Positions 1 to 64,000 of a stretch of 64,000 nt of DNA are shown here, in pieces; position 1 is the first letter of the stretch; the number at the start of each line of letters is the position of its first letter. The notes beneath the pieces were generated by a model. The model worked only from the letters and a program-made list of their open reading frames with translations, ran no database searches and had not been told where the DNA came from. This DNA is from a bacterium (GTDB lineage: Bacteria; Patescibacteriota; Minisyncoccia; Phycocordibacterales; UBA2100): contig JAUSGQ010000015.1 of NCBI GenBank assembly GCA_030674455.1, forward strand, positions 5,574-69,573. Reading direction: 5' to 3'. Made by a program: the position numbers and the translations under genes.

Positions 1-1059
1 GAGGAGAATACTCTCGCGCTAACCATGCAATCCATTTTTGCGCTGCGCTATCCGCGCGACCTCCTGGAAACAATAATCGTTGACGATGGCTCAACTGATG
101 GCACACTCGCGGTCGCCAAGAAATTTGAGAGAAATGGAGTGCGTGTCCTTCAAAAGGAAAACGGCGGAAAATTCACAGCGCTGAATTTGGCTCTCGAGAA
201 CTCGGATGCAGAAATTATCGGATGCCTTGATGCGGATTCCACGGTGGGAGAAAACGCGCTTAGGCGAGCGGTTGCTGTGTTTGAGAATCCGGATATTGCA
301 GCAGTTACGCCCGGCGTTCACGTGAGAAAGCCAAAAACGGCGCTGCAACACATCCAGAATGCCGAATATGCGTTAAGCGTGTTCAATCGATTTATGTTCG
401 CCGCGCTCGGTTCTGTGTTCATCACTCCCGGCGCGTTTTCTATATATCGGGCAAAAACTATCCGGGATTTGGGCGGCTGGCGGCACGGACATTCCACAGA
501 AGACATGGAATTGGCTCTGCGCATGCAAGAAAATGGTCATAAAATCGCGAACGCCCCTACCGCCGCCGTTTTTACCGCGGCTCCGAGAACCATCGCCGGA
601 CTTTTCCACCAAAGAGTGCGGTGGACGTACGGTTTCTTGCGAAATTTGTCGGACTACAAATTTATGTTCGCTAACCGAGCATACGGCAATCTTGGATTGT
701 TCATCTTGCCGTTCGCGCTCATTTCTATCGGGACGGGAATATATTTTTTTATGCGAGTTCTTTGGTACGGGTTCGAAAATATTTATGACCTTATCGCGCG
801 GATAGAAATAACGGGAATAGCTCCGCATCCGTCATTTGATTTGTTTTACTTTAATACAAGCGCCATGCTCATGATTTCTATCGTTACGATAGCGCTCGTT
901 CTCGCTCTTATAAGCGCCGGCTCATGGCTCGGCACCGGCCGCAGAATGCCGCCGGTCGGGACGCCACTGTTTATTCTGCTCTACGGGCTTCTCGTACCTC
1001 TTTGGATAAGTACCGCTCTCTTTCGCGCTGTATTTAAAACAGGCGTGCGGTGGAGGTAA
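1..1059 (+). CDS. Family 2 glycosyltransferase (5' partial; the frame is open to the window start)
   Basis: Translation shows DDGSTDGT, DADS and QRVRW(T)YG motifs typical of GT2 (cellulose-synthase-like) enzymes, with a hydrophobic C-terminal multi-TM region. The frame continues upstream of the M at position 25 to base 1. Confidence 0.75.
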   Translation, partial: EENTLALTMQSIFALRYPRDLLETIIVDDGSTDGTLAVAKKFERNGVRVLQKENGGKFTALNLALENSDAEIIGCLDADSTVGENALRRAVAVFENPDIAAVTPGVHVRKPKTALQHIQNAEYALSVFNRFMFAALGSVFITPGAFSIYRAKTIRDLGGWRHGHSTEDMELALRMQENGHKIANAPTAAVFTAAPRTIAGLFHQRVRWTYGFLRNLSDYKFMFANRAYGNLGLFILPFALISIGTGIYFFMRVLWYGFENIYDLIARIEITGIAPHPSFDLFYFNTSAMLMISIVTIALVLALISAGSWLGTGRRMPPVGTPLFILLYGLLVPLWISTALFRAVFKTGVRWR

Positions 1060-1113
1060 GGGCTTGTCCCGCACAATCAGAGCGTAGCGAATGATTTTGT
1101 GGATGACAAACCT

Positions 1114-1191
1114 TACCCAGCACCTTTGTTTCATTGAGAAACGAAGGTGCTGGGTGTAAGATTTTCTAAACTCGTTATACTCGTTAACAAA
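1114..1191 (+). promoter_or_regulatory. Conserved hairpin (ACCCAGCACCTT...AAGGTGCTGGGT) plus conserved leader ending CTAACATG, copy 1 of 3, upstream of ORF 1199
   Basis: 13 bp perfect inverted repeat at 1114-1158 followed by TAAGATTTTCTAAACTCGTTATACTCGTTAACAAAATCTAAC-ATG. Near-identical copies in the same gene-relative orientation lie upstream of aroC (47364-47500) and trpE (52618-52694). Confidence 0.5.
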
Positions 1192-1198
1192 ATCTAAC

Positions 1199-1906
1199 AT
1201 GAACAGCCCAATCATCGGCGCGCGCGCCGCACAATTCAAGAACTACGGAATCGCGTTCGTCATCACAGCGGCGATTTTCGCGACCGCGCTGTATGCCTCC
1301 AACTATTTCAATGACCGGCGCATCGCCGAAATTCGCACGACGCAGGACAATATTTCCATAGACATTCTCTCGCTTGAAACTCAATTTGAGCTTCTTGCCG
1401 AACATTCGTGCAAAGATATTTCGGAAAATTCGGTTTTATCGAAGGAAATCCGTCCGTTGGCAGACCGTCTTTCATATCTTGAGAACCAAACTTCGGTAGA
1501 CGAGGAGGAACTGCTCCGGCTCAAGCGCTACTATTCCCTGCTTCAGATAAAAGACCTTCTACTGATGAAAAAAGTCGCTTCAAAATGCAAATTGAAATCC
1601 GTGTTCATTCTTTATTTCTATTCCAATGAAGGCGATTGCAAAGATTGCGAGAACCAAGGATACGTTTTGACTGCCCTATCCGAAAAGTACCCGCAGCTGC
1701 GCATCTATTCTTTCGACTACAATCTCGACCTCTCTGCCCTTCAAACGCTCCTCAGCATTAGCGATGTGGAAAATAAATTACCCGCGCTCTCTATCAACGA
1801 CAAGATTTATTATGGATTCAAAGGAGTGGATGATATTGAGAAAATCCTTCCGCAGCTGGCGACACTCGACAAGACAGCGACAAGTACGAAGAGCAGTTCC
1901 CGCTAG
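1199..1906 (+). CDS. Hypothetical membrane-anchored protein with a CxxC (CKDC) motif, possibly a thioredoxin-like fold
   Basis: 235 aa ORF with an N-terminal TM helix and a CKDC motif. The start codon sits in the conserved CTAACATG context. No confident family assignment. Confidence 0.45.
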   Translation: MNSPIIGARAAQFKNYGIAFVITAAIFATALYASNYFNDRRIAEIRTTQDNISIDILSLETQFELLAEHSCKDISENSVLSKEIRPLADRLSYLENQTSVDEEELLRLKRYYSLLQIKDLLLMKKVASKCKLKSVFILYFYSNEGDCKDCENQGYVLTALSEKYPQLRIYSFDYNLDLSALQTLLSISDVENKLPALSINDKIYYGFKGVDDIEKILPQLATLDKTATSTKSSSR

Positions 1907-1918
1907 CGCGCCCAACGT

Positions 1919-2368
1919 TTACTGAAACGTTATTCGAAAGTTATACATTCCCATTGAGCAGAGTCCTTGCATAGTGCCTTGGGCTTGTTCTGGGGAAATT
2001 GGGATTTCTTCCGTCCCTGTCGAACTTAAAAATTTCTGATACCGCAACTTTGGAATCACAAGACTGGCCGAGCAGTCGAATGTGCCTCTGGTGCTGACAC
2101 GAAGTAAGGTCGGCATGCCGGCTTTCGCTACTACGACGCGCGGCGAATAACCGCCCTTGGCCGAAATATCTATGAGCTGTCTGCCTCCCACAATGGAAAC
2201 CACTGATGAACTGTCGGGGCCACTTTGTCTTCCGGCAAACCAGACTGCGCCGAAGATTAGGAGCAGGCTGACGCAGATGGAAACGAGAATTGATTTGTTC
2301 ATCCCATTAGAGACATTTCGCGGTCGTGTATTATTTTGTGACGACATGGAATTTGTAACTTTATACAT
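1919..2368 (-). CDS. Hypothetical membrane-anchored secreted protein (possible cupredoxin-like domain)
   Basis: 149 aa with an N-terminal TM/signal (ILVSICVSLLLIFGAVWFAG) and Cys/Met-rich C-terminal motifs (TFDCSAS, GLCSMGMY). It is the last gene of the metal cluster. Confidence 0.4.
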   Translation of the reverse strand: MYKVTNSMSSQNNTRPRNVSNGMNKSILVSICVSLLLIFGAVWFAGRQSGPDSSSVVSIVGGRQLIDISAKGGYSPRVVVAKAGMPTLLRVSTRGTFDCSASLVIPKLRYQKFLSSTGTEEIPISPEQAQGTMQGLCSMGMYNFRITFQ

Positions 2369-2424
2369 GAAGTGAGTAATTCGATATTTTTTCGCACGAC
2401 CGCGGTCTCTAACGGGACAGGTCC

Positions 2425-3522
2425 CTAAAAATTAAAAAGTGGATTAATGATTCCGGCAGTCGCCAGTGCATTCGAAAGGTTGAGAAGCGCTAGCGCGATT
2501 ACGATGAGACCGGCTGTCTTGAAGAATATTCCTTTCCACGGCTTGTGCGCGATGTTGAGAGAGCCGAATGATAGGAGCGCCAGCATGGGAAGCGTGCCGA
2601 GAGCGAAGAATGTCATGGTGAGAGCGCCTGTCATGAAGCTGCCTGTCGAGAGCGCGTAGAGCTGCATTGATTGTGTGAATCCACACGGCAGAAAGAACGT
2701 TCCGATGCCGACGAGCACAGGGGCTAGGTAGTGATCGTGCCTGCTTCCGCGCACTACATGCCGCGAGAAAACTTTAGGGAGCGTGAACTGTAAGCGTTTT
2801 GTGAAATGGAACACGTCAAGCAGGTTAATTCCAAGAATGAGCATCACGAGAGCGACAATGACTCCAAGAACAATATTGGCCGTTAGTCCGAGATGAAGAG
2901 AATTACCGAGTATTCCCACAACGCCGCCCAAAACAAAAAAACCGGCCAATCTTCCAACATGAAATAACGATTGCGTTCTCCATGTCCCGCCTTCTTTTGC
3001 GGAACTTGCGGAAAGCGAGAGTACAAGCCCGCCCACTATCGCAAGACACGTAGAAACAGAGGCAATGAGTCCGATTACAAACGCAGTTCCATAACTCACA
3101 TCCGACGAAGTAATCAGATTGGTTAATCCGGCTTTTTGGAGTGCAAGAAATCCAACTATGATAACGAGCGCTATGGGAAATGCGTAGGCAAAATCTCCCC
3201 AGCCGGCATTCTTCTTAGCTTTTTCCAAAGAAAGCGTATAGCCGTGGCCTTTAACAAGCTTCGTCAGCTCTTCGGCTATCAACTCCGGCGCTTTGGCAAA
3301 CTCTCCCGCAATCGTTACCTGATGGCTTGCGAGCGAGGCCTCCACACGGGAAACATTCGGCAACTCCTTAAACGTCTCCTCAATGAGGAGCGTGCAGGAG
3401 GCGCAATGCATTCCGTGTACGTGAAAGGTGTAAGTCTGTTGTTGCGCTTCTGAGCCTATGAGTCCGACATCGGCACCTGTAGACGGACCGACCGATCCAT
3501 GGTCGGCATCTGTAGACGACAT
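2425..3522 (-). CDS. HMA (heavy-metal-associated) domain fused to a multi-TM DsbD_2/CcdA-like membrane domain
   Basis: GMHCASC metal-binding motif in a ferredoxin-like HMA domain, followed by about 8 TM helices with LPCGFT and STCLAIVGG motifs. The N-terminal 20 aa (MSSTDADHGSVGPSTGADVG) are encoded by a copy of the GTCTACAG palindromic element. Confidence 0.7.
   Translation of the reverse strand: MSSTDADHGSVGPSTGADVGLIGSEAQQQTYTFHVHGMHCASCTLLIEETFKELPNVSRVEASLASHQVTIAGEFAKAPELIAEELTKLVKGHGYTLSLEKAKKNAGWGDFAYAFPIALVIIVGFLALQKAGLTNLITSSDVSYGTAFVIGLIASVSTCLAIVGGLVLSLSASSAKEGGTWRTQSLFHVGRLAGFFVLGGVVGILGNSLHLGLTANIVLGVIVALVMLILGINLLDVFHFTKRLQFTLPKVFSRHVVRGSRHDHYLAPVLVGIGTFFLPCGFTQSMQLYALSTGSFMTGALTMTFFALGTLPMLALLSFGSLNIAHKPWKGIFFKTAGLIVIALALLNLSNALATAGIINPLFNF
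3470..3519 (-). repeat. In-frame copy of the GTCTACAG(A/G)TGCCGA palindromic element (doubled) encoding the HMA protein N-terminus
   Basis: On the coding strand the sequence is ATGTCGTCTACAGATGCCGACCATGGATCGGTCGGTCCGTCTACAGGTGCCGAC, which matches the intergenic element in repeats R1, R5 and R6. Confidence 0.6.
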
Positions 3523-3551
3523 AAGGCACCATCTTATCATGCCAGCATTCT

Positions 3552-3806
3552 TCACGCCTTAATTTTGTTGGACAGTATCGCGTACAAACCGACAGCCAAG
3601 TATGCAATCACATTCCAGATCACGAGACCGGTGATAAATGTCGTGAGCGTTGCGACGTTCTCGCCCACGTTTGCATTTGTGTGGAGACCGTAATACATAA
3701 ACGCTGACACGATGTTCGGAAACAAAGCTACTCCGAGATAACAAACCGCATACACGATGCTTATCCACGCCGCAGTAACCTTCAAAAGATGTTTTGTGTT
3801 TATCAT
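3552..3806 (-). CDS. Small hypothetical membrane protein (2-3 TM)
   Basis: 84 aa hydrophobic ORF in the co-directional metal cluster. Confidence 0.4.
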   Translation of the reverse strand: MINTKHLLKVTAAWISIVYAVCYLGVALFPNIVSAFMYYGLHTNANVGENVATLTTFITGLVIWNVIAYLAVGLYAILSNKIKA

Positions 3807-3864
3807 AAATATTAAATTTCATTCTAATAATAGACGCTAATAAATATCGACCTTTTTGTTGATG

Positions 3865-4347
3865 CTATTTGAGGGTCCATGTGAAATTCCTTTCGGGGAC
3901 GTCAATGTTGAGGATTTTTAGCTGTACCTGTTTCGGCACAGAAGTGCTTGTCATAAACGACAGAACGCCCTCGCGGTGGTGTCCGCCGGGAGGCGCTCCG
4001 TCCCATTTCGTGGGACGATATATCCTGTTGCTGTCGTCAACGAGAACCGCAGTTGTGAGCATGTCTTGGTCCAATGAACCGGAATGCACATCGAGTACCA
4101 CCTTGAATTTCCACACCGAGTCCGCGGCAGAAAGCTGGAATGGGGTAACCGTTACGGCGACTATTCCTTGCGAATCGGTTATTTCCTCATATCCCGCGCC
4201 CACTGAACTTTGTGCGGGCGGTTCGGGAGGAAAGCCGGAACTGGAACCAGGCTGCGGTTGACTGTTTTGTCCGTAAGCGAGAAACAGAGCAACGATAATA
4301 GCGCCTCCGATAACGAGAAGTGGTACGTTGTTTTTTGTTTTTTCCAT
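3865..4347 (-). CDS. Hypothetical secreted / membrane-anchored protein
   Basis: 160 aa with an N-terminal TM, a Gln/Pro/Ser-rich linker and a beta-rich C-terminal domain with a GGHH motif. Part of the metal cluster. Confidence 0.5.
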   Translation of the reverse strand: MEKTKNNVPLLVIGGAIIVALFLAYGQNSQPQPGSSSGFPPEPPAQSSVGAGYEEITDSQGIVAVTVTPFQLSAADSVWKFKVVLDVHSGSLDQDMLTTAVLVDDSNRIYRPTKWDGAPPGGHHREGVLSFMTSTSVPKQVQLKILNIDVPERNFTWTLK

Positions 4348-4355
4348 ATATTTTC

Positions 4356-4829
4356 TTATCTACTGATTTGCATAGCGTAAACTTTTCTTATGCTATTAAG
4401 TATGAAGGCAATCCCCGCAAGATTGAAGAGCAAGCCGACCCAGAATAATTCTACCTGATATTGCGTCACAAAGGTTACGGCTCCCGAAATACCGAGAATT
4501 GGAAGCAAATTCGCAAGATAATGAGTGCAGCACGAAATCATCGCGGCGGTAGAGGTTGTGCCGGTTACTCCCAAGACTTTCCCACTTCCTCCCCCGCCTG
4601 CGGTGAGCGGCGTCGAACTGCCGTGAACAAGATTGCGCAGATAGATAAAAAGGCCGATCTGTATTCCGAATCCAATCGCAAGAGCAACGACGAAGTACCA
4701 GAAGTCCAAGAACTGGTCGACGGTGAAACTCCAGCCGGAAACAAACGTCAGAGCAAGAAAATAGACAGCAAGCAGAATGAGAGATGCTCCGAGCCCAAAG
4801 ACGATTGATTTTGCTATTGTATTTCTCAT
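4356..4829 (-). CDS. MerT-like heavy-metal transport membrane protein (CC motif)
   Basis: 4 TM helices. ISCCTHYLANLLPILGISGA resembles the MerT signature SACCLGPLVLIALGFSGA. The upstream Arg-rich extension in the ORF track looks non-coding, so the start was taken at MRNTIAKS. Confidence 0.45.
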   Translation of the reverse strand: MRNTIAKSIVFGLGASLILLAVYFLALTFVSGWSFTVDQFLDFWYFVVALAIGFGIQIGLFIYLRNLVHGSSTPLTAGGGGSGKVLGVTGTTSTAAMISCCTHYLANLLPILGISGAVTFVTQYQVELFWVGLLFNLAGIAFILNSIRKVYAMQISR

Positions 4830-4861
4830 ATCATTCAACCATCCGAGAACTTTTACACGTT

Positions 4862-5134
4862 TCAATGGCAGCATCCGCCTTTCTCGTGGCTTTCCGTATC
4901 TGCCTGTTCGGATGCGGCGGCTTTGCTGTTTCCGTCGAAACCGCGTCCTCCATGTCCTTTCCACATCATCCAGACATGAGGCACAACGCAGACACCAAGG
5001 ATAATCAGCCACAGATATCCGGAGGAAAATAATTTCTCTCCGCCAAAAAATAGGAATCCGATAAGTAACAGACATGGGACCATCATCCAGAGCATGGCTT
5101 TGTGCCCGCCGTACTTGTTATTGTAATTGTGCAT
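4862..5134 (-). CDS. Small 2-TM membrane protein ending in ...GGCCH (putative metal-binding tail)
   Basis: 90 aa ORF in a different frame from the spurious N-terminal extension of the MerT-like ORF, with two clear TM helices and a C-terminal Cys-Cys-His. Confidence 0.4.
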   Translation of the reverse strand: MHNYNNKYGGHKAMLWMMVPCLLLIGFLFFGGEKLFSSGYLWLIILGVCVVPHVWMMWKGHGGRGFDGNSKAAASEQADTESHEKGGCCH

Positions 5135-5169
5135 AATGAATTAAATTGTGAATTAATTGCCATTCCCAA

Positions 5170-5197
5170 CGTTTTGCCTGCCCGCGCAGGCAAAACG
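5170..5197. promoter_or_regulatory. Perfect 28 bp palindrome CGTTTTGCCTGCCCGCGCAGGCAAAACG
   Basis: Read directly from the sequence. It lies between the His-rich protein gene and the small CCH protein gene and has no T tract, so it looks more like an operator than a terminator. Confidence 0.4.
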
Positions 5198-5216
5198 TCA
5201 AGTGTGCCACAATTGC

Positions 5217-6338
5217 CTAGATACCGCAGCCGCTTTGCTGGCGAGGCTGCGCAGACGCACCGCCGGCTTCTACGCCGCAGCCGCTGCCGCCTCCGCCCTG
5301 CGCGGGAGCGCTCACTTGCGATAGAATGTTCCGAAATCCTGCCGCACTTGAATAATTCACTCCTAGCATCTCGCGCGGAGAGACTTTTTTCCAATCAATT
5401 CCCTTGCCTTGCATGTATTCCGCCATGGTGAGATACGTGTCCGGGAACCAGTATGAGTTGACCTTTAGAGCATACTTGTACATATTCTCCTCGCTCATGC
5501 CTTGAGCAGCCATGAGTTCCAATAGCCCGAGCATCGCCATGCCGTGATTGCAGTCGGGGAAATGCGTGGAATTTCCGCAGCACGGCCGATAAATGTTTCG
5601 CGACACGCGGTCGACAAGTTCCTGCTGCTCTTCAGTCAACGCCACGAGCGCGTGCTTGCCGTAGTGTTCCATTGCGCCGCCTTTCGCAATTGTCCATCCG
5701 CCGGTTGAGGCAAAATTCCCGGCTCCGCCGTATGCCGGATTCATCATTTCCGTTTTGTCGCCCAGTATCGGATTTTCATTGGCAAGTCCGAATGCCCAGA
5801 GCAAATTCAAGAGATATCCGGCGTTATTTCCATCGATTGTAAGCTCACCATTGGTACGCCCTGAAAGAAGTTTTTCGTACTCGGAAGGGAACGAGCCGCC
5901 GGTTGTGGCGGCAGGCCAAGCCACGAAATCTGCTGATTCGCCTGTAGACGGACCGCGCGACTCGTAAACTTGTTTGAGCGCGACGGGGTCAATGGCACCG
6001 GCTTCAACCAGCCGCGCGCCCAAATCGCCCCACACAACCGGCAGCTTGACGCCTTTCGCCGGAAGAACCGCCTCTTCAATCGCAGAAGGACCGGAAGCAC
6101 TTCCTGTTTTTGCAAACAGATTCGCGATGCTTCCCCATTGCGAGCCGGGCATTGCGCTCGCGATAATAATTCCCGCGATAATGATACTGACCGGAGTTCC
6201 GTACTCTTGGTAAAGCGCTTTCCAGTTTACTCCTTTAGACGCGGAATGTTCCGAGTGATGATGCTGGCAGCACGAATGTGTGGCATGTTCCTGATGCGTG
6301 CCGGAATGATGTATATTATTCGACGAATGATTTTCCAT
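5217..6338 (-). CDS. His/Cys-rich membrane-anchored protein (putative metal-binding), novel
   Basis: N-terminus HHSGTHQEHATHSCCQHHHSEHS, one TM, then a large extracytoplasmic domain with CCGNSTHFPDCNHGM and a C-terminal GGGGSGCG...SGCGI. Contains an in-frame GTCTACAGG fragment (GPSTGES). Confidence 0.5.
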   Translation of the reverse strand: MENHSSNNIHHSGTHQEHATHSCCQHHHSEHSASKGVNWKALYQEYGTPVSIIIAGIIIASAMPGSQWGSIANLFAKTGSASGPSAIEEAVLPAKGVKLPVVWGDLGARLVEAGAIDPVALKQVYESRGPSTGESADFVAWPAATTGGSFPSEYEKLLSGRTNGELTIDGNNAGYLLNLLWAFGLANENPILGDKTEMMNPAYGGAGNFASTGGWTIAKGGAMEHYGKHALVALTEEQQELVDRVSRNIYRPCCGNSTHFPDCNHGMAMLGLLELMAAQGMSEENMYKYALKVNSYWFPDTYLTMAEYMQGKGIDWKKVSPREMLGVNYSSAAGFRNILSQVSAPAQGGGGSGCGVEAGGASAQPRQQSGCGI

Positions 6339-6363
6339 AGTTAAGTGATAATTAATTAATAAT

Positions 6364-6807
6364 CTAACAGCAATCTTTCATCTTCTGCTCGATTTCCGCG
6401 ACGGTTCCTTCACGCGGTTTTACTCGCGAAGACAAAAATAGGAACGATACCAGCACGAGAAATGCAAGAGCAAGAAACGCCGCCGCCCATAGCTCAGCAA
6501 GAATTCCATAAGCAGCGACGAATCCAGCCGGAATAAAGAGGATTTTAAGGAGGAGACGAGATTGCTGGGACGAGCCCGCAAGCATCTTCTCCATCTGGTA
6601 AGCGATGCCGACAACCGAACCGCCCATTAGAAGCGCCGGGATTATTAGAGTTATTTCGTAGCCCAGGAAGTGAGCGGCAAGAAGCCCTGCCCACGTGACA
6701 AACACGCCGGAACAAATCGGGCAAACCTGAACCGGCAGTATTTTGTTTGCCACCCACGTCAACCCCGTGATGATGAGGATTGAGACAACTGTGATTGTTA
6801 TGAGCAT
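6364..6807 (-). CDS. Membrane protein with CPIC (CxxC) in TM1 and a C-terminal CC
   Basis: 147 aa, 4 predicted TM helices, Cys motifs. Co-operonic with the metal cluster. Confidence 0.5.
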   Translation of the reverse strand: MLITITVVSILIITGLTWVANKILPVQVCPICSGVFVTWAGLLAAHFLGYEITLIIPALLMGGSVVGIAYQMEKMLAGSSQQSRLLLKILFIPAGFVAAYGILAELWAAAFLALAFLVLVSFLFLSSRVKPREGTVAEIEQKMKDCC

Positions 6808-6822
6808 ACTTGTTCGAGCTGA

Positions 6823-7602
6823 TCAGAATACGAGGATAAGAGTTCCCAATACTATCATGGCAATTCCGGCGATAAGGCGGACCCGGTCGATATGGTCGCG
6901 CTTCCATCCCTGCATTTTTTCTACGACTCCTTTATCCGCTGCAAACCAAAGCACCAAGACGAGCGGAACTATCAGCACGAGATTGTAGAGCAAGAGATAC
7001 CAGAATCCCGCGAAATAGGTTACCTGGTCGCGCAAGAGACCTATGACCATAAGGTATGGCCCGCCCATGCAGGGGAACTGGCAAATTCCCACAAGAAGTC
7101 CGAGGCCGAAAGCCGCTATAATGGAGGTCTTTTCCAACAGCTTCGCCATCGGTTTATGCGCTATTGCAGGCATCTTGAGCTTGAGGGGAATGTTCGGGAA
7201 GAATCTGTTCAGGAGATTGATGATGCCGAAGAGAATGAGAATTGATGCGCCAAGCTTGCCCATGAAGTGCGGCGTGTTGAAGAGGTGCAATACTTTCAAG
7301 AGTCCGAGCCCTATCAAGAGATAAGAGGCGAAAATGCCTGCAATGTATACGCCTCCTATCTGCAAGATTTTCTCCCGCGTCAACTGTAATCCGAACAGGA
7401 ATGCTATCGTGATGAGGAGAATCGAGAACGAGCATGGATGCACGCTATCGAGGAGCGAAGAGATGAGTACAAGCGGAAGAAGCCACGCGCCGCCTTGGCT
7501 TATGTTCCAGATTATCTCCGAAGTAGCCGGACTGAATTTAAGGATGAGTATCGCGAGAATGAACGTGCCAATAACGCCAGCGATGATTAGAAGCCGTTGC
7601 AT
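6823..7602 (-). CDS. Cytochrome c biogenesis CcdA / DsbD transmembrane-domain-like protein
   Basis: Multi-TM with conserved Cys in TM helices (HPCSF, CQFPC), typical of the DsbD/CcdA thiol-disulfide transporter family. Start taken at MQRLLIIAG to abut the DUF1573 gene stop. Confidence 0.6.
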   Translation of the reverse strand: MQRLLIIAGVIGTFILAILILKFSPATSEIIWNISQGGAWLLPLVLISSLLDSVHPCSFSILLITIAFLFGLQLTREKILQIGGVYIAGIFASYLLIGLGLLKVLHLFNTPHFMGKLGASILILFGIINLLNRFFPNIPLKLKMPAIAHKPMAKLLEKTSIIAAFGLGLLVGICQFPCMGGPYLMVIGLLRDQVTYFAGFWYLLLYNLVLIVPLVLVLWFAADKGVVEKMQGWKRDHIDRVRLIAGIAMIVLGTLILVF

Positions 7603-7603
7603 A

Positions 7604-8128
7604 CTAAGGTGTAACGAGTGCCTTGATATCAAGCTGAAGAACGCCGCCGGCTTCATCGGTGAGCGTCACGAACCGGTCGATTTGGCCGACGCCGGCAGGG
7701 CCGTGAGCATTGGGGTCATAGACTACGCGCACGGTTCGGCTTTCTCCCGGCTTCAACGTTTCGTTTGCGGGCGGAATGTAGCCCATGCCAGGCATTCGAA
7801 ACGGCCCTTTCACACTCCCCTCGGCAGTGAGGAGGTAGGCGGTAGTACACATGCAGGATGTGAACATGCTGCTAACTGTAATGTCTTTTTCGGTCGGATT
7901 CGTTACGCTGAATTCTTTGTACACGAGCCCATTCTTCATGGAGATAGTGCCAAAGTCGTAAAGAATTTCCGGAGCGGCAAGTTCGCTTTTTTGGCCGCCG
8001 GTCGTGGCGGCACCTGTAGACGGTCCTCCGCTTGCTTGCGCCGGCAGAGGCGCTTGATTGGTGCGGCCCCACCACATGAGGCCGAATCCGACGAGAACGA
8101 CAGCCGCGACTGTAAGTATTGTTTTCAT
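7604..8128 (-). CDS. DUF1573-like membrane-anchored protein
   Basis: N-terminal TM, Gly/Thr linker (containing in-frame GPSTGA from a GTCTACAGG fragment), then an Ig-like domain with an SCMCT motif, as in DUF1573 proteins. Confidence 0.6.
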   Translation of the reverse strand: MKTILTVAAVVLVGFGLMWWGRTNQAPLPAQASGGPSTGAATTGGQKSELAAPEILYDFGTISMKNGLVYKEFSVTNPTEKDITVSSMFTSCMCTTAYLLTAEGSVKGPFRMPGMGYIPPANETLKPGESRTVRVVYDPNAHGPAGVGQIDRFVTLTDEAGGVLQLDIKALVTP

Positions 8129-8162
8129 GTTGTTTAGGATTGATGTTCGTAATGGCAAACAC

Positions 8163-8218
8163 AAAACTCGCGTGTAAACGCGAGCGAGAGCGCAAAAAAA
8201 GCCCGGCTTTTTTTGCGC
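8163..8218 (-). terminator. Tandem hairpins (GCGCAAAAAAAGCC-CGG-GCTTTTTTTGCGC and CTCGCGTGTAAACGCGAG) followed by a T run on the minus strand
   Basis: Read from the sequence. Positioned just 3' of the 8221-8640 minus-strand gene. Confidence 0.6.
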
Positions 8219-8220
8219 TC

Positions 8221-8640
8221 TTAAAATGCGGACGGGCTATTTTCAAATAACGAGAGCCATCTTTTGGCCTCTCTATTCTGCGGAGAGGAAACGGGATGCC
8301 GCGAGTATCGTAAGAGCCCGGGCGAAAGTGCGGGCGGAGGAATCGTGAACAAGAAGAATCCGCACGCTAAGAGAAGTAGCGCAATAATAAAAATAATCGT
8401 ATTGATGACAACAGGCGCAGCCGTAAGCGATTGATATGCCGAGATATGATGAACGGCCGCCGCAACTAGATCTTGAGGGCAGAGCGGCTCTCCCATAACG
8501 GAGAACGGGCAATCGCTCTCTATGCCCGTGTCGGCGTGGGCCATTGTCGCAAAACTAAAAAATACGATTGCAAGAAGCGACACAAGCATGAACGCCGCGG
8601 CGATTCTTTTTTGCAGAGATGCATGATGTACTGTTTTCAT
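8221..8640 (-). CDS. Hypothetical membrane protein
   Basis: 139 aa with a signal/TM, a DCPF...PLCPQD motif and two further TM helices. Confidence 0.45.
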   Translation of the reverse strand: MKTVHHASLQKRIAAAFMLVSLLAIVFFSFATMAHADTGIESDCPFSVMGEPLCPQDLVAAAVHHISAYQSLTAAPVVINTIIFIIALLLLACGFFLFTIPPPALSPGLLRYSRHPVSSPQNREAKRWLSLFENSPSAF

Positions 8641-8804
8641 AAATACGGAGTGTCAGCCCTTACAGCATGACTGATAATTTCCAAATTGCAACTTTTGTGT
8701 TCCTTGCACCACGCCTCGCATCTCTTTTTCCACTCCTCCTCTTTGTAAGCTGATCCGCATTCGCTGCAAACGTATACGAGCGGCGTTATTTTAGATGTTG
8801 CCAT
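8637..8804 (-). CDS. Small Cys-rich (CxxC...CxxxC...C) zinc-ribbon-like protein, 56 aa, absent from the ORF track
   Basis: Manual translation gives MATSKITPLVYVCSECGSAYKEEEWKKRCEAWCKEHKSCNLEIISHAVRADTPYL*. Its stop overlaps the ATG of the downstream gene (ATGA). Confidence 0.35.
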   Translation of the reverse strand: MATSKITPLVYVCSECGSAYKEEEWKKRCEAWCKEHKSCNLEIISHAVRADTPYL

Positions 8805-8808
8805 GGTT

Positions 8809-11223
8809 TTAGAGCCGCTTCGCTTTCAAACGAAGCGAGTTCCCGACGACGGATACGCTTGAGAACGCCATGGCAAGCCCCGCGAACACGGGACTTAGCA
8901 GCCAGCCGAATAGTGGGAAGAATATTCCGGTCGCAAGAGGAATTCCCACGATATTGTATATGAATGCCCAGAAAAGATTCTGTTTGATGCCGCGCATCGT
9001 CAGTTTGGAAAGCCGGATGGCTTTCACCAGTTTTGAAATATCGCCGTGCAGGAGCGTGATACCCGCAGACTCAATGGCGACATCTGTTCCTGTCGCCATG
9101 GCGATGCCAACGTCGGCCTGTGCGAGGGCCGGTGCGTCGTTGACGCCGTCTCCCGCCATGGCTACTACCAGCCGCTGGCTGGAATTTTCAATTTTTAATT
9201 TCCAATTTTCAAATTTCCCAGACTGCAAATCTTTAATCAGATTAAGTTTATCTTCGGGCAGGACTTCGGCCACAACTTCGTCTATTCCCGCTTGCTCAGC
9301 AATGAATGCGGCGGTGCGTTTGTCGTCGCCCGTCAGCATGACCACTTTGATTCCGAGCGCGTGCAAATCCTTGACCGCAGCAACAGCTTCCGGTTTGATT
9401 TGGTCGGCTATCATCGCAACCGCAAGAACCGTATTTTCTGCAACAAGTATGACCGGGGTTTTTCCTTCCGATGTGTCCTTCTCAACCATGTCCCGCAACT
9501 TGGCGGTTGAACCGCCAAGTTGGTCGATACCTTTGATACTGCCGACAAAGTACTTTACGCCGCCGATACTGCCACCAATCCCCTTGCCTTTTACACTCTC
9601 AAATTCCTCAACGGGCAACAGCGTGATATTTTTCTCTTTTGCATTCGAAACAACCGCGTGCGCAATCGGATGCTCCGATTTATTTTCAAGCGAAGCAAGA
9701 ATCGCGATAATTTCCGCATCGCTTTTCCTCGATAGATTTTGCAGAGAAACCAATTCGGGCTTGCCTTTCGTAATCGTCCCGGTCTTATCCATTAAGACAA
9801 CGCTGACTTTGTGCAATTTCTCGAGAGTGGCCGCGTCTTTTACCAGTATCCCTTCACGCGCTCCCTTTCCGACTCCTACGATTATTGCTGTCGGTGTGGC
9901 GAGACCAAGTGCGCATGGGCATGCGATTACCAATATTCCCACGAACGAGACAAGACCGAATGAAAGTGCTTGAGAAAATCCGAGATATTGAGACCCGATT
10001 GCGAGCCACGCTCCCAGAGAAACGAACGCGATGACCAGTACAATGGGCACAAAAACGGCCGAAATTTTGTCCGCAAGCGCTTGTATGGGCGCGCGGCTTC
10101 CCTGCGCCTCCTCAACCATTTTCACTATGTGTGCAAGCATGGTTTCTTGGCCGACTTTCGTCGCTTTGAACGTAAATGAACCGCTCGTGTTTATTGTTCC
10201 GGCTACGACTGAATCACCGACGGCTTTTTTGACCGGCATCGGCTCGCCCGTCACCATTGATTCGTCCACGTGCGAGGAACCTTCCGTCAAAATTCCATCA
10301 ACGGGGATTTTACCCGCCGGTTTTACGACAACAATATCTCCCACGACCACTTGATCAATTGGGATTTCAATCTCTTGCCCTTCGAAGCCCTTGGGCGAAG
10401 TAGGGTCTTTTCCCTCCCGTATTACCAATGCGGTTTTTGCCTGCAAGTTCAAAAGTTTCTCTATCGCGTCCCCCGTCTTTACTTTCGCGCGGGCTTCAAG
10501 ATATTTTCCGAGAGCAATGAAAGTAATAACGATTATTGTTACGTCAAAGTACGTGGCGTCTATATTTATGAAGCGGCTTAAAGATGCTCCAAAAAACAGG
10601 ATGGCTAAACTGTATACATATGCGACGGAGGTTCCAAGTCCTATAAGCGTATCCATATTGGCCTTCCCATAGCGCAAAAAACGATAAAAACCCAAAAGGT
10701 ACGGTTTTCCAACGACAAAAAGTACGTAAGTCGCCATGAGCGGAAGCAAATAATTTATGGGAACTTTCAGCACGGATGGAATCGGGCCGACAGTGCCAAA
10801 TTGAGATAGAACATCCCACCCCAAAATGAGTGCGCTTATAATTGAGAGCGGTACAGCTGAAACTACCTTCCATTTCAAATCGGCGATTTCAGCGAGCTTT
10901 TCTTCCTTTGATTGGTTAAGCCCAAGATGAGCCGCGTGCTCATCCTCCGACATTCCCATTTCACTCGCACTGAGCGAAGTCGAAGTGTGCGCCGACATCC
11001 CCTCTCTTGCTTTCGGCTGAATGAAAGAGTATCCGAGCGGCTTTATTTTTTCCGAAAGATGATGCGGATTTGTTTTTACCTCGTCGTATGAGATTTTCGC
11101 CGCCTCGGTGCCGTAATTAACTTCCACGGATTGCACGCCTTCGACTTTCTTTAGCGTCTTTTCGATAATCGCCGCACAGCTGGCGCAATGCATGCCCCTT
11201 ATGTTAAGCGTCTTATTGATCAT
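8809..11223 (-). CDS. copA: Copper-translocating P1B-type ATPase CopA
   Basis: N-terminal HMA domain ([15 protein letters not shown]), [20 protein letters not shown] and 8 TM helices. Start taken at [10 protein letters not shown]; the longer ORF in the track overlaps csoR. Confidence 0.9.
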
Positions 11224-11267
11224 AAAATTGAAGCGCAACCTGCCCCGTAGCTCCGCTGGAGGCGGAT

Positions 11268-11291
11268 GGTACCGGGGTGCATTCCCCGGAG
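11268..11291. promoter_or_regulatory. GC-rich inverted repeat GGTACCGGGGTGCATTCCCCGGAG between csoR and copA (possible second CsoR site)
   Basis: Read from the sequence. The adjacent CTGGAGGCGGATGG resembles the GGATCC-linker palindromic element. Confidence 0.3.
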
Positions 11292-11361
11292 TTTGAAAGT
11301 ATTTGATTTCATGACTTGCATTTAGTATTTTTGCTGGAACCTGTAACCTGACACCTGACAC

Positions 11362-11616
11362 CTATTTCCTCTTGAGCTTATAAACATTGATAATTTCTCC
11401 GACCGCCTTTTTCGCGCTGCCGTTTTTTATCTGCTTCACCAAGCAGGTTGATAAGTGGTCCTGCAGTATCAAGTCTTCCACATTTGACAATCCCTGCTTT
11501 ACCGCTGAACTCTGCGTGATGACATCGATACAATACGCATCTTTTTCTATCATCTCGCGAAGTCCTCTCACCTGGCCCTCGATTATATTCAATCGCCGCA
11601 CAGTGTCCGTTTTCAT
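11362..11616 (-). CDS. csoR: CsoR/RcnR-family metal-sensing transcriptional repressor
   Basis: 84 aa with the DUF156 fold hallmarks: conserved C (YCIDV) and an H...C pair (HLSTC). Sits immediately upstream of copA. Confidence 0.8.
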   Translation of the reverse strand: MKTDTVRRLNIIEGQVRGLREMIEKDAYCIDVITQSSAVKQGLSNVEDLILQDHLSTCLVKQIKNGSAKKAVGEIINVYKLKRK

Positions 11617-11622
11617 ACTTGG

Positions 11623-11862
11623 TTATGCGTGAATATCCTTTTTCATGCTTTCAAACTGTTCCCTCGTAATCTCGCCCTTCGCATAGCGAGTCTTTAGGAT
11701 GTCGAGAGCCGACTCACGCGAAGTACCATTGCCGGTATTGGTGTTGCGCACAAGCCAAACGATGCCCGCGATGACGAGAGCCCAGAACGCGAGCATTCCG
11801 ATAAAACCCAAGAAATGAAACGGAAAGAATCCGCCATCGTAATTTCCGTAGTAGTACATCAT
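11623..11862 (-). CDS. SHOCT-domain membrane protein
   Basis: 79 aa with an N-terminal TM and a C-terminal ILKTRYAKGEITREQFESMKKDI, the SHOCT motif. Confidence 0.7.
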   Translation of the reverse strand: MMYYYGNYDGGFFPFHFLGFIGMLAFWALVIAGIVWLVRNTNTGNGTSRESALDILKTRYAKGEITREQFESMKKDIHA

Positions 11863-11941
11863 AGAGATAGGTAGCAGGTTATAGGTTACAGGTAGTAGTT
11901 AGTAGAGGATGCGAAACTAATGTGCCAATAATAGCGCTAGT

Positions 11942-11959
11942 ATACCCCCCAGGGGGTAT
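11942..11959. promoter_or_regulatory. CsoR-type operator ATACCCCCCAGGGGGTAT upstream of the SHOCT-csoR-copA operon
   Basis: GC-tract pseudo-palindrome matching the known CsoR operator architecture (ATACCC-N-GGGTAT), about 80 bp upstream of the first gene of the operon. Confidence 0.6.
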
Positions 11960-11993
11960 CTGTCAATGTGGATGTGGAAAACTCGCAACCCCC

Positions 11994-14471
11994 CTACATA
12001 ACCCCAATCGGCGCCGGCGGGGTTGGCATATCCCCGCCCATGCTGTTTTCCGCGCGAGGAGTGCCTGAAATCGTATTGCCTGACGCGTCTGTTTCAGCGG
12101 AAGCCGCCGTACTTATGCCTCTATGCCAATTGTCCGCGGTCGCATCACCCGGATTCGAATCGCGCTCCATGGTCATCGGATTAATTAAATCAGGGGCGAA
12201 AATAGCGCCAGAGACTCCGGAACACCAGCCCCCGCACAGGGAAACTGCGGGCGTGCCGTCAACTGTGGTCGTCGCGCTTCCGCTTCCCCACTCCAGCCGC
12301 AACTCTTCGCCGTCGTTTGAAAGTTCATCAAAGGCAAGGATAATATTTCCAGCGACACTTGTCGCTTCTTCACGCCGCTCAATAAGATAATATCCGCCTT
12401 GCGTAATCGCGCCGGAGAGCTGTATGTATGATGGAGACCCATCCGCGGAAACAAGCGCAAAGCGCGAAAGCGCAAGCGCGTACAGCGAGTTGTTTTTTAA
12501 TTCTATCCATTCATCGCTCGCTTCTGCTTGCGTTCCCGCCCACGCAATTTCATTGATTATTAACGGCTGTGTCGCGACGTAGACATCCACGGGGGTAGAG
12601 GTCGCGGCATTTCCCGCCGCGTTGTACGCACCAACAGAGAGAGTGGTTGAAGCGTTCGCGGCCAAGGAGAGCGCGACATTCGTTCCTGATGTAGTCGCCA
12701 CGGTCGCGCCGTTCACCGCGTACGCGTAATACTCTGTGCCTGCGACAGGCGACCAAGCGAGTGTCGCGCTGGTGGTTGGTATGAGACAAAACAGCGTTGA
12801 TAGAGACGCCGAGCATTCAGAAACAAACGCGGAGGGCGCCGTGCCAACGATAACCGTACGCGTAATCGCATCGGATGTGTTTCCCGCGCCATCGGCCGCG
12901 ACCACGCCGATTGAAATTGTCCCTTCCGGCAACGAGAGAGCTATGGACCAATCGCCGCCCGAATCGGCAACGGTTGCCACTGTTCCGCCCGCGTATGAAG
13001 CGACTACCGAGTAGCCGGAATTCGTCGTGCCGGAAAACGTAACTGGTGATGTCGCGAAAAACGCCCCTTCGAGGGGCGCTTGGACAGCGAGTGGAACGGA
13101 AACGGATACCGGCGCCGCGACCGGACTTGGAGCCGCGCCTCCCCCGCCTCCCCCGAAGCCGGGAGAAACACCGATGAGCGGCAACCCCGACCCCAGCGGA
13201 ACAATCATTTTCGGCTGGCTCGGTGAAGGCGCGGGCGGTGGCGAAACTGGCGGAGGCGGTGGCGGTGGCGGTGGCGAAGCCGGAGCTTTGGGCGTTATTG
13301 GAGCAACGACTGCGACTGTTTTTGGAGTTGGCGGCGCGGGGGCAACAGTGGGCGCGGGTTTAGCAGGGGCCGGCGCCGGAGGCGGCGAAGACATCTTGAG
13401 TAATGCGGGAGAGATCGCGGCGACTTGGCTCGCCGCGCCTGCTTTGCCGGCGGCCGAAGTCGCGGTTGCGAACACTTTTCTTATTTGGGCGGCCGCGTAT
13501 GCCGCGGCCGCGGCCGCTTTCTGCGCCGCGACTACGACTGCATTTGTTACAACATTAGCCGTATAAACGATTGCTTTTCCTGTAATAATTATTCCGGTAC
13601 CGAGGGCGCGGCCAGTCGCGGAAGCCGCTCCATCAATCGCGTTTACAACAGCAACGTCGGCGGTTTTTATCGCTTGCGCGACAGGGTCAGCGATAGCAAA
13701 CACGACAGCTTTCGTTTTGTGCGCGATAGTCTTAGGAGGCGGATTAAAGCATCCCTCGGAAACAGTGGAAGCGCTGGTTTTTAAGTTTCCGAGCGCGCGT
13801 GAAATGTCGGCGACGATTCTATCGGGTTCACCGGCAAGATAACTGCTACTAAAATGATGTCCGCCAGCTTTTTCGCTTATTTCATTTGGTGGAAGAGGAA
13901 TGGTTATGTTCGCTGGAAGCGGCGCCGGTGCGCCTGCCTTAGCCATCCATGGGCGAATTCCGTTAATCACTCTGTCGTTCGTAGAAGTGAGATACGCGCC
14001 TCCGCCTTCTACGCGGTCGGCCGGAGTAGCAAGATTGTATACGGCCAGCGATTCTACCGGCACTCCGTTATTGAGAAAATACTGATAGAGCGCATTGGTG
14101 TAGAAAGTCCCCTGCGAATGTCCGAGAAGAAGTATTTTGCGAGTGGAAACCTGCGGATGAATTTGCATCAAGATGGTATCGCGGTCAAAATCCGAGATTG
14201 AATTGCCGAAAGCTTGAGCTATTGATTGAAGCGTATCTCCAAAACCGCCGATGTGGGGTGGATTGTAGCCGTTAATAAATTGAACATCAGTTTCTTTACC
14301 TTTCTTTTCAAACTGTTTTGTGAGCGCATAAGTATCTTTATCAGCATCTTCTTTATTGGTCCAGATACCATTTACATACACAACCGTTGTTCCATTCGGC
14401 TCGCAAACAGCAAAAACATATGACGGAGTCAAAACAACAAGAAATACAAGAGTTAATGTCACTTTCTTCAC
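11994..14471 (-). CDS. Secreted multidomain protein: N-terminal alpha/beta-hydrolase (lipase-like, GHSQG), Pro-rich linker, Ig-like repeats, C-terminal lamin-tail domain (LTD)
   Basis: Signal peptide, nucleophile elbow LLLGHSQGT, a PPPPPPPP linker, and a C-terminus IINEIAWAGT...EWIELKN...YYLIERREEA typical of LTD (PF00932). Confidence 0.7.
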   Translation of the reverse strand: MKKVTLTLVFLVVLTPSYVFAVCEPNGTTVVYVNGIWTNKEDADKDTYALTKQFEKKGKETDVQFINGYNPPHIGGFGDTLQSIAQAFGNSISDFDRDTILMQIHPQVSTRKILLLGHSQGTFYTNALYQYFLNNGVPVESLAVYNLATPADRVEGGGAYLTSTNDRVINGIRPWMAKAGAPAPLPANITIPLPPNEISEKAGGHHFSSSYLAGEPDRIVADISRALGNLKTSASTVSEGCFNPPPKTIAHKTKAVVFAIADPVAQAIKTADVAVVNAIDGAASATGRALGTGIIITGKAIVYTANVVTNAVVVAAQKAAAAAAYAAAQIRKVFATATSAAGKAGAASQVAAISPALLKMSSPPPAPAPAKPAPTVAPAPPTPKTVAVVAPITPKAPASPPPPPPPPPVSPPPAPSPSQPKMIVPLGSGLPLIGVSPGFGGGGGGAAPSPVAAPVSVSVPLAVQAPLEGAFFATSPVTFSGTTNSGYSVVASYAGGTVATVADSGGDWSIALSLPEGTISIGVVAADGAGNTSDAITRTVIVGTAPSAFVSECSASLSTLFCLIPTTSATLAWSPVAGTEYYAYAVNGATVATTSGTNVALSLAANASTTLSVGAYNAAGNAATSTPVDVYVATQPLIINEIAWAGTQAEASDEWIELKNNSLYALALSRFALVSADGSPSYIQLSGAITQGGYYLIERREEATSVAGNIILAFDELSNDGEELRLEWGSGSATTTVDGTPAVSLCGGWCSGVSGAIFAPDLINPMTMERDSNPGDATADNWHRGISTAASAETDASGNTISGTPRAENSMGGDMPTPPAPIGVM

Positions 14472-14478
14472 ACCAATA

Positions 14479-15177
14479 TTACGTCCCTACGTCACAATCT
14501 TGTCCTGACAGAACCTTGAAAGACGTCCGGTACGCATCGAGGTTGGAATATTTCTGTTTTCGGTCCTTCGTGTTCCTAACCAAATCTTCCACCTCCGTTA
14601 CTTTTTTAGAATAATCCGTATTTCCATCCAAGGCATCAAACACACAACCAAAACCTTGTCCCCTCTTTTGTGCAACAGCTACCCAAGTCTCCGAATTAAA
14701 CACCTGCGTTAATTCCATCTGCAACGCCTTAGCATACTGCAACTCGGCGGCGCGGATTTTTGCCTCGTTAGGATATTTCTTAAAAATCGCAAGTTCGACA
14801 TCGTCGCGGATGCCGTTTCCGTTTGCGTCTATTCCCTCAACAGTCGCGTCAACTTGCGCGGGGTCGGGCGGCGGCGGGAGATTCTCGCCCATTACGTCTG
14901 CGAGCGTGAGTTTTTGCGCGTGAATTTGCGCGACTACTTCTTGTGTTTTTTCTTGCTCCAATACAAAAGGAAGGCGATAAATAAGCAGGGCGACAAAAAG
15001 CCAGAACGGCACGGCAATAACCCAAAACCACCACTTGCGATAAATGGAGCGGCGGGCTACCGAAATCAAGGGTTCCCCCTGATTCTCTTCATTCCCAGGG
15101 CTGCTCATATTTGAGATTGTAGCACCGTCTCTTTTCTTAACCTCATCACTATCCACAACCCTAGAAAAAACAAACAT
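14479..15177 (-). CDS. Hypothetical membrane protein
   Basis: 232 aa with one TM (WWFWVIAVPFWLFVALLIY). No family recognised. Confidence 0.45.
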   Translation of the reverse strand: MFVFSRVVDSDEVKKRDGATISNMSSPGNEENQGEPLISVARRSIYRKWWFWVIAVPFWLFVALLIYRLPFVLEQEKTQEVVAQIHAQKLTLADVMGENLPPPPDPAQVDATVEGIDANGNGIRDDVELAIFKKYPNEAKIRAAELQYAKALQMELTQVFNSETWVAVAQKRGQGFGCVFDALDGNTDYSKKVTEVEDLVRNTKDRKQKYSNLDAYRTSFKVLSGQDCDVGT

Positions 15178-15211
15178 CCCTATCTTGCGCGGTAGCGTAA
15201 GATAGGGATGT
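15174..15211. promoter_or_regulatory. 38 bp palindrome ACATCCCTATCTTGCGC-GGTA-GCGTAAGATAGGGATGT overlapping the start codon of the PaaX-like gene
   Basis: Read from the sequence. A second copy lies at 15866-15902, immediately downstream of the same gene. Confidence 0.6.
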
Positions 15212-15791
15212 GGGACAGATTGAGGAGAAATCCCGAAAACGCCGAAAGAAGGAGAACATTCAGCAGGCAGTTCTTGCCGCGATAGGAATCGCGGGCATTC
15301 TTGCCGTGACTATGATTGCGCCAAATATCTTTCAGGCGGTTCCCGGTCTCATGGGAAGAAAGCGATACAAACTGGCCTTTCAAGCTCGCACTGCCTCTTC
15401 TCGTCTCGCCATAAAGGGCTACGTGCGATTCATTTTGAAAAATGGAAAGAAATGGATTGAGATTACTGATGCTGGAAGACGCGCTCTGTTGCTCGAGCAT
15501 GAAAAAGCGCGACTCGATGTCATACAGGGCAAACGGTGGGACAAGCGTTACAGACTGGTCATGTTTGACATCCCGCAGAAACGCAAAAACACGAGGGACA
15601 GTGTAAGACGGTTGTTGCGCGAGTGCGGGTTCCTTCGATTGCAGGACAGCGTGTGGGTATTTCCCTACGACTGCGAGGAGTTGATTGTTCTAATTAAGTC
15701 GGATATGCGGCTCGGCAAGGATTTACTGTATGTCATTGTTGATTCGATAGAGAACGACGGTTGGATAAAAAAACACTTCGGCTTGGGATGA
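15210..15791 (+). CDS. PaaX-like transcriptional regulator (N-terminal TM, winged HTH, WDxRW...FDIP central domain); paralog 1
   Basis: RWDKRYRLVMFDIPQKRKNTRDSVRRLLRECGFLRLQDSVWVFPYD resembles the PaaX central/C-terminal (Cas2-like fold) region WDGKWLLLL, and GYVRFILKNGKKWIEITDAGRRALL resembles the PaaX wHTH. GTG start. A paralog lies at 58173-58748. Confidence 0.55.
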   Translation: MGQIEEKSRKRRKKENIQQAVLAAIGIAGILAVTMIAPNIFQAVPGLMGRKRYKLAFQARTASSRLAIKGYVRFILKNGKKWIEITDAGRRALLLEHEKARLDVIQGKRWDKRYRLVMFDIPQKRKNTRDSVRRLLRECGFLRLQDSVWVFPYDCEELIVLIKSDMRLGKDLLYVIVDSIENDGWIKKHFGLG

Positions 15792-15865
15792 TGCGAGAGA
15801 TAGAAATGCGATTGATTCATTTTTGCCCTTTAGCTTTCGATGTCCATTGCATTTCACATTTCCCA

Positions 15866-15902
15866 ACATCCCTATCTCGCGCTACCGCGCAAGATAGGGA
15901 TG
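15866..15902. promoter_or_regulatory. Second copy of the ACATCCCTATCTCGCGC-tacc-GCGCAAGATAGGGATGT palindrome, 3' of the PaaX-like gene
   Basis: Read from the sequence. Together with 15174-15211 it brackets the gene. Confidence 0.6.
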
Positions 15903-15958
15903 TTTGAATGGTTGAGCGTGTAAAACTGTAAAATCGCGAATTACAGAGTCCGAGGGCG

Positions 15959-16183
15959 CTACTCCGCTACAGATAACATCTTTGACGGGGCGTGATGCCC
16001 GCTTATTATTCGCACTTTTTTCGCTGGGACGCCGAGCTTCTCCGCTATTATTTTTATTACTCTAGCGTTCGCGGAATTTCTTTCCGCTTTTTCTTTTACC
16101 GCAATCTTAAAAACATCTCTCGAAATAAGTTCAATGCTCTCCTTTTTCTGCCCCGTTTTCACCCGCGCCTTTATGTACACCAT
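15959..16183 (-). CDS. DUF167 (YggU) family protein
   Basis: 74 aa, MVYIKARVKTGQKKESIEL...IKIIAEKLGVPAKKVRIISG, typical of DUF167. Confidence 0.65.
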   Translation of the reverse strand: MVYIKARVKTGQKKESIELISRDVFKIAVKEKAERNSANARVIKIIAEKLGVPAKKVRIISGHHAPSKMLSVAE

Positions 16184-16396
16184 GTGAGATACGGCATCAT
16201 ATACCCATGCTAAGAATACCGAAAATATCGAACTCCTCCGCCCAGATTTTCATCCCTAAATTATATCAACAATTTCTTTGAGCCGCCTCCGCAGACATCT
16301 GGGAAACTCTCGGTTTTCCCAATCCTTCCGACACGAGGAACTCCCGTTCCCCGACCCCCTCCCAGTCTGGGAGTCGTCTCTTACGCTTCGCCTTAG

Positions 16397-16469
16397 AGCC
16401 GCCTCCCAGACTCGAACTGGGGACCTTCACTTTACAAAAGTGTTGCTCTACCAACTGAGCTAAGGCGGC
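16397..16469 (-). tRNA. tRNA-Thr (anticodon UGU)
   Basis: Reverse complement GCCGCCTTAGCTCAGTTGGTAGAGCAACACTTTTGTAAAGTGAAGGTCCCCAGTTCGAGTCTGGGAGGCGGCT gives a 7 bp acceptor stem, D arm, anticodon loop TTTGTAA, and T arm CCCAG-TTCGAGT-CTGGG. CCA is not encoded. The ORF 16266-16454 is therefore spurious. Confidence 0.85.
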
Positions 16470-16645
16470 TTATCTAATATCTAAAGAACAATCTTTTACT
16501 ACCAAAGCCGACGCTTCGGTCGGCTCCCCGACCCCACAGGGCGTCGGAGCTGAGCTAAGGCGGCATTCACCATCTTACTGAGTCCCGACGTTTCAGTCGG
16601 GATCCCGACCGCTTTACGCGTCGGGACTAAGGCGGCGTGAGACTA
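16470..16645 (-). repeat. Two partial duplicates of the tRNA-Thr 5' end (GCCGCCTTAG...), each fused to GC-rich hairpins (GCCGAC-CGAAGC-GTCGGC and CCCGAC-TGAAAC-GTCGGG)
   Basis: Read from the sequence. On the minus strand, GCCGCCTTAGCTCAG and GCCGCCTTAGTCCC copies begin near 16568 and 16640. Confidence 0.5.
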
Positions 16646-17068
16646 CTATAATCTTTCCGCGCCGTTCTGACCACTGTTCGCGCCAGAATCCTTGCCATTG
16701 CGTAATGGATGCTCGCTCACCTGCTTCAAGAATTCCGAGTGTGTTTCCTTCTTTTCGAAATTGTGTTTGTGGGAAACGAGGTCTGCCAAACGATGTGCCT
16801 GCGTTTCAAGGTATCGCGCGAATCGCGCCGCCTCGAGCGCGCCCCAGTGTATAGCCATGCGGGACAAAAGCAAAAGAATGCCGGGGAGTTTTGATAGCTC
16901 TTCCCTTTTTTCCAGAATGCGCTCCTTAAGTTCTATTGCTTTTTCGTCTGCTATTTTGCGTAAGTTGGGAGAAAGCACCTTTTGACTGCGTTCCTCAAAC
17001 TGCTTCACGACGAACAGGCCGACGATTCCGAGCAGTGACAGAAAAAAGATTACGGATGCGAAAAGCAT
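16646..17068 (-). CDS. Hypothetical membrane protein
   Basis: Start taken at MLFASVIFF. The upstream 20 aa of the ORF (MSVFYSQLFVDWNSFVDW) are read-through into repeat R1 and are repeated verbatim at the sufD ORF. Confidence 0.45.
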   Translation of the reverse strand: MLFASVIFFLSLLGIVGLFVVKQFEERSQKVLSPNLRKIADEKAIELKERILEKREELSKLPGILLLLSRMAIHWGALEAARFARYLETQAHRLADLVSHKHNFEKKETHSEFLKQVSEHPLRNGKDSGANSGQNGAERL

Positions 17069-17071
17069 AAA

Positions 17072-17207
17072 GTGCCAATCAACGAATGAATTCCAATCTA
17101 CAAATAACTGCGAATAAAATACGCTCACCGTCTACAGGTGCCGACCAATGACCGGTCGGCCATTTGTAGCCATTTGTAGTATTCGGATGATTTGTATATT
17201 GGGACAT
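17072..17207. repeat. MITE-like intercistronic element R1 (ends GTGCCAATCAACGAATGAATTCCAATCTACAAAT ... ATTTGTATATTGGGAC), carrying the nested GTCTACAGGTGCCGACCAATGACCGGTCGGC palindrome
   Basis: Shares more than 100 bp with R5 (35290-35459) and R6 (37475-37640). Confidence 0.8.
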
Positions 17208-17210
17208 AGG

Positions 17211-17795
17211 TTATTTCACTGAAAGACGTTCGAATCTGACTACTTCTATCTTCTCGCCGAATTTCTGAATGGCTGAATCTATGAGCCCGCGAATCGTTAT
17301 CGTCGGGTCTTTTACATACGACTGTTCCAGAAGTATGCGTTCTTTGAGGTAGCTCTCGATCTTGCCCTCAACCGCGCGCACTCGCACCGCCTCGGGAAGA
17401 CTCTCGGCTTCTTTTTCAAACACTTCCAGAGCCGCCCGCTTGTCTGCATCTTTCACGTCCGCGCGCGACCTGAACTGCGGGTTCATCGCTGCGACATGCA
17501 TCGCGATTCCGTATGCCAATTTCGCAAATTCCTCGTTCTTCGCGACGAAGTCGGTCTCGCACGCGAGAACGACCGCTCCGACGACGCTTCCGCCGGCATG
17601 CGTGTAGGCGCTCGCGACCCCAGCGCCGAGCGCGCGGCCGGATTTCTTCGACGCTATCGAGGAACTCTGTTTGCGAAGAATTACTTTCGCCTTCTCCATG
17701 TCGCCACCAGCCTCCTGCAGAGCTTTCTTGCACTGCATGACTGAAACGCCGGTCTCATCTCGTAAAGATTTAATGAGTTCAGTAGTTATTTCCAT
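17211..17795 (-). CDS. tsf: Elongation factor Ts
   Basis: N-terminal UBA-like ITTELIKSLRDETGVSVMQCKKALQEAGGDMEKA and the dimerisation domain. Start taken at MEITTE; the longer ORF reads into repeat R2. Confidence 0.9.
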   Translation of the reverse strand: MEITTELIKSLRDETGVSVMQCKKALQEAGGDMEKAKVILRKQSSSIASKKSGRALGAGVASAYTHAGGSVVGAVVLACETDFVAKNEEFAKLAYGIAMHVAAMNPQFRSRADVKDADKRAALEVFEKEAESLPEAVRVRAVEGKIESYLKERILLEQSYVKDPTITIRGLIDSAIQKFGEKIEVVRFERLSVK

Positions 17796-17901
17796 AAGAT
17801 GTTCCAATCTACAAATACATTCCAATCTACAAATTACCACGAATATGACGTGGTGTTATTTGTGGATATTTGTAGCATTCGCATCATTCGCAGATTGGGA
17901 C
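17794..17901. repeat. MITE-like element R2 between rpsB and tsf; it encodes the last 14 aa and the stop codon of rpsB
   Basis: CATAAGATGTTCCAATCTACAAAT...GCAGATTGGGAC. The rpsB C-terminus SQSANDANATNIHK* lies inside the element. Confidence 0.75.
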
Positions 17902-18644
17902 TTCCCCTTCTCGTATGCCTCCGCAATCGCGTTCACCACGAGCCGGATACTGCGCACGGATGTGTCGTTCGCCGGCACCGGATACTGCACTTGAGAAAAG
18001 TCGCAGTCCGAGCTTGAAAGGCCGATGACTGGAATTCCCAACTGGTTCGCCTCGCGTACCGCTGTAAACTCACGCTTCGTATCTACGATGAAAAGCGCCG
18101 CCGGAAGGTCAAGCATTTTCACCAATCCGCCAAAGCGCGCAAGAAGCTCTGTTATCTCCCGGTCAATGAGAAGGCGTTCTTTTTTCGTGTACTTCTCAAG
18201 CTCGCCCGAGTCACGTTCGCTCATAAGCTTTTCCAAACGGTCGATTCGCTTTCGGATATTCTTGAAATTCGTGAGCGAGCCCCCTATCCAGCGTCCGGCA
18301 ACATACGGCGCGCCAATACGCAGGGCGACTTCCTTAACGATATCAACCGCCTCATTCTTGCCGCCGACGAAGAGAAGCTGTTTTGAACTCACAGACTTCG
18401 CACCAGCTTGCGGAGCGCCAACAGCGGGAGTATTACCCGCGATAGAACGCGCGAATTCGCAAGCCGCCTCGAGGCGCTTCTGGGTTTGCTCAAGGTCAAA
18501 AATGTCGTTGCGGTCTTTAGTGCCGAAAATGAAAGGCGAAGCTGTTGGGTGGCGGCGCGTGCGCGAATAGCCAAAATGTGCGCCTGCATCAAACAGAGTT
18601 TTAATGTCTTGTGTTCCTGCGGTCACCCCATTAGAAGTTATCAT
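17856..18644 (-). CDS. rpsB: 30S ribosomal protein S2
   Basis: HFGYSRTRRHPTASPFIFG...and a conserved S2 core. An alternative start lies at 18680. Confidence 0.9.
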   Translation of the reverse strand: MITSNGVTAGTQDIKTLFDAGAHFGYSRTRRHPTASPFIFGTKDRNDIFDLEQTQKRLEAACEFARSIAGNTPAVGAPQAGAKSVSSKQLLFVGGKNEAVDIVKEVALRIGAPYVAGRWIGGSLTNFKNIRKRIDRLEKLMSERDSGELEKYTKKERLLIDREITELLARFGGLVKMLDLPAALFIVDTKREFTAVREANQLGIPVIGLSSSDCDFSQVQYPVPANDTSVRSIRLVVNAIAEAYEKGKSQSANDANATNIHK

Positions 18645-18845
18645 GGTTGTATGTGATTGTTTTTTGGATTCTTTAAGCACCCCCTCGTCGCATTAAAACC
18701 ACGCGTTTTCTGAACTTCAAACGGGGCAGGTGTCGCGCGAGTGTATCACAGGCAATAGGCACTAGGCAAATGACCGTACAGTCCGTAACCAGCAGTTACT
18801 AGTTAGTTGTCAATGTACCAAGGGGCGCCCTTGCCGCTTCTTTGT

Positions 18846-18883
18846 ATTGCTTTAGCAAATGCGGCCGCATTTTCTAAAGCAAT
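18846..18883. promoter_or_regulatory. Palindrome ATTGCTTTAGCAAATGCGGCCGCATTTTCTAAAGCAAT (core ATGCGGCCGCAT) in the rpsB upstream region
   Basis: One of three ATGCGGCCGCAT-centred long palindromes in the window; the others are at 20989-21028 and 40015-40056. Confidence 0.6.
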
Positions 18884-19006
18884 ATGCAGTCATACCAACA
18901 TTTTCAGTATCCGATACTTAGTTATAGACCTAAGTATCTGGATGCAAAAATCGCGAGACGCTCTGGACACTTTCGCCACTTTGTACTTATTGGTATCGTA
19001 TAGGTT

Positions 19007-19348
19007 ATGGGAAAACGCATGATAGTCCGGCGTCGGAACATACCCTGCTCGATATGCGAGAGGGTCATGCACGTTGTTTTCTACAGAGACCGTAGCTATC
19101 GCGGCGGACATTATTTTGGAAAAATTCCGATGTATCGGAAATCGGAGTTGGACAAAATGAGGCATCGCGGGCTCCACAAATCAAACATCACTCCAACGTG
19201 GACAGTCGATGTCTACAATTATGACCCCAAGCCATATGCTCATTTCGAGTATTGGGAGTGTCCGGAATGCTACTGGCATCCGAGAGTAAGAATCAACGAG
19301 ATACGCGCTTCTCGGGTCAAGGTTGCAGTGAAAAAGAAGAGGTGCTAA
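19007..19348 (+). CDS. Hypothetical Cys-rich (CxxC...CxxC) zinc-ribbon protein
   Basis: 113 aa with PCSICERV and ECPECYW motifs. Basic. Confidence 0.45.
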   Translation: MGKRMIVRRRNIPCSICERVMHVVFYRDRSYRGGHYFGKIPMYRKSELDKMRHRGLHKSNITPTWTVDVYNYDPKPYAHFEYWECPECYWHPRVRINEIRASRVKVAVKKKRC

Positions 19349-19382
19349 AAGCGTCTACTAAATCGCTGGATTCTACAAGTGC

Positions 19383-19420
19383 TTGCACAATTTTGTACAT
19401 TTTGTACAATGTGTGCATGA
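19383..19420. promoter_or_regulatory. Nested inverted repeat GCTTGCACAA-TTTTGTACATTTTGTACAA-TGTGTGCATG overlapping the phd start (candidate toxin-antitoxin operator)
   Basis: Read from the sequence. A TTGTACA direct/inverted repeat flanked by TGCACAA/TTGTGCA. Confidence 0.5.
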
Positions 19421-19668
19421 AGATTCTCACAACAACCAGCGCGCGCAAGCACATCGGAGACATTGTGAATCGCGCGAAATACCGCGGTGAGGTTTTTGCG
19501 ATCGGCAGGCGCGACTCGATTGATGCGGTTCTCATTGGATTCCCCAGATTCTACAATGCGGCGCTGGACGACATAACGAATGTGAACGCGTATTCCAGAA
19601 GCTTCGATTTTTTGGAGAACGAGCCCGATATCTATTCCGCTTCCGATTTGAAGGAGCGCTATGTCTAA
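19417..19668 (+). CDS. Phd/YefM-family antitoxin
   Basis: MKILTTTSARKHIGDIVNRAKYRGEVFAIGRR... is a typical Phd/YefM N-terminus. The stop overlaps the toxin start. Start taken at the internal M. Confidence 0.7.
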   Translation: MKILTTTSARKHIGDIVNRAKYRGEVFAIGRRDSIDAVLIGFPRFYNAALDDITNVNAYSRSFDFLENEPDIYSASDLKERYV

Positions 19669-19981
19669 AGGGCGCATTGTCCTCATTCCATTCCCTTTCA
19701 CCGACCTCTCGGGACAGAAAGTTCGTCCCGCGCTTATACTGCACGTATCGCGCGGCGATGATTGCATCGTCGCATTCATTTCTTCGCGAGCCGAGCAGAA
19801 AAGTCCTTTTGATGTTCGCATCTCCGCGACACATGCGAACGGCCTCAAAATAAATTCGGTCATAAAAGTCGATAAGCTCGCGACACTGCAAAAGAAGATT
19901 GTTATCGGTGAGCTAGGCGTTGCAGAACATCCGGTGCGTCGCGCCGTGGACGCGGCACTGCGGAAATTACTCCGCGTATGA
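19661..19981 (+). CDS. MazF/PemK-family toxin (type II toxin-antitoxin endoribonuclease)
   Basis: KGRIVLIPFPFTDLSGQKVRPALILH is the MazF/PemK signature. 8 bp overlap with the antitoxin gene. Confidence 0.75.
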   Translation: MSKGRIVLIPFPFTDLSGQKVRPALILHVSRGDDCIVAFISSRAEQKSPFDVRISATHANGLKINSVIKVDKLATLQKKIVIGELGVAEHPVRRAVDAALRKLLRV

Positions 19982-20019
19982 ACGTGTGGACGCAGACGAG
20001 GTAAATTCATGATAAAGTA

Positions 20020-20631
20020 GTGCTTATGAATAAACACAGCAAAGAACGCACGCTCGTTATCATCAAGCCCGATGGCATCCAGCGCTCGCTCATCGGCGAA
20101 ATAATGGTGCGATACGAACGGCTCGGCCTCAAGTTGGTTGGCCTCAAAATGGTCATCCCTACCACAGAGCAAATCGAGGGCCACTACACACTAGACCCGA
20201 ATTGGCGGCGCGTAACGGGCGAAAAGACGATTAAGAGCTACCGCGACCGGGGGCTTCCCCCACCGTCGGAAGACCCGCTCGCGATTACGGCGGTAATTCT
20301 CAAAAATCTCAAAAAGTACATGACAGCCGGCCCCGTCATCTGCATGGTGTGGGAGGGCGCGCACGCGGTAGAGCTCGTCCGCAAGATTACAGGCGGCACG
20401 GAACCGCGCTCGGCGCAAGTTGGAACCATCCGCGGAGACTTCGTGCTGGATTCCTACATAATGTCAGACCAAGACGACAGGGCCGTACGCAATCTCATCC
20501 ACGCTTCCGGTTCTGTTCCCGAAGCGGAAATGGAAATCCCCCACTGGTTCGAAAAAGAAGAGCTTATTGATTACAAAGTCTCGCACGAAGATATCATTTA
20601 CGGAAAAGAGTTGGAGGGAATTCTTCCTTGA
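20020..20631 (+). CDS. ndk: Nucleoside diphosphate kinase (long form with insert)
   Basis: ERTLVIIKPDGIQRSLIGEIMVRYERLGLKLVGLKM and the NLIHASGS active-site region. Confidence 0.85.
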   Translation: MLMNKHSKERTLVIIKPDGIQRSLIGEIMVRYERLGLKLVGLKMVIPTTEQIEGHYTLDPNWRRVTGEKTIKSYRDRGLPPPSEDPLAITAVILKNLKKYMTAGPVICMVWEGAHAVELVRKITGGTEPRSAQVGTIRGDFVLDSYIMSDQDDRAVRNLIHASGSVPEAEMEIPHWFEKEELIDYKVSHEDIIYGKELEGILP

Positions 20632-20942
20632 CCAAACGCGAGTGTATCTTGCATTAAGTATCTGTGAACAACTTCCTTTACAAATTTTTATGTCGCGGGA
20701 TACTTAACCCAGCGACAGGTATCACACCTGCTGGTACAACTTAGGGAGCTCGAATCGCTTCATGCTTTTGGTGTGAATGCTGAGAGCACCCACCTGGTAA
20801 AACCCAGGCTTGCCGTGCCTGCCGCGCCTTGCCGCCCCGCTAACTGCGGGGCGCTAGAGCGTAAGGGTAATCTAAAGACTGAAAGACAAACTCGAGAGCG
20901 TGCCGCAAGATGGAAAGGGCGTTTTCGGGGCCGCCCATAGAA

Positions 20943-20972
20943 ACTCCGCATCCGCGGGGTTTTTGTGTTTTA
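20943..20972 (+). terminator. Rho-independent terminator module CTCCGCATCCGCGGGG-TTTTTGTGTTTT (copy 1)
   Basis: GC hairpin plus a T run. The identical 32 bp module ATAGAAACTCCGCATCCGCGGGGTTTTTGTGT recurs at 21650-21684 after relE. Confidence 0.6.
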
Positions 20973-20988
20973 GGGAGTGCGGATGCGG

Positions 20989-21028
20989 TATCATCGTAGC
21001 CGATGCGGCCGCATCGGCTATGATGATA
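20989..21028. promoter_or_regulatory. Palindrome TATCATCGTAGCCGATGCGGCCGCATCGGCTATGATGATA (ATGCGGCCGCAT core) abutting the relBE -35 TTGACA (21034-21039)
   Basis: Read from the sequence. Operator-like position immediately upstream of the TTGACA...TATA(T/A)A promoter, 30 bp before the relB ATG. Confidence 0.6.
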
Positions 21029-21068
21029 CGGTCTTGACATATGTTTAAGCTATATATAAACTATACGC

Positions 21069-21335
21069 ATGACTACACAGGTGGTATTTAATATAGACTC
21101 GAAGGTAAAGGCGCGCGCAATGGAACGAGCCAAGCGCGAGGGTATTCCCTTTGCTTCAGTGTTGAAGCTCGCCACAAAAGCTTTTGCCGAGGGGCAATTC
21201 TCCATTGGAATCGTTGATGAAATTCTTCCTCAAAAGATGCGGCTGCTTGAGCGTGAGTCAAAATTGCTTGACAAAGGAAAAGGCCGTCGTTTTTCTTCTG
21301 TGAAAGACGCTCTCGCTTTTGTGGAGCATCTATAA
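21069..21335 (+). CDS. RelB/DinJ-like antitoxin
   Basis: 88 aa with a ribbon-helix-helix-like N-terminus (VVFNIDSKVKARAMERAKREG). Immediately upstream of the RelE-like toxin. Confidence 0.55.
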   Translation: MTTQVVFNIDSKVKARAMERAKREGIPFASVLKLATKAFAEGQFSIGIVDEILPQKMRLLERESKLLDKGKGRRFSSVKDALAFVEHL

Positions 21336-21338
21336 TAT

Positions 21339-21620
21339 ATGCGCGAGCGAGAACCGAATCGGCTGACTTTCTCGCCTTGGTTCGAGAAGGTGCTTCGGTC
21401 CTTAAAACGAAAGAATCCGAATCTGGTTCGCGCGTTTGCAAAACACCTGCCAAAAATTGTTGCGAATCCAGAACTGGGCAAGCCGTTACGACATTCTCTT
21501 CGAAACTATCGTCGCATTCATATTGAAGGTTCATTTGTCCTTTTGTATGAGATACGAGAACGCGAGGTATACCTTATTGACCTCGACCACCACGATAAGG
21601 TATACAAAAAATACTCGTAG
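21339..21620 (+). CDS. RelE/ParE-family toxin
   Basis: 93 aa with ...LRNYRRIHIEGSFVLLYEIREREVYLIDLDHH typical of RelE/YoeB-like mRNA interferases. Confidence 0.65.
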   Translation: MREREPNRLTFSPWFEKVLRSLKRKNPNLVRAFAKHLPKIVANPELGKPLRHSLRNYRRIHIEGSFVLLYEIREREVYLIDLDHHDKVYKKYS

Positions 21621-21659
21621 TCGGACTCAAAGGGCTACCCTTGGAATGGTTCATAGAAA

Positions 21660-21684
21660 CTCCGCATCCGCGGGGTTTTTGTGT
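21660..21684 (+). terminator. Rho-independent terminator module (copy 2) after relE
   Basis: CTCCGCATCCGCGGGG-TTTTTGTGT. Confidence 0.65.
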
Positions 21685-21688
21685 AATA

Positions 21689-22186
21689 CTATTGTCCTCT
21701 TGTCGTTCTTTCAATCATTTTATTGAGATCATCTAAATACGGACCCTGGCAATTGGCTAATTTAAAGAAGGTTATATACCCACTTATAACTGCACCCTTG
21801 GCAAATCCTTGCGCTGTGTCTTTTTCATAATCTCTGACGTCAACGATACAGTTCATCCCAAGCATCCTTGTTCCATCGGTTAGAGAAGGTCCTTCCAAAT
21901 AAATCTCACAGTTACTTATTGACCCGCCCTTAATTACCGTAGCGCCACCGCCGACTTTTGCGGGCGTACACGTTTTATAGTTTCTCGTAAAGCAGTTTTG
22001 ATCAGTGCCACAGTCAATAGCGTTGTTAGTTGCTGAAGTTGAGGGTTGCGTAGTAACTTGACTAGTAACCTGTGTCGCTGGTGTGTTTGATGTAGATTTT
22101 GATTGTTGATTTTTATTAAAGTAAAAATAACCAAAACCCGCAACTACCAGTAGAACAATCAAATCGATTATAATTTTTTTACTCAT
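21689..22186 (-). CDS. Hypothetical secreted protein (TM anchor, Thr/Ser-rich linker, Cys-containing globular domain)
   Basis: 165 aa ORF. No family recognised. Confidence 0.45.
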   Translation of the reverse strand: MSKKIIIDLIVLLVVAGFGYFYFNKNQQSKSTSNTPATQVTSQVTTQPSTSATNNAIDCGTDQNCFTRNYKTCTPAKVGGGATVIKGGSISNCEIYLEGPSLTDGTRMLGMNCIVDVRDYEKDTAQGFAKGAVISGYITFFKLANCQGPYLDDLNKMIERTTRGQ

Positions 22187-22330
22187 ATCATTTAATAATC
22201 ATTTCTTTTTATTTCTAATGCCGTAATGCTACCCCCCCCTCAAGATACGCAAGCGACAAAAAAGGAAAGGTCCTCGGAAGTTCACCTCCGTGTTTGAAGG
22301 GGACACCTTGACGCTCCCAGCTTCAACGAG

Positions 22331-22388
22331 AAGGTACGAGGTTTTTTGACGGTACGGGTTCATCTTCCGTCAAAAAACCTCGTACCTT
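22331..22388. other. Long perfect hairpin (22 nt arms AAGGTACGAGGTTTTTTGACGG / CCGTCAAAAAACCTCGTACCTT)
   Basis: Read from the sequence. Lies upstream of the leuC promoter motif. Confidence 0.6.
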
Positions 22389-22398
22389 TGAGCCCCTC

Positions 22399-22436
22399 CC
22401 TCTCGCAAGAGAGGCCAGGTTTGTTATATTAGTAAG
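22399..22436 (+). promoter_or_regulatory. Conserved promoter-like motif CTCTCGCAAGAGAGGCCAGGTTTGTTATATTAGTAAG (-10 TATATT 22425-22430) upstream of leuC
   Basis: An almost identical motif sits upstream of leuA (25269-25306). Confidence 0.55.
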
Positions 22437-22449
22437 TACAACTAAATGT

Positions 22450-23907
22450 ATGGCAAAAGCAAAAACTGAAACAACAAGCAAGGCGACAAAAAAGACCCTG
22501 TACGAAAAGCTGTGGGATGCGCATGTGGTGCGCGAAGCAAAGGGCGAACCTACTATATTGTATATAGACCTGCATCTAATCCACGAGGTTACTACGCCGC
22601 AGGCATTCACCGGATTGCACAACCGCAAACTGCCTGTTCGCCGTACCGACCTCACCATCGCGACCATGGACCATTCGGTGCCTTCCGCAAATCGCAAGAA
22701 GCTCCCGTGGCCCGACGTCATGGCGCAAAAGCAAGTAGAGATGCTGGCGAAGAACTGCAAGAAGCATGGCATCACGCTCTACGGTCTCGACAGCGAGCAT
22801 CAGGGTATCGTACACGTCATCGGGCCGGAACTTGGTATCACACAACCGGGAAAAACAATCGTCTGCGGAGACAGCCACACATCCACGCACGGCGCTTTCG
22901 GTGCGCTTGCCTTCGGCATCGGCACGTCGGAAGTCGAGCACGTACTCGCCACACAGTGCCTGCTTCAGAACAAAACAAAAACGATGGCAATCACCGTAAA
23001 CGGCTCGCTCAAGCCCGGCGTCTATTCCAAAGACATTATCCTGCGCATCATCCACGAGCTCGGCATCGGCGGAGGAACCGGCTATACCTTTGAATATCGC
23101 GGGAGCGCCATCCGCGCCCTCTCGATGGAAGCGCGCATGTCGATCTGCAATATGAGTATCGAAGCCGGCGCGCGCGCGGGAATAATAGCTCCCGACCAGA
23201 CCACAATTGATTACCTCGAAAAGCGCGTGAAATTCAAAAATGATGGCCGTCTACAGGTGCCGACCATGGACCGGTCGGCCGAAAAAAAGCAGGCCATCGC
23301 GAAGTGGCTCTCATGGCAATCCGATGAAGGCGCAAAATTCGACGAAGAACTCATCATTGATGCGGCTACTATTGAGCCGATGGTCACATGGGGTACGAAC
23401 CCGGGCATGTCTGTCGGCATCAGCCAAAAAATCCCAAAAGAAGAAAACGAGGACATCAAAAAAGCACTGGAGTATATGGGGCTCAAGGGAGGCCAAATGA
23501 TGCGCGGGCAAAAAATTGATTACGTATTTTTCGGCAGCTGCACCAACTCCCGCATTGAAGACCTGCGCATAGAAGCGAATATCCTCAAAGGCAAAAAAAT
23601 CGCTCCCGGCGTCACCGTCTTCGCGGTTCCCGGCTCATTCGAGGTCAAAAAGCAGGCCGAAGCCGAGGGACTCCACAAAATATTTCTCGATGCCGGGTGT
23701 GAGTGGCGCGAAGCTGGCTGCTCAATGTGCATCGGCATGAATGGCGACCTTGTGCCTTCGGGAAAATACTGCGCTTCCACTTCAAACCGCAACTTCATCG
23801 GCCGCCAAGGCCGAGGAGCCCGCACGCTCCTCATGTCGCCCGCGATGGCCGCGGTCGCCGCAATTCTAGGCGCTGTCGGCGATTCCCGCGACTACATAAA
23901 GATATGA
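22450..23907 (+). CDS. leuC: 3-isopropylmalate dehydratase large subunit
   Basis: Aconitase-family motifs (GDSHT, SCTNSRIEDL, CIGMNGD). Contains a roughly 12 aa in-frame insertion RLQVPTMDRSAE encoded by the GTCTACAGG palindromic element at 23248-23280. Confidence 0.9.
   Translation: MAKAKTETTSKATKKTLYEKLWDAHVVREAKGEPTILYIDLHLIHEVTTPQAFTGLHNRKLPVRRTDLTIATMDHSVPSANRKKLPWPDVMAQKQVEMLAKNCKKHGITLYGLDSEHQGIVHVIGPELGITQPGKTIVCGDSHTSTHGAFGALAFGIGTSEVEHVLATQCLLQNKTKTMAITVNGSLKPGVYSKDIILRIIHELGIGGGTGYTFEYRGSAIRALSMEARMSICNMSIEAGARAGIIAPDQTTIDYLEKRVKFKNDGRLQVPTMDRSAEKKQAIAKWLSWQSDEGAKFDEELIIDAATIEPMVTWGTNPGMSVGISQKIPKEENEDIKKALEYMGLKGGQMMRGQKIDYVFFGSCTNSRIEDLRIEANILKGKKIAPGVTVFAVPGSFEVKKQAEAEGLHKIFLDAGCEWREAGCSMCIGMNGDLVPSGKYCASTSNRNFIGRQGRGARTLLMSPAMAAVAAILGAVGDSRDYIKI
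23248..23280 (+). repeat. In-frame copy of the palindromic element CGTCTACAGGTGCCGACCATGGACCGGTCGGCC within leuC
   Basis: Identical core to the intergenic copies in R1, R5 and R6. E. coli LeuC lacks these roughly 12 residues at this position. Confidence 0.75.
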
Positions 23908-24040
23908 AGTCCCAATCTACAAATGATACGAATACTACCTGCCCGCCGAAGCCTCGGCGCAGGCGGGCGAATGGCTACGAATACACGTGGTTTAACATTT
24001 GTAGTTATTTGTAGATTGGAATAAATTTGTAGATTGGTAC
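23908..24040. repeat. MITE-like intercistronic element R3, filling the leuC stop to leuD start gap
   Basis: AGTCCCAATCTACAAAT...ATTTGTAGATTGGTACACCT-ATG, with a nested GC hairpin module CCTGCCCGCCGAAGCCTCGGCGCAGGCGGGCG. Confidence 0.8.
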
Positions 24041-24044
24041 ACCT

Positions 24045-24644
24045 ATGAAATCATCTCAATTCAAAGACCTCACATCCACGCTCGCACCCCTGATGCGCGA
24101 CAATGTCGACACCGACCAGATAATTCCGGCGCGCTTTCTCACGGCAACCGACAAAAAGGGATTCGGCATGCGCCTCTTCATGGATTTGCGCTACGAGGAT
24201 GACGGCTTCACGCCCAAGCCCGATTTCGTCCTGAACCAAAAGAAATACAAGAGCGCAAAAATCCTTCTCGCGCATGAAAATTTCGGCTGCGGTTCCTCAC
24301 GCGAACACGCGCCCTGGGCCATCATCGGCGCAGGCTTTACTGCCGTCATCGCGGTCTCATTCGCCGACATATTCAAAAATAATTCGGCAAAAAATGGCTT
24401 GCTCCTCGTCGAACTGCCCCGAGAAGTGATAGACGCGATGCATGCCGACGTCGAAAAAAACCCTAAAGAGAAAGCAAGTATAAATTTGGAAAAGCAAACG
24501 CTCACGTGGAAAAAGCAGGCGCACACATTCGCAATCAACCCGTTCGTTAAGAAGTGCCTTATGGAAGGCCTTGATGACATCGGATACACTTTAAGCTTCG
24601 CTAAGGAAATCAAATCGTTCGAAAACACAAGAGATCAGGCATAA
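24045..24644 (+). CDS. leuD: 3-isopropylmalate dehydratase small subunit
   Basis: LMRDNVDTDQIIPARFL... is a typical LeuD sequence. Confidence 0.9.
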   Translation: MKSSQFKDLTSTLAPLMRDNVDTDQIIPARFLTATDKKGFGMRLFMDLRYEDDGFTPKPDFVLNQKKYKSAKILLAHENFGCGSSREHAPWAIIGAGFTAVIAVSFADIFKNNSAKNGLLLVELPREVIDAMHADVEKNPKEKASINLEKQTLTWKKQAHTFAINPFVKKCLMEGLDDIGYTLSFAKEIKSFENTRDQA

Positions 24645-24754
24645 ATGCTCGGGGCATGCGACCTTTCATTGACGATTCATGGATGTGCCTATATGAGCAA
24701 TGTGCCTGTGGGCGGAAGCCCCTTTTCGGCTAAGGATTCCCAAAGCTGAAGACA

Positions 24755-24797
24755 GGCGCACCAAAGAGCGCCACCATACGGTGGTGTTTTTTGTTTT
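24755..24797 (+). terminator. Rho-independent terminator after leuD (CCACC-ATAC-GGTGG followed by TGTTTTTTGTTTTC)
   Basis: Read from the sequence. Confidence 0.7.
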
Positions 24798-24870
24798 CTA
24801 ATCTAACCACTGCTAGCAAAACCATTTTTGCTTTCAATTCTCACCTCGCTCCCACATTTTCTAACCATTC

Positions 24871-25161
24871 TCATTCTAACATTTTGCAAAATGTTAGAAC
24901 GTGAACTGCACGGGCGGTTAGCTTATGCCTTACGCTCCTCGCGTCGTAGCGTTTCAGAATGAGTCCTGCAATTGCCATCTTGCGCAGGTGGTCGGATGCA
25001 TTCTCGTACCCGATGTTCAATCGCTCGGCGATATCCTCAACCGAAAGCTCCGGCTCTTTGTGCAACAGGTTAAGAATTTCGAGCCGCCGGTGATTCGCAA
25101 AACCTTTTACCACCCTCTCAAGCCGCCGATAGTTAGTTGGATTGTTAGTCGCTCCTGTCAT
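24871..25161 (-). CDS. ArsR/SmtB-family HTH transcriptional regulator (paralog 1)
   Basis: 96 aa with ...RRLEILNLLHKEPELSVEDIAERLNIGYENASDHLRKMAIAGLI... (wHTH). The C-terminal ...VLTFCKMLE is encoded by the 3' palindrome. Confidence 0.75.
   Translation of the reverse strand: MTGATNNPTNYRRLERVVKGFANHRRLEILNLLHKEPELSVEDIAERLNIGYENASDHLRKMAIAGLILKRYDARSVRHKLTARAVHVLTFCKMLE
24874..24899. promoter_or_regulatory. Palindrome TTCTAACATTTTGCAAAATGTTAGAA overlapping the 3' end (C-terminal codons) of ArsR paralog 1
   Basis: Read from the sequence. Same core as the 44 bp palindrome upstream of the gene. Confidence 0.65.
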
Positions 25162-25170
25162 GCTTGCATG

Positions 25171-25214
25171 TTATCCACATTCTAACATTTTGCAAAATGT
25201 TAGAATGTGGATAA
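25171..25214. promoter_or_regulatory. Perfect 44 bp palindrome TTATCCACATTCTAACATTTTGCAAAATGTTAGAATGTGGATAA between the ArsR gene (divergent) and leuA
   Basis: Read from the sequence. 10 bp upstream of the ArsR start codon. Confidence 0.7.
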
Positions 25215-25268
25215 CCGAATGAGCGGAGAGATGAAATCTCGATGAGAAAACGGTCGAGACGTAGCCGC

Positions 25269-25306
25269 GCCTCTCGCAAGAAAAGCCAGTTCTGCTATAT
25301 TAGTGA
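25269..25306 (+). promoter_or_regulatory. Conserved promoter-like motif CCTCTCGCAAGAAAAGCCAGTTCTGCTATATTAGTGAG (-10 TATATT 25285-25290) upstream of leuA
   Basis: Paralogous to the motif at 22399-22436 upstream of leuC. Confidence 0.55.
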
Positions 25307-25318
25307 GACCAAAACAAT

Positions 25319-27049
25319 ATGCGTAATTCAGCAAAAAAATACCGTTCGTTTCCGCCCGTCGGCCTCAAAGACCGGACGTGGCCAAACAAGACCATAACCA
25401 AAGCGCCTCGCTGGTGCTCTGTCGATTTGCGCGACGGCAATCAGGCGCTCATAACGCCGATGAACCTTGAGCAGAAACTCAACATGTTCAAACTGCTCGT
25501 GGACATAGGATTCAAGGAAATCGAGGTGGGCTTCCCTTCCGCTTCGCAGGTGGAATTTGATTTTGTCCGCACGCTTATCGAGCGCAAGTTGATTCCGGCC
25601 GACGTTACCATCCAAGTGCTGACGCAAGCGCGCGAACACCTCATCGAAACCACGTGCCGCTCGCTCGTGGGAGCTAAGCGCGCGCTCATTCACGTGTACA
25701 ACTCCACTTCGGAACTCCAGCGCCGCGTCGTATTCCGAATGGGCAAGAAGGAGGTAAAAGAGCTGGCCGTCAAAGGAACCGCATGGACGCGCCAGTACAG
25801 CGAGAAATATCTTAATGGCACGGATGTCTTCTACGAATACAGTCCCGAAAGCTTCATGGGAACAGAGCTGGATTTCGCAGTTGAGGTGTGCGACGCAGTC
25901 GTCGATGAATGGAAACCGAAAGCTGGAGAAAGGGTCATCATCAATTTGCCCAACACGGTTGAACTCGCAACCCCCAATATTTACGCCGACCAAATCGAGT
26001 GGTTCTGCCGACACTTCAAATCACGCGACAAAGCGATTATCAGTCTTCACTGCCACAACGACCGCGGGAGCGCAGTTGCTGCGTCCGAGCTCGGCATCAT
26101 GGCCGGCGCCGAACGCGTGGAAGGCACGCTCTTCGGCAACGGCGAGCGCACCGGCAATGTCGACATCATCACGCTCGCGCTCAATCTCCACACACAGGGC
26201 ATCGACCCGGGACTCGACCTGCACGATATGGACCACTGCATTGAAGTCTACGAATCATGCACCGACCTCACCGTCCCCCCGCGCCATCCATACGCGGGCG
26301 AATTGGTCTTTACCGCATTTTCCGGCTCGCATCAAGACGCGATAGACAAGGGCTTCCGTGCGATGAAAGATTCCGGGAAAACTCTCTGGGAAGTTCCCTA
26401 CATCCCGATGGACCCCAAAGATGTCGGCCACACCTACGAGGCGGTCATCCGCATCAACAGCCAGTCCGGCAAGGGAGGCGTTGCGCACATTCTGCGCGTC
26501 GAGTTCGGCTACAACACACCGAAGGCGATGCACCCCGAGTTGGGCAAGATGATCCAACGCATTTCCGACGCGACCGGCCAAGAAGTACTGCCAGGAGTAA
26601 TCCGAAAAGCGTTTGAGGATGAATATCTGAATCGTTCGAGCCCAGTCTCGCTCGAGAGTTTCAAGATCAGCGACCAGAGCGGCCTAAATGGCGACGTCAC
26701 CTCAATTTCTGCAGTCATCAAAAAGGACGGGAAAAAGCGCACGGTTAAAGACACCGGCAACGGCCCTATCGATGCCTTCAGCAAAGCACTCAAGCGCGCT
26801 GGCGCTGGCCACTACACGTTCCTCTCATACGAGGAACACGCGCTCGGCAAAGGCGAAGACGCGCGCGCCGTCGCCTACATTCAAATAGCCGATGAACATG
26901 GCAAAGCATATTTCGGCGTCGGCACCGATTTCAACATTGTCGGCGCATCTCTGCGCGCTCTTTTGAGCGCACTGAATCGTTCGGAACAATCTAAAACCGA
27001 CAAATCAAAACAGAAAGCATCCGCCACCGGCGCAAAGAAACACACATGA
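25319..27049 (+). CDS. leuA: 2-isopropylmalate synthase (long form with C-terminal regulatory domain)
   Basis: DLRDGNQ, HCHND and a LeuA dimer/regulatory C-terminal domain. 576 aa. Confidence 0.9.
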   Translation: MRNSAKKYRSFPPVGLKDRTWPNKTITKAPRWCSVDLRDGNQALITPMNLEQKLNMFKLLVDIGFKEIEVGFPSASQVEFDFVRTLIERKLIPADVTIQVLTQAREHLIETTCRSLVGAKRALIHVYNSTSELQRRVVFRMGKKEVKELAVKGTAWTRQYSEKYLNGTDVFYEYSPESFMGTELDFAVEVCDAVVDEWKPKAGERVIINLPNTVELATPNIYADQIEWFCRHFKSRDKAIISLHCHNDRGSAVAASELGIMAGAERVEGTLFGNGERTGNVDIITLALNLHTQGIDPGLDLHDMDHCIEVYESCTDLTVPPRHPYAGELVFTAFSGSHQDAIDKGFRAMKDSGKTLWEVPYIPMDPKDVGHTYEAVIRINSQSGKGGVAHILRVEFGYNTPKAMHPELGKMIQRISDATGQEVLPGVIRKAFEDEYLNRSSPVSLESFKISDQSGLNGDVTSISAVIKKDGKKRTVKDTGNGPIDAFSKALKRAGAGHYTFLSYEEHALGKGEDARAVAYIQIADEHGKAYFGVGTDFNIVGASLRALLSALNRSEQSKTDKSKQKASATGAKKHT

Positions 27050-28140
27050 GCAAGACCGGCACCATAGCAGTCCTGCCGGGCGACGGCATCGGCCCCGAGA
27101 TAATGGCCTCAGCAATCAAGGTCTTGGACGCAGTCAGCGCGAAATGCGGCCACACATTTGAGACAAAAGAAGGATTAACCGGCGGCCTCGCGTACGACAA
27201 ATTCGGCGTCCACCTGCCGGAAGAGACAATAAAAATCTGTGAAGCTTCCGACGCAATCCTCTTCGGCGCCGTCGGCGGTCATGTTTCCGACCAGGAATCC
27301 CCGCGCTGGAAAGATGCCGAAAAGAACGTCATCCTTGGGCTTCGCAAGAAATTCAATCTGTTCGCCAACCTGCGCCCGCTCAAAGTCTGGCCCGGAACGG
27401 AATCTTTTAGCCCGCTTCAGGAGCGCTTCATCAAAGGCACCGACGTTTTAATCGTGCGCGAACTTATCGCCGGTCTCTACTTCGGCCCGATGCGCCGCTT
27501 TGAAGAGAATGGAGAAATTACAGCGGAAGAAACGAGCCGCTACACATGGAAACAAATCGAGAACGTCGTGCGCATCGCGTTTCAGGCCGCGCAAAAGAGA
27601 AAAAAGAAACTCACCGTCGTCGACAAAGCGAATGTGCTGGAAACGTCGCGTCTCTGGCGCGAAGTCGCGCGCAAAATCCAGCTCGAGTTCCTTGATGTCG
27701 CCATGGATTTTATGTTCGTCGACAACGCGGCCCAACAGCTCGTTCGCTCACCCGCTTCGTTTGATGTCATTGCGACAGACAACATGTTCGGCGACATTTT
27801 AAGCGACCTCGGCGGCGCCGTCGTCGGCTCTCTCGGCTTGGTACCTTCCGCCAGCATATCCGCCAAAGGCGGAGAAAAGAAATTCGGCCTTTACGAACCC
27901 GCCCACGGCTCCGCGCCTGACATTGCAGGGAAAGGAATCGCGAACCCGACCGCGCAAATCCTCTCGCTCGCGATGCTCCTGCGCTACACCTACGAGCTAG
28001 ACAAAGAGGCGCAGGCAATTGAGGAAGCGGTGCTCGCAGCATGGAAAGCAGGCAAGAAAACGAAAGACCTCGCGGCCCCGGGCGAAGCGAGTCTTTCTAC
28101 CGATGAGTTCACATCTTGCGTCATCGAGAGATTGAAGTAA
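27046..28140 (+). CDS. leuB: 3-isopropylmalate dehydrogenase
   Basis: MSKTGTIAVLPGDGIGPEIM..., NMFGDILSDLGG, GSAPDIAGKG. Confidence 0.9.
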   Translation: MSKTGTIAVLPGDGIGPEIMASAIKVLDAVSAKCGHTFETKEGLTGGLAYDKFGVHLPEETIKICEASDAILFGAVGGHVSDQESPRWKDAEKNVILGLRKKFNLFANLRPLKVWPGTESFSPLQERFIKGTDVLIVRELIAGLYFGPMRRFEENGEITAEETSRYTWKQIENVVRIAFQAAQKRKKKLTVVDKANVLETSRLWREVARKIQLEFLDVAMDFMFVDNAAQQLVRSPASFDVIATDNMFGDILSDLGGAVVGSLGLVPSASISAKGGEKKFGLYEPAHGSAPDIAGKGIANPTAQILSLAMLLRYTYELDKEAQAIEEAVLAAWKAGKKTKDLAAPGEASLSTDEFTSCVIERLK

Positions 28141-28156
28141 TAATCAGGTGACTATG

Positions 28157-28260
28157 AAGTCCCAATCTGCAAATGATACGAATACTACGAATGGCTACAA
28201 ATATTACACATCTTACATTTGTAGTTATTTGTAGATTGGGATAGATTCGTAGATTGGTAC
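28157..28260. repeat. MITE-like intercistronic element R4, filling the leuB stop to ilvE start gap
   Basis: GAAGTCCCAATCTGCAAATGATACGAATAC...ATTTGTAGATTGGGATAGATTCGTAGATTGGTACAC. Confidence 0.8.
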
Positions 28261-28265
28261 ACTCT

Positions 28266-29204
28266 ATGCAAGCGACAAAATACATCTGGTTTAATGGGAA
28301 GCTCGTTCCATGGAAGAGCGCAAAAATCCATGTGCTATCGCACTCGCTCCACTATGGTACTGCTGCTTTCGAGGGCATCCGCATGTACGACACAAAAAAA
28401 GGTCCTGCCATCTTCCACCTGAAACGACACATGGAACGCCTCATCTTCTCGGCCAAAAGTCTCGGGATGGATTTGCCGTATACACTCCCCCAGCTCATGC
28501 AGGCCGCGGTAGACACGGTGAGCAAGAATAAATTGAAGTCGTGCTACATCCGCCCCATCGCCTACTACGGTTTCGGCGAAGTGCGCGTGCTCCCCACCAA
28601 CTGCCCTATCGAAGTCGCTATCGCCGCATGGCCGTGGGGCGCCTACTTGGGCGACGAGCCGGCTCGCATCACAGTGGTAAAGACGCTCCGCATCCATCCG
28701 CAAACGCTCCGCGTGAAAGCGAAAATCAGCGGCCACTATGTGAACTCCATGCTCGCTGGCCGCGAGGCCACAGACCGCGGATTCACCGAAGCGCTTCAAC
28801 TAGACTACAAGGGCAATATCGCCGAAGGCCCGGGCGAAAATTTCTTTATCGTTAAGGGAAAGACCCTTACGACGCCGGCACTCGGCTCGATTCTCCCCGG
28901 CATTACTCGCGAATCTGTCATCACCCTCGCGCGCGACTTGGGCTACAAAGTGGTGGAGCGTGCGGTAACGGTTAAAGACGCGCTTTCTGCCGACGAATGT
29001 TTCTTCACCGGCACCGCCGCGGAAGTGACGGCCATCGCCTCGATAGACAATAAGAAAATGAAAACCGCTAGTGGTTCGTCTACAGATGCCGATGCCTACT
29101 CCATCGGCCCAGTCACTAAACAAATCCGCGAAGAATTCCTCAAAATAACGAGAGGCGAAAATCCAAAGTACAAAAAGTGGCTGACGTTTGTAAAAGAATA
29201 CTAG
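28266..29204 (+). CDS. ilvE: Branched-chain amino acid aminotransferase (class IV)
   Basis: YIWFNGKLVPW, a C-terminal EGPGENFF...GTAAEV motif region. ATG at 28266; the track's TTG start at 28254 lies inside R4. Contains an in-frame palindromic element (SSTDADAYS) at 29077-29108. Confidence 0.85.
   Translation: MQATKYIWFNGKLVPWKSAKIHVLSHSLHYGTAAFEGIRMYDTKKGPAIFHLKRHMERLIFSAKSLGMDLPYTLPQLMQAAVDTVSKNKLKSCYIRPIAYYGFGEVRVLPTNCPIEVAIAAWPWGAYLGDEPARITVVKTLRIHPQTLRVKAKISGHYVNSMLAGREATDRGFTEALQLDYKGNIAEGPGENFFIVKGKTLTTPALGSILPGITRESVITLARDLGYKVVERAVTVKDALSADECFFTGTAAEVTAIASIDNKKMKTASGSSTDADAYSIGPVTKQIREEFLKITRGENPKYKKWLTFVKEY
29077..29108 (+). repeat. In-frame copy of the type-B palindromic element CGTCTACAGATGCCGATGCCTACTCCATCGGC within ilvE
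   Basis: The same element occurs intergenically at 36767-36799 and at the purD 3' end at 56746-56778. E. coli IlvE is about 10 aa shorter at this position. Confidence 0.7.
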
Positions 29205-29312
29205 CGGTTCCCATCGTATTCTCGAGGTGACTCCTGCCTTAACTTCGGACTCACCGAGGTGACTCCTTGGCATTTGCAAGGTGTCTCCTCGGGTTCGACC
29301 TCTCGCTTTCGC

Positions 29313-29708
29313 TCATCTATTCAAAATAGTTACCGTCAGCTGCAAAATTGTCGCAAAAGAAACCCAGAGAAGATACGGGATTTGAATGTACGTAATCCAG
29401 CGCGCAAAGGGATATATGGCGAGCATCGCCCAAATAAGCGTCGCGAGCACTAGAACAACGTCCACCGCAGCAAGCTCATTATTTTTCAGGCCGAATTGGA
29501 TCCACGTGAACGCGAAATTGAAGACAAGATTCAGAAGAAATGGCAGAGCAACCAGGAACGGAATTTCTTTTTGCCAGGCCATAAAAAACACTTTCCCGAA
29601 CGAAACCGCAATCAATATATACAGCACGCTCCACACCGGTCCGAATATCCAGCCGGGCGGCGCCCACGATGGCTTGATGAGGGTCTGGTATGAGGCGTAT
29701 GAATCCAT
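29313..29708 (-). CDS. TspO/MBR (tryptophan-rich sensory protein) family membrane protein
   Basis: LIKPSWAPPGWIFGPVWSVLYILIAVSFG matches the TspO signature PxWxPPxWxFGPVWxxLY. 131 aa, 4-5 TM. Confidence 0.6.
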   Translation of the reverse strand: MDSYASYQTLIKPSWAPPGWIFGPVWSVLYILIAVSFGKVFFMAWQKEIPFLVALPFLLNLVFNFAFTWIQFGLKNNELAAVDVVLVLATLIWAMLAIYPFARWITYIQIPYLLWVSFATILQLTVTILNR

Positions 29709-29731
29709 AACTGCTCCCGCATTATAACCCG

Positions 29732-30001
29732 CTAATCTTCCCTCAAGTGCTTATTGCGCGACTTTTTCATGCTCTCCATCCTGCCCTTCATGAGCGTAGA
29801 CCAGCCCAAAATCCCAATGGCCGACCGCACCGCCTCCGCCTCATCATCGCTAAGCGGATACTTACTAATCAGCTTTGTTAACACATCAATCGCCGTCTTA
29901 TCTTCCATCCCAAAATTATACCAAACCACCAACCGCCAATCCCAACCCGTCTCCAATGACACTCTCACATTCTTGAGAATGTGAGAATGTTCATAAGACA
30001 A
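29732..30001 (-). CDS. Hypothetical small protein
   Basis: 89 aa ORF preceded by the palindrome TCTCACATTCTTGAGAATGTGAGA (29958-29981). Start uncertain. Confidence 0.3.
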   Translation of the reverse strand: MSYEHSHILKNVRVSLETGWDWRLVVWYNFGMEDKTAIDVLTKLISKYPLSDDEAEAVRSAIGILGWSTLMKGRMESMKKSRNKHLRED

Positions 30002-30025
30002 GCCGTACCGATATTGCTTTCTTTT

Positions 30026-31177
30026 TTAGCGCCAGCTTTTTGCACCCTCAAAAACAATCTTCGCGGAAGAACCGAGAACAATCAGAACTAGTACGAATTT
30101 AGCGAGACCGCCGAGCACGGGGATAAGTCCGAGCAACGTGTAGATAAGCACGCCGAGCAGTATCGTCTGCCATGTGAGCTGATATTCCGCTTGTTTGTAG
30201 AATTTCTTATACACGTATGCGCCGAGAAGCACCGCCGCCCACGCCGAAGCCGTGAGCATAAGCGCCCCGAAGAGGAGGAGCCCCAGCACGCCGAATGGAA
30301 TGCCGATGAGCGTTACAAGCGCAATGACAGAAGCTATCGGAAGAACAATAAGTACGATGAATCCTCGGCCAATTTCTTGGAACGGATGTGCCGCTGCGCT
30401 CGCGACAACCGCGAACGCAAAGCGTTTGAATAAGAGTCCGAGTACGAGTGCGAAGAGAAGCGCAGCCAGGAACTTACCGAGGAAGAGAGCGGACAGAATC
30501 GCGATTATGCCCTCTTTTGTAATCGGACTTTTTGCAGGACTCGTTAGCTGCGTGAAGGTCGTCTTCCCTTTCACCACAGCGCCGGTTTCAATAGTGGCTT
30601 CCGATGCCGCTGCGTAATCCAGATTGCCGTCGATAACAGCATCTTTGCCCAGTGTAAGTTTGTTGCCGGTGAATATTACATTTCCGCTCACATGAGAATT
30701 GATGACGACTTCGCCGCCCTTTAACTGCATCTTTCCTCCCACCGGAGCGTTTACCGCGAGAGCACCGCCTGCCCATACCACATCTCTGCCGACACTGCCG
30801 GAAATTTGCGTTTGTCCGCCCGCCACTACGATATCTTTTCCGACTTTACCGGCAATAGAAATGTTACCGCCCGCTACGCGCAAATCATCGCCAACATCCG
30901 AAAGAATAGCAATCGAGCCGCCGCCGATGAGAGCATCCTGCGAGACCGGACCATTAACTGAAACATTGCCTCCGCCGATAACAAGATCGCCGACCACCGT
31001 GCCGCCGCTTGAGATATTGCCGCCGAGGAGATAGAGGTCGTTATTTACCGTTTCTGTCGCGGAAAGCGTTGGCGACTCGCCCGTGCGAATCTCCGCCGCT
31101 ATCGCAGCTACCGGAATAATAAGCGTACTAATGATAATTGCCGCCCACGCCCACGAACCCTTTAAAGAGTTGCTCAT
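30026..31177 (-). CDS. Bactofilin-like polymer-forming protein with a C-terminal multi-TM domain
   Basis: Signal/TM, then degenerate beta-helix repeats (GGNIS.GG, GDLVIGGGNVSVNG, VAGGNISIAG, as in bactofilin/CcmA) and 4-5 C-terminal TM helices. Confidence 0.55.
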   Translation of the reverse strand: MSNSLKGSWAWAAIIISTLIIPVAAIAAEIRTGESPTLSATETVNNDLYLLGGNISSGGTVVGDLVIGGGNVSVNGPVSQDALIGGGSIAILSDVGDDLRVAGGNISIAGKVGKDIVVAGGQTQISGSVGRDVVWAGGALAVNAPVGGKMQLKGGEVVINSHVSGNVIFTGNKLTLGKDAVIDGNLDYAAASEATIETGAVVKGKTTFTQLTSPAKSPITKEGIIAILSALFLGKFLAALLFALVLGLLFKRFAFAVVASAAAHPFQEIGRGFIVLIVLPIASVIALVTLIGIPFGVLGLLLFGALMLTASAWAAVLLGAYVYKKFYKQAEYQLTWQTILLGVLIYTLLGLIPVLGGLAKFVLVLIVLGSSAKIVFEGAKSWR

Positions 31178-31212
31178 GAATAAATGATACCCCCTCCCAC
31201 AGGCTTTTCAAC

Positions 31213-31255
31213 TCCCTTATCAACCCCCTTTTCAACCCCCTTTTCAACCCCTATT
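31213..31255. repeat. Short tandem repeat (TTCAACCCCCTT)x3
   Basis: Read from the sequence. It creates the STPFSTPFSTP spurious ORF. Confidence 0.7.
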
Positions 31256-31257
31256 TT

Positions 31258-31291
31258 CTTATTGCAGTGTTTTGCAAAACACTGCAATAAG
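31258..31291. promoter_or_regulatory. Perfect 34 bp palindrome CTTATTGCAGTGTTTTGCAAAACACTGCAATAAG
   Basis: Read from the sequence. Related copies lie at 31356-31387 and 31652-31683, flanking ArsR paralog 2. Confidence 0.65.
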
Positions 31292-31355
31292 ATACTGAAA
31301 GAAAAAATCGGCGCTATCGTTTTTACACTTTATCGCCCCGTCACTCAATTTCTCG

Positions 31356-31637
31356 CTATTGCAGTCTTTTGCAAAACACTAGAATAGACTCCCCGCGCGG
31401 CGTTAGTTTGTGTCGGACACTGGGTCCCTCGTTTCGCTTCAGCACAAGACCTGCAATCGCAAGTTTGCGAACATGGTCGGACGCATTTTCGTATCCAATA
31501 TCCAACCTTTCGGAAATATCCTCTACTGATAACTCCGGTTCGCGCTTCAGCAAATCCATAATCTGAACGCGCCGGTGATTAGCGAACCCCTTCACGATTC
31601 GTTCGATATTTCTGTACTGACTACTATCTACCGCCAT
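31356..31637 (-). CDS. ArsR/SmtB-family HTH transcriptional regulator (paralog 2)
   Basis: 93 aa, about 60% identical to paralog 1 (RVQIMDLLKREPELSVEDISERLDIGYENASDHVRKLAIAGLVLKR). The C-terminal ILVFCKRLQ is encoded by the palindrome at 31356-31387. Confidence 0.75.
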   Translation of the reverse strand: MAVDSSQYRNIERIVKGFANHRRVQIMDLLKREPELSVEDISERLDIGYENASDHVRKLAIAGLVLKRNEGPSVRHKLTPRGESILVFCKRLQ

Positions 31638-31651
31638 GCTCCCATTTTACC

Positions 31652-31683
31652 CTATTGCAGTGTTTTGCAAAACACTGGAATAG
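31652..31683. promoter_or_regulatory. Palindrome CTATTGCAGTGTTTTGCAAAACACTGGAATAG, 15 bp upstream of the ArsR paralog 2 start
   Basis: Read from the sequence. Confidence 0.65.
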
Positions 31684-31746
31684 AGAAAACTGTTTATAAC
31701 CGTGTACAGACAGTACAGACGAGGTGTGCGCTCCGTCGGAAACTGG

Positions 31747-32061
31747 CTAGTATGAATACGTAATTTCCCTAATTTGCGGCAATACCTTTTTTATCTTTTC
31801 ATCCATGCTTACGCCGAAGTGAAGGTCTGCCAATCCGCATCCTTGGCAATTTCCGACCAAGCGCAAGATAACCGAATCCGACTCCACGGCAACGAGTTCC
31901 GCGCCCCCTCCGTGTTCCGTGAACATGGGCTCAAATTCTTTCAAAACTGCCTCAACCGCGGCGATGATTTGTTTTGTGGTCTTCTTTTTAGTTGGTTTTG
32001 TGCTCTTTTTCCCTGCCCCACTAGAGACAGTTCGCGCTCGTATGTCTTTCTTTATAGTCAT
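31747..32061 (-). CDS. NifU-like (Nfu) Fe-S cluster carrier domain protein
   Basis: C-terminal ...LRLVGNCQGCGLADLHF... (CxxC Nfu motif), with an N-terminal Lys/Thr-rich tail. Confidence 0.55.
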   Translation of the reverse strand: MTIKKDIRARTVSSGAGKKSTKPTKKKTTKQIIAAVEAVLKEFEPMFTEHGGGAELVAVESDSVILRLVGNCQGCGLADLHFGVSMDEKIKKVLPQIREITYSY

Positions 32062-32132
32062 AGGTCATTTAGTGTATCAAAAACCAGCAAACATTCGATA
32101 TTTTTTTCTCTAATGGAGAACTTTTGAGTTGT

Positions 32133-33032
32133 TCACTTTGATTCACCAATTCCGATCAGAGTGTCTCCGATTCGCACGATGCGAATTTCATCATTATCCA
32201 TTTCACACACCAGCCCCGTAAAATTGCTGCGTACAAAGTTTCTTGTTCTATCGGAAATCATCTCTCCTACTACATCCCCTTTCAAGATTTTTTTGCCGAG
32301 AGCAAGCTGTTTGTTTTTAATAAACTCTCCTGTTTTTTCTGATTTGATAAGATTTATTACAACATGGGGAATTTCATCAAATTCAATTGCTTTGAAATTA
32401 TTTTTATTTTCACGACCCTGCAGATAAGCAATTAATCCAGATACGATTCGGTCTATCTGCTCTCGACTCACTTTATGCTCAACTGGTACTTCGAGAAGAA
32501 TGTATGGGATGCGCGATTCTTTTAAATACTGCGCCAATGTTCCGGTCTTTCGGTTCTTATGCTCCGCGGGTGAGGAGCGGACCACATCTGGATCGAAGAG
32601 GGTCGCTACCTGATCTGCACGGCCAACATGATTAGAGACAACTTGAATCAAGCCCGCGGTAGTGAAATTGTGCAGGTCAATAACGCAATCATGTTGTTTT
32701 GCAATACTGATAATCTTTCTGATGATTCCATGCGCGAGACCCTCATCAACTGCGTCAAAGAAATGTCTGTTCAGATCGAGACCAGAGGTACTTTCCTGGC
32801 GAGAATTTGCCAGAAAACCTGTGGGATTTGCGATCGGCAGGATAGTTAATGTGCCAATAAATGTCGGCAATTTCTGCATTAATTCGCCAATGATAATCTG
32901 TCCCGATTTTTCATTACCATGTATGCCGGATATCAATAATGTTTTCGGCGCACCCCCACCAAATGAAAGACAATCAAGGAAAATCGGTTCATCCGGGTTG
33001 GGAATCGAGAGTTTGCTTTTTACAAAATCCAT
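32133..33032 (-). CDS. Succinylglutamate desuccinylase / aspartoacylase (AstE/AspA) family zinc hydrolase
   Basis: ISGIHGNEKSG and the ...DLHN... motifs typical of AstE_AspA. 299 aa. Confidence 0.55.
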   Translation of the reverse strand: MDFVKSKLSIPNPDEPIFLDCLSFGGGAPKTLLISGIHGNEKSGQIIIGELMQKLPTFIGTLTILPIANPTGFLANSRQESTSGLDLNRHFFDAVDEGLAHGIIRKIISIAKQHDCVIDLHNFTTAGLIQVVSNHVGRADQVATLFDPDVVRSSPAEHKNRKTGTLAQYLKESRIPYILLEVPVEHKVSREQIDRIVSGLIAYLQGRENKNNFKAIEFDEIPHVVINLIKSEKTGEFIKNKQLALGKKILKGDVVGEMISDRTRNFVRSNFTGLVCEMDNDEIRIVRIGDTLIGIGESK

Positions 33033-33106
33033 CGGAATGGCGCAGCCAGAACTACTGAACGCACTTTTTAACGATATTTTTTAACTTTCAACTACAGGCG
33101 AATGGG

Positions 33107-34711
33107 TTACTGGTTGAGAGCCGCGCGGGTACTCGGGCCGACATAGCCGGCCGCTTTAATGCCTTTCGCGTTTTGGAATTTCTTGACTGCGGCTTCTGTC
33201 ACTTTCCCGAAGTATCCGGTCGCCGAGCCCGAGAAAAATCCAAGCCCGGCGAGGCGCTTCTGGAGTTCAAGAACGTCCGTCCCAGTGTCGCGCAGGCCGA
33301 TGAAATTCTTGAAGACGTACGCATCTCCCGCCGTCGTGCTCGCGCCCCCACTTGCGTTCGCCGCTCCGGAGGAACTCTGTGGCAGCGCATTGAGAGCCGC
33401 GCGAGTCGCGGGACCGACGATACCGACCGCCTGCAATCCGTTCGCCTTTTGGAATTTCTTGACGGCGGCGGTCGTGGCCGGCCCGAAGTGGCCATTCGGA
33501 ACGGCCGTTAGGAATCCTTGCTCCGCGAGTACTTTTTGCAATTGTAAAACGATATCGCTCGTTTGCCCTGGGCGCAGAGTTGCGCTGAAGATGCCGACGG
33601 AAGAAGGCGCGGGATTCGCGGCGCTTGCTGGAGTCGATAGAGTGGCGATTTGAGCCTGAACTTTGGCGACTTGGTCCAGCAGAGCGGAAAGCGCCGTACT
33701 GCTCGCGGTGCCTGATGTGGAACTGGCGACACTAGCGGAACTGGAAGCGGAAACTGCCGACGAGGGGTCAACTCCGCCGGGGCCCAGAACGACGATGGTC
33801 TGCGTCGTTGAAGCGGATTGTCCGTATGAGCCTATCGTTCCGATGACTTTGATGACATGCGTTCCGAAATCGCTCGCGAGCGGCGTCCACGAGAAGAGCC
33901 CCGACGCGTTAATGTTGCTGTTCGTTATGGATGATGTTGTACCGGTGAACGCGTCGGAGACGGAAAAGGTAGTGGGCCAATAACCCGCAGCGCTCGTCGT
34001 AAATGTAACGGTCTGACCGGGGGTAATGTTTCCCGATGGAGAGACGGACGGGATAGTGAGCGTCGGGTCCGCGCCCACGCGCAATGTTTTACTGACTGAG
34101 GCACTGCGGCCTAAAGAATCGCGGGCATATACCGTGAGAAGGTGTTCGCCTTGCTGATCCACATCCGGAGTCCAAGAGAAATTCCCCGCTGCATCAATGT
34201 TTGTATCCCTGATACTTGTCCCAGCGGTTCCGCCGAACGAATCACCGAGGGAAAAAATCGGGTTGGTGAATCCCGATGTAGTCGCGGTAAACGTAAGTTT
34301 TGCGGCGGATAAAACGGTTGTTCCGGGGGATAGTGATTGGATCGAAATCGAGGGCGGCGGAATTACGACAATCGTCGCGGTCGTACTCGCCGCATTGCCA
34401 ATATTATCAGAGGCGCTGATAGTGAGCGGGTGAGTGCCTACGTCGCTTACTGCCGGAGTCCAAGAGAACTCACCGACGACGCTGAAGTTGCTATTTGATA
34501 CAGTTGATGTGCCAAAGGCATCCGATATTACGTATATGCGCGAGGTGAAACCAGTGGGCACGATAGTGAATGCGATAGTTGTGCCGGCAGGTACCGCACC
34601 CGTTGGAGAAAGCGATTGGACGGCAATCGACAGTGTGTCTGCGAATGCAAAAGGGGCTACGAAGAGTACGCACCCGAATACCGCCGCGACAAGATGCTTA
34701 AGCGATTTCAT
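33107..34711 (-). CDS. Secreted protein with Ig-like repeats and two C-terminal peptidoglycan-binding (PG_binding_1) domains
   Basis: Signal peptide, four roughly 90 aa beta-rich repeats, then 2x ...LQKVLAEQGF...GHFGPATTAAVKKFQKANGL.... Confidence 0.65.
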   Translation of the reverse strand: MKSLKHLVAAVFGCVLFVAPFAFADTLSIAVQSLSPTGAVPAGTTIAFTIVPTGFTSRIYVISDAFGTSTVSNSNFSVVGEFSWTPAVSDVGTHPLTISASDNIGNAASTTATIVVIPPPSISIQSLSPGTTVLSAAKLTFTATTSGFTNPIFSLGDSFGGTAGTSIRDTNIDAAGNFSWTPDVDQQGEHLLTVYARDSLGRSASVSKTLRVGADPTLTIPSVSPSGNITPGQTVTFTTSAAGYWPTTFSVSDAFTGTTSSITNSNINASGLFSWTPLASDFGTHVIKVIGTIGSYGQSASTTQTIVVLGPGGVDPSSAVSASSSASVASSTSGTASSTALSALLDQVAKVQAQIATLSTPASAANPAPSSVGIFSATLRPGQTSDIVLQLQKVLAEQGFLTAVPNGHFGPATTAAVKKFQKANGLQAVGIVGPATRAALNALPQSSSGAANASGGASTTAGDAYVFKNFIGLRDTGTDVLELQKRLAGLGFFSGSATGYFGKVTEAAVKKFQNAKGIKAAGYVGPSTRAALNQ

Positions 34712-34775
34712 TAGCTTTAATTATACGCCAGAGCTGAAAACGTACCAGTCCAGCTTGGGTGCGCATCTTGCGTCA

Positions 34776-34900
34776 TTGCGAGCGGAGCGGAGCAAGCCAG
34801 AATCCTTCCCCAAGGTGAGACCTTAGGAGTGACTCTTTAAGGTCTCACCTTAAGAATTCAAATTTCCTGGATTGCTTCGCATAGCTCACAATGACAATTC
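34776..34900. repeat. Palindromic repeat R11 (TTGCGAGCGGAGCGGAGCAAGCCAG ... GGATTGCTTCGCATAGCTCACAATGACAATTC) with an inserted AAGGTGAGACCTT hairpin
   Basis: A shorter relative, R10, lies at 36805-36882. Confidence 0.6.
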
Positions 34901-34914
34901 AAGGGTATGGGTGA

Positions 34915-35289
34915 CTACTCTCCAGCTACCGCCTTTTGAAGTGCATATAGCGAAAGAAGCATGCAGGGTAACCTGGCCGGTCCTATTTTGGCGCGCATTA
35001 ATTCTTGAATCTGGTCGGGGCCGGTGGATTTTAGTTTTTTGACAGTTTTGCCAACCATCCATTCGGTAAATTGAGAGCTGGACGCAACGGAAAGCGCACA
35101 CCCCGAACCGCTGAAACGCACTTTCTCAACGACACCTTTCTTGTTCACCTTTAACTGTAAACGAATTTTGTCGCCGCACAATGGATTTACCGCTTCCGCT
35201 TCATACGTTGGATTTTTCATCACGCCGAAATTTTGCGGATTTCGGTAATGCTCCATTATTTCCTCTCTGTAGATGTCATTATTATCCAT
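34915..35289 (-). CDS. sufU: SufU/IscU-like Fe-S cluster assembly scaffold (sulfur acceptor)
   Basis: NPLCGDKIRL...GSGCALSVASSS...ARLPCMLL. Start taken at MDNND. Confidence 0.75.
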   Translation of the reverse strand: MDNNDIYREEIMEHYRNPQNFGVMKNPTYEAEAVNPLCGDKIRLQLKVNKKGVVEKVRFSGSGCALSVASSSQFTEWMVGKTVKKLKSTGPDQIQELMRAKIGPARLPCMLLSLYALQKAVAGE

Positions 35290-35459
35290 ACTTGTACCAA
35301 TCAACGAATGAATTCCAATCTACAAATAACTGCGAATGAACAACTCGCACCGTCTACAGGTGCCGACCAATGACCGGTCGGCCATTTGTAGCCATTCGCC
35401 CGCCTGCGCCGAGGCTTCGGCGGGCAGGTAGTATTCGGATGATTTGTAGATTGGGACAT
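35290..35459. repeat. MITE-like intercistronic element R5 (sufS-sufU junction) with nested GTCTACAGG and GC-hairpin modules
   Basis: Near-identical to R6 over about 165 bp. Confidence 0.85.
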
Positions 35460-35467
35460 ATAGTTTT

Positions 35468-36718
35468 TTATTGAAATTTCCTTTGAATCGTAACGAGCGC
35501 ACTCACCAATCGGTCAACCTCTTCGGCGGTATTGTAAATACAAAGACTAGCTCTCACCGATGCATCAAGCGAAAGGCTCTCGTGCAAAATCTGCGCGCAG
35601 TGGTGGCCGGCGCGAACGGCAATCCCCTCTCTATCAAGCAGGGTCGCAATATCGTGCGCGTGAATTCCTTTGATCGTAAAACTGAATATCGGCGCTCTCG
35701 CCTTCGTTGTCGCGGGGCCGAGCAGTGCGAGGCCGGGAACATTTTTGAGTGCGCGGAGCGCGTAGGCAGTCAGACTGCCTTCATATTTCGCAATGTTATT
35801 CAATCCGATACTTTGCAGAAATGAAATCGCCGCGCCCAAGCCGATAACTTCGGCAACGGGCGGCGTCCCGCCTTCAAATTTCTCGGGCAAGGGCGCGTAG
35901 GTAGTCTTTGTGCGCGTGACTTCTGCTATCATGTGGCCGCCGAATTTATGAGGCGGCAATTTCTCCAACAGTTCTTTTTTACCGTACAAAACGCCAATCC
36001 CCGTCGGACCGTACATTTTATGGCCGGAAAAGGCCAAGAAATCGCACCCGAGCGCCTGCACGTCAACCGCGCCGTGCGCTATTGATTGCGCCGCGTCCAC
36101 CAGCACCAACGCGCCTGCCTTGTGCGCGAGTGAGATCATCTCCCGAACAGGATTCTCAGTTCCCAGTACGTTTGAAACATGAGTAACGCCGACAAACTTC
36201 GGCTTGTGCTTCGCCAATAATTTCTTGAAAGCGCCAATATCAATTCTTCCCTCGCTATTGAGCGGAACAAAATCTAGTTTCAATTTCTTCCGCGCGGTCG
36301 ACCGATCAATGGTCGACACCTGTAGACGGGCTGCGGCCTGCCACGGCACAATCATCGCGTGATGCTCCATGTCTGATAGCAAAATCCGGTCTCCACGTTT
36401 CAAAAAAGCCTCGGATAATCCGGCAACGACGACATTGATGCTCTCGGTTGCTCCCGAAGTAAATATGATTTCTTCGCGATGCTTTGCGTTTACAAATTCT
36501 TTTACCTGGTCGCGAACTTTCTCGTACGCTGCAGTCGCGCCTTCGGCAAGCGCGTACACGCCGCGATGAACCGGCGCATTCTGCGAGCGGTAAAATTTGT
36601 CCATCGCTTCAATAACCGTAGCGGGCTTCTGCGTCGTCGCCGCGTTGTCCAAATACGCCAGGGGCTTCAGGCCTCGCTTTTGAAATATGGGAAATTGATT
36701 GCGGATTTTGGGAATCAT
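35468..36718 (-). CDS. sufS: Cysteine desulfurase SufS
   Basis: Class V aminotransferase, PLP-lysine region ...FLAFSGHKMYGPTGIG..., and a C-terminal ...RAGHHCAQ.... Contains an in-frame palindromic element (RLQVSTIDRST) at 36296-36329. Confidence 0.9.
   Translation of the reverse strand: MIPKIRNQFPIFQKRGLKPLAYLDNAATTQKPATVIEAMDKFYRSQNAPVHRGVYALAEGATAAYEKVRDQVKEFVNAKHREEIIFTSGATESINVVVAGLSEAFLKRGDRILLSDMEHHAMIVPWQAAARLQVSTIDRSTARKKLKLDFVPLNSEGRIDIGAFKKLLAKHKPKFVGVTHVSNVLGTENPVREMISLAHKAGALVLVDAAQSIAHGAVDVQALGCDFLAFSGHKMYGPTGIGVLYGKKELLEKLPPHKFGGHMIAEVTRTKTTYAPLPEKFEGGTPPVAEVIGLGAAISFLQSIGLNNIAKYEGSLTAYALRALKNVPGLALLGPATTKARAPIFSFTIKGIHAHDIATLLDREGIAVRAGHHCAQILHESLSLDASVRASLCIYNTAEEVDRLVSALVTIQRKFQ
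36296..36329 (-). repeat. In-frame copy of GTCTACAGGTGTCGACCATTGATCGGTCGACC within sufS
   Basis: On the coding strand this gives CGTCTACAGGTGTCGACCATTGATCGGTCG. E. coli SufS is about 11 aa shorter here. Confidence 0.7.
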
Positions 36719-36766
36719 ATAGGACCTACGCAAGAACCTCAAAAAACAGCGCAAAACCGAGCTTCT

Positions 36767-36799
36767 CGTCTACAGATGCCGATGCATACCCCATCGGCC
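36767..36799. repeat. Intergenic type-B palindromic element CGTCTACAGATGCCGATGCATACCCCATCGGCC
   Basis: Read from the sequence. Confidence 0.7.
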
Positions 36800-36804
36800 T
36801 GTCT

Positions 36805-36882
36805 TTGCGAGCGGAGCGAAGCAATCCAGGTTCTATGGCTCTAATCCTAGATTGCTTCGGCAAAGCCTCGCAATAACGATTC
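36805..36882. repeat. Palindromic repeat R10 (TTGCGAGCGGAGCGAAGCAATCCAGG...CCTAGATTGCTTCGGCAAAGCCTCGCAA)
   Basis: Related to R11 at 34776-34900. Confidence 0.6.
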
Positions 36883-36901
36883 AGATGTTGCGTAAGTCCT
36901 T

Positions 36902-37468
36902 TCATAGTTTTAATAATGCGGAACGGATTTCTTTTGATTCCGCGGGAGGAAACTCATCCACAAACGACTCCAGAAATCCGCGCACAATCATTTTCTTCGC
37001 CTCTTTGCGGGAAAGTCCTCGAGTCGCGAGATAAAACAGTTCCTCCTCGCCGACTTTTCCCACCGTGGCGCCGTGTCCGGCCTTGACTTCATTTTCCAAG
37101 ACTTCGAGCCGCGGAATTGCACCCGCGCGCGCGCCCTGCGAAAGCAAAATTGCGTGTTCATTCAAATCCGCGTCCGCGTTTTTCGCTCCCTTCTTGATAA
37201 CGACGAGCCCTTCGTAGTTTGCAACAGCGTCTCCATCCAGCACGCCTTTGACGAGAGTTCGGGAAAAAGTGTTAGGTGCGTCGTGAATAACCTCGGTCTC
37301 CAATTTGAACATGCCCTTTTTCGCAAAGAAAATGCAAAGTACCTTGACCGACCCGCCGGGCGCATCCATTAGAATCCGTGCTTTTACATGGCGGTCGCCA
37401 CGGCCCAACCATACGATAGGAACAATTCTTTTTTCGTCGACTCCTACATGTACGTCAATAGTTTCCAT
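36902..37468 (-). CDS. sufD: SufD-like Fe-S assembly protein (short form)
   Basis: Beta-helix core and a C-terminal helical region similar to SufB/SufD. Start taken at METIDV; the track's upstream extension reads into R6. Confidence 0.7.
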   Translation of the reverse strand: METIDVHVGVDEKRIVPIVWLGRGDRHVKARILMDAPGGSVKVLCIFFAKKGMFKLETEVIHDAPNTFSRTLVKGVLDGDAVANYEGLVVIKKGAKNADADLNEHAILLSQGARAGAIPRLEVLENEVKAGHGATVGKVGEEELFYLATRGLSRKEAKKMIVRGFLESFVDEFPPAESKEIRSALLKL

Positions 37469-37474
37469 AGTTAT

Positions 37475-37640
37475 GTGCCAATCAACGAATGAATTCCAAT
37501 CTACAAATAACTGCGAATAAAATACGCTCACCGTCTACAGGTGCCGACCAATGACCGGTCGGCCATTTGTAGCCATTCGCCCGCCTGCGCCGAGGCTTCG
37601 GCGGGCAGGTAGTATTCGGATGATTTGTAGATTGGGACAT
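37475..37640. repeat. MITE-like intercistronic element R6 (sufB-sufD junction)
   Basis: TGTGCCAATCAACGAATGAATTCCAATCTACAAAT...GATTTGTAGATTGGGACAT. About 97% identical to R5. Confidence 0.85.
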
Positions 37641-37647
37641 ACGATAT

Positions 37648-39072
37648 TCATCCAAGGGAGCCTTCCATTTCGAGCTGGATAAGCCGGTTCAATTCAACGG
37701 CATATTCGAGCGGAAGCGTTTTTATAACCGGCTCCATAAACCCTTGTACTACAAGGTTAATAGCCTCCTCTTCGGTAAGCCCGCGGCTCATTAGATAAAA
37801 CACCTGCTCTTCGGAAATTCTGCCGATTTTCGCCTCGTGTCCGATAGTCACGTCCTCTTCGTCGACAGTTATATACGGCACAGTATTGGAGACTGAAATG
37901 TTGTCGGGCATCAGAGCGTCGCACTGCACGTGCGAGGTGGCACCCTTCGCACCTTTCACGATTTTGAGCTGGCCTCGATATGTGGAGATGCCGCCGCCGA
38001 AACTGATGCTTTTTGAGATAACGGTTGAAGATGTCTGCGGAGCCAGATGAATGACTTTCGCGCCAGTGTCTTTGTGCTGACCGGGGCCCGCGACCGCGAT
38101 GTTCAGATGCTCGGCGCGCGCGCCGCGGCCTTGCAGAATCGAGCACGGATAGAGCATTGTCGTCTTGCTTCCCATGCTCCCTCCAACCCATTCTTGAATC
38201 CCATCTTCTTCCACAATTGAGCGCTTCGTATTCAGGTTGTAAACATCCTTGCTCCAATTCTGAATCGTCGTGTATCGGCATCGCGCTCCCTTTTTTACGA
38301 AAATCTCTACAACCGCCGCATGAAGCGACGAAGTATTGTACATTGGCGCAGTGCATCCTTCTATGTACTGTACCGAGGCACCCTCATCGACAATTATTAA
38401 CGTGTGTTCAAATTGGCCAGACGCACGCGCGTTCATGCGGAAATATGTTTGGAGAGGCATGTCTACATGCACGCCATTCGGCACATACAAGAAACTCCCG
38501 CCCGACCACACGGCCCCATGGAGAGCCGCAAGCTTGTGCTCGCTGGTCTTCACGCACTTCGTCATAAAATATTCTTTTACCAATTCGGGATATTTCTGGA
38601 CCGCAGTATCAGTGTCGCAAAAGATAACGCCTTTATCTTCCCATTTCGGGCGCAACTTTTGATAGAAGCCTTCGGATTCGTACTGGCCGATGACGCCGGC
38701 GAGAAAAGCGCGCTCGGCTTGAGGTACGCCGATTTTTTCAAACGTATTTTTAATATCGGCTGGCACATCATCCCAGCTTTTGTATCTCCCTTCTTCAGTA
38801 CGTTGGTAGTATGTAATCTCATCGAAATGGAGACCGCTCAAATCCGGCCCCCATGTGGGAACCGGCAGGCGCATAAATTCCTCGAATGACTTGAGCCGCA
38901 ATTCCCGCATCCACGCCGGCTCATTTTTGATTGTTGAAATTTCCTCAACAACCTCGCGCGTAATCCCCTTTTTAGCGCGATAGAGGAAGCGATCCGGAAT
39001 GGCTGTTGCTCCGCCGTCTTTTGTTTGTTCTCCGATAGGTGCTTGGGTTTGGGTCTTCATAGCATGTGCCAA
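37648..39072 (-). CDS. sufB: Fe-S cluster assembly protein SufB
   Basis: Highly conserved SufB (..FYQKLRPKWEDKG..., C-terminal ...LMSRGLTEEEA...). The track uses a TTG start at 39072; an ATG lies at 39060. Confidence 0.9.
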   Translation of the reverse strand: MAHAMKTQTQAPIGEQTKDGGATAIPDRFLYRAKKGITREVVEEISTIKNEPAWMRELRLKSFEEFMRLPVPTWGPDLSGLHFDEITYYQRTEEGRYKSWDDVPADIKNTFEKIGVPQAERAFLAGVIGQYESEGFYQKLRPKWEDKGVIFCDTDTAVQKYPELVKEYFMTKCVKTSEHKLAALHGAVWSGGSFLYVPNGVHVDMPLQTYFRMNARASGQFEHTLIIVDEGASVQYIEGCTAPMYNTSSLHAAVVEIFVKKGARCRYTTIQNWSKDVYNLNTKRSIVEEDGIQEWVGGSMGSKTTMLYPCSILQGRGARAEHLNIAVAGPGQHKDTGAKVIHLAPQTSSTVISKSISFGGGISTYRGQLKIVKGAKGATSHVQCDALMPDNISVSNTVPYITVDEEDVTIGHEAKIGRISEEQVFYLMSRGLTEEEAINLVVQGFMEPVIKTLPLEYAVELNRLIQLEMEGSLG

Positions 39073-39168
39073 TTTACGAATGATGCGAATACTACAAATG
39101 GCTACAAATATAAGAAGCCTGGTATTCGTAGTTATTCGTAGATTGGAATAAATTTGTAGATTGGGACT
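39066..39168. repeat. MITE-like intercistronic element R7 (sufC-sufB junction)
   Basis: GTGCCAATTTACGAATGATGCGAATAC...ATTCGTAGATTGGAATAAATTTGTAGATTGGGAC. Confidence 0.8.
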
Positions 39169-39179
39169 TCATATATTTT

Positions 39180-39950
39180 CTAGATGTAATCGCTATATCC
39201 ATTTTTCTCGATGTCTTTTGCGAGCGCCTGCGTGCCGGATTTAATAATCTTTCCTTTGTGCAAAATGTGCACTCTGTCGGCCTTTATCCACCGCAGTATG
39301 CGGTTGTAGTGCGTGATGATAATGATGGAGACGCCGCGCGCGCGAAGTTTCGTGATTTGTTTGGCAACAAGCTTTAGAGCGTCGATATCCAGCCCCGAAT
39401 CTATCTCGTCAATTATGACGCATTTGGCGGGCAAGAGTGACAACTGCAGAATTTCCATTTTCTTTTTTTCTCCTCCCGAAAACCCATCGTTTAGGGAGCG
39501 CGAGAGAAACTCGTCCTGTATGTGGAGAGCTTTCGCGGTCTCTTTTATATCGTTGCGAAAATGCGCCATTTTGAAATCCTTCCGTTTCACAGAAAATTTC
39601 CGTATAGCAATCGTGAGCAGATTCGTGACTGAAACTCCCGAGACTGCCTGAGGATGCTGGAGAGCGAGCAAGACGCCCGCGCGCGCGATTTCGTCGGTCT
39701 TCATCGAAGAAAGCTTGTTTTTGCCGAACGCTATTGTGCCTCTCGCTATCTTGCAGCTTGGATGCCGAAGTATTGTGTTGCCAAGCGTAGATTTGCCCGA
39801 GCCGTTCGGACCCATAATCACATGCGTCTTGCCCTGCGGCAAAATCAAATTGATGCCGTTCAAAATCGGCTTAGCTTCAAGCGTAACGTGCAGATTCTTG
39901 ATGGTGAGTGTGGACATAATGTTCATTTGCCCGCCTAAACGGCTACGCAT
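39180..39950 (-). CDS. sufC: Fe-S cluster assembly ATPase SufC
   Basis: Walker A GPNGSGKST, ABC signature LSGGEKKK, Walker B IIDEIDSGLD. Start possibly at 39920 (MNIMSTL). Confidence 0.9.
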   Translation of the reverse strand: MRSRLGGQMNIMSTLTIKNLHVTLEAKPILNGINLILPQGKTHVIMGPNGSGKSTLGNTILRHPSCKIARGTIAFGKNKLSSMKTDEIARAGVLLALQHPQAVSGVSVTNLLTIAIRKFSVKRKDFKMAHFRNDIKETAKALHIQDEFLSRSLNDGFSGGEKKKMEILQLSLLPAKCVIIDEIDSGLDIDALKLVAKQITKLRARGVSIIIITHYNRILRWIKADRVHILHKGKIIKSGTQALAKDIEKNGYSDYI

Positions 39951-40014
39951 TATGGGGCTGGATTAGCTCTCGAGCAATAGCACGCGAGGGTCGGATATAA
40001 ACTCGACTTCTAGC

Positions 40015-40056
40015 ATATTGCTGTAGCAAATGCGGCCGCATTTGCTACAGCAATAT
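40015..40056. promoter_or_regulatory. Perfect 42 bp palindrome ATATTGCTGTAGCAAATGCGGCCGCATTTGCTACAGCAATAT upstream of the suf operon
   Basis: Read from the sequence. Same ATGCGGCCGCAT core and near-identical arms to 18846-18883. Confidence 0.65.
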
Positions 40057-40083
40057 GCAACTGGAATCATTTCTCCAAATTCG

Positions 40084-41373
40084 CTAAATAATAAATTTAA
40101 AGACGGGGCTGTCAGTCTTCAAAAGCTCATACGACATGCCGATAGCGTCCATTCGCTTCAGCAATGGCTTTAGGTCTTCTTTTTTCGCGAGTTCGATTCC
40201 CACGAGCGCCGGACCGCTTTCGCGATTATTCTTCTTCGTGTACTCAAAAAGAGTAATGTCATCCGTTGGCCCGAGTGCCTCGTTTAAGTATCGGCGAAGA
40301 GCGCCGGGCCTCTGGGAGAAATTTATGATGAAGTAATGTTTCAGCCCCTGGTGTACAAGGCTGCGTTCTATTATTTCGGGATATCGGCTGATGTCGTTGT
40401 TACCGCCGGAGAGAATACACACGACTGTTTTTCCCTTTCCGCCGGAGGCGGATCCTCCTCCGGAGGACAATTCTCCTTTAAGCTGTTCGAGCGCGGCAAT
40501 AGAAAGCGCGCCCGCCGGCTCCGCGACAATGCCATCGCGCTGGTAGAGAGAAATCATCGTCTCGCACACCTTGCCTTCCGGCACTAAAAGTAATTTATCA
40601 AGAACCTTCTTGCAGAGTTGAAACGTGAGATCGCCAACAGTTCGCACCGCCGCTCCGTCAACGAACGTGTCCAGTTTTTCGAGCGTTACAACCTTGCCTG
40701 CTTTCAGCGCTTTGTCCATTGAGGGCGCACCGGCAGGTTCCGCTCCGATTATTTTTACCGAAGGATTCTTCGATTTGAGATACGAGCCGATGCCCGCGCA
40801 CAATCCGCCGCCGCCGATTGGCACAACAACTGTATCAACTTTCTCGATGCCGGCAGCAGACAACTGTTCAATTATTTCCGCGCCCACCGTTCCTTGTCCG
40901 GCAATTACATACGGGTCGTTGAATGGGTGCACCAAAACCATTCCCTTCTTTTTCGACACACTCTGTGCTTCCGCAAACGATTCATCGAACGTGTCGCCAT
41001 AAAGTTCAATGGTGACGTATGAGCCGCCGAGGGTGCGCACGCGGTCAATCTTTTGCTTTGGGGTGTTCTGCGGCATGTAAATCACGCCTTGGGTTTTCAG
41101 GGCTTTGCAGCTAAATGCCACGCCCTGCGCATGATTTCCGGCGCTTGCGCACACGATGCCGCGCTTTTTCTCCGCCTCGGTGAGTAGGCGCATTCTGTTG
41201 TATGCCCCGCGCAGTTTGTATGAACGAACGACCTGCAAATCTTCCCGCTTCAAATAAATCTTCGCGCCATACCTTTCCGAAAGCGGTTTGTGCAATTGGA
41301 GAGGCGTTTCTTTCACCACATCGCGCAAATGTTCGCGCGCTTCTTCCACCATTTTTACATCAAATTGTTTCAT
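40084..41373 (-). CDS. ilvA: Threonine dehydratase (biosynthetic, with C-terminal regulatory domain)
   Basis: PLP-lysine region (..SYKLRGAYN..), GNHAQGVA, a Gly-rich loop, SGGNND. Contains an inserted SSGGGSASGG linker encoded by a GGATCC palindrome (40439-40467). Confidence 0.9.
   Translation of the reverse strand: MKQFDVKMVEEAREHLRDVVKETPLQLHKPLSERYGAKIYLKREDLQVVRSYKLRGAYNRMRLLTEAEKKRGIVCASAGNHAQGVAFSCKALKTQGVIYMPQNTPKQKIDRVRTLGGSYVTIELYGDTFDESFAEAQSVSKKKGMVLVHPFNDPYVIAGQGTVGAEIIEQLSAAGIEKVDTVVVPIGGGGLCAGIGSYLKSKNPSVKIIGAEPAGAPSMDKALKAGKVVTLEKLDTFVDGAAVRTVGDLTFQLCKKVLDKLLLVPEGKVCETMISLYQRDGIVAEPAGALSIAALEQLKGELSSGGGSASGGKGKTVVCILSGGNNDISRYPEIIERSLVHQGLKHYFIINFSQRPGALRRYLNEALGPTDDITLFEYTKKNNRESGPALVGIELAKKEDLKPLLKRMDAIGMSYELLKTDSPVFKFII
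40439..40467. repeat. GGATCC-centred palindromic element TCCGCCGGAGGCGGATCCTCCTCCGGAGGA, in-frame within ilvA
   Basis: The 18 nt TCCGCCGGAGGCGGATCC stretch is identical in trpA (45499-45527) and aroC (46892-46920). Confidence 0.7.
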
Positions 41374-41379
41374 ATGAAT

Positions 41380-41500
41380 TGGAGTTTATCTGCGTTAATG
41401 TGCGTTAGTTCTGCGTAAATCTGCATGTATTTTGTATTTGCGTTAATCTGCGTTAGTTCTGCGTAAATTTGCGTGTATTTTTTATCTGCGTAAATCTGCG
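41380..41500. repeat. About 48 bp tandem direct repeat (2.5 copies) made of phased CTGCGT(T/A)A units at roughly 10.5 bp spacing
   Basis: ATCTGCGTTAATGTGCGTTAGTTCTGCGTAAATCTGCATGTATTTTGTAT / TTGCGTTAATCTGCGTTAGTTCTGCGTAAATTTGCGTGTATTTTTTAT / CTGCGTAAATCTGCG, between the ilvA start and the ridA stop. Confidence 0.7.
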
Positions 41501-41506
41501 AGGTCT

Positions 41507-41932
41507 TTAGCCGACAAGGCCGGTGTCGGCACCTGTAGACGGTTTGCGTGAATCTGCGACTCGTAGGGCGATGCACGAAACTTCTATGCGCGCATTCTTC
41601 GGCAGAGAAGATACGCCGACCGTAGCCCGCGCCGGTTTATGCTCGCCAAAAACAGCCGCATACACTTCGTTCATGTCTTTAAAATCATTCATGTCGCGAA
41701 GATACACATTGACGCTCGCGACCGAGGCAAAGCCAACGCCGGCGGCGCGAAGAACTTCTCCAAGATTCTTGAATATCTGCTCGGTTTGCTCCCTTATTCC
41801 TCCTTTTACGAATTCTCCTGTAGCCGGGTCAATTGCAATCTGCCCCGAGCAAAATATCGTATCCCCCGCCACAGTGGCCTGCGAATACGGACCGATTGCC
41901 TTGGGTGCCTTCTCTGTCTGAACTGTGTGCAT
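41507..41932 (-). CDS. ridA: RidA (YjgF/TdcF) family reactive-intermediate deaminase
   Basis: PKAIGPYSQA..., ...ARATVGVSSLPKNARIEV.... The 13 aa C-terminal extension ...RKPSTGADTGLVG is encoded by a GTCTACAGG element copy (41526-41543). Confidence 0.8.
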   Translation of the reverse strand: MHTVQTEKAPKAIGPYSQATVAGDTIFCSGQIAIDPATGEFVKGGIREQTEQIFKNLGEVLRAAGVGFASVASVNVYLRDMNDFKDMNEVYAAVFGEHKPARATVGVSSLPKNARIEVSCIALRVADSRKPSTGADTGLVG

Positions 41933-41963
41933 AAAGATAGATTGTTACATCATTTTTAATATT

Positions 41964-42005
41964 AAACCAGCCTCCCGATGGGAGGCTGGTTTGCTGGTCT
42001 TTGTT
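41964..42005. terminator. Hairpin AAACCAGCCTCCC-GAT-GGGAGGCTGGTTT followed by a U-rich tract on the + strand; gene assignment ambiguous
   Basis: Read from the sequence. Lies between the ridA start and the trpF stop, which are both minus-strand genes. Confidence 0.4.
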
Positions 42006-42130
42006 TGGAACAACGGCGTGCAAATCAAACCCCCATCGTGGGTCGAATGATAATGCGAATCGCTATGGCCGTTGCCGCTCCTTTCATGCGTTTAATCTTA
42101 ACCATTAAGTGACAGTCTGTCAATACCTGG

Positions 42131-42781
42131 CTATAGGTTAGACTTTCTCGCCCAATTAACAAACAACTTCACTTTCTCCAAATCTTTTGTTCCATCCGCA
42201 TTTGATACTCCAGAATTTACATCGACGCCGTATGGGCGGACTTTTTCCACCGCATCGGCTACGTTATCGGGATTCAAGCCGCCGGCCAAAATTATCGGAA
42301 GCTTGATTGATTCCACAATTCTTTTGCTGATGTTCCAATCGTGAGTCTTCCCCGTTCCACCCTTCTGCCCATTCTCCTTAATTCCAGAGTCAAGAACGAG
42401 CCCGTCTGCCGCACCCTCATAGCTCTTCGCTTCCTCAATCGCGCTTTCGTCGTACACATTGACCACTTTAAATAATTTGATGTTCGGAAGTACTGATTTG
42501 ATTTTGTGCATTCCATCTACGTCTGCATGCGTTTGAACGGCTTTGACCCCCGTTTTTTTAACAAGCCCAATAAGTTCTTCCGGGTCAGTAACCGATGTCA
42601 CCAAAACCGGCGTAGAATCTTTCGGCAATTGCGAAATAATGTCGGCTGCTTTCTCGATGGTGATAGGATTCCTCGCGTGCTTGAGCTCGATGTGAAAACC
42701 GAGCATATCTGCTCCGCGCGCGAGCACCGCACGAGCAGTTTCGATATCCATGATTCCGCAGATTTTCACGAGAGCATTCAT
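42131..42781 (-). CDS. trpF: Phosphoribosylanthranilate isomerase
   Basis: VKICGI...ARGADMLGFHIE... is the PRAI TIM-barrel signature. Divergent from trpCBA. Confidence 0.85.
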   Translation of the reverse strand: MNALVKICGIMDIETARAVLARGADMLGFHIELKHARNPITIEKAADIISQLPKDSTPVLVTSVTDPEELIGLVKKTGVKAVQTHADVDGMHKIKSVLPNIKLFKVVNVYDESAIEEAKSYEGAADGLVLDSGIKENGQKGGTGKTHDWNISKRIVESIKLPIILAGGLNPDNVADAVEKVRPYGVDVNSGVSNADGTKDLEKVKLFVNWARKSNL

Positions 42782-42884
42782 ACCAATATACAAATGTATT
42801 CCAATCTACAAATAACTACAAATGTAAAGCAATGTAATATTTGTAGCCATTCGTAGTATTCGTATCATTTGCAGATTGGGACAT
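42782..42884. repeat. MITE-like element R8 in the divergent trpF/trpC promoter region
   Basis: TACCAATATACAAATGTATTCCAATCTACAAATAACTACAAATG...ATTTGCAGATTGGGACAT. Confidence 0.75.
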
Positions 42885-42912
42885 GGTACTTAGAAGACTC
42901 TTAAAATCATAG

Positions 42913-43710
42913 ATGTATAATGACACGGTGAGCATACTAGACGAAATAGTGAACAACAAGAAAATCGAGGTCGAGGCCTTAAAGGCTGTTCGGCCGCTTG
43001 AAATTTTGCAAGAAGAGGCCGCCGAGGTAACTATCAAAAAGCGTCCGTTTCGCGAACTTTTTAAGAAGGGCCCCGTATTGATTGCCGAGATTAAGCCCCA
43101 CTCTCCTTCCATGGGAGAAATCATGGATGAGTCTCCGCTTGAAATGGCAGACCTCTACTCAAAAAGCGATGCCGATGTGATCTCTGTTCTCACCGATTCC
43201 GAATATTTCGGTGGCAGCAACGAACTGCTTCGGGATGTTCGCGGGCGCGTCCCACAAGCAATCCTGCGCAAAGATTTCATTATCGACGAATATCAGGTCT
43301 ACGAAACGCTCCTTCTACCGGCTGACGCATTCTTATTGATTGCATCCATTCTGACAGAGAGCGAACTCGCGAATTTGCTTAAGCTCGGGAGCAAACTAGG
43401 CCTTGATGCGCTCGTTGAGGTTCACGACGAGGAAGACATCGAAAAAGCGCTCCGCGCGGGAGCAAAAATCATGGGAATAAATAATCGCGACTTAAAGACT
43501 TTCAAAACCGACATTGCCGTTACTGAAAAACTAATGGCAAAAATTCCCAAAGGAACCTTCGTCGTGAGCGAATCAGGAATTGGGTCTGCAGACGACGTAA
43601 AAAAGGTGCGCCGAAGCGGCATTAGCGGTATTCTGGTAGGTACATCGGTTCTGCAAGCCACTGACCCAATTGCAAAAATAAATGAATTGAAACAGGCACT
43701 AAACTCATGA
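42913..43710 (+). CDS. trpC: Indole-3-glycerol phosphate synthase
   Basis: ...LIAEIKPHSPSMGEI..., ...INNRDLKTF... are IGPS motifs. Confidence 0.9.
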   Translation: MYNDTVSILDEIVNNKKIEVEALKAVRPLEILQEEAAEVTIKKRPFRELFKKGPVLIAEIKPHSPSMGEIMDESPLEMADLYSKSDADVISVLTDSEYFGGSNELLRDVRGRVPQAILRKDFIIDEYQVYETLLLPADAFLLIASILTESELANLLKLGSKLGLDALVEVHDEEDIEKALRAGAKIMGINNRDLKTFKTDIAVTEKLMAKIPKGTFVVSESGIGSADDVKKVRRSGISGILVGTSVLQATDPIAKINELKQALNS

Positions 43711-44933
43711 ATAAAGAAATTAAATACGGCGGTGCATACGTTCCTGAAATGTTATGGGATACGTTGAGGAAGCTCACCGAAGAATTTGAGCGCGCAAAAA
43801 AAGACGAAGCGTTTCAAAGCGAATTCCAAGACCTTCTTCGCAATTTCTCCGGCCGTCCGACGCCGCTCATTTTCGCCGCGCGTGCGACAGCCGACCTCGG
43901 CGGACTGACCGGCCAGGGCGCAAAAGTCTATCTCAAAAATGAGGGCGCAAATCACACGGGCGCGCACAAAATAACGCACTGCCTCGGGCAAGGGCTTCTT
44001 GCAAAACGCCTCGGGAAATCGATGCTCATTGCCGAAACTGGCGCAGGCCAACATGGCGTTGCCACCGCCACTGCGGCCGCCAAATTAGGGCTTGAATGCG
44101 TCGTTTTTATGGGCAGCCATGACATCAAGCGGCAACGCCCCAACGTGTTCCTTATGGAGCGCTTGGGCGCAAAAGTCGTACCCGTGGAATACGGAAGCAA
44201 AACGCTCAAAGATGCCGTGAATGAGGCGCTCAAATTCTGGATGGAACATTTAGACGAAGCGCACTACTGTATCGGCTCGGTCTTGGGGCCGGCGCCCTAC
44301 CCCGAGATGAACCGATACTTCCAGTCTGTCATCGGGCGGGAGATTCGCGCGGAGCTTTCAGAACGAGAAAATAAACTTCCAGACGCAATCGTCGCATGCG
44401 TCGGCGGAGGCTCAAATGCAATGGGAAGTTTTTATGATTTCATTCCCGAAAAGTCGGTGCGTCTTATCGGCGTCGAAGCCGGAGGAGTCGGAAAGAAAAT
44501 GGGAGAACATGCGTCGCGCAAAATTGCCGGAGAGCTCGGCATTTTCCAGGGTTACAAATCTCTTTTCTTGCAAACGGATGAGGGGCAAATCGCGCCCACA
44601 CATTCCATCTCTGCCGGTCTGGATTACCCGGGGGTCGGCCCCGAGCTTGCAGAGCTTTACACCAGTGGCCGTGTCGAGCTGACATATGCCACTGATGCGG
44701 AAGCGGTTTCTGCCGTGGATTATTTCGCCAAGCTTGAAGGCGTTATTTCCGCGCTTGAGAGCGCGCACGCGCTCGCGGAAGTGCGCAAAATCGCACCCAA
44801 AATGCCAAAGAATTCCATAGTGGTCGCAACTCTCTCCGGCCGCGGCGACAAAGACCTATTCAACTTCGCCCGCGCGTTCAAAGATGAAAGCTTCCGCGAA
44901 TTTTTGAAGGACGAGTACAATCGGTATGAGTAA
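43707..44933 (+). CDS. trpB: Tryptophan synthase beta chain
   Basis: FSGRPTPL, GAKVYLKNEGANHTGAHKI, GGGSNAMG. Confidence 0.9.
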   Translation: MNKEIKYGGAYVPEMLWDTLRKLTEEFERAKKDEAFQSEFQDLLRNFSGRPTPLIFAARATADLGGLTGQGAKVYLKNEGANHTGAHKITHCLGQGLLAKRLGKSMLIAETGAGQHGVATATAAAKLGLECVVFMGSHDIKRQRPNVFLMERLGAKVVPVEYGSKTLKDAVNEALKFWMEHLDEAHYCIGSVLGPAPYPEMNRYFQSVIGREIRAELSERENKLPDAIVACVGGGSNAMGSFYDFIPEKSVRLIGVEAGGVGKKMGEHASRKIAGELGIFQGYKSLFLQTDEGQIAPTHSISAGLDYPGVGPELAELYTSGRVELTYATDAEAVSAVDYFAKLEGVISALESAHALAEVRKIAPKMPKNSIVVATLSGRGDKDLFNFARAFKDESFREFLKDEYNRYE

Positions 44934-44953
44934 TTACTCTGCGTCGCATCAAG

Positions 44954-45796
44954 GTGACTCCTTGCGTGCAAGGTGTCTCCTTGATGCATTTCACCACCAT
45001 GAATAACCTTGGAACACTACTTTCGGAATCTAGAGGCAAAAAACCTCTCTTCATGGCGCATATGATTGCCGGATACCCCACAATTGAGGATTCGGAAAAA
45101 GTGGCGGAAGCTCTTGTAAAAGGCGGAGCGGATATTATTGAACTGCAAATTCCTTTTTCCGACCCCATGGCCGATGGTCCGGCAATCGCGGTTGCGAGCG
45201 AAGAAGCAATAAAGGCAGGCGCGACGGTTGCAAAATCTCTTTCCCTTCTGAAAAAGGTGGCGGCTCTTGGAAAGCCGGTTGCAGTGATGACATACGTAAA
45301 TATTCCTTTCAGATACGGAATTCCCAAATTCGTAAAATCTATTGCGGATGCGGGCGCAAGCGCCCTAATAGTCCCGGACTGCCCGTTCGATACTCAAGAA
45401 GGTCAGACCTTCTTCGACAGTTGCAAAGAATGTGGCGTGTATTTTGTTCCCGTCGTTTCGCCCGGTGTGCCAAAGGAACGGCTGGAACAACTAGCATCCG
45501 CCGGAGGCGGATCCTCCTCTGGAGGAAAAGATTCAAGAGGATTCGTCTATTGCACCTCGCGCCAAGGAATCACGGGAGCAAACAGCAAATTCGCGAAAGA
45601 ACTGTTTGATTTCGTGAAAGAATTGAAACAAATTTTCAAGCTCCCCATAGCCGTCGGCTTCGGCGTTAAATCAAAGGAAGATGTCGCCGAGCTGGCACAA
45701 GTAGCCGATATAGTCATCGCCGGCAGTGTTTTTGTGAATGCAATTAAGAATTCCGGCATTGGACATGTTGAACCTCTGGTGCGAACGCTGATGTAA
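44954..45796 (+). CDS. trpA: Tryptophan synthase alpha chain
   Basis: ...MIAGYPT..., ...IIELQIPFSDPMADGP.... Contains an inserted AGGGSSSGG linker from the GGATCC palindrome (45499-45527). Start uncertain (44954, 44978 or 44993). Confidence 0.85.
   Translation: MTPCVQGVSLMHFTTMNNLGTLLSESRGKKPLFMAHMIAGYPTIEDSEKVAEALVKGGADIIELQIPFSDPMADGPAIAVASEEAIKAGATVAKSLSLLKKVAALGKPVAVMTYVNIPFRYGIPKFVKSIADAGASALIVPDCPFDTQEGQTFFDSCKECGVYFVPVVSPGVPKERLEQLASAGGGSSSGGKDSRGFVYCTSRQGITGANSKFAKELFDFVKELKQIFKLPIAVGFGVKSKEDVAELAQVADIVIAGSVFVNAIKNSGIGHVEPLVRTLM
45499..45527. repeat. GGATCC-centred palindromic element TCCGCCGGAGGCGGATCCTCCTCTGGAGGA, in-frame within trpA
   Basis: Shares an identical 18 nt half with the ilvA and aroC copies. 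Confidence 0.7.
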
Positions 45797-45872
45797 CGGA
45801 ACACCCAATATAGAATGAACTAGCATCATATTTGTCGAAATTTGTACCCCATTTTTATTTTCCCGTAAGTGA

Positions 45873-46259
45873 TTAGGATTGTCCAACATTATCAAACCCT
45901 TGTAAGGGCTCATTATGCTCCCAATCATCTGTAAAACGTGTTTTTATTAGATCCCCCCATTTAGATACTTTTACTAACAATTCCATTGCATCTCGTACAG
46001 ATTCCGAGGTTGTCGTTCCAGCATGCAGCGAATCCGCATGCGCAAATCCCACAGCTCGAGGGAAGTTAGGGTGCGTGTCTAGATATTTCGCGAAGTTAGC
46101 TGCATATCTTGCAACTTCTCTTTTATGAGCGTCCATACAATTATCCAAATATTCGTGCCAAATTTGCTGATTTTTAACCTCGAAAGATGGCAGAGCCGCG
46201 CGCCAATTTTTTAGAACTTCCGTGCCCTGACGGTTGAGATGCTTATCCATTTTGGGCAC
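45873..46259 (-). CDS. Hypothetical protein
   Basis: 128 aa, overlaps aroC by 17 nt, co-directional with aroC and aroAK. No family recognised. Confidence 0.4.
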
Positions 46260-47355
46260 GATTGCGCAAAAAGTGATCCATGATGACGAGTGCTGACATC
46301 GCGTCTACTATCGGAACTGCGCGCGGAAGAACACACGGGTCGTGGCGGCCGGAGGCCTCAAGCTTCGTCGCTTCGCCTCCTATTTTCACCGTTTCTTGTT
46401 CCTTGCGTATCGTTGAAACCGGCTTGAAAACAACGCGGAAGTGAATTGTTTCTCCGTTCGAAATCCCGCCTATGGTGCCGCCGGCGTTGTTCGTTTTTGT
46501 GTGTATGTTGCCGTTTTTATCGGTGTAAAACGGGTCGTTGTGTTCGCTTCCGCGCATGCCGACGCTTCGAAAGCCGAGACCGATGTCGAATCCCTTAACC
46601 GCGTTGATTGAGAGCATGGCACGCCCTAGGTCTGAATTGAGTTTGTCGAACACAGGCTCGCCCAGACCGGCGGGTACGTTTCGGATGACACCCTGAATGA
46701 TGCCACCGATAGAATCGCCGTCTTTTCGCACCTCGTCAACAAGCTCGATCATCTTCTCGGCAACTTTTTGGTCGGGACAGCGGATGATATTTGATTCAAT
46801 GTCTTCCGCCTTCACCGCATTGAAATCCACTTCGGCCTTGATATCGCCCACCTGGGTCACGTAGCTCAATATTTCGACGCCGGAATGTTTTCCGCCGGAG
46901 GCGGATCCGCCTATGGCGGACAGATATTTCTGCGCGATAGCGCCAGCGGCAACGCGCGCGAGAGTTTCCCGCGCCGAAGCGCGGCCGGACCCCCTCCAAT
47001 CACGAGTCCCGTATTTCGCTTCGTAAGTGTAATCGGCATGCGATGGGCGATATAAATCTTTGAGAGCCAGATAATCCTCCGGCTTCGCGTCTTCGTTGAG
47101 TACCATCATGAGAATCGGCGTACCCGTCGTCTTCCCCTCAAAGTAACCAGAAAGAATGTGAATTTTGTCGGACTCTTTTCTCGGAGTCGTTATTTTACTT
47201 TGCCCCGGTCGCCGTCTATCAAGCGCCACCTGGATTTCCTCTTCCGTGATTTCAATACCCGGCGGGCATCCGTCTACCACAACGCCCACAGCCCCGCCGT
47301 GCGACTCGCCGAATGTCGTTATGCGAAAAAGTTGTCCGAATGAATTTCCTGCCAT
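46243..47355 (-). CDS. aroC: Chorismate synthase
   Basis: [33 protein letters not shown]... is the canonical AroC N-terminus. Contains an inserted IGGSASGG linker from the GGATCC palindrome (46892-46920). Confidence 0.9.
46892..46920. repeat. GGATCC-centred palindromic element TCCGCCGGAGGCGGATCCGCCTATGGCGGA, in-frame within aroC
   Basis: Shares an identical 18 nt half with the ilvA and trpA copies. Confidence 0.7.
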
Positions 47356-47363
47356 GTTAGATT

Positions 47364-47500
47364 TTGTTACGAGTAATTACGAGTTAGAAAATCTTACACC
47401 CAGCACCTTTCACGCTCATTCTACCATTTAATCGGCGAGTGACATCTGTTGTTTGTGGTTTACAAATGTAACTAATTCCACATTAAAGGTGCTGGGTTAT
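47364..47500 (-). promoter_or_regulatory. Hairpin (ACCCAGCACCTT / AAGGTGCTGGGT, with a roughly 70 nt loop) plus conserved leader ...TAACAAAATCTAACATG upstream of aroC (copy 2)
   Basis: Same element and orientation relative to the gene start as 1114-1191 and 52618-52694. Confidence 0.5.
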
Positions 47501-47543
47501 AGAAAATGTAGTCACTTCGTTTCTTATTTTCTTATAATAACCC

Positions 47544-49391
47544 TTATTTTTCTACAATACCGCGTCTTTCTAATCGCTCGAGCACTTCCTCTGTTTTCTG
47601 CTCCAGCGTCAGATTGGTGTCCATAACAATCTCATCTGCTGCAGCCTCATAGAGCTTTTTGCGCTCGGCGAGAACCGTCTCAATCTCTTCGCGCGTGCTT
47701 GCTGCATTCGTAAGAGCCGGCCTTCCGGGGTCGTGCTCAATTCGCTCCGCCAGGATATCCGCCGGCGCATTCAGGAAGATGAGAATGCCGTTCTCCTTCA
47801 AAACAGCGACATTTTCCGGACGCTCTATCACGCCTCCGCCGGTGGAAATGATAGTGTCTTTCTGCTTGCCAACTTCCGATACAATCTCTGATTCCCGGTC
47901 CCTGAAATATTCCCAACCGCGCTTCTGCACTGTCTCCGCTATCTTCATCCCCTCGCGCTCTTCTATTAGGTCGTCTATATCTATGAGCTCTTTATTGAGT
48001 TTCTGCGCAAGCAAGCGCCCCACCGTGGTCTTGCCGCCGCCGCGCATACCGATAAGAATGATGTTCGGATGCTCGTAGCTGATGGAGAATGGGGCGCCGG
48101 CGAGCGCAAGCGATTTCCAAAAACGCGGGAAGGTCTTCGTGACGACATCAGGATCTACGATCTCCATGCCGGGCAATTTTGCGGCGGCAACCGCGAACGC
48201 CATCGCCATGCGGTGGTCGCCGTACGTGTCTATGCGGGCTGGCTTTGGTTTGCCGCCGTACACGGTGAGCGTGTCCTGCGTCGATTCGGCACGTATACCC
48301 ATCTTCTTGAGCTCTGTTTCGATGGCGGCGACGCGTTCGGTTTCTTTGACGCGGAGCGACTGCACGCCTCTTATGGTCGTTGTTCCATCCGCAAACGCAG
48401 CGAGCACAGAAAGAGTCTGCGCCTGATCGGGACAGTCTTGCATGTCAACGGAAACTGCTTTCACGCCTTTGCCCGTAATGGTTATTGAGTGCTCTCCATA
48501 GGTGACTTCGTTCCCCATATCCTCAAGGATTTTCAAGAAGCGAATGTCGGCTTGATAGGTTTTCGGATTGAGATTGGTGAGCGTCAGGGTTGAACGTGTC
48601 AAAGCTGCAATGGCGAAGAAGTAGGCGGCGCTCGAAAAATCACCCTCTACCGTATGTTCAGTAGCGCGATACGCCTGTCCGGCAGGCACGAAGTAGTGCT
48701 TGTAACCATCGTTCTCTACCGATACGCCGAACGAGCGCATGGCGTCGATTGTCATATCGATATACGGCTTGGATATCTGATTACCCACTATGTCAATGCG
48801 AAGCTCGCCGATCAAGGGCGCGATCATAAGAATGGCCGAAAGAAATTGGCTCGAGACCGTGCCTTTTATCTTCACAACTCCGGACTCAAGATGCGAAGAA
48901 AGAACCTTGACCGGCGGATAGCCGTGCTTGTCTACATATTCTATGCGCGCGCCGAGCTGCTCGAGGGATTCCACGAGATGTGCGATCGGACGCTCGTTGA
49001 GGCGGCCGCGGCCGCGTATGATTTTGATACCCGGAACAATCGCGGAAAGCGCGAGAACAAAACGGATAGCTGTTCCAGAGAGATTGGCGTTGAGATGGTA
49101 CTCGCCTTCTCGTATCGCGCTTATGTCGGAAGTAACTATTAGAGAACCGGGCTGCCGCGCGATGTCTTCCGGAGCAAGCATGTCATCCTTAAAAGCGAAG
49201 TGTATCCCCAATTCCCGCAAGCACGCTATCATCGCGTGCGTATCGTCTGAAACGAGCGGGTTGTTGATGGTGACTGTGCCTTTTGTGAGAGCGGCGAGAA
49301 GAAGTGCCCTGTTGGTATAGCTTTTCGAACCCGGAATGGCGATGGTCGCAGTCACCGGCTTATTGAACGGGGTTATCCGGACGGTTTTCAT
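47544..49391 (-). CDS. aroA: Bifunctional 3-phosphoshikimate 1-carboxyvinyltransferase / shikimate kinase (AroA-AroK fusion)
   Basis: N-terminal EPSP synthase (about 430 aa), then a C-terminal shikimate kinase (GMRGGGKTT Walker A, ...DIDDLIEEREGM...). Confidence 0.85.
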   Translation of the reverse strand: MKTVRITPFNKPVTATIAIPGSKSYTNRALLLAALTKGTVTINNPLVSDDTHAMIACLRELGIHFAFKDDMLAPEDIARQPGSLIVTSDISAIREGEYHLNANLSGTAIRFVLALSAIVPGIKIIRGRGRLNERPIAHLVESLEQLGARIEYVDKHGYPPVKVLSSHLESGVVKIKGTVSSQFLSAILMIAPLIGELRIDIVGNQISKPYIDMTIDAMRSFGVSVENDGYKHYFVPAGQAYRATEHTVEGDFSSAAYFFAIAALTRSTLTLTNLNPKTYQADIRFLKILEDMGNEVTYGEHSITITGKGVKAVSVDMQDCPDQAQTLSVLAAFADGTTTIRGVQSLRVKETERVAAIETELKKMGIRAESTQDTLTVYGGKPKPARIDTYGDHRMAMAFAVAAAKLPGMEIVDPDVVTKTFPRFWKSLALAGAPFSISYEHPNIILIGMRGGGKTTVGRLLAQKLNKELIDIDDLIEEREGMKIAETVQKRGWEYFRDRESEIVSEVGKQKDTIISTGGGVIERPENVAVLKENGILIFLNAPADILAERIEHDPGRPALTNAASTREEIETVLAERKKLYEAAADEIVMDTNLTLEQKTEEVLERLERRGIVEK

Positions 49392-49619
49392 CCCGTTAGA
49401 AGCCCGCCTGCCATCGCCTGAAGCCGCGATAGTAAGATGGCTTGGTTAGTTAATAAATACATAGCATTCATTTCTATCATTGATTCCCCCGCTCTGGCTT
49501 TGGCGGGCAGGTAGGAAGCTCACGCTTCCGACTCGGAAGTTATTGCTTGTAAGCATACGACCAATGTTAAACATATAGAGAATGTACCACATGTGAACTT
49601 CCGCGACTTCTAACGGGAT

Positions 49620-50630
49620 TCATACGGAATTGCTCTCTTTTATGAGGCGCTCAAGCGCTTCTCGGGCAGTGCCGGAATCCAATGAACGCTCCGCAAGTTC
49701 GATTCCCTCTTTCGGCGTCTTTGCTATACCAGCGACGTAAAGGCCGAGCGCGGCGTTCAGAACCACAATGTCGCGCTTCGGCCCTTTCTCACCGTTCAAA
49801 ATTGCGCGAATCATCGCAGCATTTTCTTCAGGTCCGCCGCTTTGAAGCTCCAAAATGGATGCCTTTTTAAATCCAAGCTTTGCCGGATCAATCGCGTACT
49901 TTTTTACATGCCGTTCGGTAATCTCAAAAACGTGCGTCGGGGCGCTGATGCTGACCTCATCCATGCCGTCCTCGCTCGTCACTATGAGCAAATGTTTGTA
50001 TTCGAGCTCGCGCGCCACCTCGGCCAACTTTTCCGCAAGTGCAAGATTCGGCACGCCGACAAGCTGCCGCTTGGTGCTCGCCGGATTTGAGAACGGCCCT
50101 AAAACATTGAAAATCGTGCGAATTTTGAGTTCCTTGCGCACCAAAACAACTTGCTTCATTGATGGATGGTAGAGGGGCGCGAACAAAAAGACCATGCCTA
50201 CATTTCTAAATACGTCTTCCGCCTGTGTAGGCGTAAGTACTATTCGCACGCCGAGAGCTTCAAGTACATCGGCACTCCCGCATTTACTGCTCGCCGCGCG
50301 ATTCCCGTGCTTCGCAATTTTCGCACCCGCACCGCAGGCAACGAATGCGGCGGCCGTTGAAATATTAAATGTGCCGGTCCCGTCGCCACCCGTGCCGACG
50401 ACATCAATCGCATCCTTTGCGCGCACCGTAAGCATTTTCTCGCGCATGCCCTCTATCAATCCTTTCACTTCGGCAACGCTTTCCCCTTTCATGCGGAATG
50501 CAGTCAAGATTGCTCCCGTTTGCACGGGGGAAATCACTCCTTCCATCACATCAAGAAGAAACTGCCTCGCATCGGCAGATGTGAGATCCTTCTTTTCAAC
50601 CAGTGTGTTCAAGATTTCTGTAGCATTCAT
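49620..50630 (-). CDS. trpD: Anthranilate phosphoribosyltransferase
   Basis: GTGGDGTGTFNISTAAAFVACGAG...KHGNRAASSKCGSADVLEALG. Confidence 0.9.
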   Translation of the reverse strand: MNATEILNTLVEKKDLTSADARQFLLDVMEGVISPVQTGAILTAFRMKGESVAEVKGLIEGMREKMLTVRAKDAIDVVGTGGDGTGTFNISTAAAFVACGAGAKIAKHGNRAASSKCGSADVLEALGVRIVLTPTQAEDVFRNVGMVFLFAPLYHPSMKQVVLVRKELKIRTIFNVLGPFSNPASTKRQLVGVPNLALAEKLAEVARELEYKHLLIVTSEDGMDEVSISAPTHVFEITERHVKKYAIDPAKLGFKKASILELQSGGPEENAAMIRAILNGEKGPKRDIVVLNAALGLYVAGIAKTPKEGIELAERSLDSGTAREALERLIKESNSV

Positions 50631-50647
50631 ACGTAGAGTCTATCCTA

Positions 50648-51244
50648 TTATCGCGCAATGAAATTCGCGAGCAATTGTTTTCCGCCTTCCGTCGCAAACG
50701 ACTCAGGATGGAATTGGATTCCTTCTATCGGATATTCCAAATGCCGCAAGCCCATGATCTCTCCAGTATCCAGCGATGTCGCGGTTACCGCAAGACATGA
50801 GGGCAACGTGGCTCTTTCAGCGATAAGCGAATGATAACGCATCACCTCCAATTTTTGTGGCAAACCCTTGAACACGCCCTTGCCGTCATGTTCGATAATA
50901 CTGGTTTTTCCATGCATCGGTTTTTGTGCGCGCACAACACCTCCGCCAAAGCAGTATGCTATTCCCTGCATTCCAAGGCACACGCCGAGAACCGGAGTGG
51001 TCTTCCCTATTTTTGTAATGACATCCGCGCATACGCCGAAATATTTTGGGTCGCGCGGGTCTCCGGGGCCGGGAGAAATAATTATTTTGTCGTACTTCCG
51101 TTTTTCTATTTCCGCGAGCGTTATTTCGTCGTTCCGCACGACATCCAATGTGAACTTCTCTCCGTTCTCGGAAAGTATCTCTCCCACGTACTGGTAGAGA
51201 TTGAATGTGAACGAATCGTAATTATCTATTATTAGGACTTTCAT
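50648..51244 (-). CDS. trpG: Anthranilate synthase component II (glutamine amidotransferase)
   Basis: MKVLIIDNYDSFTFNLYQY..., a catalytic Cys in GVCLGMQ, and the HPES motif. Start taken at MKVLII; 4 nt overlap with trpE. Confidence 0.85.
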   Translation of the reverse strand: MKVLIIDNYDSFTFNLYQYVGEILSENGEKFTLDVVRNDEITLAEIEKRKYDKIIISPGPGDPRDPKYFGVCADVITKIGKTTPVLGVCLGMQGIAYCFGGGVVRAQKPMHGKTSIIEHDGKGVFKGLPQKLEVMRYHSLIAERATLPSCLAVTATSLDTGEIMGLRHLEYPIEGIQFHPESFATEGGKQLLANFIAR

Positions 51245-52608
51245 ACTTTTTTTGCGGAAACGCCAAGCACCTCTTTCATCGCGGCGGATTTGTTTTGAAT
51301 CTCCTCGTACTCTTTTTTCGGAACGGAGTCGTATACGATGCCTCCGCATGTTTGAGTATACGCATCTTCGCCGGTAATGAAAACCGAGCGCAGGGCGAGC
51401 GCGAATGTGCAGTCGCCGTTGAACCCAAAATGCCCAACTCCTCCGCCATACGGTCCGCGCGCCTCTTTTTCGTTAGCATCTATAATTTTTATGGTCTCTA
51501 TCTTCGGCGTCCCGCACACCGTTCCCATCGGAAATTGGCTCGCAAAACCGGAAAACATGTCTTCCTCGGGGCGAATCGTGCCAACAACCTCGCTCGAAAT
51601 GTGCTGTACATGGCTGAACTTCTTAACGGTCATAAGGTCGCGGATTTTCACCGTGCCGAATTTGGCCACTTTTCCGAGGTCATTTCTGTGCAGGTCCACG
51701 AGCATGTTGTGCTCGGCGCGCTCTTTTTCGTCGTTCACAAGTTCGCGCGCGAGCTTCTGGTCTTCCTTCTCATCGGCGCCTCGACGGATCGTTCCCGCGA
51801 GCGGCCGCGTCGTCATTTCCCCATCGCGCAATGAGAACAATAATTCCGGACTCGCGCCGATAATTCTTTTTCCTTGGAATTTGAGGTAGTACATGAACGG
51901 CGACGGGTTTATTTCTCTCAATCGTTCATAGATTTTCACCGTATCGCCTTTAATCTTGTATTTCGTCTTGAATCCGACTTCGCACTGAAATGTTTTCCCT
52001 TCTCTGATTTTCTCCTTCACATCCTCCACGATTTTCGCGTGTTCAGTTTCCGAAAGTCCTTCGTCGACGCACTGCGCACTGAAAGGCTCCGCGCTGATTT
52101 CGGAAGCAATTATTTCCTTCAGTATCGCGCTTCTATCAGTTTCGTAATAAAAATATGTCAGTTCATCGGTCTGCTTGTCCATTATTAATCCGTCCGTATA
52201 GGCCCCAAAAAGGAACTGGTCGAACGTGTCGTGCACTTTGACGTGGAGAGAGGGTTCCATAAGATTAATCGCCTCATAGCTTAAGTATCCGACGAGCCCT
52301 CCGTCGTAATTTCTCCCGATAGTGCGCGCGGGCATGGTATCGCGCAGGGCGTAGTATGGATTCGCAACGGAATAATCTTTTCCATCAACGGTCAAAGTTT
52401 TTTCCCTGCCGCTAATCAGATGTGCAGGCTCAAAACCCAATATTGAGTAGCGGGCGAATTTTCCTTCGTCTCCCAATGATTCAAAAATAAAACAGGTATC
52501 AAATCGCCGTTCGATTTTCCTGAACAATTCGAAGAAGTCCACTCCGTCCGCAAGTTTGACGTATGTCGGTTTCTGCGAAATCTTGATTTTTGGAATTTCT
52601 TTTGTCAT
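51241..52608 (-). CDS. trpE: Anthranilate synthase component I (chorismate-binding)
   Basis: Chorismate-binding enzyme C-terminal motifs (..GAYTDGLIMD.., ..RGPYGGGVGHFGFNGD..). Assigned as TrpE rather than PabB from the trpG-trpD context. Confidence 0.8.
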   Translation of the reverse strand: MTKEIPKIKISQKPTYVKLADGVDFFELFRKIERRFDTCFIFESLGDEGKFARYSILGFEPAHLISGREKTLTVDGKDYSVANPYYALRDTMPARTIGRNYDGGLVGYLSYEAINLMEPSLHVKVHDTFDQFLFGAYTDGLIMDKQTDELTYFYYETDRSAILKEIIASEISAEPFSAQCVDEGLSETEHAKIVEDVKEKIREGKTFQCEVGFKTKYKIKGDTVKIYERLREINPSPFMYYLKFQGKRIIGASPELLFSLRDGEMTTRPLAGTIRRGADEKEDQKLARELVNDEKERAEHNMLVDLHRNDLGKVAKFGTVKIRDLMTVKKFSHVQHISSEVVGTIRPEEDMFSGFASQFPMGTVCGTPKIETIKIIDANEKEARGPYGGGVGHFGFNGDCTFALALRSVFITGEDAYTQTCGGIVYDSVPKKEYEEIQNKSAAMKEVLGVSAKKV

Positions 52609-52617
52609 GTTAGTTTT

Positions 52618-52694
52618 TCTTAACGAGTTTACGAGTTTAGAAACAGCTTACACCCAGCACCTTTGTTTCAGTAAGAAACGAAGGTGCTGGGTTA
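52618..52694 (-). promoter_or_regulatory. Hairpin ACCCAGCACCTT-TGTTTCAGTAAGAAACG-AAGGTGCTGGGT plus conserved leader ...TTAAGAAAAACTAACATG upstream of trpE (copy 3)
   Basis: See 1114-1191 and 47364-47500. Confidence 0.5.
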
Positions 52695-52727
52695 GGAATA
52701 TGTAATTCGCTTCGCTCATAACACTTC

Positions 52728-52781
52728 CTAAAAATAAAAACCGCCCTCACCGCACAAGTATACCTTGTGCTGTAAGGGCGG
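52728..52781 (-). terminator. Strong rho-independent terminator on the minus strand (CCGCCCTTACAGCACAAGG-TATAC-TTGTGCGGTGAGGGCGG followed by TTTTTATTTTT)
   Basis: Read from the sequence. It ends the candidate ncRNA. Confidence 0.7.
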
Positions 52782-52993
52782 ATTTCCGCGGTACCACCTT
52801 ATTTCGGATAGTTTACAGTTGACAGTGAACAGTCTACAGAAACATCCATCTCATCCCGATGCGGGATTGCTCTGTTACGGGAGAACCCGGACCCGCACAC
52901 GCCTTTCGATAAACTCAGGACAAGCACGAGTCGCTGTTGTCATTTCCGAGCCCAATCTCTTGCTTTTACAAGAGACCCGGACAGCGTTAACTA
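52741..52993 (-). ncRNA. Candidate structured ncRNA (about 250 nt) between a sigma70-like promoter (TCGACA-16 bp-TATAAT at 53027-53000) and a strong intrinsic terminator; class unassigned
   Basis: No credible ORF. Promoter and terminator were read from the sequence. The internal hairpins UCUCUUG-UAAAAG-CAAGAGA and CCCG-CAU-CGGG and the segment GCGUGUGCGGGUCCGGG...AACAGAGCAAUCCCGC loosely resemble SRP/RNase P conserved regions but do not match either fully. Confidence 0.4.
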
Positions 52994-53008
52994 TTGGTAA
53001 TTATACCA

Positions 53009-53893
53009 CTAATCTTCTACCTGTCGAGACGCAGATATTTTCATCACCAGGAAAAACGAAGGCAACCGGCATAATCCGTATCGGCTAAATACATACCTCT
53101 CACTGCGTATTATTCTTTGTAATGAAATACTCTTATTCTGTACGCTGGCAATTTGCATTAAAGCCCGGAAAACAAGTTCTATATCTTCGCACGCGTCTTT
53201 GCCCTTTGTAAGAAAATTGAGATGTTTCCTATCAGCTGCAGGAACTCCAAAAGGATATGCGGGAAATTTCCCTTCCAAAATAATTTCTCCGTTTGGTTTG
53301 GTGATACGAACTGCCTCTTCGAATGTCTTTTCCTGATCTGTATCGAAGTCTAGGAAATACGACAGAAATGCCAGATCAAAATGATTTGTCGGGAAGCCTA
53401 GGTGTTCTATCCTTCCCGTATATCCGTGGAAACCATTCGCGCGAATTATCGCGGTACTTGCCGGACTTATGTCTGTACCATGTAATTGACGGCTGTTAAC
53501 GCCAAACTGGTGGTGTAAAAAACGGAGGAGTTCGTTGCTTCCCGCTCCAATATCGATAATTTGTAAATCATTGAGTTTAGGCGCCGCAATGCCGGTTATT
53601 TTATTAAATTGCTCCGGGAAAAGGAGTGCATTCAAATACATATAGTTTGGTCGGTTGCCCTGGTATTCGATATCGTAGATAGAGGCAATAACCTGTTCCG
53701 AACCGGAACTCATCTTATAGGCATGTTTCGCGAGCCTTTGCACTGCATAAAGCCCCGCCATGCGCTTTAATGCCTCGAATCTAAATGCCCAAAGCGGGCG
53801 GCAAAAAAGTCCTGATAGACCGGACAGGGTTTTGATGTGCACGTATTTCGCGCCAAACGAATTTGCGAAGCGAAGTAGTTTGCCGTCTTGCAT
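53009..53893 (-). CDS. Class I SAM-dependent methyltransferase
   Basis: Motif I IIDIGAGSNELL and post-I acidic D (HGTDIS). No DPPY/NPPY, so probably not a DNA methyltransferase. Confidence 0.6.
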   Translation of the reverse strand: MQDGKLLRFANSFGAKYVHIKTLSGLSGLFCRPLWAFRFEALKRMAGLYAVQRLAKHAYKMSSGSEQVIASIYDIEYQGNRPNYMYLNALLFPEQFNKITGIAAPKLNDLQIIDIGAGSNELLRFLHHQFGVNSRQLHGTDISPASTAIIRANGFHGYTGRIEHLGFPTNHFDLAFLSYFLDFDTDQEKTFEEAVRITKPNGEIILEGKFPAYPFGVPAADRKHLNFLTKGKDACEDIELVFRALMQIASVQNKSISLQRIIRSERYVFSRYGLCRLPSFFLVMKISASRQVED

Positions 53894-53905
53894 ACATTTC
53901 AGCTA

Positions 53906-56725
53906 TCACTGAAACGGCTGCATCATGGGGTCGGCAGGTTTCTCCTCGACATATCGCGCGCGAATATCGGCCTCTATCTCTTCCCTGTCTTTTCCGTATG
54001 TCAGATATGAAAGTTCTTTGAGCGCTGGCACTTTGCTGGAATCCGAAACCTCCGGCTTCACCGTCTGTATAGTGAACGGCCGCGCCGGTACCCCGTTTAC
54101 AAGGAGTGACATCACAGCGTTGTAGTTAGGGAGATTTTCCAAATCGGGCGCGGTGAAACCCGGTTCAAATTGCTTTGCAAGGAATTCGGCATCGGTTGTG
54201 CCTACGCGGAATGCCGCTTTCGTACCGACGTTGCCGATGACGGCATCGCGTATTTTCTCGTCTAACTGCGCGATGAACTGGTGCGCGATGATGAGCGAGA
54301 GTTTGTATTTTCGCGCCTCGGAAAGAATAGTTCCGATAGAGGGTGTCGCAAAGTTCTGGAATTCGTCGATGTAGAGATAGAACACCGGAAGATTGCCGCC
54401 TACCGAATCAATGCGTGAGAATGCGGCCTGGAGGAATTTGGAAACCAGAACAAGCCCCAGGAGCGAAGTGTTCCTGTCGCCTAAACGCCCCTTTGAGAGG
54501 TTCGCGAGGAAGATTTTCTTGTCGTCCATGATTTTTCGGAAGTCGAACGCGGATTTTTCCTGCGCGACGATAGGCCGCATGATGTCGTTGGCGAGAAAGA
54601 CGTCGAATTTGCTGGAAATGTACGGTGTCACGTTCTCGAGCGAAGCATCTCCGCCAGCCGCTTCGGCGATTTTCCGCCAGAATTGGATGATGACCGGATT
54701 TTTGCACTTCGAGATCTTGAGGTCGCGGAATGTGGGGTCGGCAAATACGCGCGGAACTTCGAGGAACGTGGAACCCGATTCCGGGTCTTCGACGACGAGT
54801 TGAACGGCGTTGCGATAGTATTGCTCGAACATCGGGCCGAAGGCTTCAGGAACATCCGCATAGAGCTTACGGAAAATCCCATACACTTCATCCACCACGA
54901 ATGTTTTCATTTCCGGCTTTGAGCGGTCGTATTCCAGCATGTTGAGGCCCATCGGGCGTGCTGTGTAGGCAGGGTCAAAGTAGATGACATCGTTCATTCG
55001 CTCCGGAGGAATTGCCGCGAGAATGTCTTCGATGTCGTTTCCGTGCGGGTCTATGAACGCGACCCCTTCCCCGTTCTTGATGTCCTGAATAATCATGTTC
55101 TTGATAAGCGTCGTTTTTCCTGTACCCGTCTGCCCGATGACGTAGCAATGACGCATGCGGTCGGCTGGTGCGAATCGAACCGGAGTTTCCGTAGCACCGT
55201 ATCGATTGATACCAAGAACAACACCTTCCGAAGCCATTGCGACGGGCGCCGGCATCTGCTTGGCAAACGCCCGCTTGAGTTCGCGCGAGGTCGTAACGCG
55301 TTCGGCGGTAAAGTGGAACATAGTCGTCACCTCCGCAAGACTAAGCGGCATCGTAATTGACCGGTCGAAAGCGCGATATATGTAATCGCGCAAAAAACTC
55401 TGCAGGCTCCAACTGCTTACTTCTTTAAAGCCCATGTGATTCCCCTTTGGGTCGTCGTATTGGTTGAACGGCGCCATCAAATTCTGGAGAATATCCTGCG
55501 CGCGTTTTTTATCAGGCGCCGAAGCCACAAGACGGATAAGCACGGGGGCAATGCGACTCTTAATTTTGCGTCCGATGACTTCCGTTGCGACTTGATCTGT
55601 GGCGCGCCTATATTCCTTGTCTTTTTCTTCTTTGTAAAGTTCCGGCATGAAAATTGCCCTTCCAAGTTCAGAGGCAAAATCTCCAATAACGGTTTCCGGA
55701 ACTTGGAGCGCCCGAGAAATATGCCAACCCTTTTCTATCACGCGGATCATTTTCTTATAGTGTCTGTTGTATCTGTCGCCTTCATTGCCTACGACAAACT
55801 GGATAGCAGCGCCTTCCCCATGCTTAGCGAGCTTTGCAAACGCGGAAAGCAATACGTTCATAGGGTCGTGCTCGAACATCTCGGCAGTCTTCAGAGGAAA
55901 GGCGGGGTGGTCGGCAAGCTTCCCTATCGCGCCGGCGTTTTCCCCTTCATAATTAAAAATATTGTAGTCGCCGCGGCTCTCGGAAATACGCGCGTTCGGA
56001 AATACTGATGAAATTAAGCGCTCGGCGAGGACTTGCTTGGCGCGCGGAACACCGAGATAGAGGGAAGCTTCCTCGGACCCGTTCGGAACCGCGATTTCAA
56101 GAGAGAACCCTTCGTCCCGAGATATGAGCGACGTGAGACCCGCATAGAGTTGTTCGGAGGATGAAAGAATTTGCTCCAATTTCATCTGCCCCATCTGCTT
56201 CTCATCTTTTTCCCCATGCGCCTGCGGTTGTATCTCAAAAAGAACCATGTGAAGCGCGCGCTTCACTTTTTCCGGCGGCGCAAATCCTTTTTCAGGAAGC
56301 CCTTCGGCAATGTAGCGCACCAGCATCCTGTGCAAATCGTCTTCCAAATGCGGATTTTTCATGCGAGCCGCCACCGAAAGTGCGTTGCGTATACCATGTT
56401 CGGCGACAATCTTGAGAAGCCCGTCCATTTGCGCATCGTGCTCTTCCGGTTCAAGGTTCAGCGCGTGCCGGATCGTGTCATGCTCCGGCATGACTGCCTC
56501 CTCGTGGAGAACTGCGTGCGCGGGCGTCGCCGCGTACGCGGCGATTTCGCGTTTTGCAATTCGGTCCTTCTCGATGCGATTTTCTGCGGTTTCTAATTCC
56601 CCCGTCTTTTCTTTTACCTGCTCGCGTAAATAAGCAAGCTCCTCTTGCGGAGATTTGAATTTTTCCGCCGTCTTAGTGATACGCTCTGCAATAAAGCGCG
56701 GTTCGTGTGTAGCCAATGCCACCAT
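53906..56725 (-). CDS. Large P-loop ATPase with a VirD4/TraG/TraD (T4SS coupling protein)-like C-terminal half and a unique roughly 480 aa N-terminal domain; no TM segments
   Basis: Walker A VIGQTGTGKTT, FIDPHGND (as in DPKGE of VirD4), Walker B-like YLYIDEFQNF, followed by a TraM-recognition-like region. Confidence 0.55.
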   Translation of the reverse strand: MVALATHEPRFIAERITKTAEKFKSPQEELAYLREQVKEKTGELETAENRIEKDRIAKREIAAYAATPAHAVLHEEAVMPEHDTIRHALNLEPEEHDAQMDGLLKIVAEHGIRNALSVAARMKNPHLEDDLHRMLVRYIAEGLPEKGFAPPEKVKRALHMVLFEIQPQAHGEKDEKQMGQMKLEQILSSSEQLYAGLTSLISRDEGFSLEIAVPNGSEEASLYLGVPRAKQVLAERLISSVFPNARISESRGDYNIFNYEGENAGAIGKLADHPAFPLKTAEMFEHDPMNVLLSAFAKLAKHGEGAAIQFVVGNEGDRYNRHYKKMIRVIEKGWHISRALQVPETVIGDFASELGRAIFMPELYKEEKDKEYRRATDQVATEVIGRKIKSRIAPVLIRLVASAPDKKRAQDILQNLMAPFNQYDDPKGNHMGFKEVSSWSLQSFLRDYIYRAFDRSITMPLSLAEVTTMFHFTAERVTTSRELKRAFAKQMPAPVAMASEGVVLGINRYGATETPVRFAPADRMRHCYVIGQTGTGKTTLIKNMIIQDIKNGEGVAFIDPHGNDIEDILAAIPPERMNDVIYFDPAYTARPMGLNMLEYDRSKPEMKTFVVDEVYGIFRKLYADVPEAFGPMFEQYYRNAVQLVVEDPESGSTFLEVPRVFADPTFRDLKISKCKNPVIIQFWRKIAEAAGGDASLENVTPYISSKFDVFLANDIMRPIVAQEKSAFDFRKIMDDKKIFLANLSKGRLGDRNTSLLGLVLVSKFLQAAFSRIDSVGGNLPVFYLYIDEFQNFATPSIGTILSEARKYKLSLIIAHQFIAQLDEKIRDAVIGNVGTKAAFRVGTTDAEFLAKQFEPGFTAPDLENLPNYNAVMSLLVNGVPARPFTIQTVKPEVSDSSKVPALKELSYLTYGKDREEIEADIRARYVEEKPADPMMQPFQ

Positions 56726-56745
56726 CGTTGAATTATATCATCACT

Positions 56746-56778
56746 CCGTCCACAGATGCCGATACCTACCTCATCGGC
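56746..56778. repeat. Type-B palindromic element CCGTCCACAGATGCCGATACCTACCTCATCGGC forming the purD C-terminus (..ALAMPMR*) and 3' flank
   Basis: Read from the sequence. Confidence 0.6.
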
Positions 56779-58046
56779 ATAGCAAGCGCCTTCCTGCCGA
56801 TATCGCGGCGGAAATATTTTCCCTCAAAATGAATCAGCTCTACGGCCTCGTACGCTCGCGCAAGTGCCTCCTTGAGCGTGTCGCCCACGGCAGAAACTCC
56901 AAGTACGCGTCCCCCCGCCGTAATCAAGGACTCCCCTTGATTTGAGGTGCCGGAGTGAAATACGACAACACCCGGGACTTTTTCTGCTTCCTCTATTCCC
57001 GTTATTGGGAATCCTTTTTTGTAAGCATCGGGATATCCGCCGGAAGCAAGAACAATATTTACCGCGAATCCCGAATTCCACTCAATTTTTGCACTGCCTA
57101 GTTTGCCATCGGCAGACGCTTCCAAAGCATCTAGCAAGTCTGTCTTTAAGAGACGCGTGTAAACTTGGCACTCCGGGTCGCCAAAGCGCGCGTTAAATTC
57201 AAGGACTTTGTGTCCCTGCGACGACATTTTGAGACCCGGATACAAAATCCCGACAAACGGCGCACCGTGTTCCGCAAGCGCGCGAAGCGTGGGGCGCACT
57301 ACGCGCGTTTCTATATCTTTCAGAGCTTCCGCTCCAACCCACGGGACGGGGACTATTGCGCCCATGCCACCCGTATTTTTTCCAGTATCATTTTCGCCTA
57401 TCTGCTTGTGGTCCTGCGATGGCGGAAATAGTACAAAATCCTTTCCATCCGAAAGCGCGTGAATGGAGATTTCCTGTCCATCGAGATATTCCTCGATGAC
57501 AACCTCGTCGCCCGCATCTTTAAAAACGCGTTCTACCATAATTTCATTGAGAGCGGCTTCAGCTTCCGCAAGAGTCGAACAGACATACACCCCCTTCCCC
57601 AAGGAAAGCCCGCTCGCTTTGATAACGATGGGCGCTCCGCGCTCTCGCACATACGAGAGCGCATCGTCGTGATTCGAGAAAACCTCGAATTCTGCGGTAG
57701 GCACGCCCGCCTCTCTCATCAAGCGCTTCGCAAATGCCTTTGAACCTTCAATGTGCGCTGCAGCTTTCACCGGCCCCCACACTCGCAACCCGCGCTGTTT
57801 GAAAAAATCGACAATGCCTTCGCCCAATGGATTGTCGGGACCCACAACTGTGAAAGCTATATTTTTCTCTTTTGCAAATTTCGCGAGACCTTCAAAATCC
57901 ATCGCATCAATCAGTACGTTTTCACCCACGAGCCGTGTACCGCCATTTCCCGGCGCAATGTAGAGCTTCCCGATGCGTGGAGACTGCTTAAGTTTCCACG
58001 CGAGAGAATGTTCTCTCCCCCCAGAACCAATAACCAAAACATCCAT
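56766..58046 (-). CDS. purD: Phosphoribosylamine--glycine ligase
   Basis: MDVLVIGSGGREHSLAWKL..., ATP-grasp motifs. Confidence 0.9.
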   Translation of the reverse strand: MDVLVIGSGGREHSLAWKLKQSPRIGKLYIAPGNGGTRLVGENVLIDAMDFEGLAKFAKEKNIAFTVVGPDNPLGEGIVDFFKQRGLRVWGPVKAAAHIEGSKAFAKRLMREAGVPTAEFEVFSNHDDALSYVRERGAPIVIKASGLSLGKGVYVCSTLAEAEAALNEIMVERVFKDAGDEVVIEEYLDGQEISIHALSDGKDFVLFPPSQDHKQIGENDTGKNTGGMGAIVPVPWVGAEALKDIETRVVRPTLRALAEHGAPFVGILYPGLKMSSQGHKVLEFNARFGDPECQVYTRLLKTDLLDALEASADGKLGSAKIEWNSGFAVNIVLASGGYPDAYKKGFPITGIEEAEKVPGVVVFHSGTSNQGESLITAGGRVLGVSAVGDTLKEALARAYEAVELIHFEGKYFRRDIGRKALAMPMR

Positions 58047-58124
58047 GATTAGATTATATACGAGAATTCAAAAAAAGGTTCTTGTGTACGTGCCCTCTTA
58101 TCCTTATTAACTTATTATTTGCAT

Positions 58125-58160
58125 GGTACAATCAATCAACAGGTGTTGATGGATTGTACC
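58125..58160. promoter_or_regulatory. Palindrome GGTACAATCAATCAACAGGTGTTGATGGATTGTACC, 12 bp upstream of PaaX-like paralog 2
   Basis: Read from the sequence. A second copy lies 3' of the gene at 58764-58797. Confidence 0.6.
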
Positions 58161-58172
58161 TGACGCACCGTA

Positions 58173-58748
58173 ATGATAACGCCCAATATAAAAACTCTAA
58201 ATAATAAAAGTCGGCGCGAGCGAACTGTGCAAGTCTTAAAGATGATAGCCATCGGCGCACTTATTATTGGTATCGGTGCCGTGCCATCTCCGCGAGCAAT
58301 GAGTAAACTTCTTTCTGAATTGGCACTTGGAGATAACCAAAGAAATAGAAAGTATGCGGGCCGAAAAATCCGTGAACTGAAGAAGCGAGGATATCTTGAG
58401 GAGCATGGAGTTAGATATGCTGTCAGCGACAAAGGCCAGGAAATACTTTCTCGCGAACACATTACGAATCTTGTAATACCAAGGCCACGCAAGTGGAACG
58501 GGAAGTGGCATTTTATCATGTTTGACATTCCGCTAACAGATTCGTATGCACGTCAGGCCCTGAATAAGATTCTACTCGGCATGGGTCTGGTGCAGTATCA
58601 GCAGTCGGTTCTTATATACCCGTATCCAATCAAAGAAACTGTTCTGCATGTCTGCAGGTTTTACAAAGTCGCCCGTTATGTATCGTTCGTTACCGCGGAA
58701 GATATTGATGGCTTTGATAAACTCAAAAGACAGTTCGGCTTAACATGA
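58173..58748 (+). CDS. PaaX-like transcriptional regulator (paralog 2)
   Basis: N-terminal TM (IAIGALIIGIGAV), wHTH (HGVRYAVSDKGQEIL), and RKWNGKWHFIMFDIPLTDSYARQALNKILLGMGLVQYQQSVLIYPY, paralogous to 15210-15791. Confidence 0.55.
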   Translation: MITPNIKTLNNKSRRERTVQVLKMIAIGALIIGIGAVPSPRAMSKLLSELALGDNQRNRKYAGRKIRELKKRGYLEEHGVRYAVSDKGQEILSREHITNLVIPRPRKWNGKWHFIMFDIPLTDSYARQALNKILLGMGLVQYQQSVLIYPYPIKETVLHVCRFYKVARYVSFVTAEDIDGFDKLKRQFGLT

Positions 58749-58763
58749 AATTGCTCTGCGGTA

Positions 58764-58797
58764 GGACAATCAATCGACACCTGTTGATTGATTGTCC
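58764..58797. promoter_or_regulatory. Palindrome GGACAATCAATCGACACCTGTTGATTGATTGTCC, 3' of PaaX-like paralog 2
   Basis: Read from the sequence. Confidence 0.6.
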
Positions 58798-58820
58798 TTT
58801 GTCCTCTTGTCATGTCGTAA

Positions 58821-59354
58821 CTATTTGTGATTCTTCTCGATATACCCTATCGCTTCTTCCGGTGTATCGGCAAAATACACAAGTTCTTTGAGCGAAAAAG
58901 GTAAAAATCCTTCTTCATCCATTTTTGCAAGTTGAATTTTAAGCCCTTCGTAGAAATTGTCAGTGTTCAGTATAACTACGAGCTTTTGGTGCATTTTGTG
59001 TTTTTTTAGTTCAAGAATTTCTGTCACTTCGTCCAAGGTACCAACTCCACCAACCAGCACGATTATTACGTCTGCTCGTTTAAGCAACGTTTCCTTCCGC
59101 TCCTTAATGTCTTTCGTGATTATCATCTCGTCCGCATTTTTGCGCGCGTGGTCTTTCAAGAATTCAACCGATATCCCTACGACTTTACCGTTGGCTCTTT
59201 GAACGCCATTGGCTAGAACCTTGAGTAATCCCCTATCAGAACCACCATATATCAAGGTATGGCCGTTCTCTCCGATCAATTTCGCGAGTCCAGCCGTAGC
59301 TTGTGCGTACTTCTTTTCTACATCGTTTACAGAACCAAAGACACAGATGTTCAT
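58821..59354 (-). CDS. LOG-family protein (TIGR00730; cytokinin riboside 5'-monophosphate phosphoribohydrolase-like)
   Basis: ...IYGGSDRGLL..., ...LVGGVGTLDEV... (PGGxGTxxE-like). Confidence 0.75.
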   Translation of the reverse strand: MNICVFGSVNDVEKKYAQATAGLAKLIGENGHTLIYGGSDRGLLKVLANGVQRANGKVVGISVEFLKDHARKNADEMIITKDIKERKETLLKRADVIIVLVGGVGTLDEVTEILELKKHKMHQKLVVILNTDNFYEGLKIQLAKMDEEGFLPFSLKELVYFADTPEEAIGYIEKNHK

Positions 59355-59368
59355 TCGGTTATTCTAAC

Positions 59369-60139
59369 CTATTCTTTGGTCAAAATCTCCGGGCCGTTTT
59401 TGGTTACGATTATCGTGTGTTCACAGTGCGCCGTGCGCGAGCCGTCTTTTGTGCGATACGAGTGGCCGTCTTTATCGACATAAAGGTCGCCCGAGCCGAG
59501 CGTCATCATTGGCTCGATAGCAATCACTAATCCTTCTTCGAGTTTTACGCCGCTTCCTGGAGCCCCAAAATTCGGTACATGCGGTTCTTCGTGAACCCGA
59601 AGTCCCACGCCATGCCCGGAAAGATTTCGCGGGAATCCAAACTGGTATTTCTTTGCTACACGCTCCACGGCATAACCGATGTCTCCAGTCGTGTTCCCGA
59701 TCATAGCCCTCGCAATGCCGGCTGCGAGCGCTTCCTGCGTGCCCTTGAGCAAGCGTACATCCTCCGGGTCGCGCTTCGTGCCCGCTATTACCGTAACCGC
59801 GGAATCGGTAAAGAATCCTTCGTGCCTGATGCCGAAGTCCAGACAAACGATATCGCCATTGAGTATCGCGGTATGGTTCAGTGCGGCGGGGCTGTGTACG
59901 ATGATGTCGTTAACAGAAACGCACAGGCCAGACGGATAGGGTTCCTCATTTTTGCCTGTCTTGTAACCTAAAAAAGCCAGGTCATCGCCGTCTTTTGCGA
60001 CCATTTCCTGGGCATTGTCCTCAAGCTCTTTCGGCGTAATCCCCGGCTCAACCATTTCACTCAATATTCGAAGGTGCTTCGCCAGGCGACGGCCTCCCTC
60101 GCGCAACGCTGATATTTCTTTTTCAGTTCTGGCAATCAT
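59369..60139 (-). CDS. map: Type I methionine aminopeptidase
   Basis: Pita-bread fold metal ligands (..DIVCLDFG.., ..GHGVGL..HE.., ..EPMM..). Confidence 0.9.
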   Translation of the reverse strand: MIARTEKEISALREGGRRLAKHLRILSEMVEPGITPKELEDNAQEMVAKDGDDLAFLGYKTGKNEEPYPSGLCVSVNDIIVHSPAALNHTAILNGDIVCLDFGIRHEGFFTDSAVTVIAGTKRDPEDVRLLKGTQEALAAGIARAMIGNTTGDIGYAVERVAKKYQFGFPRNLSGHGVGLRVHEEPHVPNFGAPGSGVKLEEGLVIAIEPMMTLGSGDLYVDKDGHSYRTKDGSRTAHCEHTIIVTKNGPEILTKE

Positions 60140-60311
60140 ATTAGAGATTCTTAGTGAGCATAGCGAGCTTAGAAACTCTTATATCCGCCCAAATTTTTGA
60201 CTTCGGAAACTTTGTGGCAAAATGCTCAAAATTCGGCATGTGATTGATGTTTAGCATAACTCCGGCACGGCCAAAAATTTAGGCGGATCGTTAAAAACAT
60301 ATTCGCTTCGC

Positions 60312-60911
60312 TCATTGTTTTAGCCCAAGGGCAACGAGAATAGACTTGTGTATAACGGCCACCTCCGGCTCTCCGTTAATTTCATGGATAACGCGGCCGC
60401 GGCTTTTAAGAAGATCGAGCTGCGGCAGCACATCTGTCTTCGTCCATGCGAGTCGCCTGCGAATTCCCTCCTCGGTGTCGTCATTGCGCCCGCGGCTTAT
60501 TAATCGCTTCACCGCAGTGTCGTCGGAAATGACGAGATTGACAACCTGCAGATTATCGCGCTTGAAAAATTTCATCATGTCGTCGAACGCGCGCGTCTGG
60601 TCGTCACCGCGTGCAAGCCCATCAGCAATAATGTGTTCCTCGCCTGTAAAACTATCTATGAGCAATTTGGTTTGAAGATAAATGGCCATGAAATCATAGA
60701 TGCGGATTCCGTTGTCTATTATCTCGCCCGTTAATTTGCCCGCGTACGTTCCCGTATCGCGCAACTTGCGAAGTTCGTGGCCCATGTCAATACGAATAAC
60801 TTTTCGGTCAGATTTGGTCTTCAAGTAATCCGCAAGCAGCTGCACCTGGGTGCCTTTGCCGGCGCCTTGTGAGCCAAAGAAAAGCAGCGTGACAGGCTTG
60901 GATAGAGTCAT
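60312..60911 (-). CDS. adk: Adenylate kinase
   Basis: P-loop FFGSQGAGKGTQ, AMP-binding and LID segments. Confidence 0.85.
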   Translation of the reverse strand: MTLSKPVTLLFFGSQGAGKGTQVQLLADYLKTKSDRKVIRIDMGHELRKLRDTGTYAGKLTGEIIDNGIRIYDFMAIYLQTKLLIDSFTGEEHIIADGLARGDDQTRAFDDMMKFFKRDNLQVVNLVISDDTAVKRLISRGRNDDTEEGIRRRLAWTKTDVLPQLDLLKSRGRVIHEINGEPEVAVIHKSILVALGLKQ

Positions 60912-60975
60912 ATTTTAAGAGTATACCTTTTACTATACGTTGATGAAAGTGTTTTCTTTATTTATTTTCTGTTAT

Positions 60976-61560
60976 TTATTTGAGATCGTATCCTTCTTTT
61001 CTAAGAATCGCCACTACCTGCTCAACCGCTTCGTTTAATTTTCCGTCTGCATTCACTACGGTGTAATCGTAAAAAGACTTTTCATCTTTCATTTCCGCTT
61101 CCGCATTCTCTCGACGCTTCGCAATGTCTGCGTCTGCAAGTTCAGGATTCCTCTGTCTAAGACGGCGCTCTATGGTCTCAATATTCTCCGGCACGATAAA
61201 AATAGTTGCCGCGCTAAAATTAGCCTTGTAGTATTTTGCACCGACAATGTCGGGATTTACTATTACTATCTTTTGAGAATCGATTTTTTCTTTCAGATCA
61301 GATGCATAAGTGCCGTAATATGTATTCCTGTTCGGAATGTACGTTGACTCCAAAATGGCGCCATTTTGCTTATACCGTAAAAATTCGTCCTGCGTAATAA
61401 AATAGTAATCTTTACCATTCCTTTCATCCGCTCTTGGTTTGCGAGTTGTCGCTGTTACGAGCCGGCTCGCCGTACCGGGGAAACGCTTAACGATTTCGTT
61501 CGTGATTGTTGTTTCCCCGCTCCCGGTTGGACCGGCAATAACCACTACTTGTTTAGGCAT
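60976..61560 (-). CDS. gmk: Guanylate kinase
   Basis: AGPTGSGETT P-loop and ATTRKPRADERNGKDYYFITQDEF (GMP-binding TTRxPRxGE..G.dY.F). Start taken at MPKQVVV. Confidence 0.75.
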   Translation of the reverse strand: MPKQVVVIAGPTGSGETTITNEIVKRFPGTASRLVTATTRKPRADERNGKDYYFITQDEFLRYKQNGAILESTYIPNRNTYYGTYASDLKEKIDSQKIVIVNPDIVGAKYYKANFSAATIFIVPENIETIERRLRQRNPELADADIAKRRENAEAEMKDEKSFYDYTVVNADGKLNEAVEQVVAILRKEGYDLK

Positions 61561-61704
61561 AGCACAGTATACGATGCGATAAACAATTTTCAATTTGCAA
61601 TTTTCAATCAATTTTCAAATTTTAATGACCAAAAGCGTCCGCCTGAAAATTGGGTCTTGAAAATTCAATGCAAATTGAGAATTAAAAATTAAAAATTCCG
61701 CGAG

Positions 61705-62985
61705 TTAGTACTCGCGGATAGAAGTTTGCGCATCAACTTTCTTAACGACATCCAAAACTACGGACACAACGATCAAAAGCGCCGTGCCGCCGATAGTAAC
61801 CGCTGTAATTCCTGTAACTCCCTGCAAAATAATAGGCAAAATAGCCAGGAATCCGAGGAAGAGCGCACCCACGAGCGTGATGCGCGTAATGATATTGCCG
61901 AGATATTCCGAGGTCATCACTCCCGGACGTACTCCGGGAATAAATGCTCCGTTCTTTTGCAGATTTTTAGCGATTTGTGTTGGCTCGAACGTGATAGCCG
62001 TATAGAAGTATGTGAACAAAAACACCATTACGAAATACAACGCTCCATATATCCACTGGTTCGCCAAAACCGCGACTATCCACGATGCAACGGCGGCAAC
62101 AATTGCTATTGAGCTTTGTGCGAGGAACGACGCGATCATTTGCGGGAAAAGCAGGATTGAGAGCGCGAAAATTATCGGCATGACTCCCGCTTGATTGACG
62201 CGGATAGGCAAATATGTGGAGACGCCTCCCATGACCTTCATACCGCGTATGCGCTTCGCGTAGGTAACGGGGATAGGCCTTTCCGCTTCCGTCACGTAGA
62301 CGACTCCTGCCACAATGACGAGAGCAACGGCCGCAAATCCCAAATATGCGGGCAATTGGGAAATATCAAAGGTGAAAATAAATTGCGATATGGCGTTGGG
62401 AATTCCCGCTACTATTCCCGCAAATATCAGTAGCGAGATTCCGTTACCGACGCCGAATTCAGTAATCAGTTCCCCTATCCACATGAGCAGGATCGCTCCT
62501 GCGGCAATCACGACCACGTTAGTGAGGGTGTGAATAAAATCCATCTGCGGAACAATGCCATTCTGGCGTAAAAGAACAAGAAAACCGAATGCCTGTATAA
62601 AGGCGAGCGGTACGGTAAGATATCGCGAATACTGCGTGAAGCGCATTCTTCCGGAGTCTCCTTCTTCCTGATACATGGCTTTGAGCGAGGGAGAAAGAAC
62701 CGACATCAGCTGCATAACAATTGACGCAGTAATGAATGGAGAAACTCCAATCATCATTATGGAAAGGTTTGAGAATCCGCCGCCGGAAAATACGTTCAGC
62801 AATCCTAAGAATTGTCCGGCACTTCCGGAAAAGAATCTCTCCAATGCCCCTGCATCAACGCCCGGAATAGGAATCGCCGCAAGCAAGCGGAACACGACAA
62901 GAGCGCCCAACACGAACAAAATTCGATTGCGAAGTGTCTCGTCGGTGACGATGAGTTTGAGCTTGCGAATGAAGGTATCGAACAT
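61705..62985 (-). CDS. secY: Preprotein translocase subunit SecY
   Basis: 10 TM, ...LAAIPIPGV..., a plug and lateral gate regions typical of SecY. Confidence 0.9.
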   Translation of the reverse strand: MFDTFIRKLKLIVTDETLRNRILFVLGALVVFRLLAAIPIPGVDAGALERFFSGSAGQFLGLLNVFSGGGFSNLSIMMIGVSPFITASIVMQLMSVLSPSLKAMYQEEGDSGRMRFTQYSRYLTVPLAFIQAFGFLVLLRQNGIVPQMDFIHTLTNVVVIAAGAILLMWIGELITEFGVGNGISLLIFAGIVAGIPNAISQFIFTFDISQLPAYLGFAAVALVIVAGVVYVTEAERPIPVTYAKRIRGMKVMGGVSTYLPIRVNQAGVMPIIFALSILLFPQMIASFLAQSSIAIVAAVASWIVAVLANQWIYGALYFVMVFLFTYFYTAITFEPTQIAKNLQKNGAFIPGVRPGVMTSEYLGNIITRITLVGALFLGFLAILPIILQGVTGITAVTIGGTALLIVVSVVLDVVKKVDAQTSIREY

Positions 62986-63093
62986 AAGATATGTACCAAT
63001 CTACGAATTTATTCCAATCTACGAATGACTACGAATAAGAAACACGAGTATTTGTAGCCATTTGTAATATTCTTATCATTTGTAGATTGGGAC
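62986..63093. repeat. MITE-like intercistronic element R9, filling the rplO stop to secY start gap exactly
   Basis: AAGATATGTACCAATCTACGAAT...ATCATTTGTAGATTGGGAC. Confidence 0.8.
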
Positions 63094-63094
63094 T

Positions 63095-63544
63095 TCATAT
63101 GGTTATTGTTCCACCAGCTTTTTCAATTGCTGCGCGTGCTGTAGCGGAAACCGCGCATCCTTTGAAATTCAATTTCTTGCTTATCGAGCCGCCCATTATT
63201 TTGACCGGCGGAAAGAGCGGGCCGCGCGCGCGAATAATCCTCTTTTCATTCAAACCCTTCGGTGTAACTTCCGCTCCGTCTTCAAAATGCGACTGGAGAA
63301 CCGCGAGTGAAACCGGGATGGCGTCTTTGCGTGAGGGATTGACTGTGCGTCCGCGATTCTTGCCGTACCCGCGGCGTTTCGGAAGCTTTTTGATGATGTC
63401 GCGCATCTCGGGGCGCTTCTTTCGGCCCGCGCGCGCGTTCTGACCCTTTGTGCCGCGTCCGGCAGTTTTTCCGCGCTTTCCGCCGCGACCAACTCGCTTG
63501 CGCGAACGCGCCGCAATTCTTTTGAGCATGTGTAATCCGGACAT
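63095..63544 (-). CDS. rplO: 50S ribosomal protein L15
   Basis: MLKRIAARSRKRVGRGGKRGKTAGRGTKGQNARAG... Start taken at MSGLHML. Confidence 0.85.
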   Translation of the reverse strand: MSGLHMLKRIAARSRKRVGRGGKRGKTAGRGTKGQNARAGRKKRPEMRDIIKKLPKRRGYGKNRGRTVNPSRKDAIPVSLAVLQSHFEDGAEVTPKGLNEKRIIRARGPLFPPVKIMGGSISKKLNFKGCAVSATARAAIEKAGGTITI

Positions 63545-63599
63545 AAAGTAGGTTATAGGTGTTAGGTTATAGGTTACAGTAAAAAATACAGATAAAAAA

Positions 63600-64000
63600 T
63601 CATTTCTTAGATACTGCTTTAAGCGCCTCCATCGCTGCGCGCGCATTGTTAAGCGGATTCTTGCTTCGCGAAAGAAGTTTCGCCGTAACGTCGGAAATTC
63701 CCGCCAACTCCAACACCGCACGCACCGATGAACCGGCGACAAGACCGCGGCCCGGGCTCGGCCTGATTTCAACGACTGAAGCGCAGTATTTTGCTTCAAT
63801 GTTGCGCGGAATGCTTCTCGTTTTTGTCAGATTTACCGTTAACATACCGCGTTTCGCCGCGCGCGTGGCCTTCTCGATGGCAAGCGCAGTGTCGGCGGCT
63901 TTACCCAAACCAACGCCGACTCGTCCCTTTTTGTCGCCCAACACGAGCGCCGCGCTGAAGTTAAATCGGCGTCCGCCTGCCATGACACGCGCAACGCGGC
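63600..64000 (-). CDS. rpsE: 30S ribosomal protein S5 (N-terminus beyond the window end)
   Basis: ...GRRFNFSAALVLGDKKGRVGVGLGKAADTALAIEKA... is S5. No L30 gene lies between rpsE and rplO. Confidence 0.8.
   Translation of the reverse strand, partial: RVARVMAGGRRFNFSAALVLGDKKGRVGVGLGKAADTALAIEKATRAAKRGMLTVNLTKTRSIPRNIEAKYCASVVEIRPSPGRGLVAGSSVRAVLELAGISDVTAKLLSRSKNPLNNARAAMEALKAVSKK

What the first reader, a model, noticed from the sequence alone, without database searches (positions are those of the whole stretch)
40439..40467. A GGATCC-centred palindrome encoding a Gly/Ser-rich linker is inserted into ilvA, trpA and aroC, with an identical 18 nt half
- Three biosynthetic enzymes each carry an extra roughly 10-residue Gly/Ser/Ala linker encoded by TCCGCCGGAGGCGGATCC followed by a near-palindromic second half: ilvA SSGGGSASGG at 40439-40467, trpA AGGGSSSGG at 45499-45527, and aroC IGGSASGG at 46892-46920.
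- The 18 nt half is identical in all three, and it is antisense in two of the genes. That argues for recent insertion of a small palindromic element that is open in both orientations, not convergent sequence.
- A degenerate intergenic copy, CTGGAGGCGGATGGTACCGG, lies at 11249-11275.
- The linker motif plus a BamHI site resembles engineered (GGGS)n linkers, so an assembly or synthetic artefact must be excluded. Its presence in three chromosomal housekeeping genes and in intergenic DNA favours a natural element.
Basis: seen in the sequence. Interest (0 to 1): 0.75.

Follow-up and report, generated by a model that had tools for sequence, protein, structure and literature searches.

The report
Tiny double-hairpin mobile element inside genes
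Three housekeeping enzymes of an uncultured groundwater bacterium each carry the same 30-base palindromic insert, a copy of a widespread and apparently undescribed miniature mobile DNA element that lands inside genes and survives there as a harmless Gly/Ser surface loop.

Summary
Three 30-nt inserts lie at 40438-40467 (ilvA), 45497-45526 (trpA) and 46891-46920 (aroC). They share an identical 18-mer. Each is two 15-nt hairpins (6-bp stem, 3-nt loop) joined at GGATCC.

Nearly all orthologues lack the inserts: 118 of 120 AroC, 135 of 135 TrpA and more than 110 of 120 IlvA. The junctions are precise, with no target-site duplication, at TTN^NAA-like sites.

It is not an artefact. The same 30-mer pattern occurs in at least 120 genome loci from CPR/Patescibacteria, Omnitrophota, PVC bacteria and others.

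Coding copies sit in frame 0 (S-A-x-G-G-S-A-x-G-G) in 55 of 59 and 62 of 67 cases. Stem changes are compensatory within each half. Copies decay to 5-residue SAxGG scars.

The best reading is a new family of ultra-small, non-autonomous double-hairpin mobile elements. The mobilising enzyme is unknown. One lead is a conserved cassette in which the element sits in the anticodon loop of a partial tRNA-Glu copy, immediately upstream of a small GIY-YIG nuclease gene.

I found no description in the searchable literature.

The parts
40438..40467 (.). 30-nt double-hairpin element in ilvA (residues 303-312, SSGGGSASGG)
   Evidence: Exact pattern match. Precise 30-nt insertion between TTG and AAG relative to L121. 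Absent from more than 110 of 120 orthologues. In the AlphaFold model the only stretch with pLDDT below 50 (residues 306-312) falls inside the insert, in the coil between H286-303 and E316-321.
45497..45526 (.). 30-nt double-hairpin element in trpA (residues 167-176 from the ATG at 44999, SAGGGSSSGG)
   Evidence: GCA|30 nt|AAA GAT against the empty GCC|AAA GAC in four syntenic relatives. Absent from 135 of 135 diverse TrpA representatives. The same site is filled in a diverged metagenomic relative, L233.
46891..46920 (.). 30-nt double-hairpin element in aroC (residues 146-155, [10 protein letters not shown])
   Evidence: CTG|30 nt|AAA against L121 CTT|AAA. 118 of 120 orthologues are empty; only the window and the Kaiserbacteria GW2011_GWA2_49_19 cluster are filled. 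Predicted coil with low pLDDT.
27859..27873 (+). Solo 15-nt hairpin unit TCCGCCAAAGGCGGA in frame in leuB (SAKGG); probably the remnant of a doublet
   Evidence: Exact half-unit match, against 0 in shuffles. This loop is 4 residues longer than in solved LeuB structures.
40846..40860 (-). Decayed remnant (TCTGCTGCCGGCATC, SAAGI) at a second ilvA site ('site A') that holds a full element in 11 close relatives
   Evidence: The ancestral state is EQL|KE, and the filled state is EQL[12 protein letters not shown].
40084..41373 (-). Host gene ilvA (threonine ammonia-lyase)
44999..45796 (+). Host gene trpA (tryptophan synthase alpha). The ORF opens at a GTG at 44954; the likely start is the ATG at 44999.
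46243..47355 (-). Host gene aroC (chorismate synthase; identical to NCBI MDO8552334.1)
27046..28140 (+). Host gene leuB (3-isopropylmalate dehydrogenase)

Best explanation
The three inserts are copies of a family of ultra-small, non-autonomous mobile DNA elements.

**Anatomy.** Each copy is 30 bp, made of two adjacent 15-nt hairpin units. A unit has a 6-bp stem, TCCGCC/GGCGGA or the compensated variant TCCTCC/GGAGGA, and a free 3-nt loop. The two units abut at GGATCC.

**Shown**
- A copy is added precisely, with no target-site duplication, at short AT-rich sites of the type TTN^NAA. In genes this is usually just 5' of a Lys codon.
- The element is 10 codons long and has no stop codon in either orientation. 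In frame 0 it encodes S-A-x-G-G-S-A-x-G-G either way round.
- In frame, in a tolerant helix-strand loop, it yields a working enzyme with an extra disordered loop. Almost only such copies survive in genes.
- Copies then decay by point mutation and by slippage loss of one unit, leaving 5-residue SAxGG scars.

**Inferred**
- Compensatory stem changes within each half, and related elements with different stems but the same 6+3+6 architecture, indicate that the hairpins themselves are recognised. That could be as single-stranded DNA or as extruded mini-cruciforms.
- Insertion would therefore be catalysed in trans by a structure-specific nuclease or transposase.

**Speculative**
- The best current candidate is a small stand-alone GIY-YIG (UPF0213-type) nuclease. 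In many CPR loci its gene is immediately preceded by a copy of the element sitting in the anticodon loop of a partial tRNA-Glu copy.
For: **The insertions are precise and polymorphic**
- Codon alignments show exact 30-nt differences without target-site duplication at trpA, ilvA site B, aroC and ilvA site A.
- Orthologue surveys: IlvA, AroC with 118 of 120 empty, TrpA with 135 of 135 empty.
- A second IlvA site is filled in 11 relatives and decayed in the window.

**There are many copies at unrelated sites**
- At least 120 genome loci, all MAG or SAG. 61 are labelled CPR, 12 Omnitrophota and 12 PVC, with others besides.
- At least 120 metagenome stretches, about 102 distinct sites, carry the window's exact variant.

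**Target preference**
- T at -2 in 80% and A at +2 in 79% of copies.
- A TTK^MAA-like consensus in the metagenome sites.

**Selection for a benign frame**
- 55 of 59 and 62 of 67 coding copies are in frame 0.
- The insert is the only low-confidence coil in an otherwise confident IlvA model.

**Hairpin constraint**
- Under the two-hairpin structure, 19 cells change on both sides against 2.7 +/- 1.4 in shuffles (0 of 500). The single long hairpin is not supported.
- The loops of the two halves are not complementary (17 observed, 15.4 expected).
- The predicted DNA minimum-energy fold is two hairpins for the ilvA and trpA copies and the family consensus; the aroC copy instead folds as one long hairpin.
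- 9 non-canonical double hairpins with other stems occur in 1.87 Mb, against about 0.1 expected.

**Decay series**
- Arrays of 1 or 2 units only, never 3.
- P0066 and L123 carry one unit where the window carries two.

**GIY-YIG link**
- About 10-12 sites share the layout tRNA-Glu(1-35) + element + GIY-YIG ORF + intact tRNA-Glu.
- Among homologues chosen by protein similarity alone, 2 of 4 carry the element in the same place and 1 of 4 carries a non-canonical double hairpin.
- All 16 ORFs of this subfamily in the loci held lie within about 110 nt of an element.
Against: - No transposase, recombinase or GIY-YIG gene was found in the 64-kb window. Pfam was run on 30 ORFs and the GIY-YIG HMM was run on the window.
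- No act of transposition is demonstrated. No empty and filled alleles were found within one population.
- GIY-YIG enzymes are not known to act as transposases. The cassette association could simply mean that the loop of a dispensable pseudo-tRNA is a tolerated hot spot.
- Most cassette loci were found through the element itself, which is an ascertainment bias.
- Both flanks of the target are constrained independently. This does not fit the one-sided target rule of known single-strand hairpin transposases.
- About half of the variant stems are uncompensated, as expected if many copies are simply decaying.
- Gain and loss are not resolved. An empty IlvA allele (P0011) nests among filled ones, and the filled aroC alleles are not each other's closest relatives.
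Confidence: 0.6

Rival explanations
1. This rival assumes the same element moved by a HUH/Y1 single-strand DNA transposase working in trans, either an IS200/IS605 TnpA or a REP-associated RAYT. The two hairpins would play the roles of the left and right end hairpins, and the element would excise and insert through a single-stranded intermediate without target duplication.
For: - No target-site duplication and precise junctions.
- Recognition by hairpin structure, as implied by stem covariation.
- A possible precise loss of the element (P0011).
- The same window carries 12 copies of a REP-like hairpin with a CGTC/GTAG-type tag. That suggests a RAYT-like activity somewhere in this genome.
Against: - The element has no GTAG or CGTC tag and no room for the guide or cleavage sequences that lie outside the hairpins.
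- Both flanks of the target are constrained independently, instead of one conserved 4-5-nt site on the 5' side only.
- Element orientation shows no strong bias relative to gene direction (40 to 27).
- No Y1 transposase gene was seen in the window.
- REP families are normally lineage-specific, whereas this sequence spans phyla.
Confidence: 0.15
2. This rival needs no dedicated enzyme. Copies would spread by replication template switching, or by short-patch illegitimate recombination. A nascent strand ending in TT would jump to an existing copy, or to taken-up DNA carrying one, copy the hairpins, and return at AA.
For: - The flanks of donors and targets share the same TT/AA microhomology.
- There is no target-site duplication.
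- Strong hairpins stall polymerases, from established knowledge of quasi-palindrome template switching.
- CPR bacteria are thought to rely on DNA uptake, which could seed copies across phyla.
Against: - Two or three nucleotides of microhomology are very little to account for about 100 distinct sites of one exact 30-mer.
- The model does not explain why the stems covary while the loops vary freely between copies within one genome.
- It does not explain the fixed order of loop types (NRA first, TYN second) in about 120 of 126 copies.
- It does not explain the conserved association with GIY-YIG cassettes.
Confidence: 0.12
3. This rival treats the 30-mer as a host-selected functional DNA or RNA site, such as a protein-binding site or an uptake or segregation signal, and not as selfish DNA. 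It would be installed in genes where a Gly/Ser loop is tolerated.
For: - The stems are conserved across phyla, like parS-type sites.
- The stems stay intact in GIY-YIG cassettes even though the adjacent proteins have diverged to about 60% identity.
Against: - Presence and absence differ between close relatives, and copies decay to scars at orthologous sites.
- Density is only 3 per 64 kb.
- Copies lie in both orientations, in genes and between genes alike.
- Rfam has no matching family.
- Creating such a site still requires an insertion mechanism.
Confidence: 0.07
4. This rival is an artefact: an engineered (GGGS)n/BamHI linker, vector contamination or an assembly chimera.
For: The peptide and the GGATCC site look like laboratory linkers. 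The literature hits for the sequence and peptide strings were cloning primers and synthetic constructs.
Against: - The element is antisense in two of the three genes.
- The same element appears in hundreds of environmental contigs from many projects, assemblers and platforms, including 0.7-1.6 Mb long-read contigs.
- Copies have diverged and decayed.
- The aroC insertion is present in Kaiserbacteria proteins deposited independently since the GW2011 and RIFCSP genome sets.
Confidence: 0.01

Closest known systems
Rickettsia palindromic elements (RPE; Ogata et al. 2000, cited from memory; discussed in PMC1779305)
   Same: Short palindromic selfish DNA that inserts in frame into protein-coding genes. 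It is translated as an extra surface segment without destroying the protein. No transposase of its own is known.
   Different: RPEs are about 100-150 bp and confined to Rickettsia and its relatives. This element is 30 bp, is built from two 15-nt mini-hairpins, and is spread over CPR, Omnitrophota, PVC bacteria and other phyla. I saw no sequence resemblance, but this was not formally tested.
REP / REPIN elements mobilised by RAYT (Y1 HUH) transposases (PMC3733652)
   Same: A 20-40-nt GC-rich hairpin repeat, often occurring as inverted doublets. It is non-autonomous and recognised by its structure.
   Different: REPs carry a GTAG or CGTC tag, are extragenic by definition, and are lineage-specific. 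This element has no tag, about half of its copies are intragenic, and it shares one stem sequence across phyla. A separate REP-like family that does carry the tag exists in the same window.
Mitochondrial double-hairpin elements (Allomyces DHE) and yeast mitochondrial GC clusters (cited in PMC2800124 and PMC4478555; the original papers are recalled from memory)
   Same: Tiny mobile elements (about 26-80 nt) made of two hairpins. They are found between genes, in rRNA and in frame in protein genes. Their mobilising mechanism is unknown.
   Different: Those are organellar and eukaryotic, and their sequences are unrelated. Here the host is bacterial, the element is a fixed 2 x 15 nt, and there is a clear codon-level design (Ser, Ala and Gly in both orientations).
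MITEs and IS200/IS605-derived palindrome-associated elements (PMC10969869, PMC3184786)
   Same: Non-autonomous derivatives that depend on an enzyme encoded elsewhere. IS200/IS605 derivatives also insert without target duplication and use end hairpins.
   Different: MITEs are 50-500 bp with terminal inverted repeats and a target-site duplication. IS200/IS605 elements have asymmetric ends and a one-sided 4-5-nt target. None is as short as 30 bp.
Free-standing GIY-YIG homing-endonuclease cassettes and UPF0213/YhbQ-type GIY-YIG proteins (PDB 1zg2, 1ywl)
   Same: The gene adjacent to the element in the tRNA-Glu cassettes encodes a GIY-YIG catalytic domain alone. The cassette duplicates part of its tRNA target and occurs in tandem in L217, so it behaves like a mobile gene.
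   Different: Known GIY-YIG homing enzymes promote copying of their own gene by homologous repair. None is known to disperse a 30-bp hairpin element to non-homologous sites.

Membership tests
MITE | Flanked by a target-site duplication | tested here: not met
   Filled against empty sites at trpA, ilvA sites A and B, and aroC differ by exactly the 30 nt. A 7-nt flanking repeat appears in only about 15% of the genome-scan copies, all of them lying inside heptamer tandem repeats.
MITE | Terminal inverted repeats shared with an autonomous IS; size of about 50-500 bp | tested here: not met
   The element is 30 bp in total. No longer element bounded by the half units was found in 1.87 Mb of loci. 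No transposase was found in the window.
REP/REPIN-RAYT | Conserved GTAG or CGTC tetranucleotide at one end of the hairpin | tested here: not met
   The flank consensus is tTy|element|rAa, with no tag.
REP/REPIN-RAYT | Extragenic location | tested here: not met
   59 of 126 and 67 of 102 copies lie inside long open reading frames.
REP/REPIN-RAYT | A cognate RAYT gene in the same genome | not testable with these tools
   Only 64 kb of the genome is visible, and it contains no Y1 transposase.
IS200/IS605-type single-strand transposition (works like) | No target-site duplication; hairpin ends recognised by structure | tested here: met
   Precise junctions. Stem covariation within each half.
IS200/IS605-type single-strand transposition (works like) | Insertion 3' of a single conserved 4-5-nt target on one side only; strand-biased orientation | tested here: inconclusive
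   Both flanks are constrained, and independently of each other (79 sites with both, against 78.9 expected). In the metagenome set 46 sites have only the right half-site and 19 only the left. Orientation relative to the ORF is 40 to 27.
Rickettsia palindromic elements | In-frame insertion into protein-coding genes, tolerated as an extra peptide segment | tested here: met
Rickettsia palindromic elements | Element length of about 100-150 bp and RPE consensus sequences | tested here: not met
   The length is 30 bp. Sequence comparison with RPE consensus sequences was not run.
Engineered Gly/Ser linker or cloning scar | Sense orientation in the engineered gene; absence from independent environmental data | tested here: not met
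   The element is antisense in ilvA and aroC. Hundreds of environmental copies exist.
DNA uptake sequences | Very high density (about 1 per kb), arising by point mutation within one lineage | tested here: not met
   3 copies in 64 kb. The copies arise as 30-nt insertions and span many phyla.
Restriction-site-linked element (BamHI-like GGATCC) | Host genome avoids the hexamer beyond what its composition predicts | tested here: not met
   Outside the elements GGATCC is observed 2 times against 1.8 expected under a maximal-order Markov model. The pooled loci give an observed/expected ratio of 0.89.
Known RNA families (Rfam 15) | Match at the gathering score | tested here: not met
   Only tRNAs were found in the window and in the cassette loci.

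The most novel reading that the evidence does not exclude
The double-hairpin element is the minimal cargo of a new mobility system in which a stand-alone GIY-YIG (UPF0213-type) nuclease recognises 15-nt mini-hairpins and pastes them into TTN^NAA sites. That would make it the first GIY-YIG-driven, transposon-like element. Its activity would be a general source of new disordered Gly/Ser loops in the proteins of CPR and other ultra-small bacteria.
Probability: 0.2. Interest if true: 0.9.

Novelty: new variant of a known kind. Interest (0 to 1): 0.8.

Why it matters
**For mobile-DNA biology.** If confirmed, this would be among the smallest mobile elements described in bacteria, at 30 bp. Its sequence looks shaped to be harmless inside genes: it is a multiple of three, has no stop codon, and encodes Ser, Ala and Gly in both orientations. 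That is a sensible strategy in the tiny, gene-dense genomes of CPR bacteria. It would show that the selfish insertion into protein-coding genes known from Rickettsia is widespread among uncultured bacteria.

**For protein evolution and annotation.**
- It gives a concrete mechanism for lineage-specific loop insertions and loop-length change in conserved enzymes.
- It is a practical annotation flag, because SAxGGSAxGG and SAxGG loops are element scars and not functional motifs.

**For finding the enzyme.** The sequence-defined element and the candidate partner nuclease make the long-open question of how hairpin mini-elements move directly testable with oligonucleotides.

Tried and rejected
- **Restriction-modification link.** GGATCC looked depleted, at 5 sites against 14.5 expected. 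A maximal-order Markov model explains it (1.8 expected, 2 observed). What is depleted in this window is the tetramer GATC.
- **One long 30-nt hairpin, or a 12-bp-stem dumbbell circle.** The pairs this requires (4-27 and 12-19) are often broken and show no excess covariation.
- **Loops copied from the target flanks.** I checked this by eye on the window copies and on the listing. The loops do not match the flanks.
- **Target-site duplication.** None is present at sites that have an empty comparator. The 7-nt flanking repeats seen in some genome-scan copies are explained by insertion into heptamer tandem repeats.
- **Insertion into the centre of larger palindromes.** Flank complementarity beyond +/-3 nt is at control level.
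- **Phage origin.** Only 3 hits in 2.9 million viral contigs.
- **A transposase or nuclease in the window.** Pfam on 30 ORFs and the GIY-YIG HMM found none.
- **Rfam.** No family matched.
- **Literature.** Eight searches by sequence string, peptide and concept found only cloning primers, synthetic linkers and analogous systems. The paper on group I introns in Patescibacteria tRNA genes does not cover this.
- **Exact look-up of the window's IlvA.** It is not on record. The AroC look-up did identify the source record.
- **Dating gain against loss at IlvA site A.** DNA identity among the relevant relatives is only about 86%, so the tree cannot decide.
Full report
**1. The observation**

The 18-mer TCCGCCGGAGGCGGATCC occurs exactly three times in the window, at 40438, 45497 and 46891, all on the + strand. 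Even allowing three mismatches, shuffles give 0.06 matches.

Reading the sequence shows that each copy is the first part of a 30-nt unit:
- ilvA: TCCGCC-GGA-GGCGGA|TCCTCC-TCC-GGAGGA
- trpA: the same with TCT as the second loop
- aroC: TCCGCC-GGA-GGCGGA|TCCGCC-TAT-GGCGGA

The degenerate pattern TCCNCCNNNGGNGGATCCNCCNNNGGNGGA has 3 matches against 0.00 expected.

Each unit is 10 codons and in frame: SSGGGSASGG in ilvA (- strand), SAGGGSSSGG in trpA (+ strand) and [10 protein letters not shown] in aroC (- strand).

The supposed intergenic copy at 11252 is one half unit with a mismatch. About 1.35 such hits are expected by chance.

**2. The inserts are lineage-specific and precise**

The window comes from a CPR/Patescibacteria genome close to Candidatus Kaiserbacteria and Paceibacterota. 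The best IlvA hits are 80-82% identical. The AroC protein is identical to NCBI MDO8552334.1, which lies on a 90-kb MAG contig.

Among 120 IlvA homologues, only the window has the 10-residue insert at this site. More than 110 have nothing there, and five close relatives have 4-5-residue versions. 118 of 120 AroC homologues lack the insert. All 135 diverse TrpA representatives lack it.

Codon alignments with syntenic relatives give exact junctions:
- trpA: GCA|30 nt|AAA GAT against GCC|AAA GAC
- ilvA: TTG|30 nt|AAG GGA against TTG|AAG GGA
- aroC: CTG|30 nt|AAA against CTT|AAA

There is no target-site duplication.

A second site in IlvA (EQL|KE) carries a full element in 11 close relatives. The filled sequence is CAA TTA|TCCGCTAAAGGCGGATCCGCCTCCGGCGGA|AAA GAA, against the empty CAA TTG|AAA GAA. 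At that site the window and L121 retain only 15-nt decayed remnants.

Where the window has two units, P0066 has exactly one, which is what slippage between the two direct repeats would produce. Across all loci, arrays contain one or two units and never three.

**3. It is not an artefact, and it is not confined to this genome**

All are MAGs or SAGs from many projects, assemblers and platforms, including long-read contigs of 0.7-1.6 Mb.

By record title, the 120 stretches break down as follows:
- 61 CPR
- 12 Omnitrophota
- 12 PVC (Kiritimatiellae, Lentisphaerae, Planctomycetes, Verrucomicrobiota)
- 3 Ignavibacteria
- single records of Elusimicrobia, Melainabacteria, Chloroflexota and others
- 22 loosely labelled records

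A metagenome scan with the window's exact variant (TCCGCCGGAGGCGGATCCTCCTCYGGAGGA) also hit its limit. It gave 122 hits at about 102 distinct sites, mostly from groundwater metagenomes whose contig names point to the Hainich and Rifle-type data sets. One of these is the same trpA site in a diverged relative: the flanks are 72% identical while the element is identical (L233).

The AroC insertion is also present in a Kaiserbacteria GW2011_GWA2_49_19 protein cluster, which is held by NCBI, JGI, ENA and Logan on at least 7 contigs. Viral contigs gave only 3 hits.

**4. Anatomy of the family**

The consensus is tTy|TCCGCC-NRA-GGCGGA-TCCGCC-TYN-GGCGGA|rAa.
- T at -2 is present in 80% of copies and A at +2 in 79%. 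The two flanks are statistically independent of each other.
- The 102 metagenome sites give a target of the type TTK^MAA, and 88% have at least one half-site.
- The loops are highly variable, even within one genome. The loops of the two halves are no more complementary than chance (17 observed, 15.4 expected).
- The only variable stem position covaries within each half. G-C is replaced by T-A, A-T or C-G far more often than the marginal frequencies predict.

On 79 distinct sequences, the two-hairpin structure gives 98.4% paired cells against 95.2 +/- 0.3 in shuffles. It gives 19 double-sided changes against 2.7 +/- 1.4 (0 of 500 shuffles). The alternative single long hairpin shows no excess.

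DNA folding predicts two hairpins, at -10.7 to -12.5 kcal/mol, for the ilvA and trpA copies and for the consensus.

A structure-only search (6+3+6, twice) found 9 further double hairpins with different stems in 1.87 Mb, against about 0.1 expected. One example is CCACCC-TAC-GGGTGG|TCGCCC-GCA-GGGCGA. The architecture, and not only the sequence, is therefore conserved.

**5. Behaviour in genes**

59 of 126 copies in the genome scan and 67 of 102 in the metagenome scan lie in long open frames. Of these, 55 and 62 respectively are in frame 0, which reads S-A-x-G-G-S-A-x-G-G in either orientation. The other two frames would read PPEADPPPE-like or RRRRILLRR-like.

In the metagenome scan, both orientations relative to the gene occur (40 to 27). 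The next residue is Lys in 49 of 62 frame-0 copies there.

In an AlphaFold model of the window's IlvA (mean pLDDT 89.7), the only segment below 50 is residues 306-312. This lies inside the insert, in the coil between helix 286-303 and strand 316-321. In the weaker AroC model the insert is likewise a low-confidence coil between a helix and a strand.

The strong frame bias argues that the insert is translated and not removed at the RNA level. It also argues that selection keeps only benign copies.

**6. How it moves: what is shown and what is inferred**

Shown:
- identical 30-mers at about 100 unrelated sites
- precise insertion without duplication
- an AT-rich palindromic target
- structural constraint on the hairpins
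- decay after insertion

Inferred: a trans-acting enzyme that recognises the hairpins in single-stranded or cruciform DNA.

The window itself gives no candidate. Pfam on 30 ORFs of uncertain function found no transposase or nuclease.

A lead came from the metagenome hits. At about 10-12 sites the element sits between nucleotides 35 and 36 of a partial tRNA-Glu copy (TTCT^CAG or CTTT^CAC). It is followed, after tRNA nucleotides 36-41 and about 8 nt, by a roughly 88-residue ORF that runs into a complete tRNA-Glu gene. L217 has two such units in tandem.

The ORF is a GIY-YIG catalytic domain (PF01541, E = 5e-14). Its closest solved relatives are the UPF0213 proteins 1zg2 and 1ywl.

I then took homologues chosen by protein similarity only, with these results:
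- P0122 (67% identity) and P0126 (60%) carry the element in the same place, with different loops.
- P0131 carries a non-canonical double hairpin.
- P0132 carries none.

An HMM of this subfamily finds 16 ORFs in the held loci that contain a canonical element, all within about 110 nt of one. It finds none in the window. One 4.6-kb contig (L138) has both a cassette copy and an identical solo copy in a gene.

This association is real but is only partly free of ascertainment bias. It may mean that the nuclease uses the hairpins. It may equally mean that the loop of a dispensable pseudo-tRNA is a tolerated hot spot. I put the GIY-YIG mobiliser at about 0.2-0.25.

**7. Rivals**

- A HUH/Y1 enzyme (IS200/IS605 TnpA or RAYT) fits the lack of duplication and the recognition of hairpins. 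The window does carry a separate REP-like family with a CGTC/GTAG tag. Against it, this element has no tag and no room for guide sequences, and its target is two-sided.
- Enzyme-free template switching fits the TT/AA microhomology. It does not fit the fixed loop order, the covariation or the cassette association.
- A host-selected binding site is contradicted by presence/absence polymorphism and by decay at orthologous sites.
- An artefact or an engineered linker is excluded by section 3.

**8. Unresolved points**

- An empty IlvA allele (P0011) nests among filled ones in a neighbour-joining tree. DNA identity there is only about 86%, so precise excision, lineage sorting and independent gain cannot be separated.
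- The two filled AroC alleles (window and P0140, 85% identical) are separated by closer empty relatives at 86-89% identity. They also share a one-codon deficit next to the insert.
- Several half-unit remnants show a net gain of 12 nt, not 15.
- About 15% of the genome-scan copies lie inside heptamer tandem repeats.

**9. Comparison with known systems, and novelty**

In behaviour the element is closest to Rickettsia palindromic elements, which insert in frame into genes. It also resembles mitochondrial double-hairpin elements and GC clusters. In structure it resembles REP/REPIN elements. It fails defining features of each family: RPE length, the REP tag and extragenic location, and the terminal inverted repeats and target duplication of MITEs.

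Eight literature searches by sequence, peptide and concept found no description.

I therefore class it as a new variant of a known kind: a short, non-autonomous palindromic mobile element. It is unusual for its 30-bp size, its codon-level harmlessness, its spread across phyla and its candidate GIY-YIG partner.

Noticed in passing
window 17129, 23248, 29077, 35351, 36767, 37532, 56747 (+ strand); 41541, 36328, 8022, 3518, 3485 (- strand): A second palindromic repeat family with 12 copies: CGTCTACAG(G/A)TGCCGA...TCGGC. It is a REP-like hairpin with a CGTC/GTAG-type tag. Several copies are translated in frame inside genes.
- SufS carries an 11-residue insert (RLQVSTIDRST, 33 nt) that is absent from the L121 orthologue.
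- LeuC reads ...GRLQVPTMDRSA... and IlvE reads ...SSTDADAYSIGP....
- The element forms the C-terminal tail of RidA, which is 141 aa here against 125 aa in relatives.
   Followed up: partly
L149, L167, L169, L190, L212, L216, L217, L221, L252, L255, L256-258, L138/L185: A conserved cassette at tRNA-Glu genes of CPR bacteria. Its order is: partial tRNA-Glu copy (nt 1-41), a small UPF0213-type GIY-YIG ORF, then an intact tRNA-Glu. The double-hairpin element lies in the anticodon loop of the partial copy. The cassette is tandemly duplicated in L217. The D-loops of the pseudo-tRNAs in L190 and L255 carry further hairpin inserts.
   Followed up: partly
L069:6892, L086:755, L105:2306, L115:2008, L119:3541, L164:7266, L184:5952, L238:2772, L261:1124: Double hairpins with the same 6+3+6 (twice) architecture but different stem sequences. 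This suggests a larger superfamily than the TCCGCC/GGCGGA family that was scanned for.
   Followed up: partly
window, whole: The tetramer GATC is strongly depleted, with 65 observed against about 249 expected from base composition. The pooled loci from other genomes show no such depletion. Each element nevertheless carries a GATC at its centre.
   Followed up: partly
window 17162, 17858, 23997, 28217, 35414, 37595, 39124, 42839, 63050: Tandem 8-10-nt motifs (ATTTGTAG, ATTCGTAG, ATTGGGAC) lie immediately upstream of many start codons, in both orientations. They look like a shared promoter or leader module. Comparable short tandem repeats flank the element in other phyla (L044, L079, L081, L104).
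   Followed up: no
window 17071-17238, 35293-35460, 37474-37641: A 168-nt repeat with 3 copies. It gives identical N-termini (VSVFYSQLFVDWNSFVDWH) to ORFs 16646-17128 and 36902-37531. The true starts of these ORFs are probably downstream.
   Followed up: no
window 15210-15791 and 58173-58748: Two paralogous small proteins with a PaaX_M/Cas2-like domain and an N-terminal hydrophobic segment. A third member lies in the syntenic relatives L133 and L134. Their function is unknown.
   Followed up: no
window 53906-56725: A 939-residue ATPase with weak matches to TraG/VirD4 coupling proteins and HerA. It sits next to a methyltransferase (53009-53893).
   Followed up: no
window 18845-18888, 20996-21020, 40016-40059; 1115-1155, 52652-52692: Further palindromes occur in 2-3 copies each: ...GCAAATGCGGCCGCATTTGC..., and a terminator-like ACCCAGCACCTTTGTTTC...GAAACGAAGGTGCTGGGT.
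   Followed up: no
L005:4587 and 6408, L067:7325 (Kiritimatiellae STD1_155): In this genome the aroC-type variant of the element is embedded in a longer dispersed repeat (...cataggaattt|element|caatccgtctttgttgtcattccgagcgtag...). The element can therefore be carried along inside other repeats.
   Followed up: no

What the first reader, a model, noticed from the sequence alone, without database searches (positions are those of the whole stretch)
52728..53027. Candidate ncRNA gene of about 250 nt, bounded by a promoter and a terminator, downstream of the ATPase/methyltransferase pair and upstream of trpE
A 300 bp stretch without ORFs carries a near-consensus promoter on the minus strand: TCGACA at 53027-53022, a 16 bp spacer, and TATAAT at 53005-53000. 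It ends in a textbook intrinsic terminator at 52781-52728, a GGGCGG-capped 17 bp stem followed by TTTTTATTTTT. The transcript contains several stable hairpins, and short stretches (GCGUGUGCGGGUCCGGG and AACAGAGCAAUCCCGC) are reminiscent of SRP/RNase P conserved regions without fitting either consensus. It could be a reduced or divergent housekeeping RNA such as 6S, SRP or RNase P, or a novel sRNA.
Basis: seen in the sequence. Interest (0 to 1): 0.6.

Follow-up and report, generated by a model that had tools for sequence, protein, structure and literature searches.

The report
Tryptophan T-box leader of trp operon
The "unknown 250-nt RNA gene" is a T-box riboswitch, an mRNA leader that reads uncharged tRNA-Trp to switch on the tryptophan operon, and it is an unusually stripped-down version found in a Candidate Phyla Radiation bacterium.

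Summary
A sigma-70-type promoter (53027-53000, minus strand) and a strong intrinsic terminator (52781-52730) bound a structured RNA of about 265 nt.

The interpretation does not hold. This is not a free-standing RNA such as 6S, SRP or RNase P. It is the cis-acting T-box leader of trpE-trpG-trpD-aroA/aroK-aroC.

- **Sensor and switch:** it has the T-box sequence AAGG-UGGUACC-GCG, an antiterminator that shares a strand with the terminator, a UGG (Trp) specifier bulge in Stem I, Stem II, a Stem IIA/B pseudoknot and a Stem III hairpin.
- **Conservation:** 28 leaders upstream of trpE orthologues in Kaiserbacteria-like and Levy/Daviesbacteria-like genomes and metagenomes share this plan. UGG is invariant in all 28.
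- **Covariation:** 95.8% of cells pair in the 5' domain, against 42-58% when the partners are slid. The antiterminator pairs in 100% of cells.
- **Database status:** Rfam's T-box model matches only below threshold (31.7 bits; gathering score 93).

Two features are unusual. Stem I is short and has no tRNA-elbow platform, which the literature treats as essential for terminator-type T-boxes and dispensable only in actinobacterial translational ones. I also found no paper in the held library that links T-boxes with CPR bacteria.

Verdict: a known mechanism in a new structural and phylogenetic variant, of moderate interest.

The parts
53000..53027 (-). Sigma-70-type promoter: -35 TCGACA at 53027-53022, 16-nt spacer, TG-extended -10 TATAAT at 53005-53000. 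The TAG stop codon of the upstream methyltransferase gene (53011-53009) lies inside the spacer. The transcription start is inferred at about 52993, give or take 3 nt.
   Evidence: One search gives 11 of 12 matches. One search shows a promoter at the same distance (9-10 nt) from the leader start in 16 of 16 clade-K relatives.
52932..52986 (-). Stem I. It consists of basal helix P0 (CGCUGU 52986-52981 with ACAGCG 52937-52932), helix P1 (CCGGG 52980-52976 with CUCGG 52950-52946), a distal hairpin (52975-52956; 8 pairs, loop UAAAAG) and a one-sided loop AAAUGACA (52945-52938). In relatives a K-turn or a junction hairpin occupies the position of that loop.
   Evidence: P1 pairs in 100% of cells, and 3 of its 5 pairs change on both sides. 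The distal hairpin pairs in 97% of cells. P0 was read directly from the sequences (CGCU/AGCG, CGCU/GGUG, GCC/GGC).
52951..52955 (-). Specifier bulge UUGGG. The Trp codon UGG is at 52954-52952, followed by the purine G52951. It sits on the 3' side of Stem I, directly before the 3' strand of P1.
   Evidence: UGG is invariant in all 28 T-box-type leaders: UGG+G in the 16 parsed clade-K leaders (A1 columns 17-20 invariant), UGG+A in clade L, read from the raw sequences. The downstream genes are trpE, trpG and trpD.
52890..52932 (-). Stem II: GACUCGUGC pairs with GUGCGGGUC (9 pairs). A 25-nt apical extension (52923-52899) carries a UGA...GAA internal loop.
   Evidence: 98% of cells pair and 3 pairs change on both sides. 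One search gives a fold z-score of -3.1. The same extension occurs in L001, L022-L024, L042 and L044.
52870..52889 (-). Stem IIA/B pseudoknot. Stem IIA is CGGG-UUCU-CCCG (52889-52878), followed by the F-box-like CCGUAA. Strand IIB, AGAG (52873-52870), is complementary to the IIA loop UUCU.
   Evidence: The Rfam alignments place this region at high posterior probability. The three IIA pairs tested are invariant. IIB pairs in 82% of cells in one register, with one pair changing on both sides (UUCU/AGAA versus UCCU/AGGA).
52853..52867 (-). Hairpin AUCCCG-CAU-CGGGAU, homologous to Stem III of the relatives (consensus ...GGGAUGA...).
   Evidence: One search gives -6.6 kcal/mol. Sequence homology is visible.
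52806..52847 (-). Window-specific hairpin inserted in the linker between Stem III and helix A1. Rfam aligns it as Stem III.
   Evidence: L001 and L024 carry a different insertion at the same site.
52774..52800 (-). T-box sequence and antiterminator. Helix A1 is AAGG (52800-52797) with CCUU (52777-52774). The 7-nt bulge UGGUACC is at 52796-52790, and its UGGU pairs with the 3'-NCCA end of the tRNA. Helix A2 is GCG(G) (52789-52786) with (C)CGC (52781-52778).
   Evidence: 100% of cells pair in 23 sequences, against 29-60% when slid, and A2 covaries (GCG/CGC, GCC/GGC, ACG/CGU). On its own the antiterminator is weak, at -7.1 kcal/mol and no better than shuffles.
52730..52781 (-). Intrinsic terminator: stem 52781-52741 and U-tract 52740-52730. 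Its 5' strand reuses the 3' strands of A2 and A1, so terminator and antiterminator cannot form together.
   Evidence: One search gives -33.9 kcal/mol and z = -8.7. A T-run of four or more follows the terminator region in all 28 leaders. Folding gives a complete stem that includes those strands in 25 of them; in L006, L027 and L012 the excerpt was cut at an internal T-run.
51241..52608 (-). trpE, the first regulated gene. It is followed by trpG (51349-50648), trpD (50630-49620), an aroA-aroK fusion (49391-47544) and aroC (47355-46243).
   Evidence: Pfam matches.

Best explanation
The region is a Trp-specific T-box riboswitch that controls the trpE-trpG-trpD-aroA/aroK-aroC operon by transcription attenuation.

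**How it works.**
1. Transcription starts about 7 nt after the -10 box.
2. The nascent leader folds into Stem I, which displays the Trp codon UGG in a 3'-side bulge. Stem II, the IIA/B pseudoknot and Stem III follow.
3. tRNA-Trp (anticodon CCA) pairs with the UGG.
4. If the tRNA is uncharged, its free 3' NCCA end pairs with UGGU in the 7-nt T-box bulge. This stabilises the otherwise weak antiterminator (A1 and A2), so RNA polymerase reads through into trpE.
5. If the tRNA is charged or absent, the much stronger terminator forms from the same strand. Transcription then stops in the U-tract at 52740-52730 and releases an RNA of about 265 nt.

**Shown here:** every sequence and secondary-structure element, their conservation and covariation, the invariance of the codon, and the gene context.

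**Inferred from the established T-box mechanism:** tRNA binding, sensing of the charge state, and termination in vivo.

**How this element differs from textbook terminator-type T-boxes.** Stem I is short. The window also has a plain helix with a one-sided 8-nt loop where its relatives have a K-turn or a three-way junction.
For: - **Rfam.** RF00230 (T-box) is the only significant hit (E=3e-5). The same model hits 11 of 18 related leaders at 26-52 bits. In the best relative it aligns the K-turn, Stem II, Stem IIA, the F-box and the T-box with high posterior probability.
- **Switch architecture.** A1, the UGGNACC bulge, A2, an overlapping terminator region and a T-run parse in all 28 leaders upstream of CPR trpE, and 25 of the 28 fold into a complete terminator stem. 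In the window the antiterminator folds at -7 kcal/mol and the terminator at -34.
- **Specifier.** UGG is invariant, followed by a purine, directly before the 3' strand of P1. The operon makes tryptophan.
- **Covariation, 5' domain.** 95.8% of cells pair, against 42-58% when slid. Nine pairs change on both sides, and 0 of 500 shuffles reach the observed score.
- **Covariation, antiterminator.** 100% of cells pair, against 29-60% when slid.
- **Variable UGGN position.** It is only C or U in all 28 leaders. This fits a G73 discriminator. TBDB reports U at this position in 46% of known Trp T-boxes (PMC7778990).
- **Promoter.** It is positionally conserved.
- **No competing leader peptide.** No small ORF with Trp codons lies upstream of the terminator.
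Against: - The Rfam score is far below the curated threshold (31.7 against 93), and no relative passes it.
[quoted passage not shown] The review PMC7583486 calls it essential for transcriptional T-boxes.
- The window has no recognisable K-turn at the base of Stem I.
- The Stem II S-turn is not evident.
- In isolation, Stem I prefers a fold that pairs the UGG with the 5' strand of P1.
- No tRNA-Trp gene was available to test the pairing with the discriminator base.
- There are no expression data.
- My module alignments were built with hand-written patterns and with variable insertions cut out. That leans the counts towards the model, although those patterns did not require pairing within the helices counted.
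Confidence: 0.9

Rival explanations
1. It is a free-standing small RNA gene, either a divergent 6S, SRP, RNase P or tmRNA or a novel trans-acting sRNA, whose terminator simply ends the gene.
For: A promoter and a terminator bound a structured RNA of about 265 nt. When terminated, such an RNA would indeed be released and could in principle have a second role.
Against: - None of those families appears even at E<=10 in a search of this region alone.
- The element always lies directly upstream of trpE in the relatives.
- It carries all the T-box switch features and a Trp codon.
- The terminator overlaps an alternative helix, which is the signature of an attenuator.
Confidence: 0.02
2. It is a T-box that acts mainly on translation, like the actinobacterial ileS class with short Stem I. 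In this reading the 'terminator' hairpin sequesters a ribosome-binding site rather than stopping RNA polymerase.
For: - The short Stem I without an elbow platform, and the insertions in the A2 loop and near Stem III, are traits the review ascribes to translational T-boxes.
- In several relatives the trpE ATG follows the hairpin within 5-20 nt.
- The 3' strand of the hairpin contains GAGGG or AAGGG, which resembles a Shine-Dalgarno sequence.
Against: - In the window the trpE ATG (52608) lies about 120 nt beyond the hairpin, so the hairpin cannot occlude its ribosome-binding site.
- All 28 leaders have a T-run of four or more after the terminator region. A sequestrator hairpin does not need one.
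- The stem is G+C-rich and 17 pairs long, typical of an intrinsic terminator.
Confidence: 0.05
3. It is a decaying, non-functional remnant of a T-box. The window's copy has lost the K-turn or junction hairpin and gained two insertions, so the operon would be governed by the terminator alone or by something else.
For: - The window lacks the K-turn bulge or junction hairpin that all 15 other clade-K leaders have.
- It has an extra 42-nt hairpin between Stem III and A1.
- Its Rfam score is among the lowest in the family.
Against: - Every core element is intact: specifier, P1, Stem II, IIA/B, T-box bulge, A1, A2 and terminator.
- The window's own substitutions are compensatory. For example, a Stem II pair is G-C where the relatives have C-G, and a P1 pair is G-U or G-C.
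- Without antitermination, a -34 kcal/mol terminator in front of an intact seven-enzyme investment would silence the operon.
Confidence: 0.04
4. It is a classical trp leader-peptide (trpL-type) attenuator, in which ribosome stalling at Trp codons selects between hairpins.
For: Some relatives really do use this. L005, L009, L040 and L046 have a short ORF with tandem TGG TGG followed by a terminator upstream of trpE.
Against: In the window no small ORF upstream of the terminator contains a Trp codon. The UGG triplets in the leader upstream of the terminator are the specifier, the T-box bulge and one at 52848 that lies in no ORF with a start codon.
Confidence: 0.01

Closest known systems
Transcriptional (class I) T-box leaders, Rfam RF00230. 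Examples are the Trp T-boxes upstream of trpE in Bacillus, Clostridia and Dehalococcoides (Chloroflexi).
   Same: - The T-box sequence, the 7-nt UGGNACC bulge, and helices A1 and A2.
- A mutually exclusive intrinsic terminator with a U-tract.
- A specifier codon on the 3' side of Stem I, followed by a purine.
- Stem II, the IIA/B pseudoknot with F-box-like CCGUAA, and Stem III.
- A trpE operon as target. PMC2494555 reports trpE T-boxes in Firmicutes and Dehalococcoides.
   Different: - Stem I above the specifier is a plain 8-pair hairpin, with no AG bulge or distal-loop double-T-loop platform.
- The specifier 'loop' is reduced to a 4-5 nt bulge with no S-turn.
- The window has no K-turn.
- The score is far below Rfam's gathering threshold.
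- The host is a CPR/Patescibacteria bacterium, which is absent from the phylum lists I could read.
Translational (class II) T-boxes of Actinobacteria with intermediate or 'ultrashort' Stem I (Mycobacterium and Nocardia ileS; PDB 6UFG, 6UFM as cited in PMC7583486).
   Same: - Stem I is naturally truncated and lacks the elbow-binding platform. In clade-L relatives the specifier sits in the terminal loop, as in 'ultrashort' Stem I.
- A Stem II plus IIA/B pseudoknot domain is present.
- Extra insertions occur in the A2 loop and near Stem III.
   Different: - The expression platform is a G+C-rich terminator plus U-tract, not a Shine-Dalgarno sequestrator.
- In the window the start codon is about 120 nt away.
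- The specifier is Trp, not Ile, and the target is a biosynthetic operon, not an aminoacyl-tRNA synthetase.
- Stem II of most relatives lacks the S-turn columns.
glyQS-type minimal T-boxes (Bacillus and Geobacillus).
   Same: They show that T-boxes can lose whole domains. glyQS lacks Stem II and IIA/B, and the relatives L011 and L041 likewise have no Stem II-III region.
   Different: glyQS keeps the long Stem I with the elbow platform. The CPR leaders lack it. The window keeps Stem II and IIA/B.

Membership tests
T-box leader (RF00230) | Conserved T-box sequence forming a 7-nt bulge UGGNACC between helices A1 and A2 (the antiterminator). | tested here: met
   AAGG-UGGUACC-GCG...CGC-CCUU lies at 52800-52774. 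The same layout is present in all 28 leaders. 100% of cells pair and A2 covaries.
T-box leader (RF00230) | A terminator (or sequestrator) that is mutually exclusive with the antiterminator. | tested here: met
   The 5' strand of the terminator, 52781-52774, is the 3' strand of A2 and A1. The terminator folds at -33.9 kcal/mol against -7.1 for the antiterminator. The shared strand and a following T-run are present in all 28 leaders, and 25 of them fold into a complete terminator stem.
T-box leader (RF00230) | Specifier codon in a Stem I loop, followed by a purine, matching the amino acid of the regulated genes. | tested here: met
   UGG at 52954-52952 plus G52951 lies directly 5' of the 3' strand of P1. 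It is invariant in all 28 leaders (for clade K; clade L read). The downstream genes are trpE, trpG and trpD.
T-box leader (RF00230) | The variable N of UGGN pairs with the discriminator base of the cognate tRNA. | not testable with these tools
   No tRNA-Trp gene lies in the window or in the 32 loci scanned. As indirect evidence, N is only C or U, both compatible with G73. TBDB reports the same for Trp T-boxes.
T-box leader (RF00230) | K-turn (GA motif) at the base of Stem I. | tested here: not met
   The window has CGCUGU-CCGGG on the 5' strand with no bulge, and an 8-nt loop AAAUGACA on the 3' strand. The relatives L007, L028, L033, L042, L044, L048 and most clade-L leaders do have the consensus form, for example GCC-UUU-GA-UCCGG ... 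CCGG-U-GA-GGC.
T-box leader (RF00230) | Long Stem I with AG bulge and distal loop forming the interdigitated double-T-loop platform that stacks on the tRNA elbow. | tested here: not met
   The distal part is a 20-nt hairpin of 8 continuous pairs (52975-52956). In relatives it varies from 14 to 98 nt with no conserved loop, and in clade L it is absent. The Rfam alignment deletes 76-84 Stem I model positions.
T-box leader (RF00230) | Stem II with an S-turn, followed by the Stem IIA/B pseudoknot (F-box). | tested here: inconclusive
   The Stem II helix and Stem IIA are strongly supported, and CCGUAA matches the F-box. IIB complementarity is 82% in one register. The S-turn columns are deleted in the best relative. 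The window's apical extension has a UGA/GAA loop whose nature I could not settle.
T-box leader (RF00230) | Score at or above Rfam's gathering threshold. | tested here: not met
   The window scores 31.7 bits against a threshold of 93. The relatives score 26-52 bits. No hit is reported at gathering level.
T-box leader (RF00230) | Binding of uncharged cognate tRNA causes readthrough. | not testable with these tools
   This needs in vitro transcription or reporter assays.
Translational class II T-box (Actinobacteria ileS) | The alternative hairpin sequesters the Shine-Dalgarno sequence of the regulated gene, and there is no U-tract terminator. | tested here: not met
   The trpE ATG at 52608 is about 120 nt beyond the hairpin. 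A T-run of four or more follows the terminator region in all 28 leaders.
6S RNA / bacterial SRP RNA / RNase P RNA / tmRNA | A match to the family covariance model. | tested here: not met
   None is listed even at E<=10 in a dedicated 701-nt search. There is nothing at gathering level in the whole window. ARAGORN finds no tmRNA.
trpL-type leader-peptide attenuator | A short leader ORF with (tandem) Trp codons upstream of the terminator. | tested here: not met
   No small ORF upstream of the terminator contains a Trp codon.

The most novel reading that the evidence does not exclude
CPR/Patescibacteria may carry their own lineage of miniaturised, terminator-type T-boxes that recognise tRNA-Trp without the Stem I elbow platform.

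- Most members also lack a recognisable Stem II S-turn.
- In L011 and L041 the sensor, from the K-turn to helix A1, is only about 75 nt and has no Stem II, IIA/B or III at all.

If these elements work co-transcriptionally, they contradict the current view that the elbow contact is required for kinetic competence in transcriptional T-boxes. They would also be the smallest natural T-box scaffolds. Their presence in CPR would extend the T-box phylogenetic range. From my own knowledge, it would also be consistent with CPR grouping with Chloroflexi and other Terrabacteria, where trpE T-boxes are known.
Probability: 0.45. Interest if true: 0.65.

Novelty: new variant of a known kind. Interest (0 to 1): 0.45.

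Why it matters
**Annotation.** The mystery RNA gets a function, and the result shows how a Kaiserbacteria-like CPR genome regulates a complete tryptophan and late-shikimate gene set. That gene set is itself unusual in a lineage that, from my own knowledge, mostly lacks amino-acid biosynthesis.

**Riboswitch biology.** The family offers natural test cases for two open points raised in the 2020 T-box review (PMC7583486):
- whether a terminator-type T-box can work without the tRNA-elbow platform;
- whether a T-box can work without a K-turn, as the window's copy would have to.

**Databases.** About 28 T-boxes go undetected at Rfam's current threshold. CPR regulatory RNAs are therefore probably under-annotated.

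Tried and rejected
- **Rfam at gathering threshold.** The whole window gave only a tRNA-Thr. Seventeen related loci gave nothing.
- **A second T-box in the window.** The only other GGTGGNACC (37936, + strand) lies inside a long coding stretch and has no leader features.
- **A leader upstream of trpC-trpB-trpA.** The intergenic region 42794-42912 has no T-box.
- **tRNA-Trp for the discriminator test.** None is present in the window or in the 32 loci scanned.
- **Literature on T-boxes in CPR bacteria.** Three searches (T-box with Patescibacteria, candidate phyla radiation or Parcubacteria) returned no papers. Vitreschak et al. 2008 is not held in the library.
- **Parsing scripts.** Two first attempts at parsing the 3' module failed for technical reasons and were replaced.
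- **Protein-coding readings.** The overlapping mechanical ORFs have no Pfam hits.
- **Repeated or mobile element.** The conserved stretch after the terminator occurs only once in the window.
- **Not examined.** TRAP-type regulation ((G/U)AG repeats) was not tested.
Full report
**1. What is there**

- The promoter is exactly as described: TCGACA, a 16-nt spacer and TG-n-TATAAT at 53027-53000, with 11 of 12 matches.
- The terminator is a 17-pair G+C-rich stem at 52781-52741, followed by UUUUUAUUUUU. It folds at -33.9 kcal/mol with z = -8.7.
- The whole leader folds better than all 200 shuffles (z = -5.4).
- The mechanical ORFs that overlap it have no family match.

**2. First clue to identity**

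At gathering thresholds Rfam reports nothing here. A permissive search of the 701-nt region alone gives one significant match, the T-box leader RF00230 (31.7 bits, E=3e-5, gathering score 93). No 6S, SRP, RNase P or tmRNA model is listed even at E<=10.

In that alignment the 3' part, AAAUAAGGUGGUACCGCGG..CCGCCCUU, matches with high posterior probability. Most of the model's Stem I is deleted. I therefore tested membership feature by feature.

**3. Relatives**

Close relatives of the window's TrpE were fetched from species-representative genomes and from metagenomes.

- All the bacterial relatives with 59% identity or more come from Candidate Phyla Radiation/Patescibacteria MAGs (Kaiserbacteria, Levybacteria, Daviesbacteria, Nomurabacteria and others) or from unlabelled or oddly labelled bins.
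- The nearest, at 90% identity, is a Kaiserbacteria MAG. The window is therefore most likely from a Kaiserbacteria-like organism.
- Twenty-eight leaders upstream of these trpE genes share the window's plan.
- They fall into two groups: 'clade K' (the window plus 16 others) and 'clade L' (the Levy/Davies-like group).
- Rfam's T-box model hits 11 of the 18 loci searched, at 26-52 bits. None reaches the threshold.

**4. Anatomy of the window's leader** (coordinates; all on the minus strand)

- **Stem I:**
  - Helix P0 is CGCUGU (52986-52981) with ACAGCG (52937-52932).
  - Helix P1 is CCGGG (52980-52976) with CUCGG (52950-52946).
  - The distal hairpin is at 52975-52956.
  - The bulge UUGGG is at 52955-52951. 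It holds the Trp codon UGG (52954-52952) plus a purine, directly before the 3' strand of P1.
  - A one-sided loop AAAUGACA is at 52945-52938.
- **Stem II:** 52932-52890, with 9 pairs and a 25-nt apical extension.
- **Stem IIA:** CGGG-UUCU-CCCG (52889-52878), followed by UAAC and then AGAG (52873-52870), which can pair with the IIA loop to form the IIA/B pseudoknot.
- **Stem III homologue:** 52867-52853.
- **A window-specific hairpin:** 52847-52806.
- **The T-box proper (antiterminator):**
  - A1 is AAGG (52800-52797).
  - The bulge is UGGUACC (52796-52790).
  - A2 is GCG(G) with (C)CGC.
  - The 3' strand of A1 is CCUU (52777-52774).
- **The terminator:** its 5' strand starts at 52781, so it reuses the 3' strands of A2 and A1.

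On its own the antiterminator is weak, at -7.1 kcal/mol and no better than shuffles. The terminator is very strong. The default state is therefore OFF, and a stabilising ligand is needed. This is the logic of a T-box.

**5. Conservation and covariation**

- A single pattern decomposes all 16 clade-K leaders into the same modules.
- UGG is invariant in all 28 leaders. It is followed by G in clade K and by A in clade L (for clade K; clade L read).
- I built an ungapped 70-column core alignment with the variable insertions excised (A1). The proposed structure pairs in 95.8% of cells, against 42-58% when the 3' partners are slid by 1-3 columns. Nine pairs change on both sides, and 0 of 500 shuffles reach the observed covariation score.
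- Per helix:
  - P1 pairs in 100% of cells, and 3 of its 5 pairs change on both sides.
  - The base of the distal hairpin pairs in 97%.
  - Stem II pairs in 98%, with 3 pairs changing on both sides.
  - The three IIA pairs tested are invariant.
  - IIB pairs in 82% in one register.
- The antiterminator pairs in 100% of cells in 23 sequences, against 29-60% when slid. A2 switches between GCG/CGC, GCC/GGC and ACG/CGU.
- All 28 leaders have the terminator's shared strand and a T-run of four or more. Folding gives a complete stem that includes the 3' strands of A2 and A1 in 25 of them. In L006, L027 and L012 the excerpt was cut at an internal T-run.
- In all 16 clade-K loci a 9-11/12 promoter ends 9-10 nt before the conserved leader start UAAMKC.

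Caveats:
- The core alignments were made with my own patterns and with insertions cut out.
- The pseudoknot register shifts by one position between subgroups.
- Folded alone, Stem I prefers to pair UUGGGC with GUCCGG. That fold would hide the codon, but it cannot explain the covariation seen in the 3' strand of P1.

**6. Mechanism**

From the established T-box mechanism (reviewed in PMC7583486):
- The tRNA-Trp anticodon CCA pairs with UGG.
- The free 3' NCCA end of uncharged tRNA pairs with UGGU in the bulge and stacks on A1.
- The antiterminator then wins, and RNA polymerase reads into trpE-trpG-trpD-aroA/aroK-aroC.
- With charged tRNA the terminator forms, and an RNA of about 265 nt is released.

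The variable bulge position is only C or U across the family. This is what a G73 discriminator allows. TBDB reports U at this position in 46% of known Trp T-boxes, where it pairs as a G.U wobble (PMC7778990). I could not check the tRNA itself.

**7. Rivals**

- **Leader-peptide attenuation is excluded for the window.** No small ORF upstream of the terminator has a Trp codon. Some relatives (L005, L009, L040, L046) do use a tandem-Trp leader peptide instead.
- **Purely translational action is unlikely.** The trpE ATG lies about 120 nt beyond the hairpin, and a T-run is conserved after the terminator region.
- **A decayed relic is possible but unlikely.** All core elements are intact, and the window's own substitutions are compensatory.

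**8. Comparison with what is known**

It works like a class I, terminator-type Trp T-box. Such elements are known upstream of trpE in Firmicutes and in Dehalococcoides (PMC2494555). It fails three canonical features.

- **No Stem I distal double-T-loop platform.** The distal part is a plain 20-nt hairpin. It is variable in clade K and absent in clade L. The Rfam alignments delete 76-84 model positions.
- **No K-turn in the window.** Relatives have either a textbook K-turn or a three-way junction at that place.
- **No clear Stem II S-turn**.

In these respects it resembles the actinobacterial translational ileS T-boxes, including the extra insertions in the A2 loop and near Stem III that the review notes for that class. 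The review states that the platform is essential in transcriptional T-boxes and dispensable in translational ones, and it gives a kinetic rationale. A conserved family with a terminator and U-tract but no platform is therefore a real variant.

The phylum lists I could read name Firmicutes, Actinobacteria, Chloroflexi, Deinococcus-Thermus and a few Proteobacteria (2008; the TBDB preprint). Full-text searches combining T-box with Patescibacteria, candidate phyla radiation or Parcubacteria found nothing. This is absence of evidence in one library. It is not proof that the finding is new.

**9. Verdict**

The element is a Trp T-box transcription attenuator (confidence 0.9). The mechanism is known. 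The architecture (short Stem I on a terminator platform, and no K-turn in this copy) and the host lineage make it a new variant. Interest is moderate (0.45). It would rise if the CPR leaders prove to be functional miniature T-boxes.

Noticed in passing
window 52648-52719 (minus strand), including the hairpin at 52692-52652: A near-perfect 17-pair hairpin (one mismatch; -29.2 kcal/mol, z = -7.5) lies between the terminator and the trpE ATG. It sits inside a 23-codon mini-ORF (MSEANYIFLTQHLRFLLKQRCWV) that is preceded by AGGAAG. L002 has the same flanking sequence and an in-frame mini-ORF, but a different and still self-complementary hairpin. L003 and L022 have other hairpins just before their trpE start. 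In L001, L004 and L007 the ATG follows the terminator directly. The hairpin could be an mRNA stabiliser, a processing site or a translational element.
   Followed up: partly
L005 about 2905-2990; L009 about 2795-2915; L040 about 395-470; L046 about 945-1040: Other CPR trpE orthologues have no T-box. Instead they have a short leader ORF with tandem TGG TGG followed by a terminator, as in trpL-type attenuation. They often also have a small TrpR/YerC-like helix-turn-helix ORF just upstream (also seen in L008, L013, L031, L035, L038 and L050). Orthologous operons within one radiation therefore use two different Trp-sensing attenuators.
   Followed up: partly
L011 2859-2986 and L041 861-988: These are extremely small T-box leaders. 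A K-turn, a 5-pair helix and a 10-nt loop with UUGGAA are followed after about 25 nt by the T-box and terminator. There is no Stem II, IIA/B or clear Stem III. The two copies differ by compensatory changes in the K-turn C-stem (UGC/GUA versus UGC/GCA). They may be the smallest natural T-boxes.
   Followed up: partly
L001/L024, L002, L022, L023, L034, L006/L027 (antiterminator loops): Structured insertions of 15-67 nt sit in the loop of helix A2, on top of the antiterminator. They recall the stem Sa of staphylococcal glyS T-boxes and the A2 insertions of translational T-boxes.
   Followed up: no
window 42131-52608: The window encodes a complete tryptophan pathway plus the late shikimate steps.
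- Minus strand: trpE, trpG, trpD, an aroA-aroK fusion, aroC and an unassigned 128-aa ORF (46259-45873).
- Plus strand, convergent with these: trpC, trpB and trpA (42913-45796).
- Minus strand, divergent from trpC: trpF (42793-42131).

This is unusual for a CPR genome. The nearest non-CPR TrpE relatives found, at 39-40% identity, are from Nitrososphaerales archaea (L018-L021).
   Followed up: partly
window 42794-42912: The AT-rich intergenic region between the divergent trpF and trpC-trpB-trpA has repeated TACAAAT/ATTTGTA motifs, including the palindrome ATACAAATGTAT, and no T-box. It may be a protein operator for the second half of the pathway.
   Followed up: no
window 53009-56725 (minus strand): Upstream of the leader lie a TraD/VirD4-like coupling-protein ATPase (939 aa) and a class I SAM-methyltransferase. 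The trp promoter overlaps the last codons and the stop codon of the methyltransferase gene. L003 has the same arrangement.
   Followed up: partly
window 52946-52989 (minus strand): Folded alone, Stem I prefers to pair the specifier UUGGGC with GUCCGG, which would mask the codon. Covariation supports the P1 helix that leaves UGG bulged. The alternative may be a competing closed state.
   Followed up: partly
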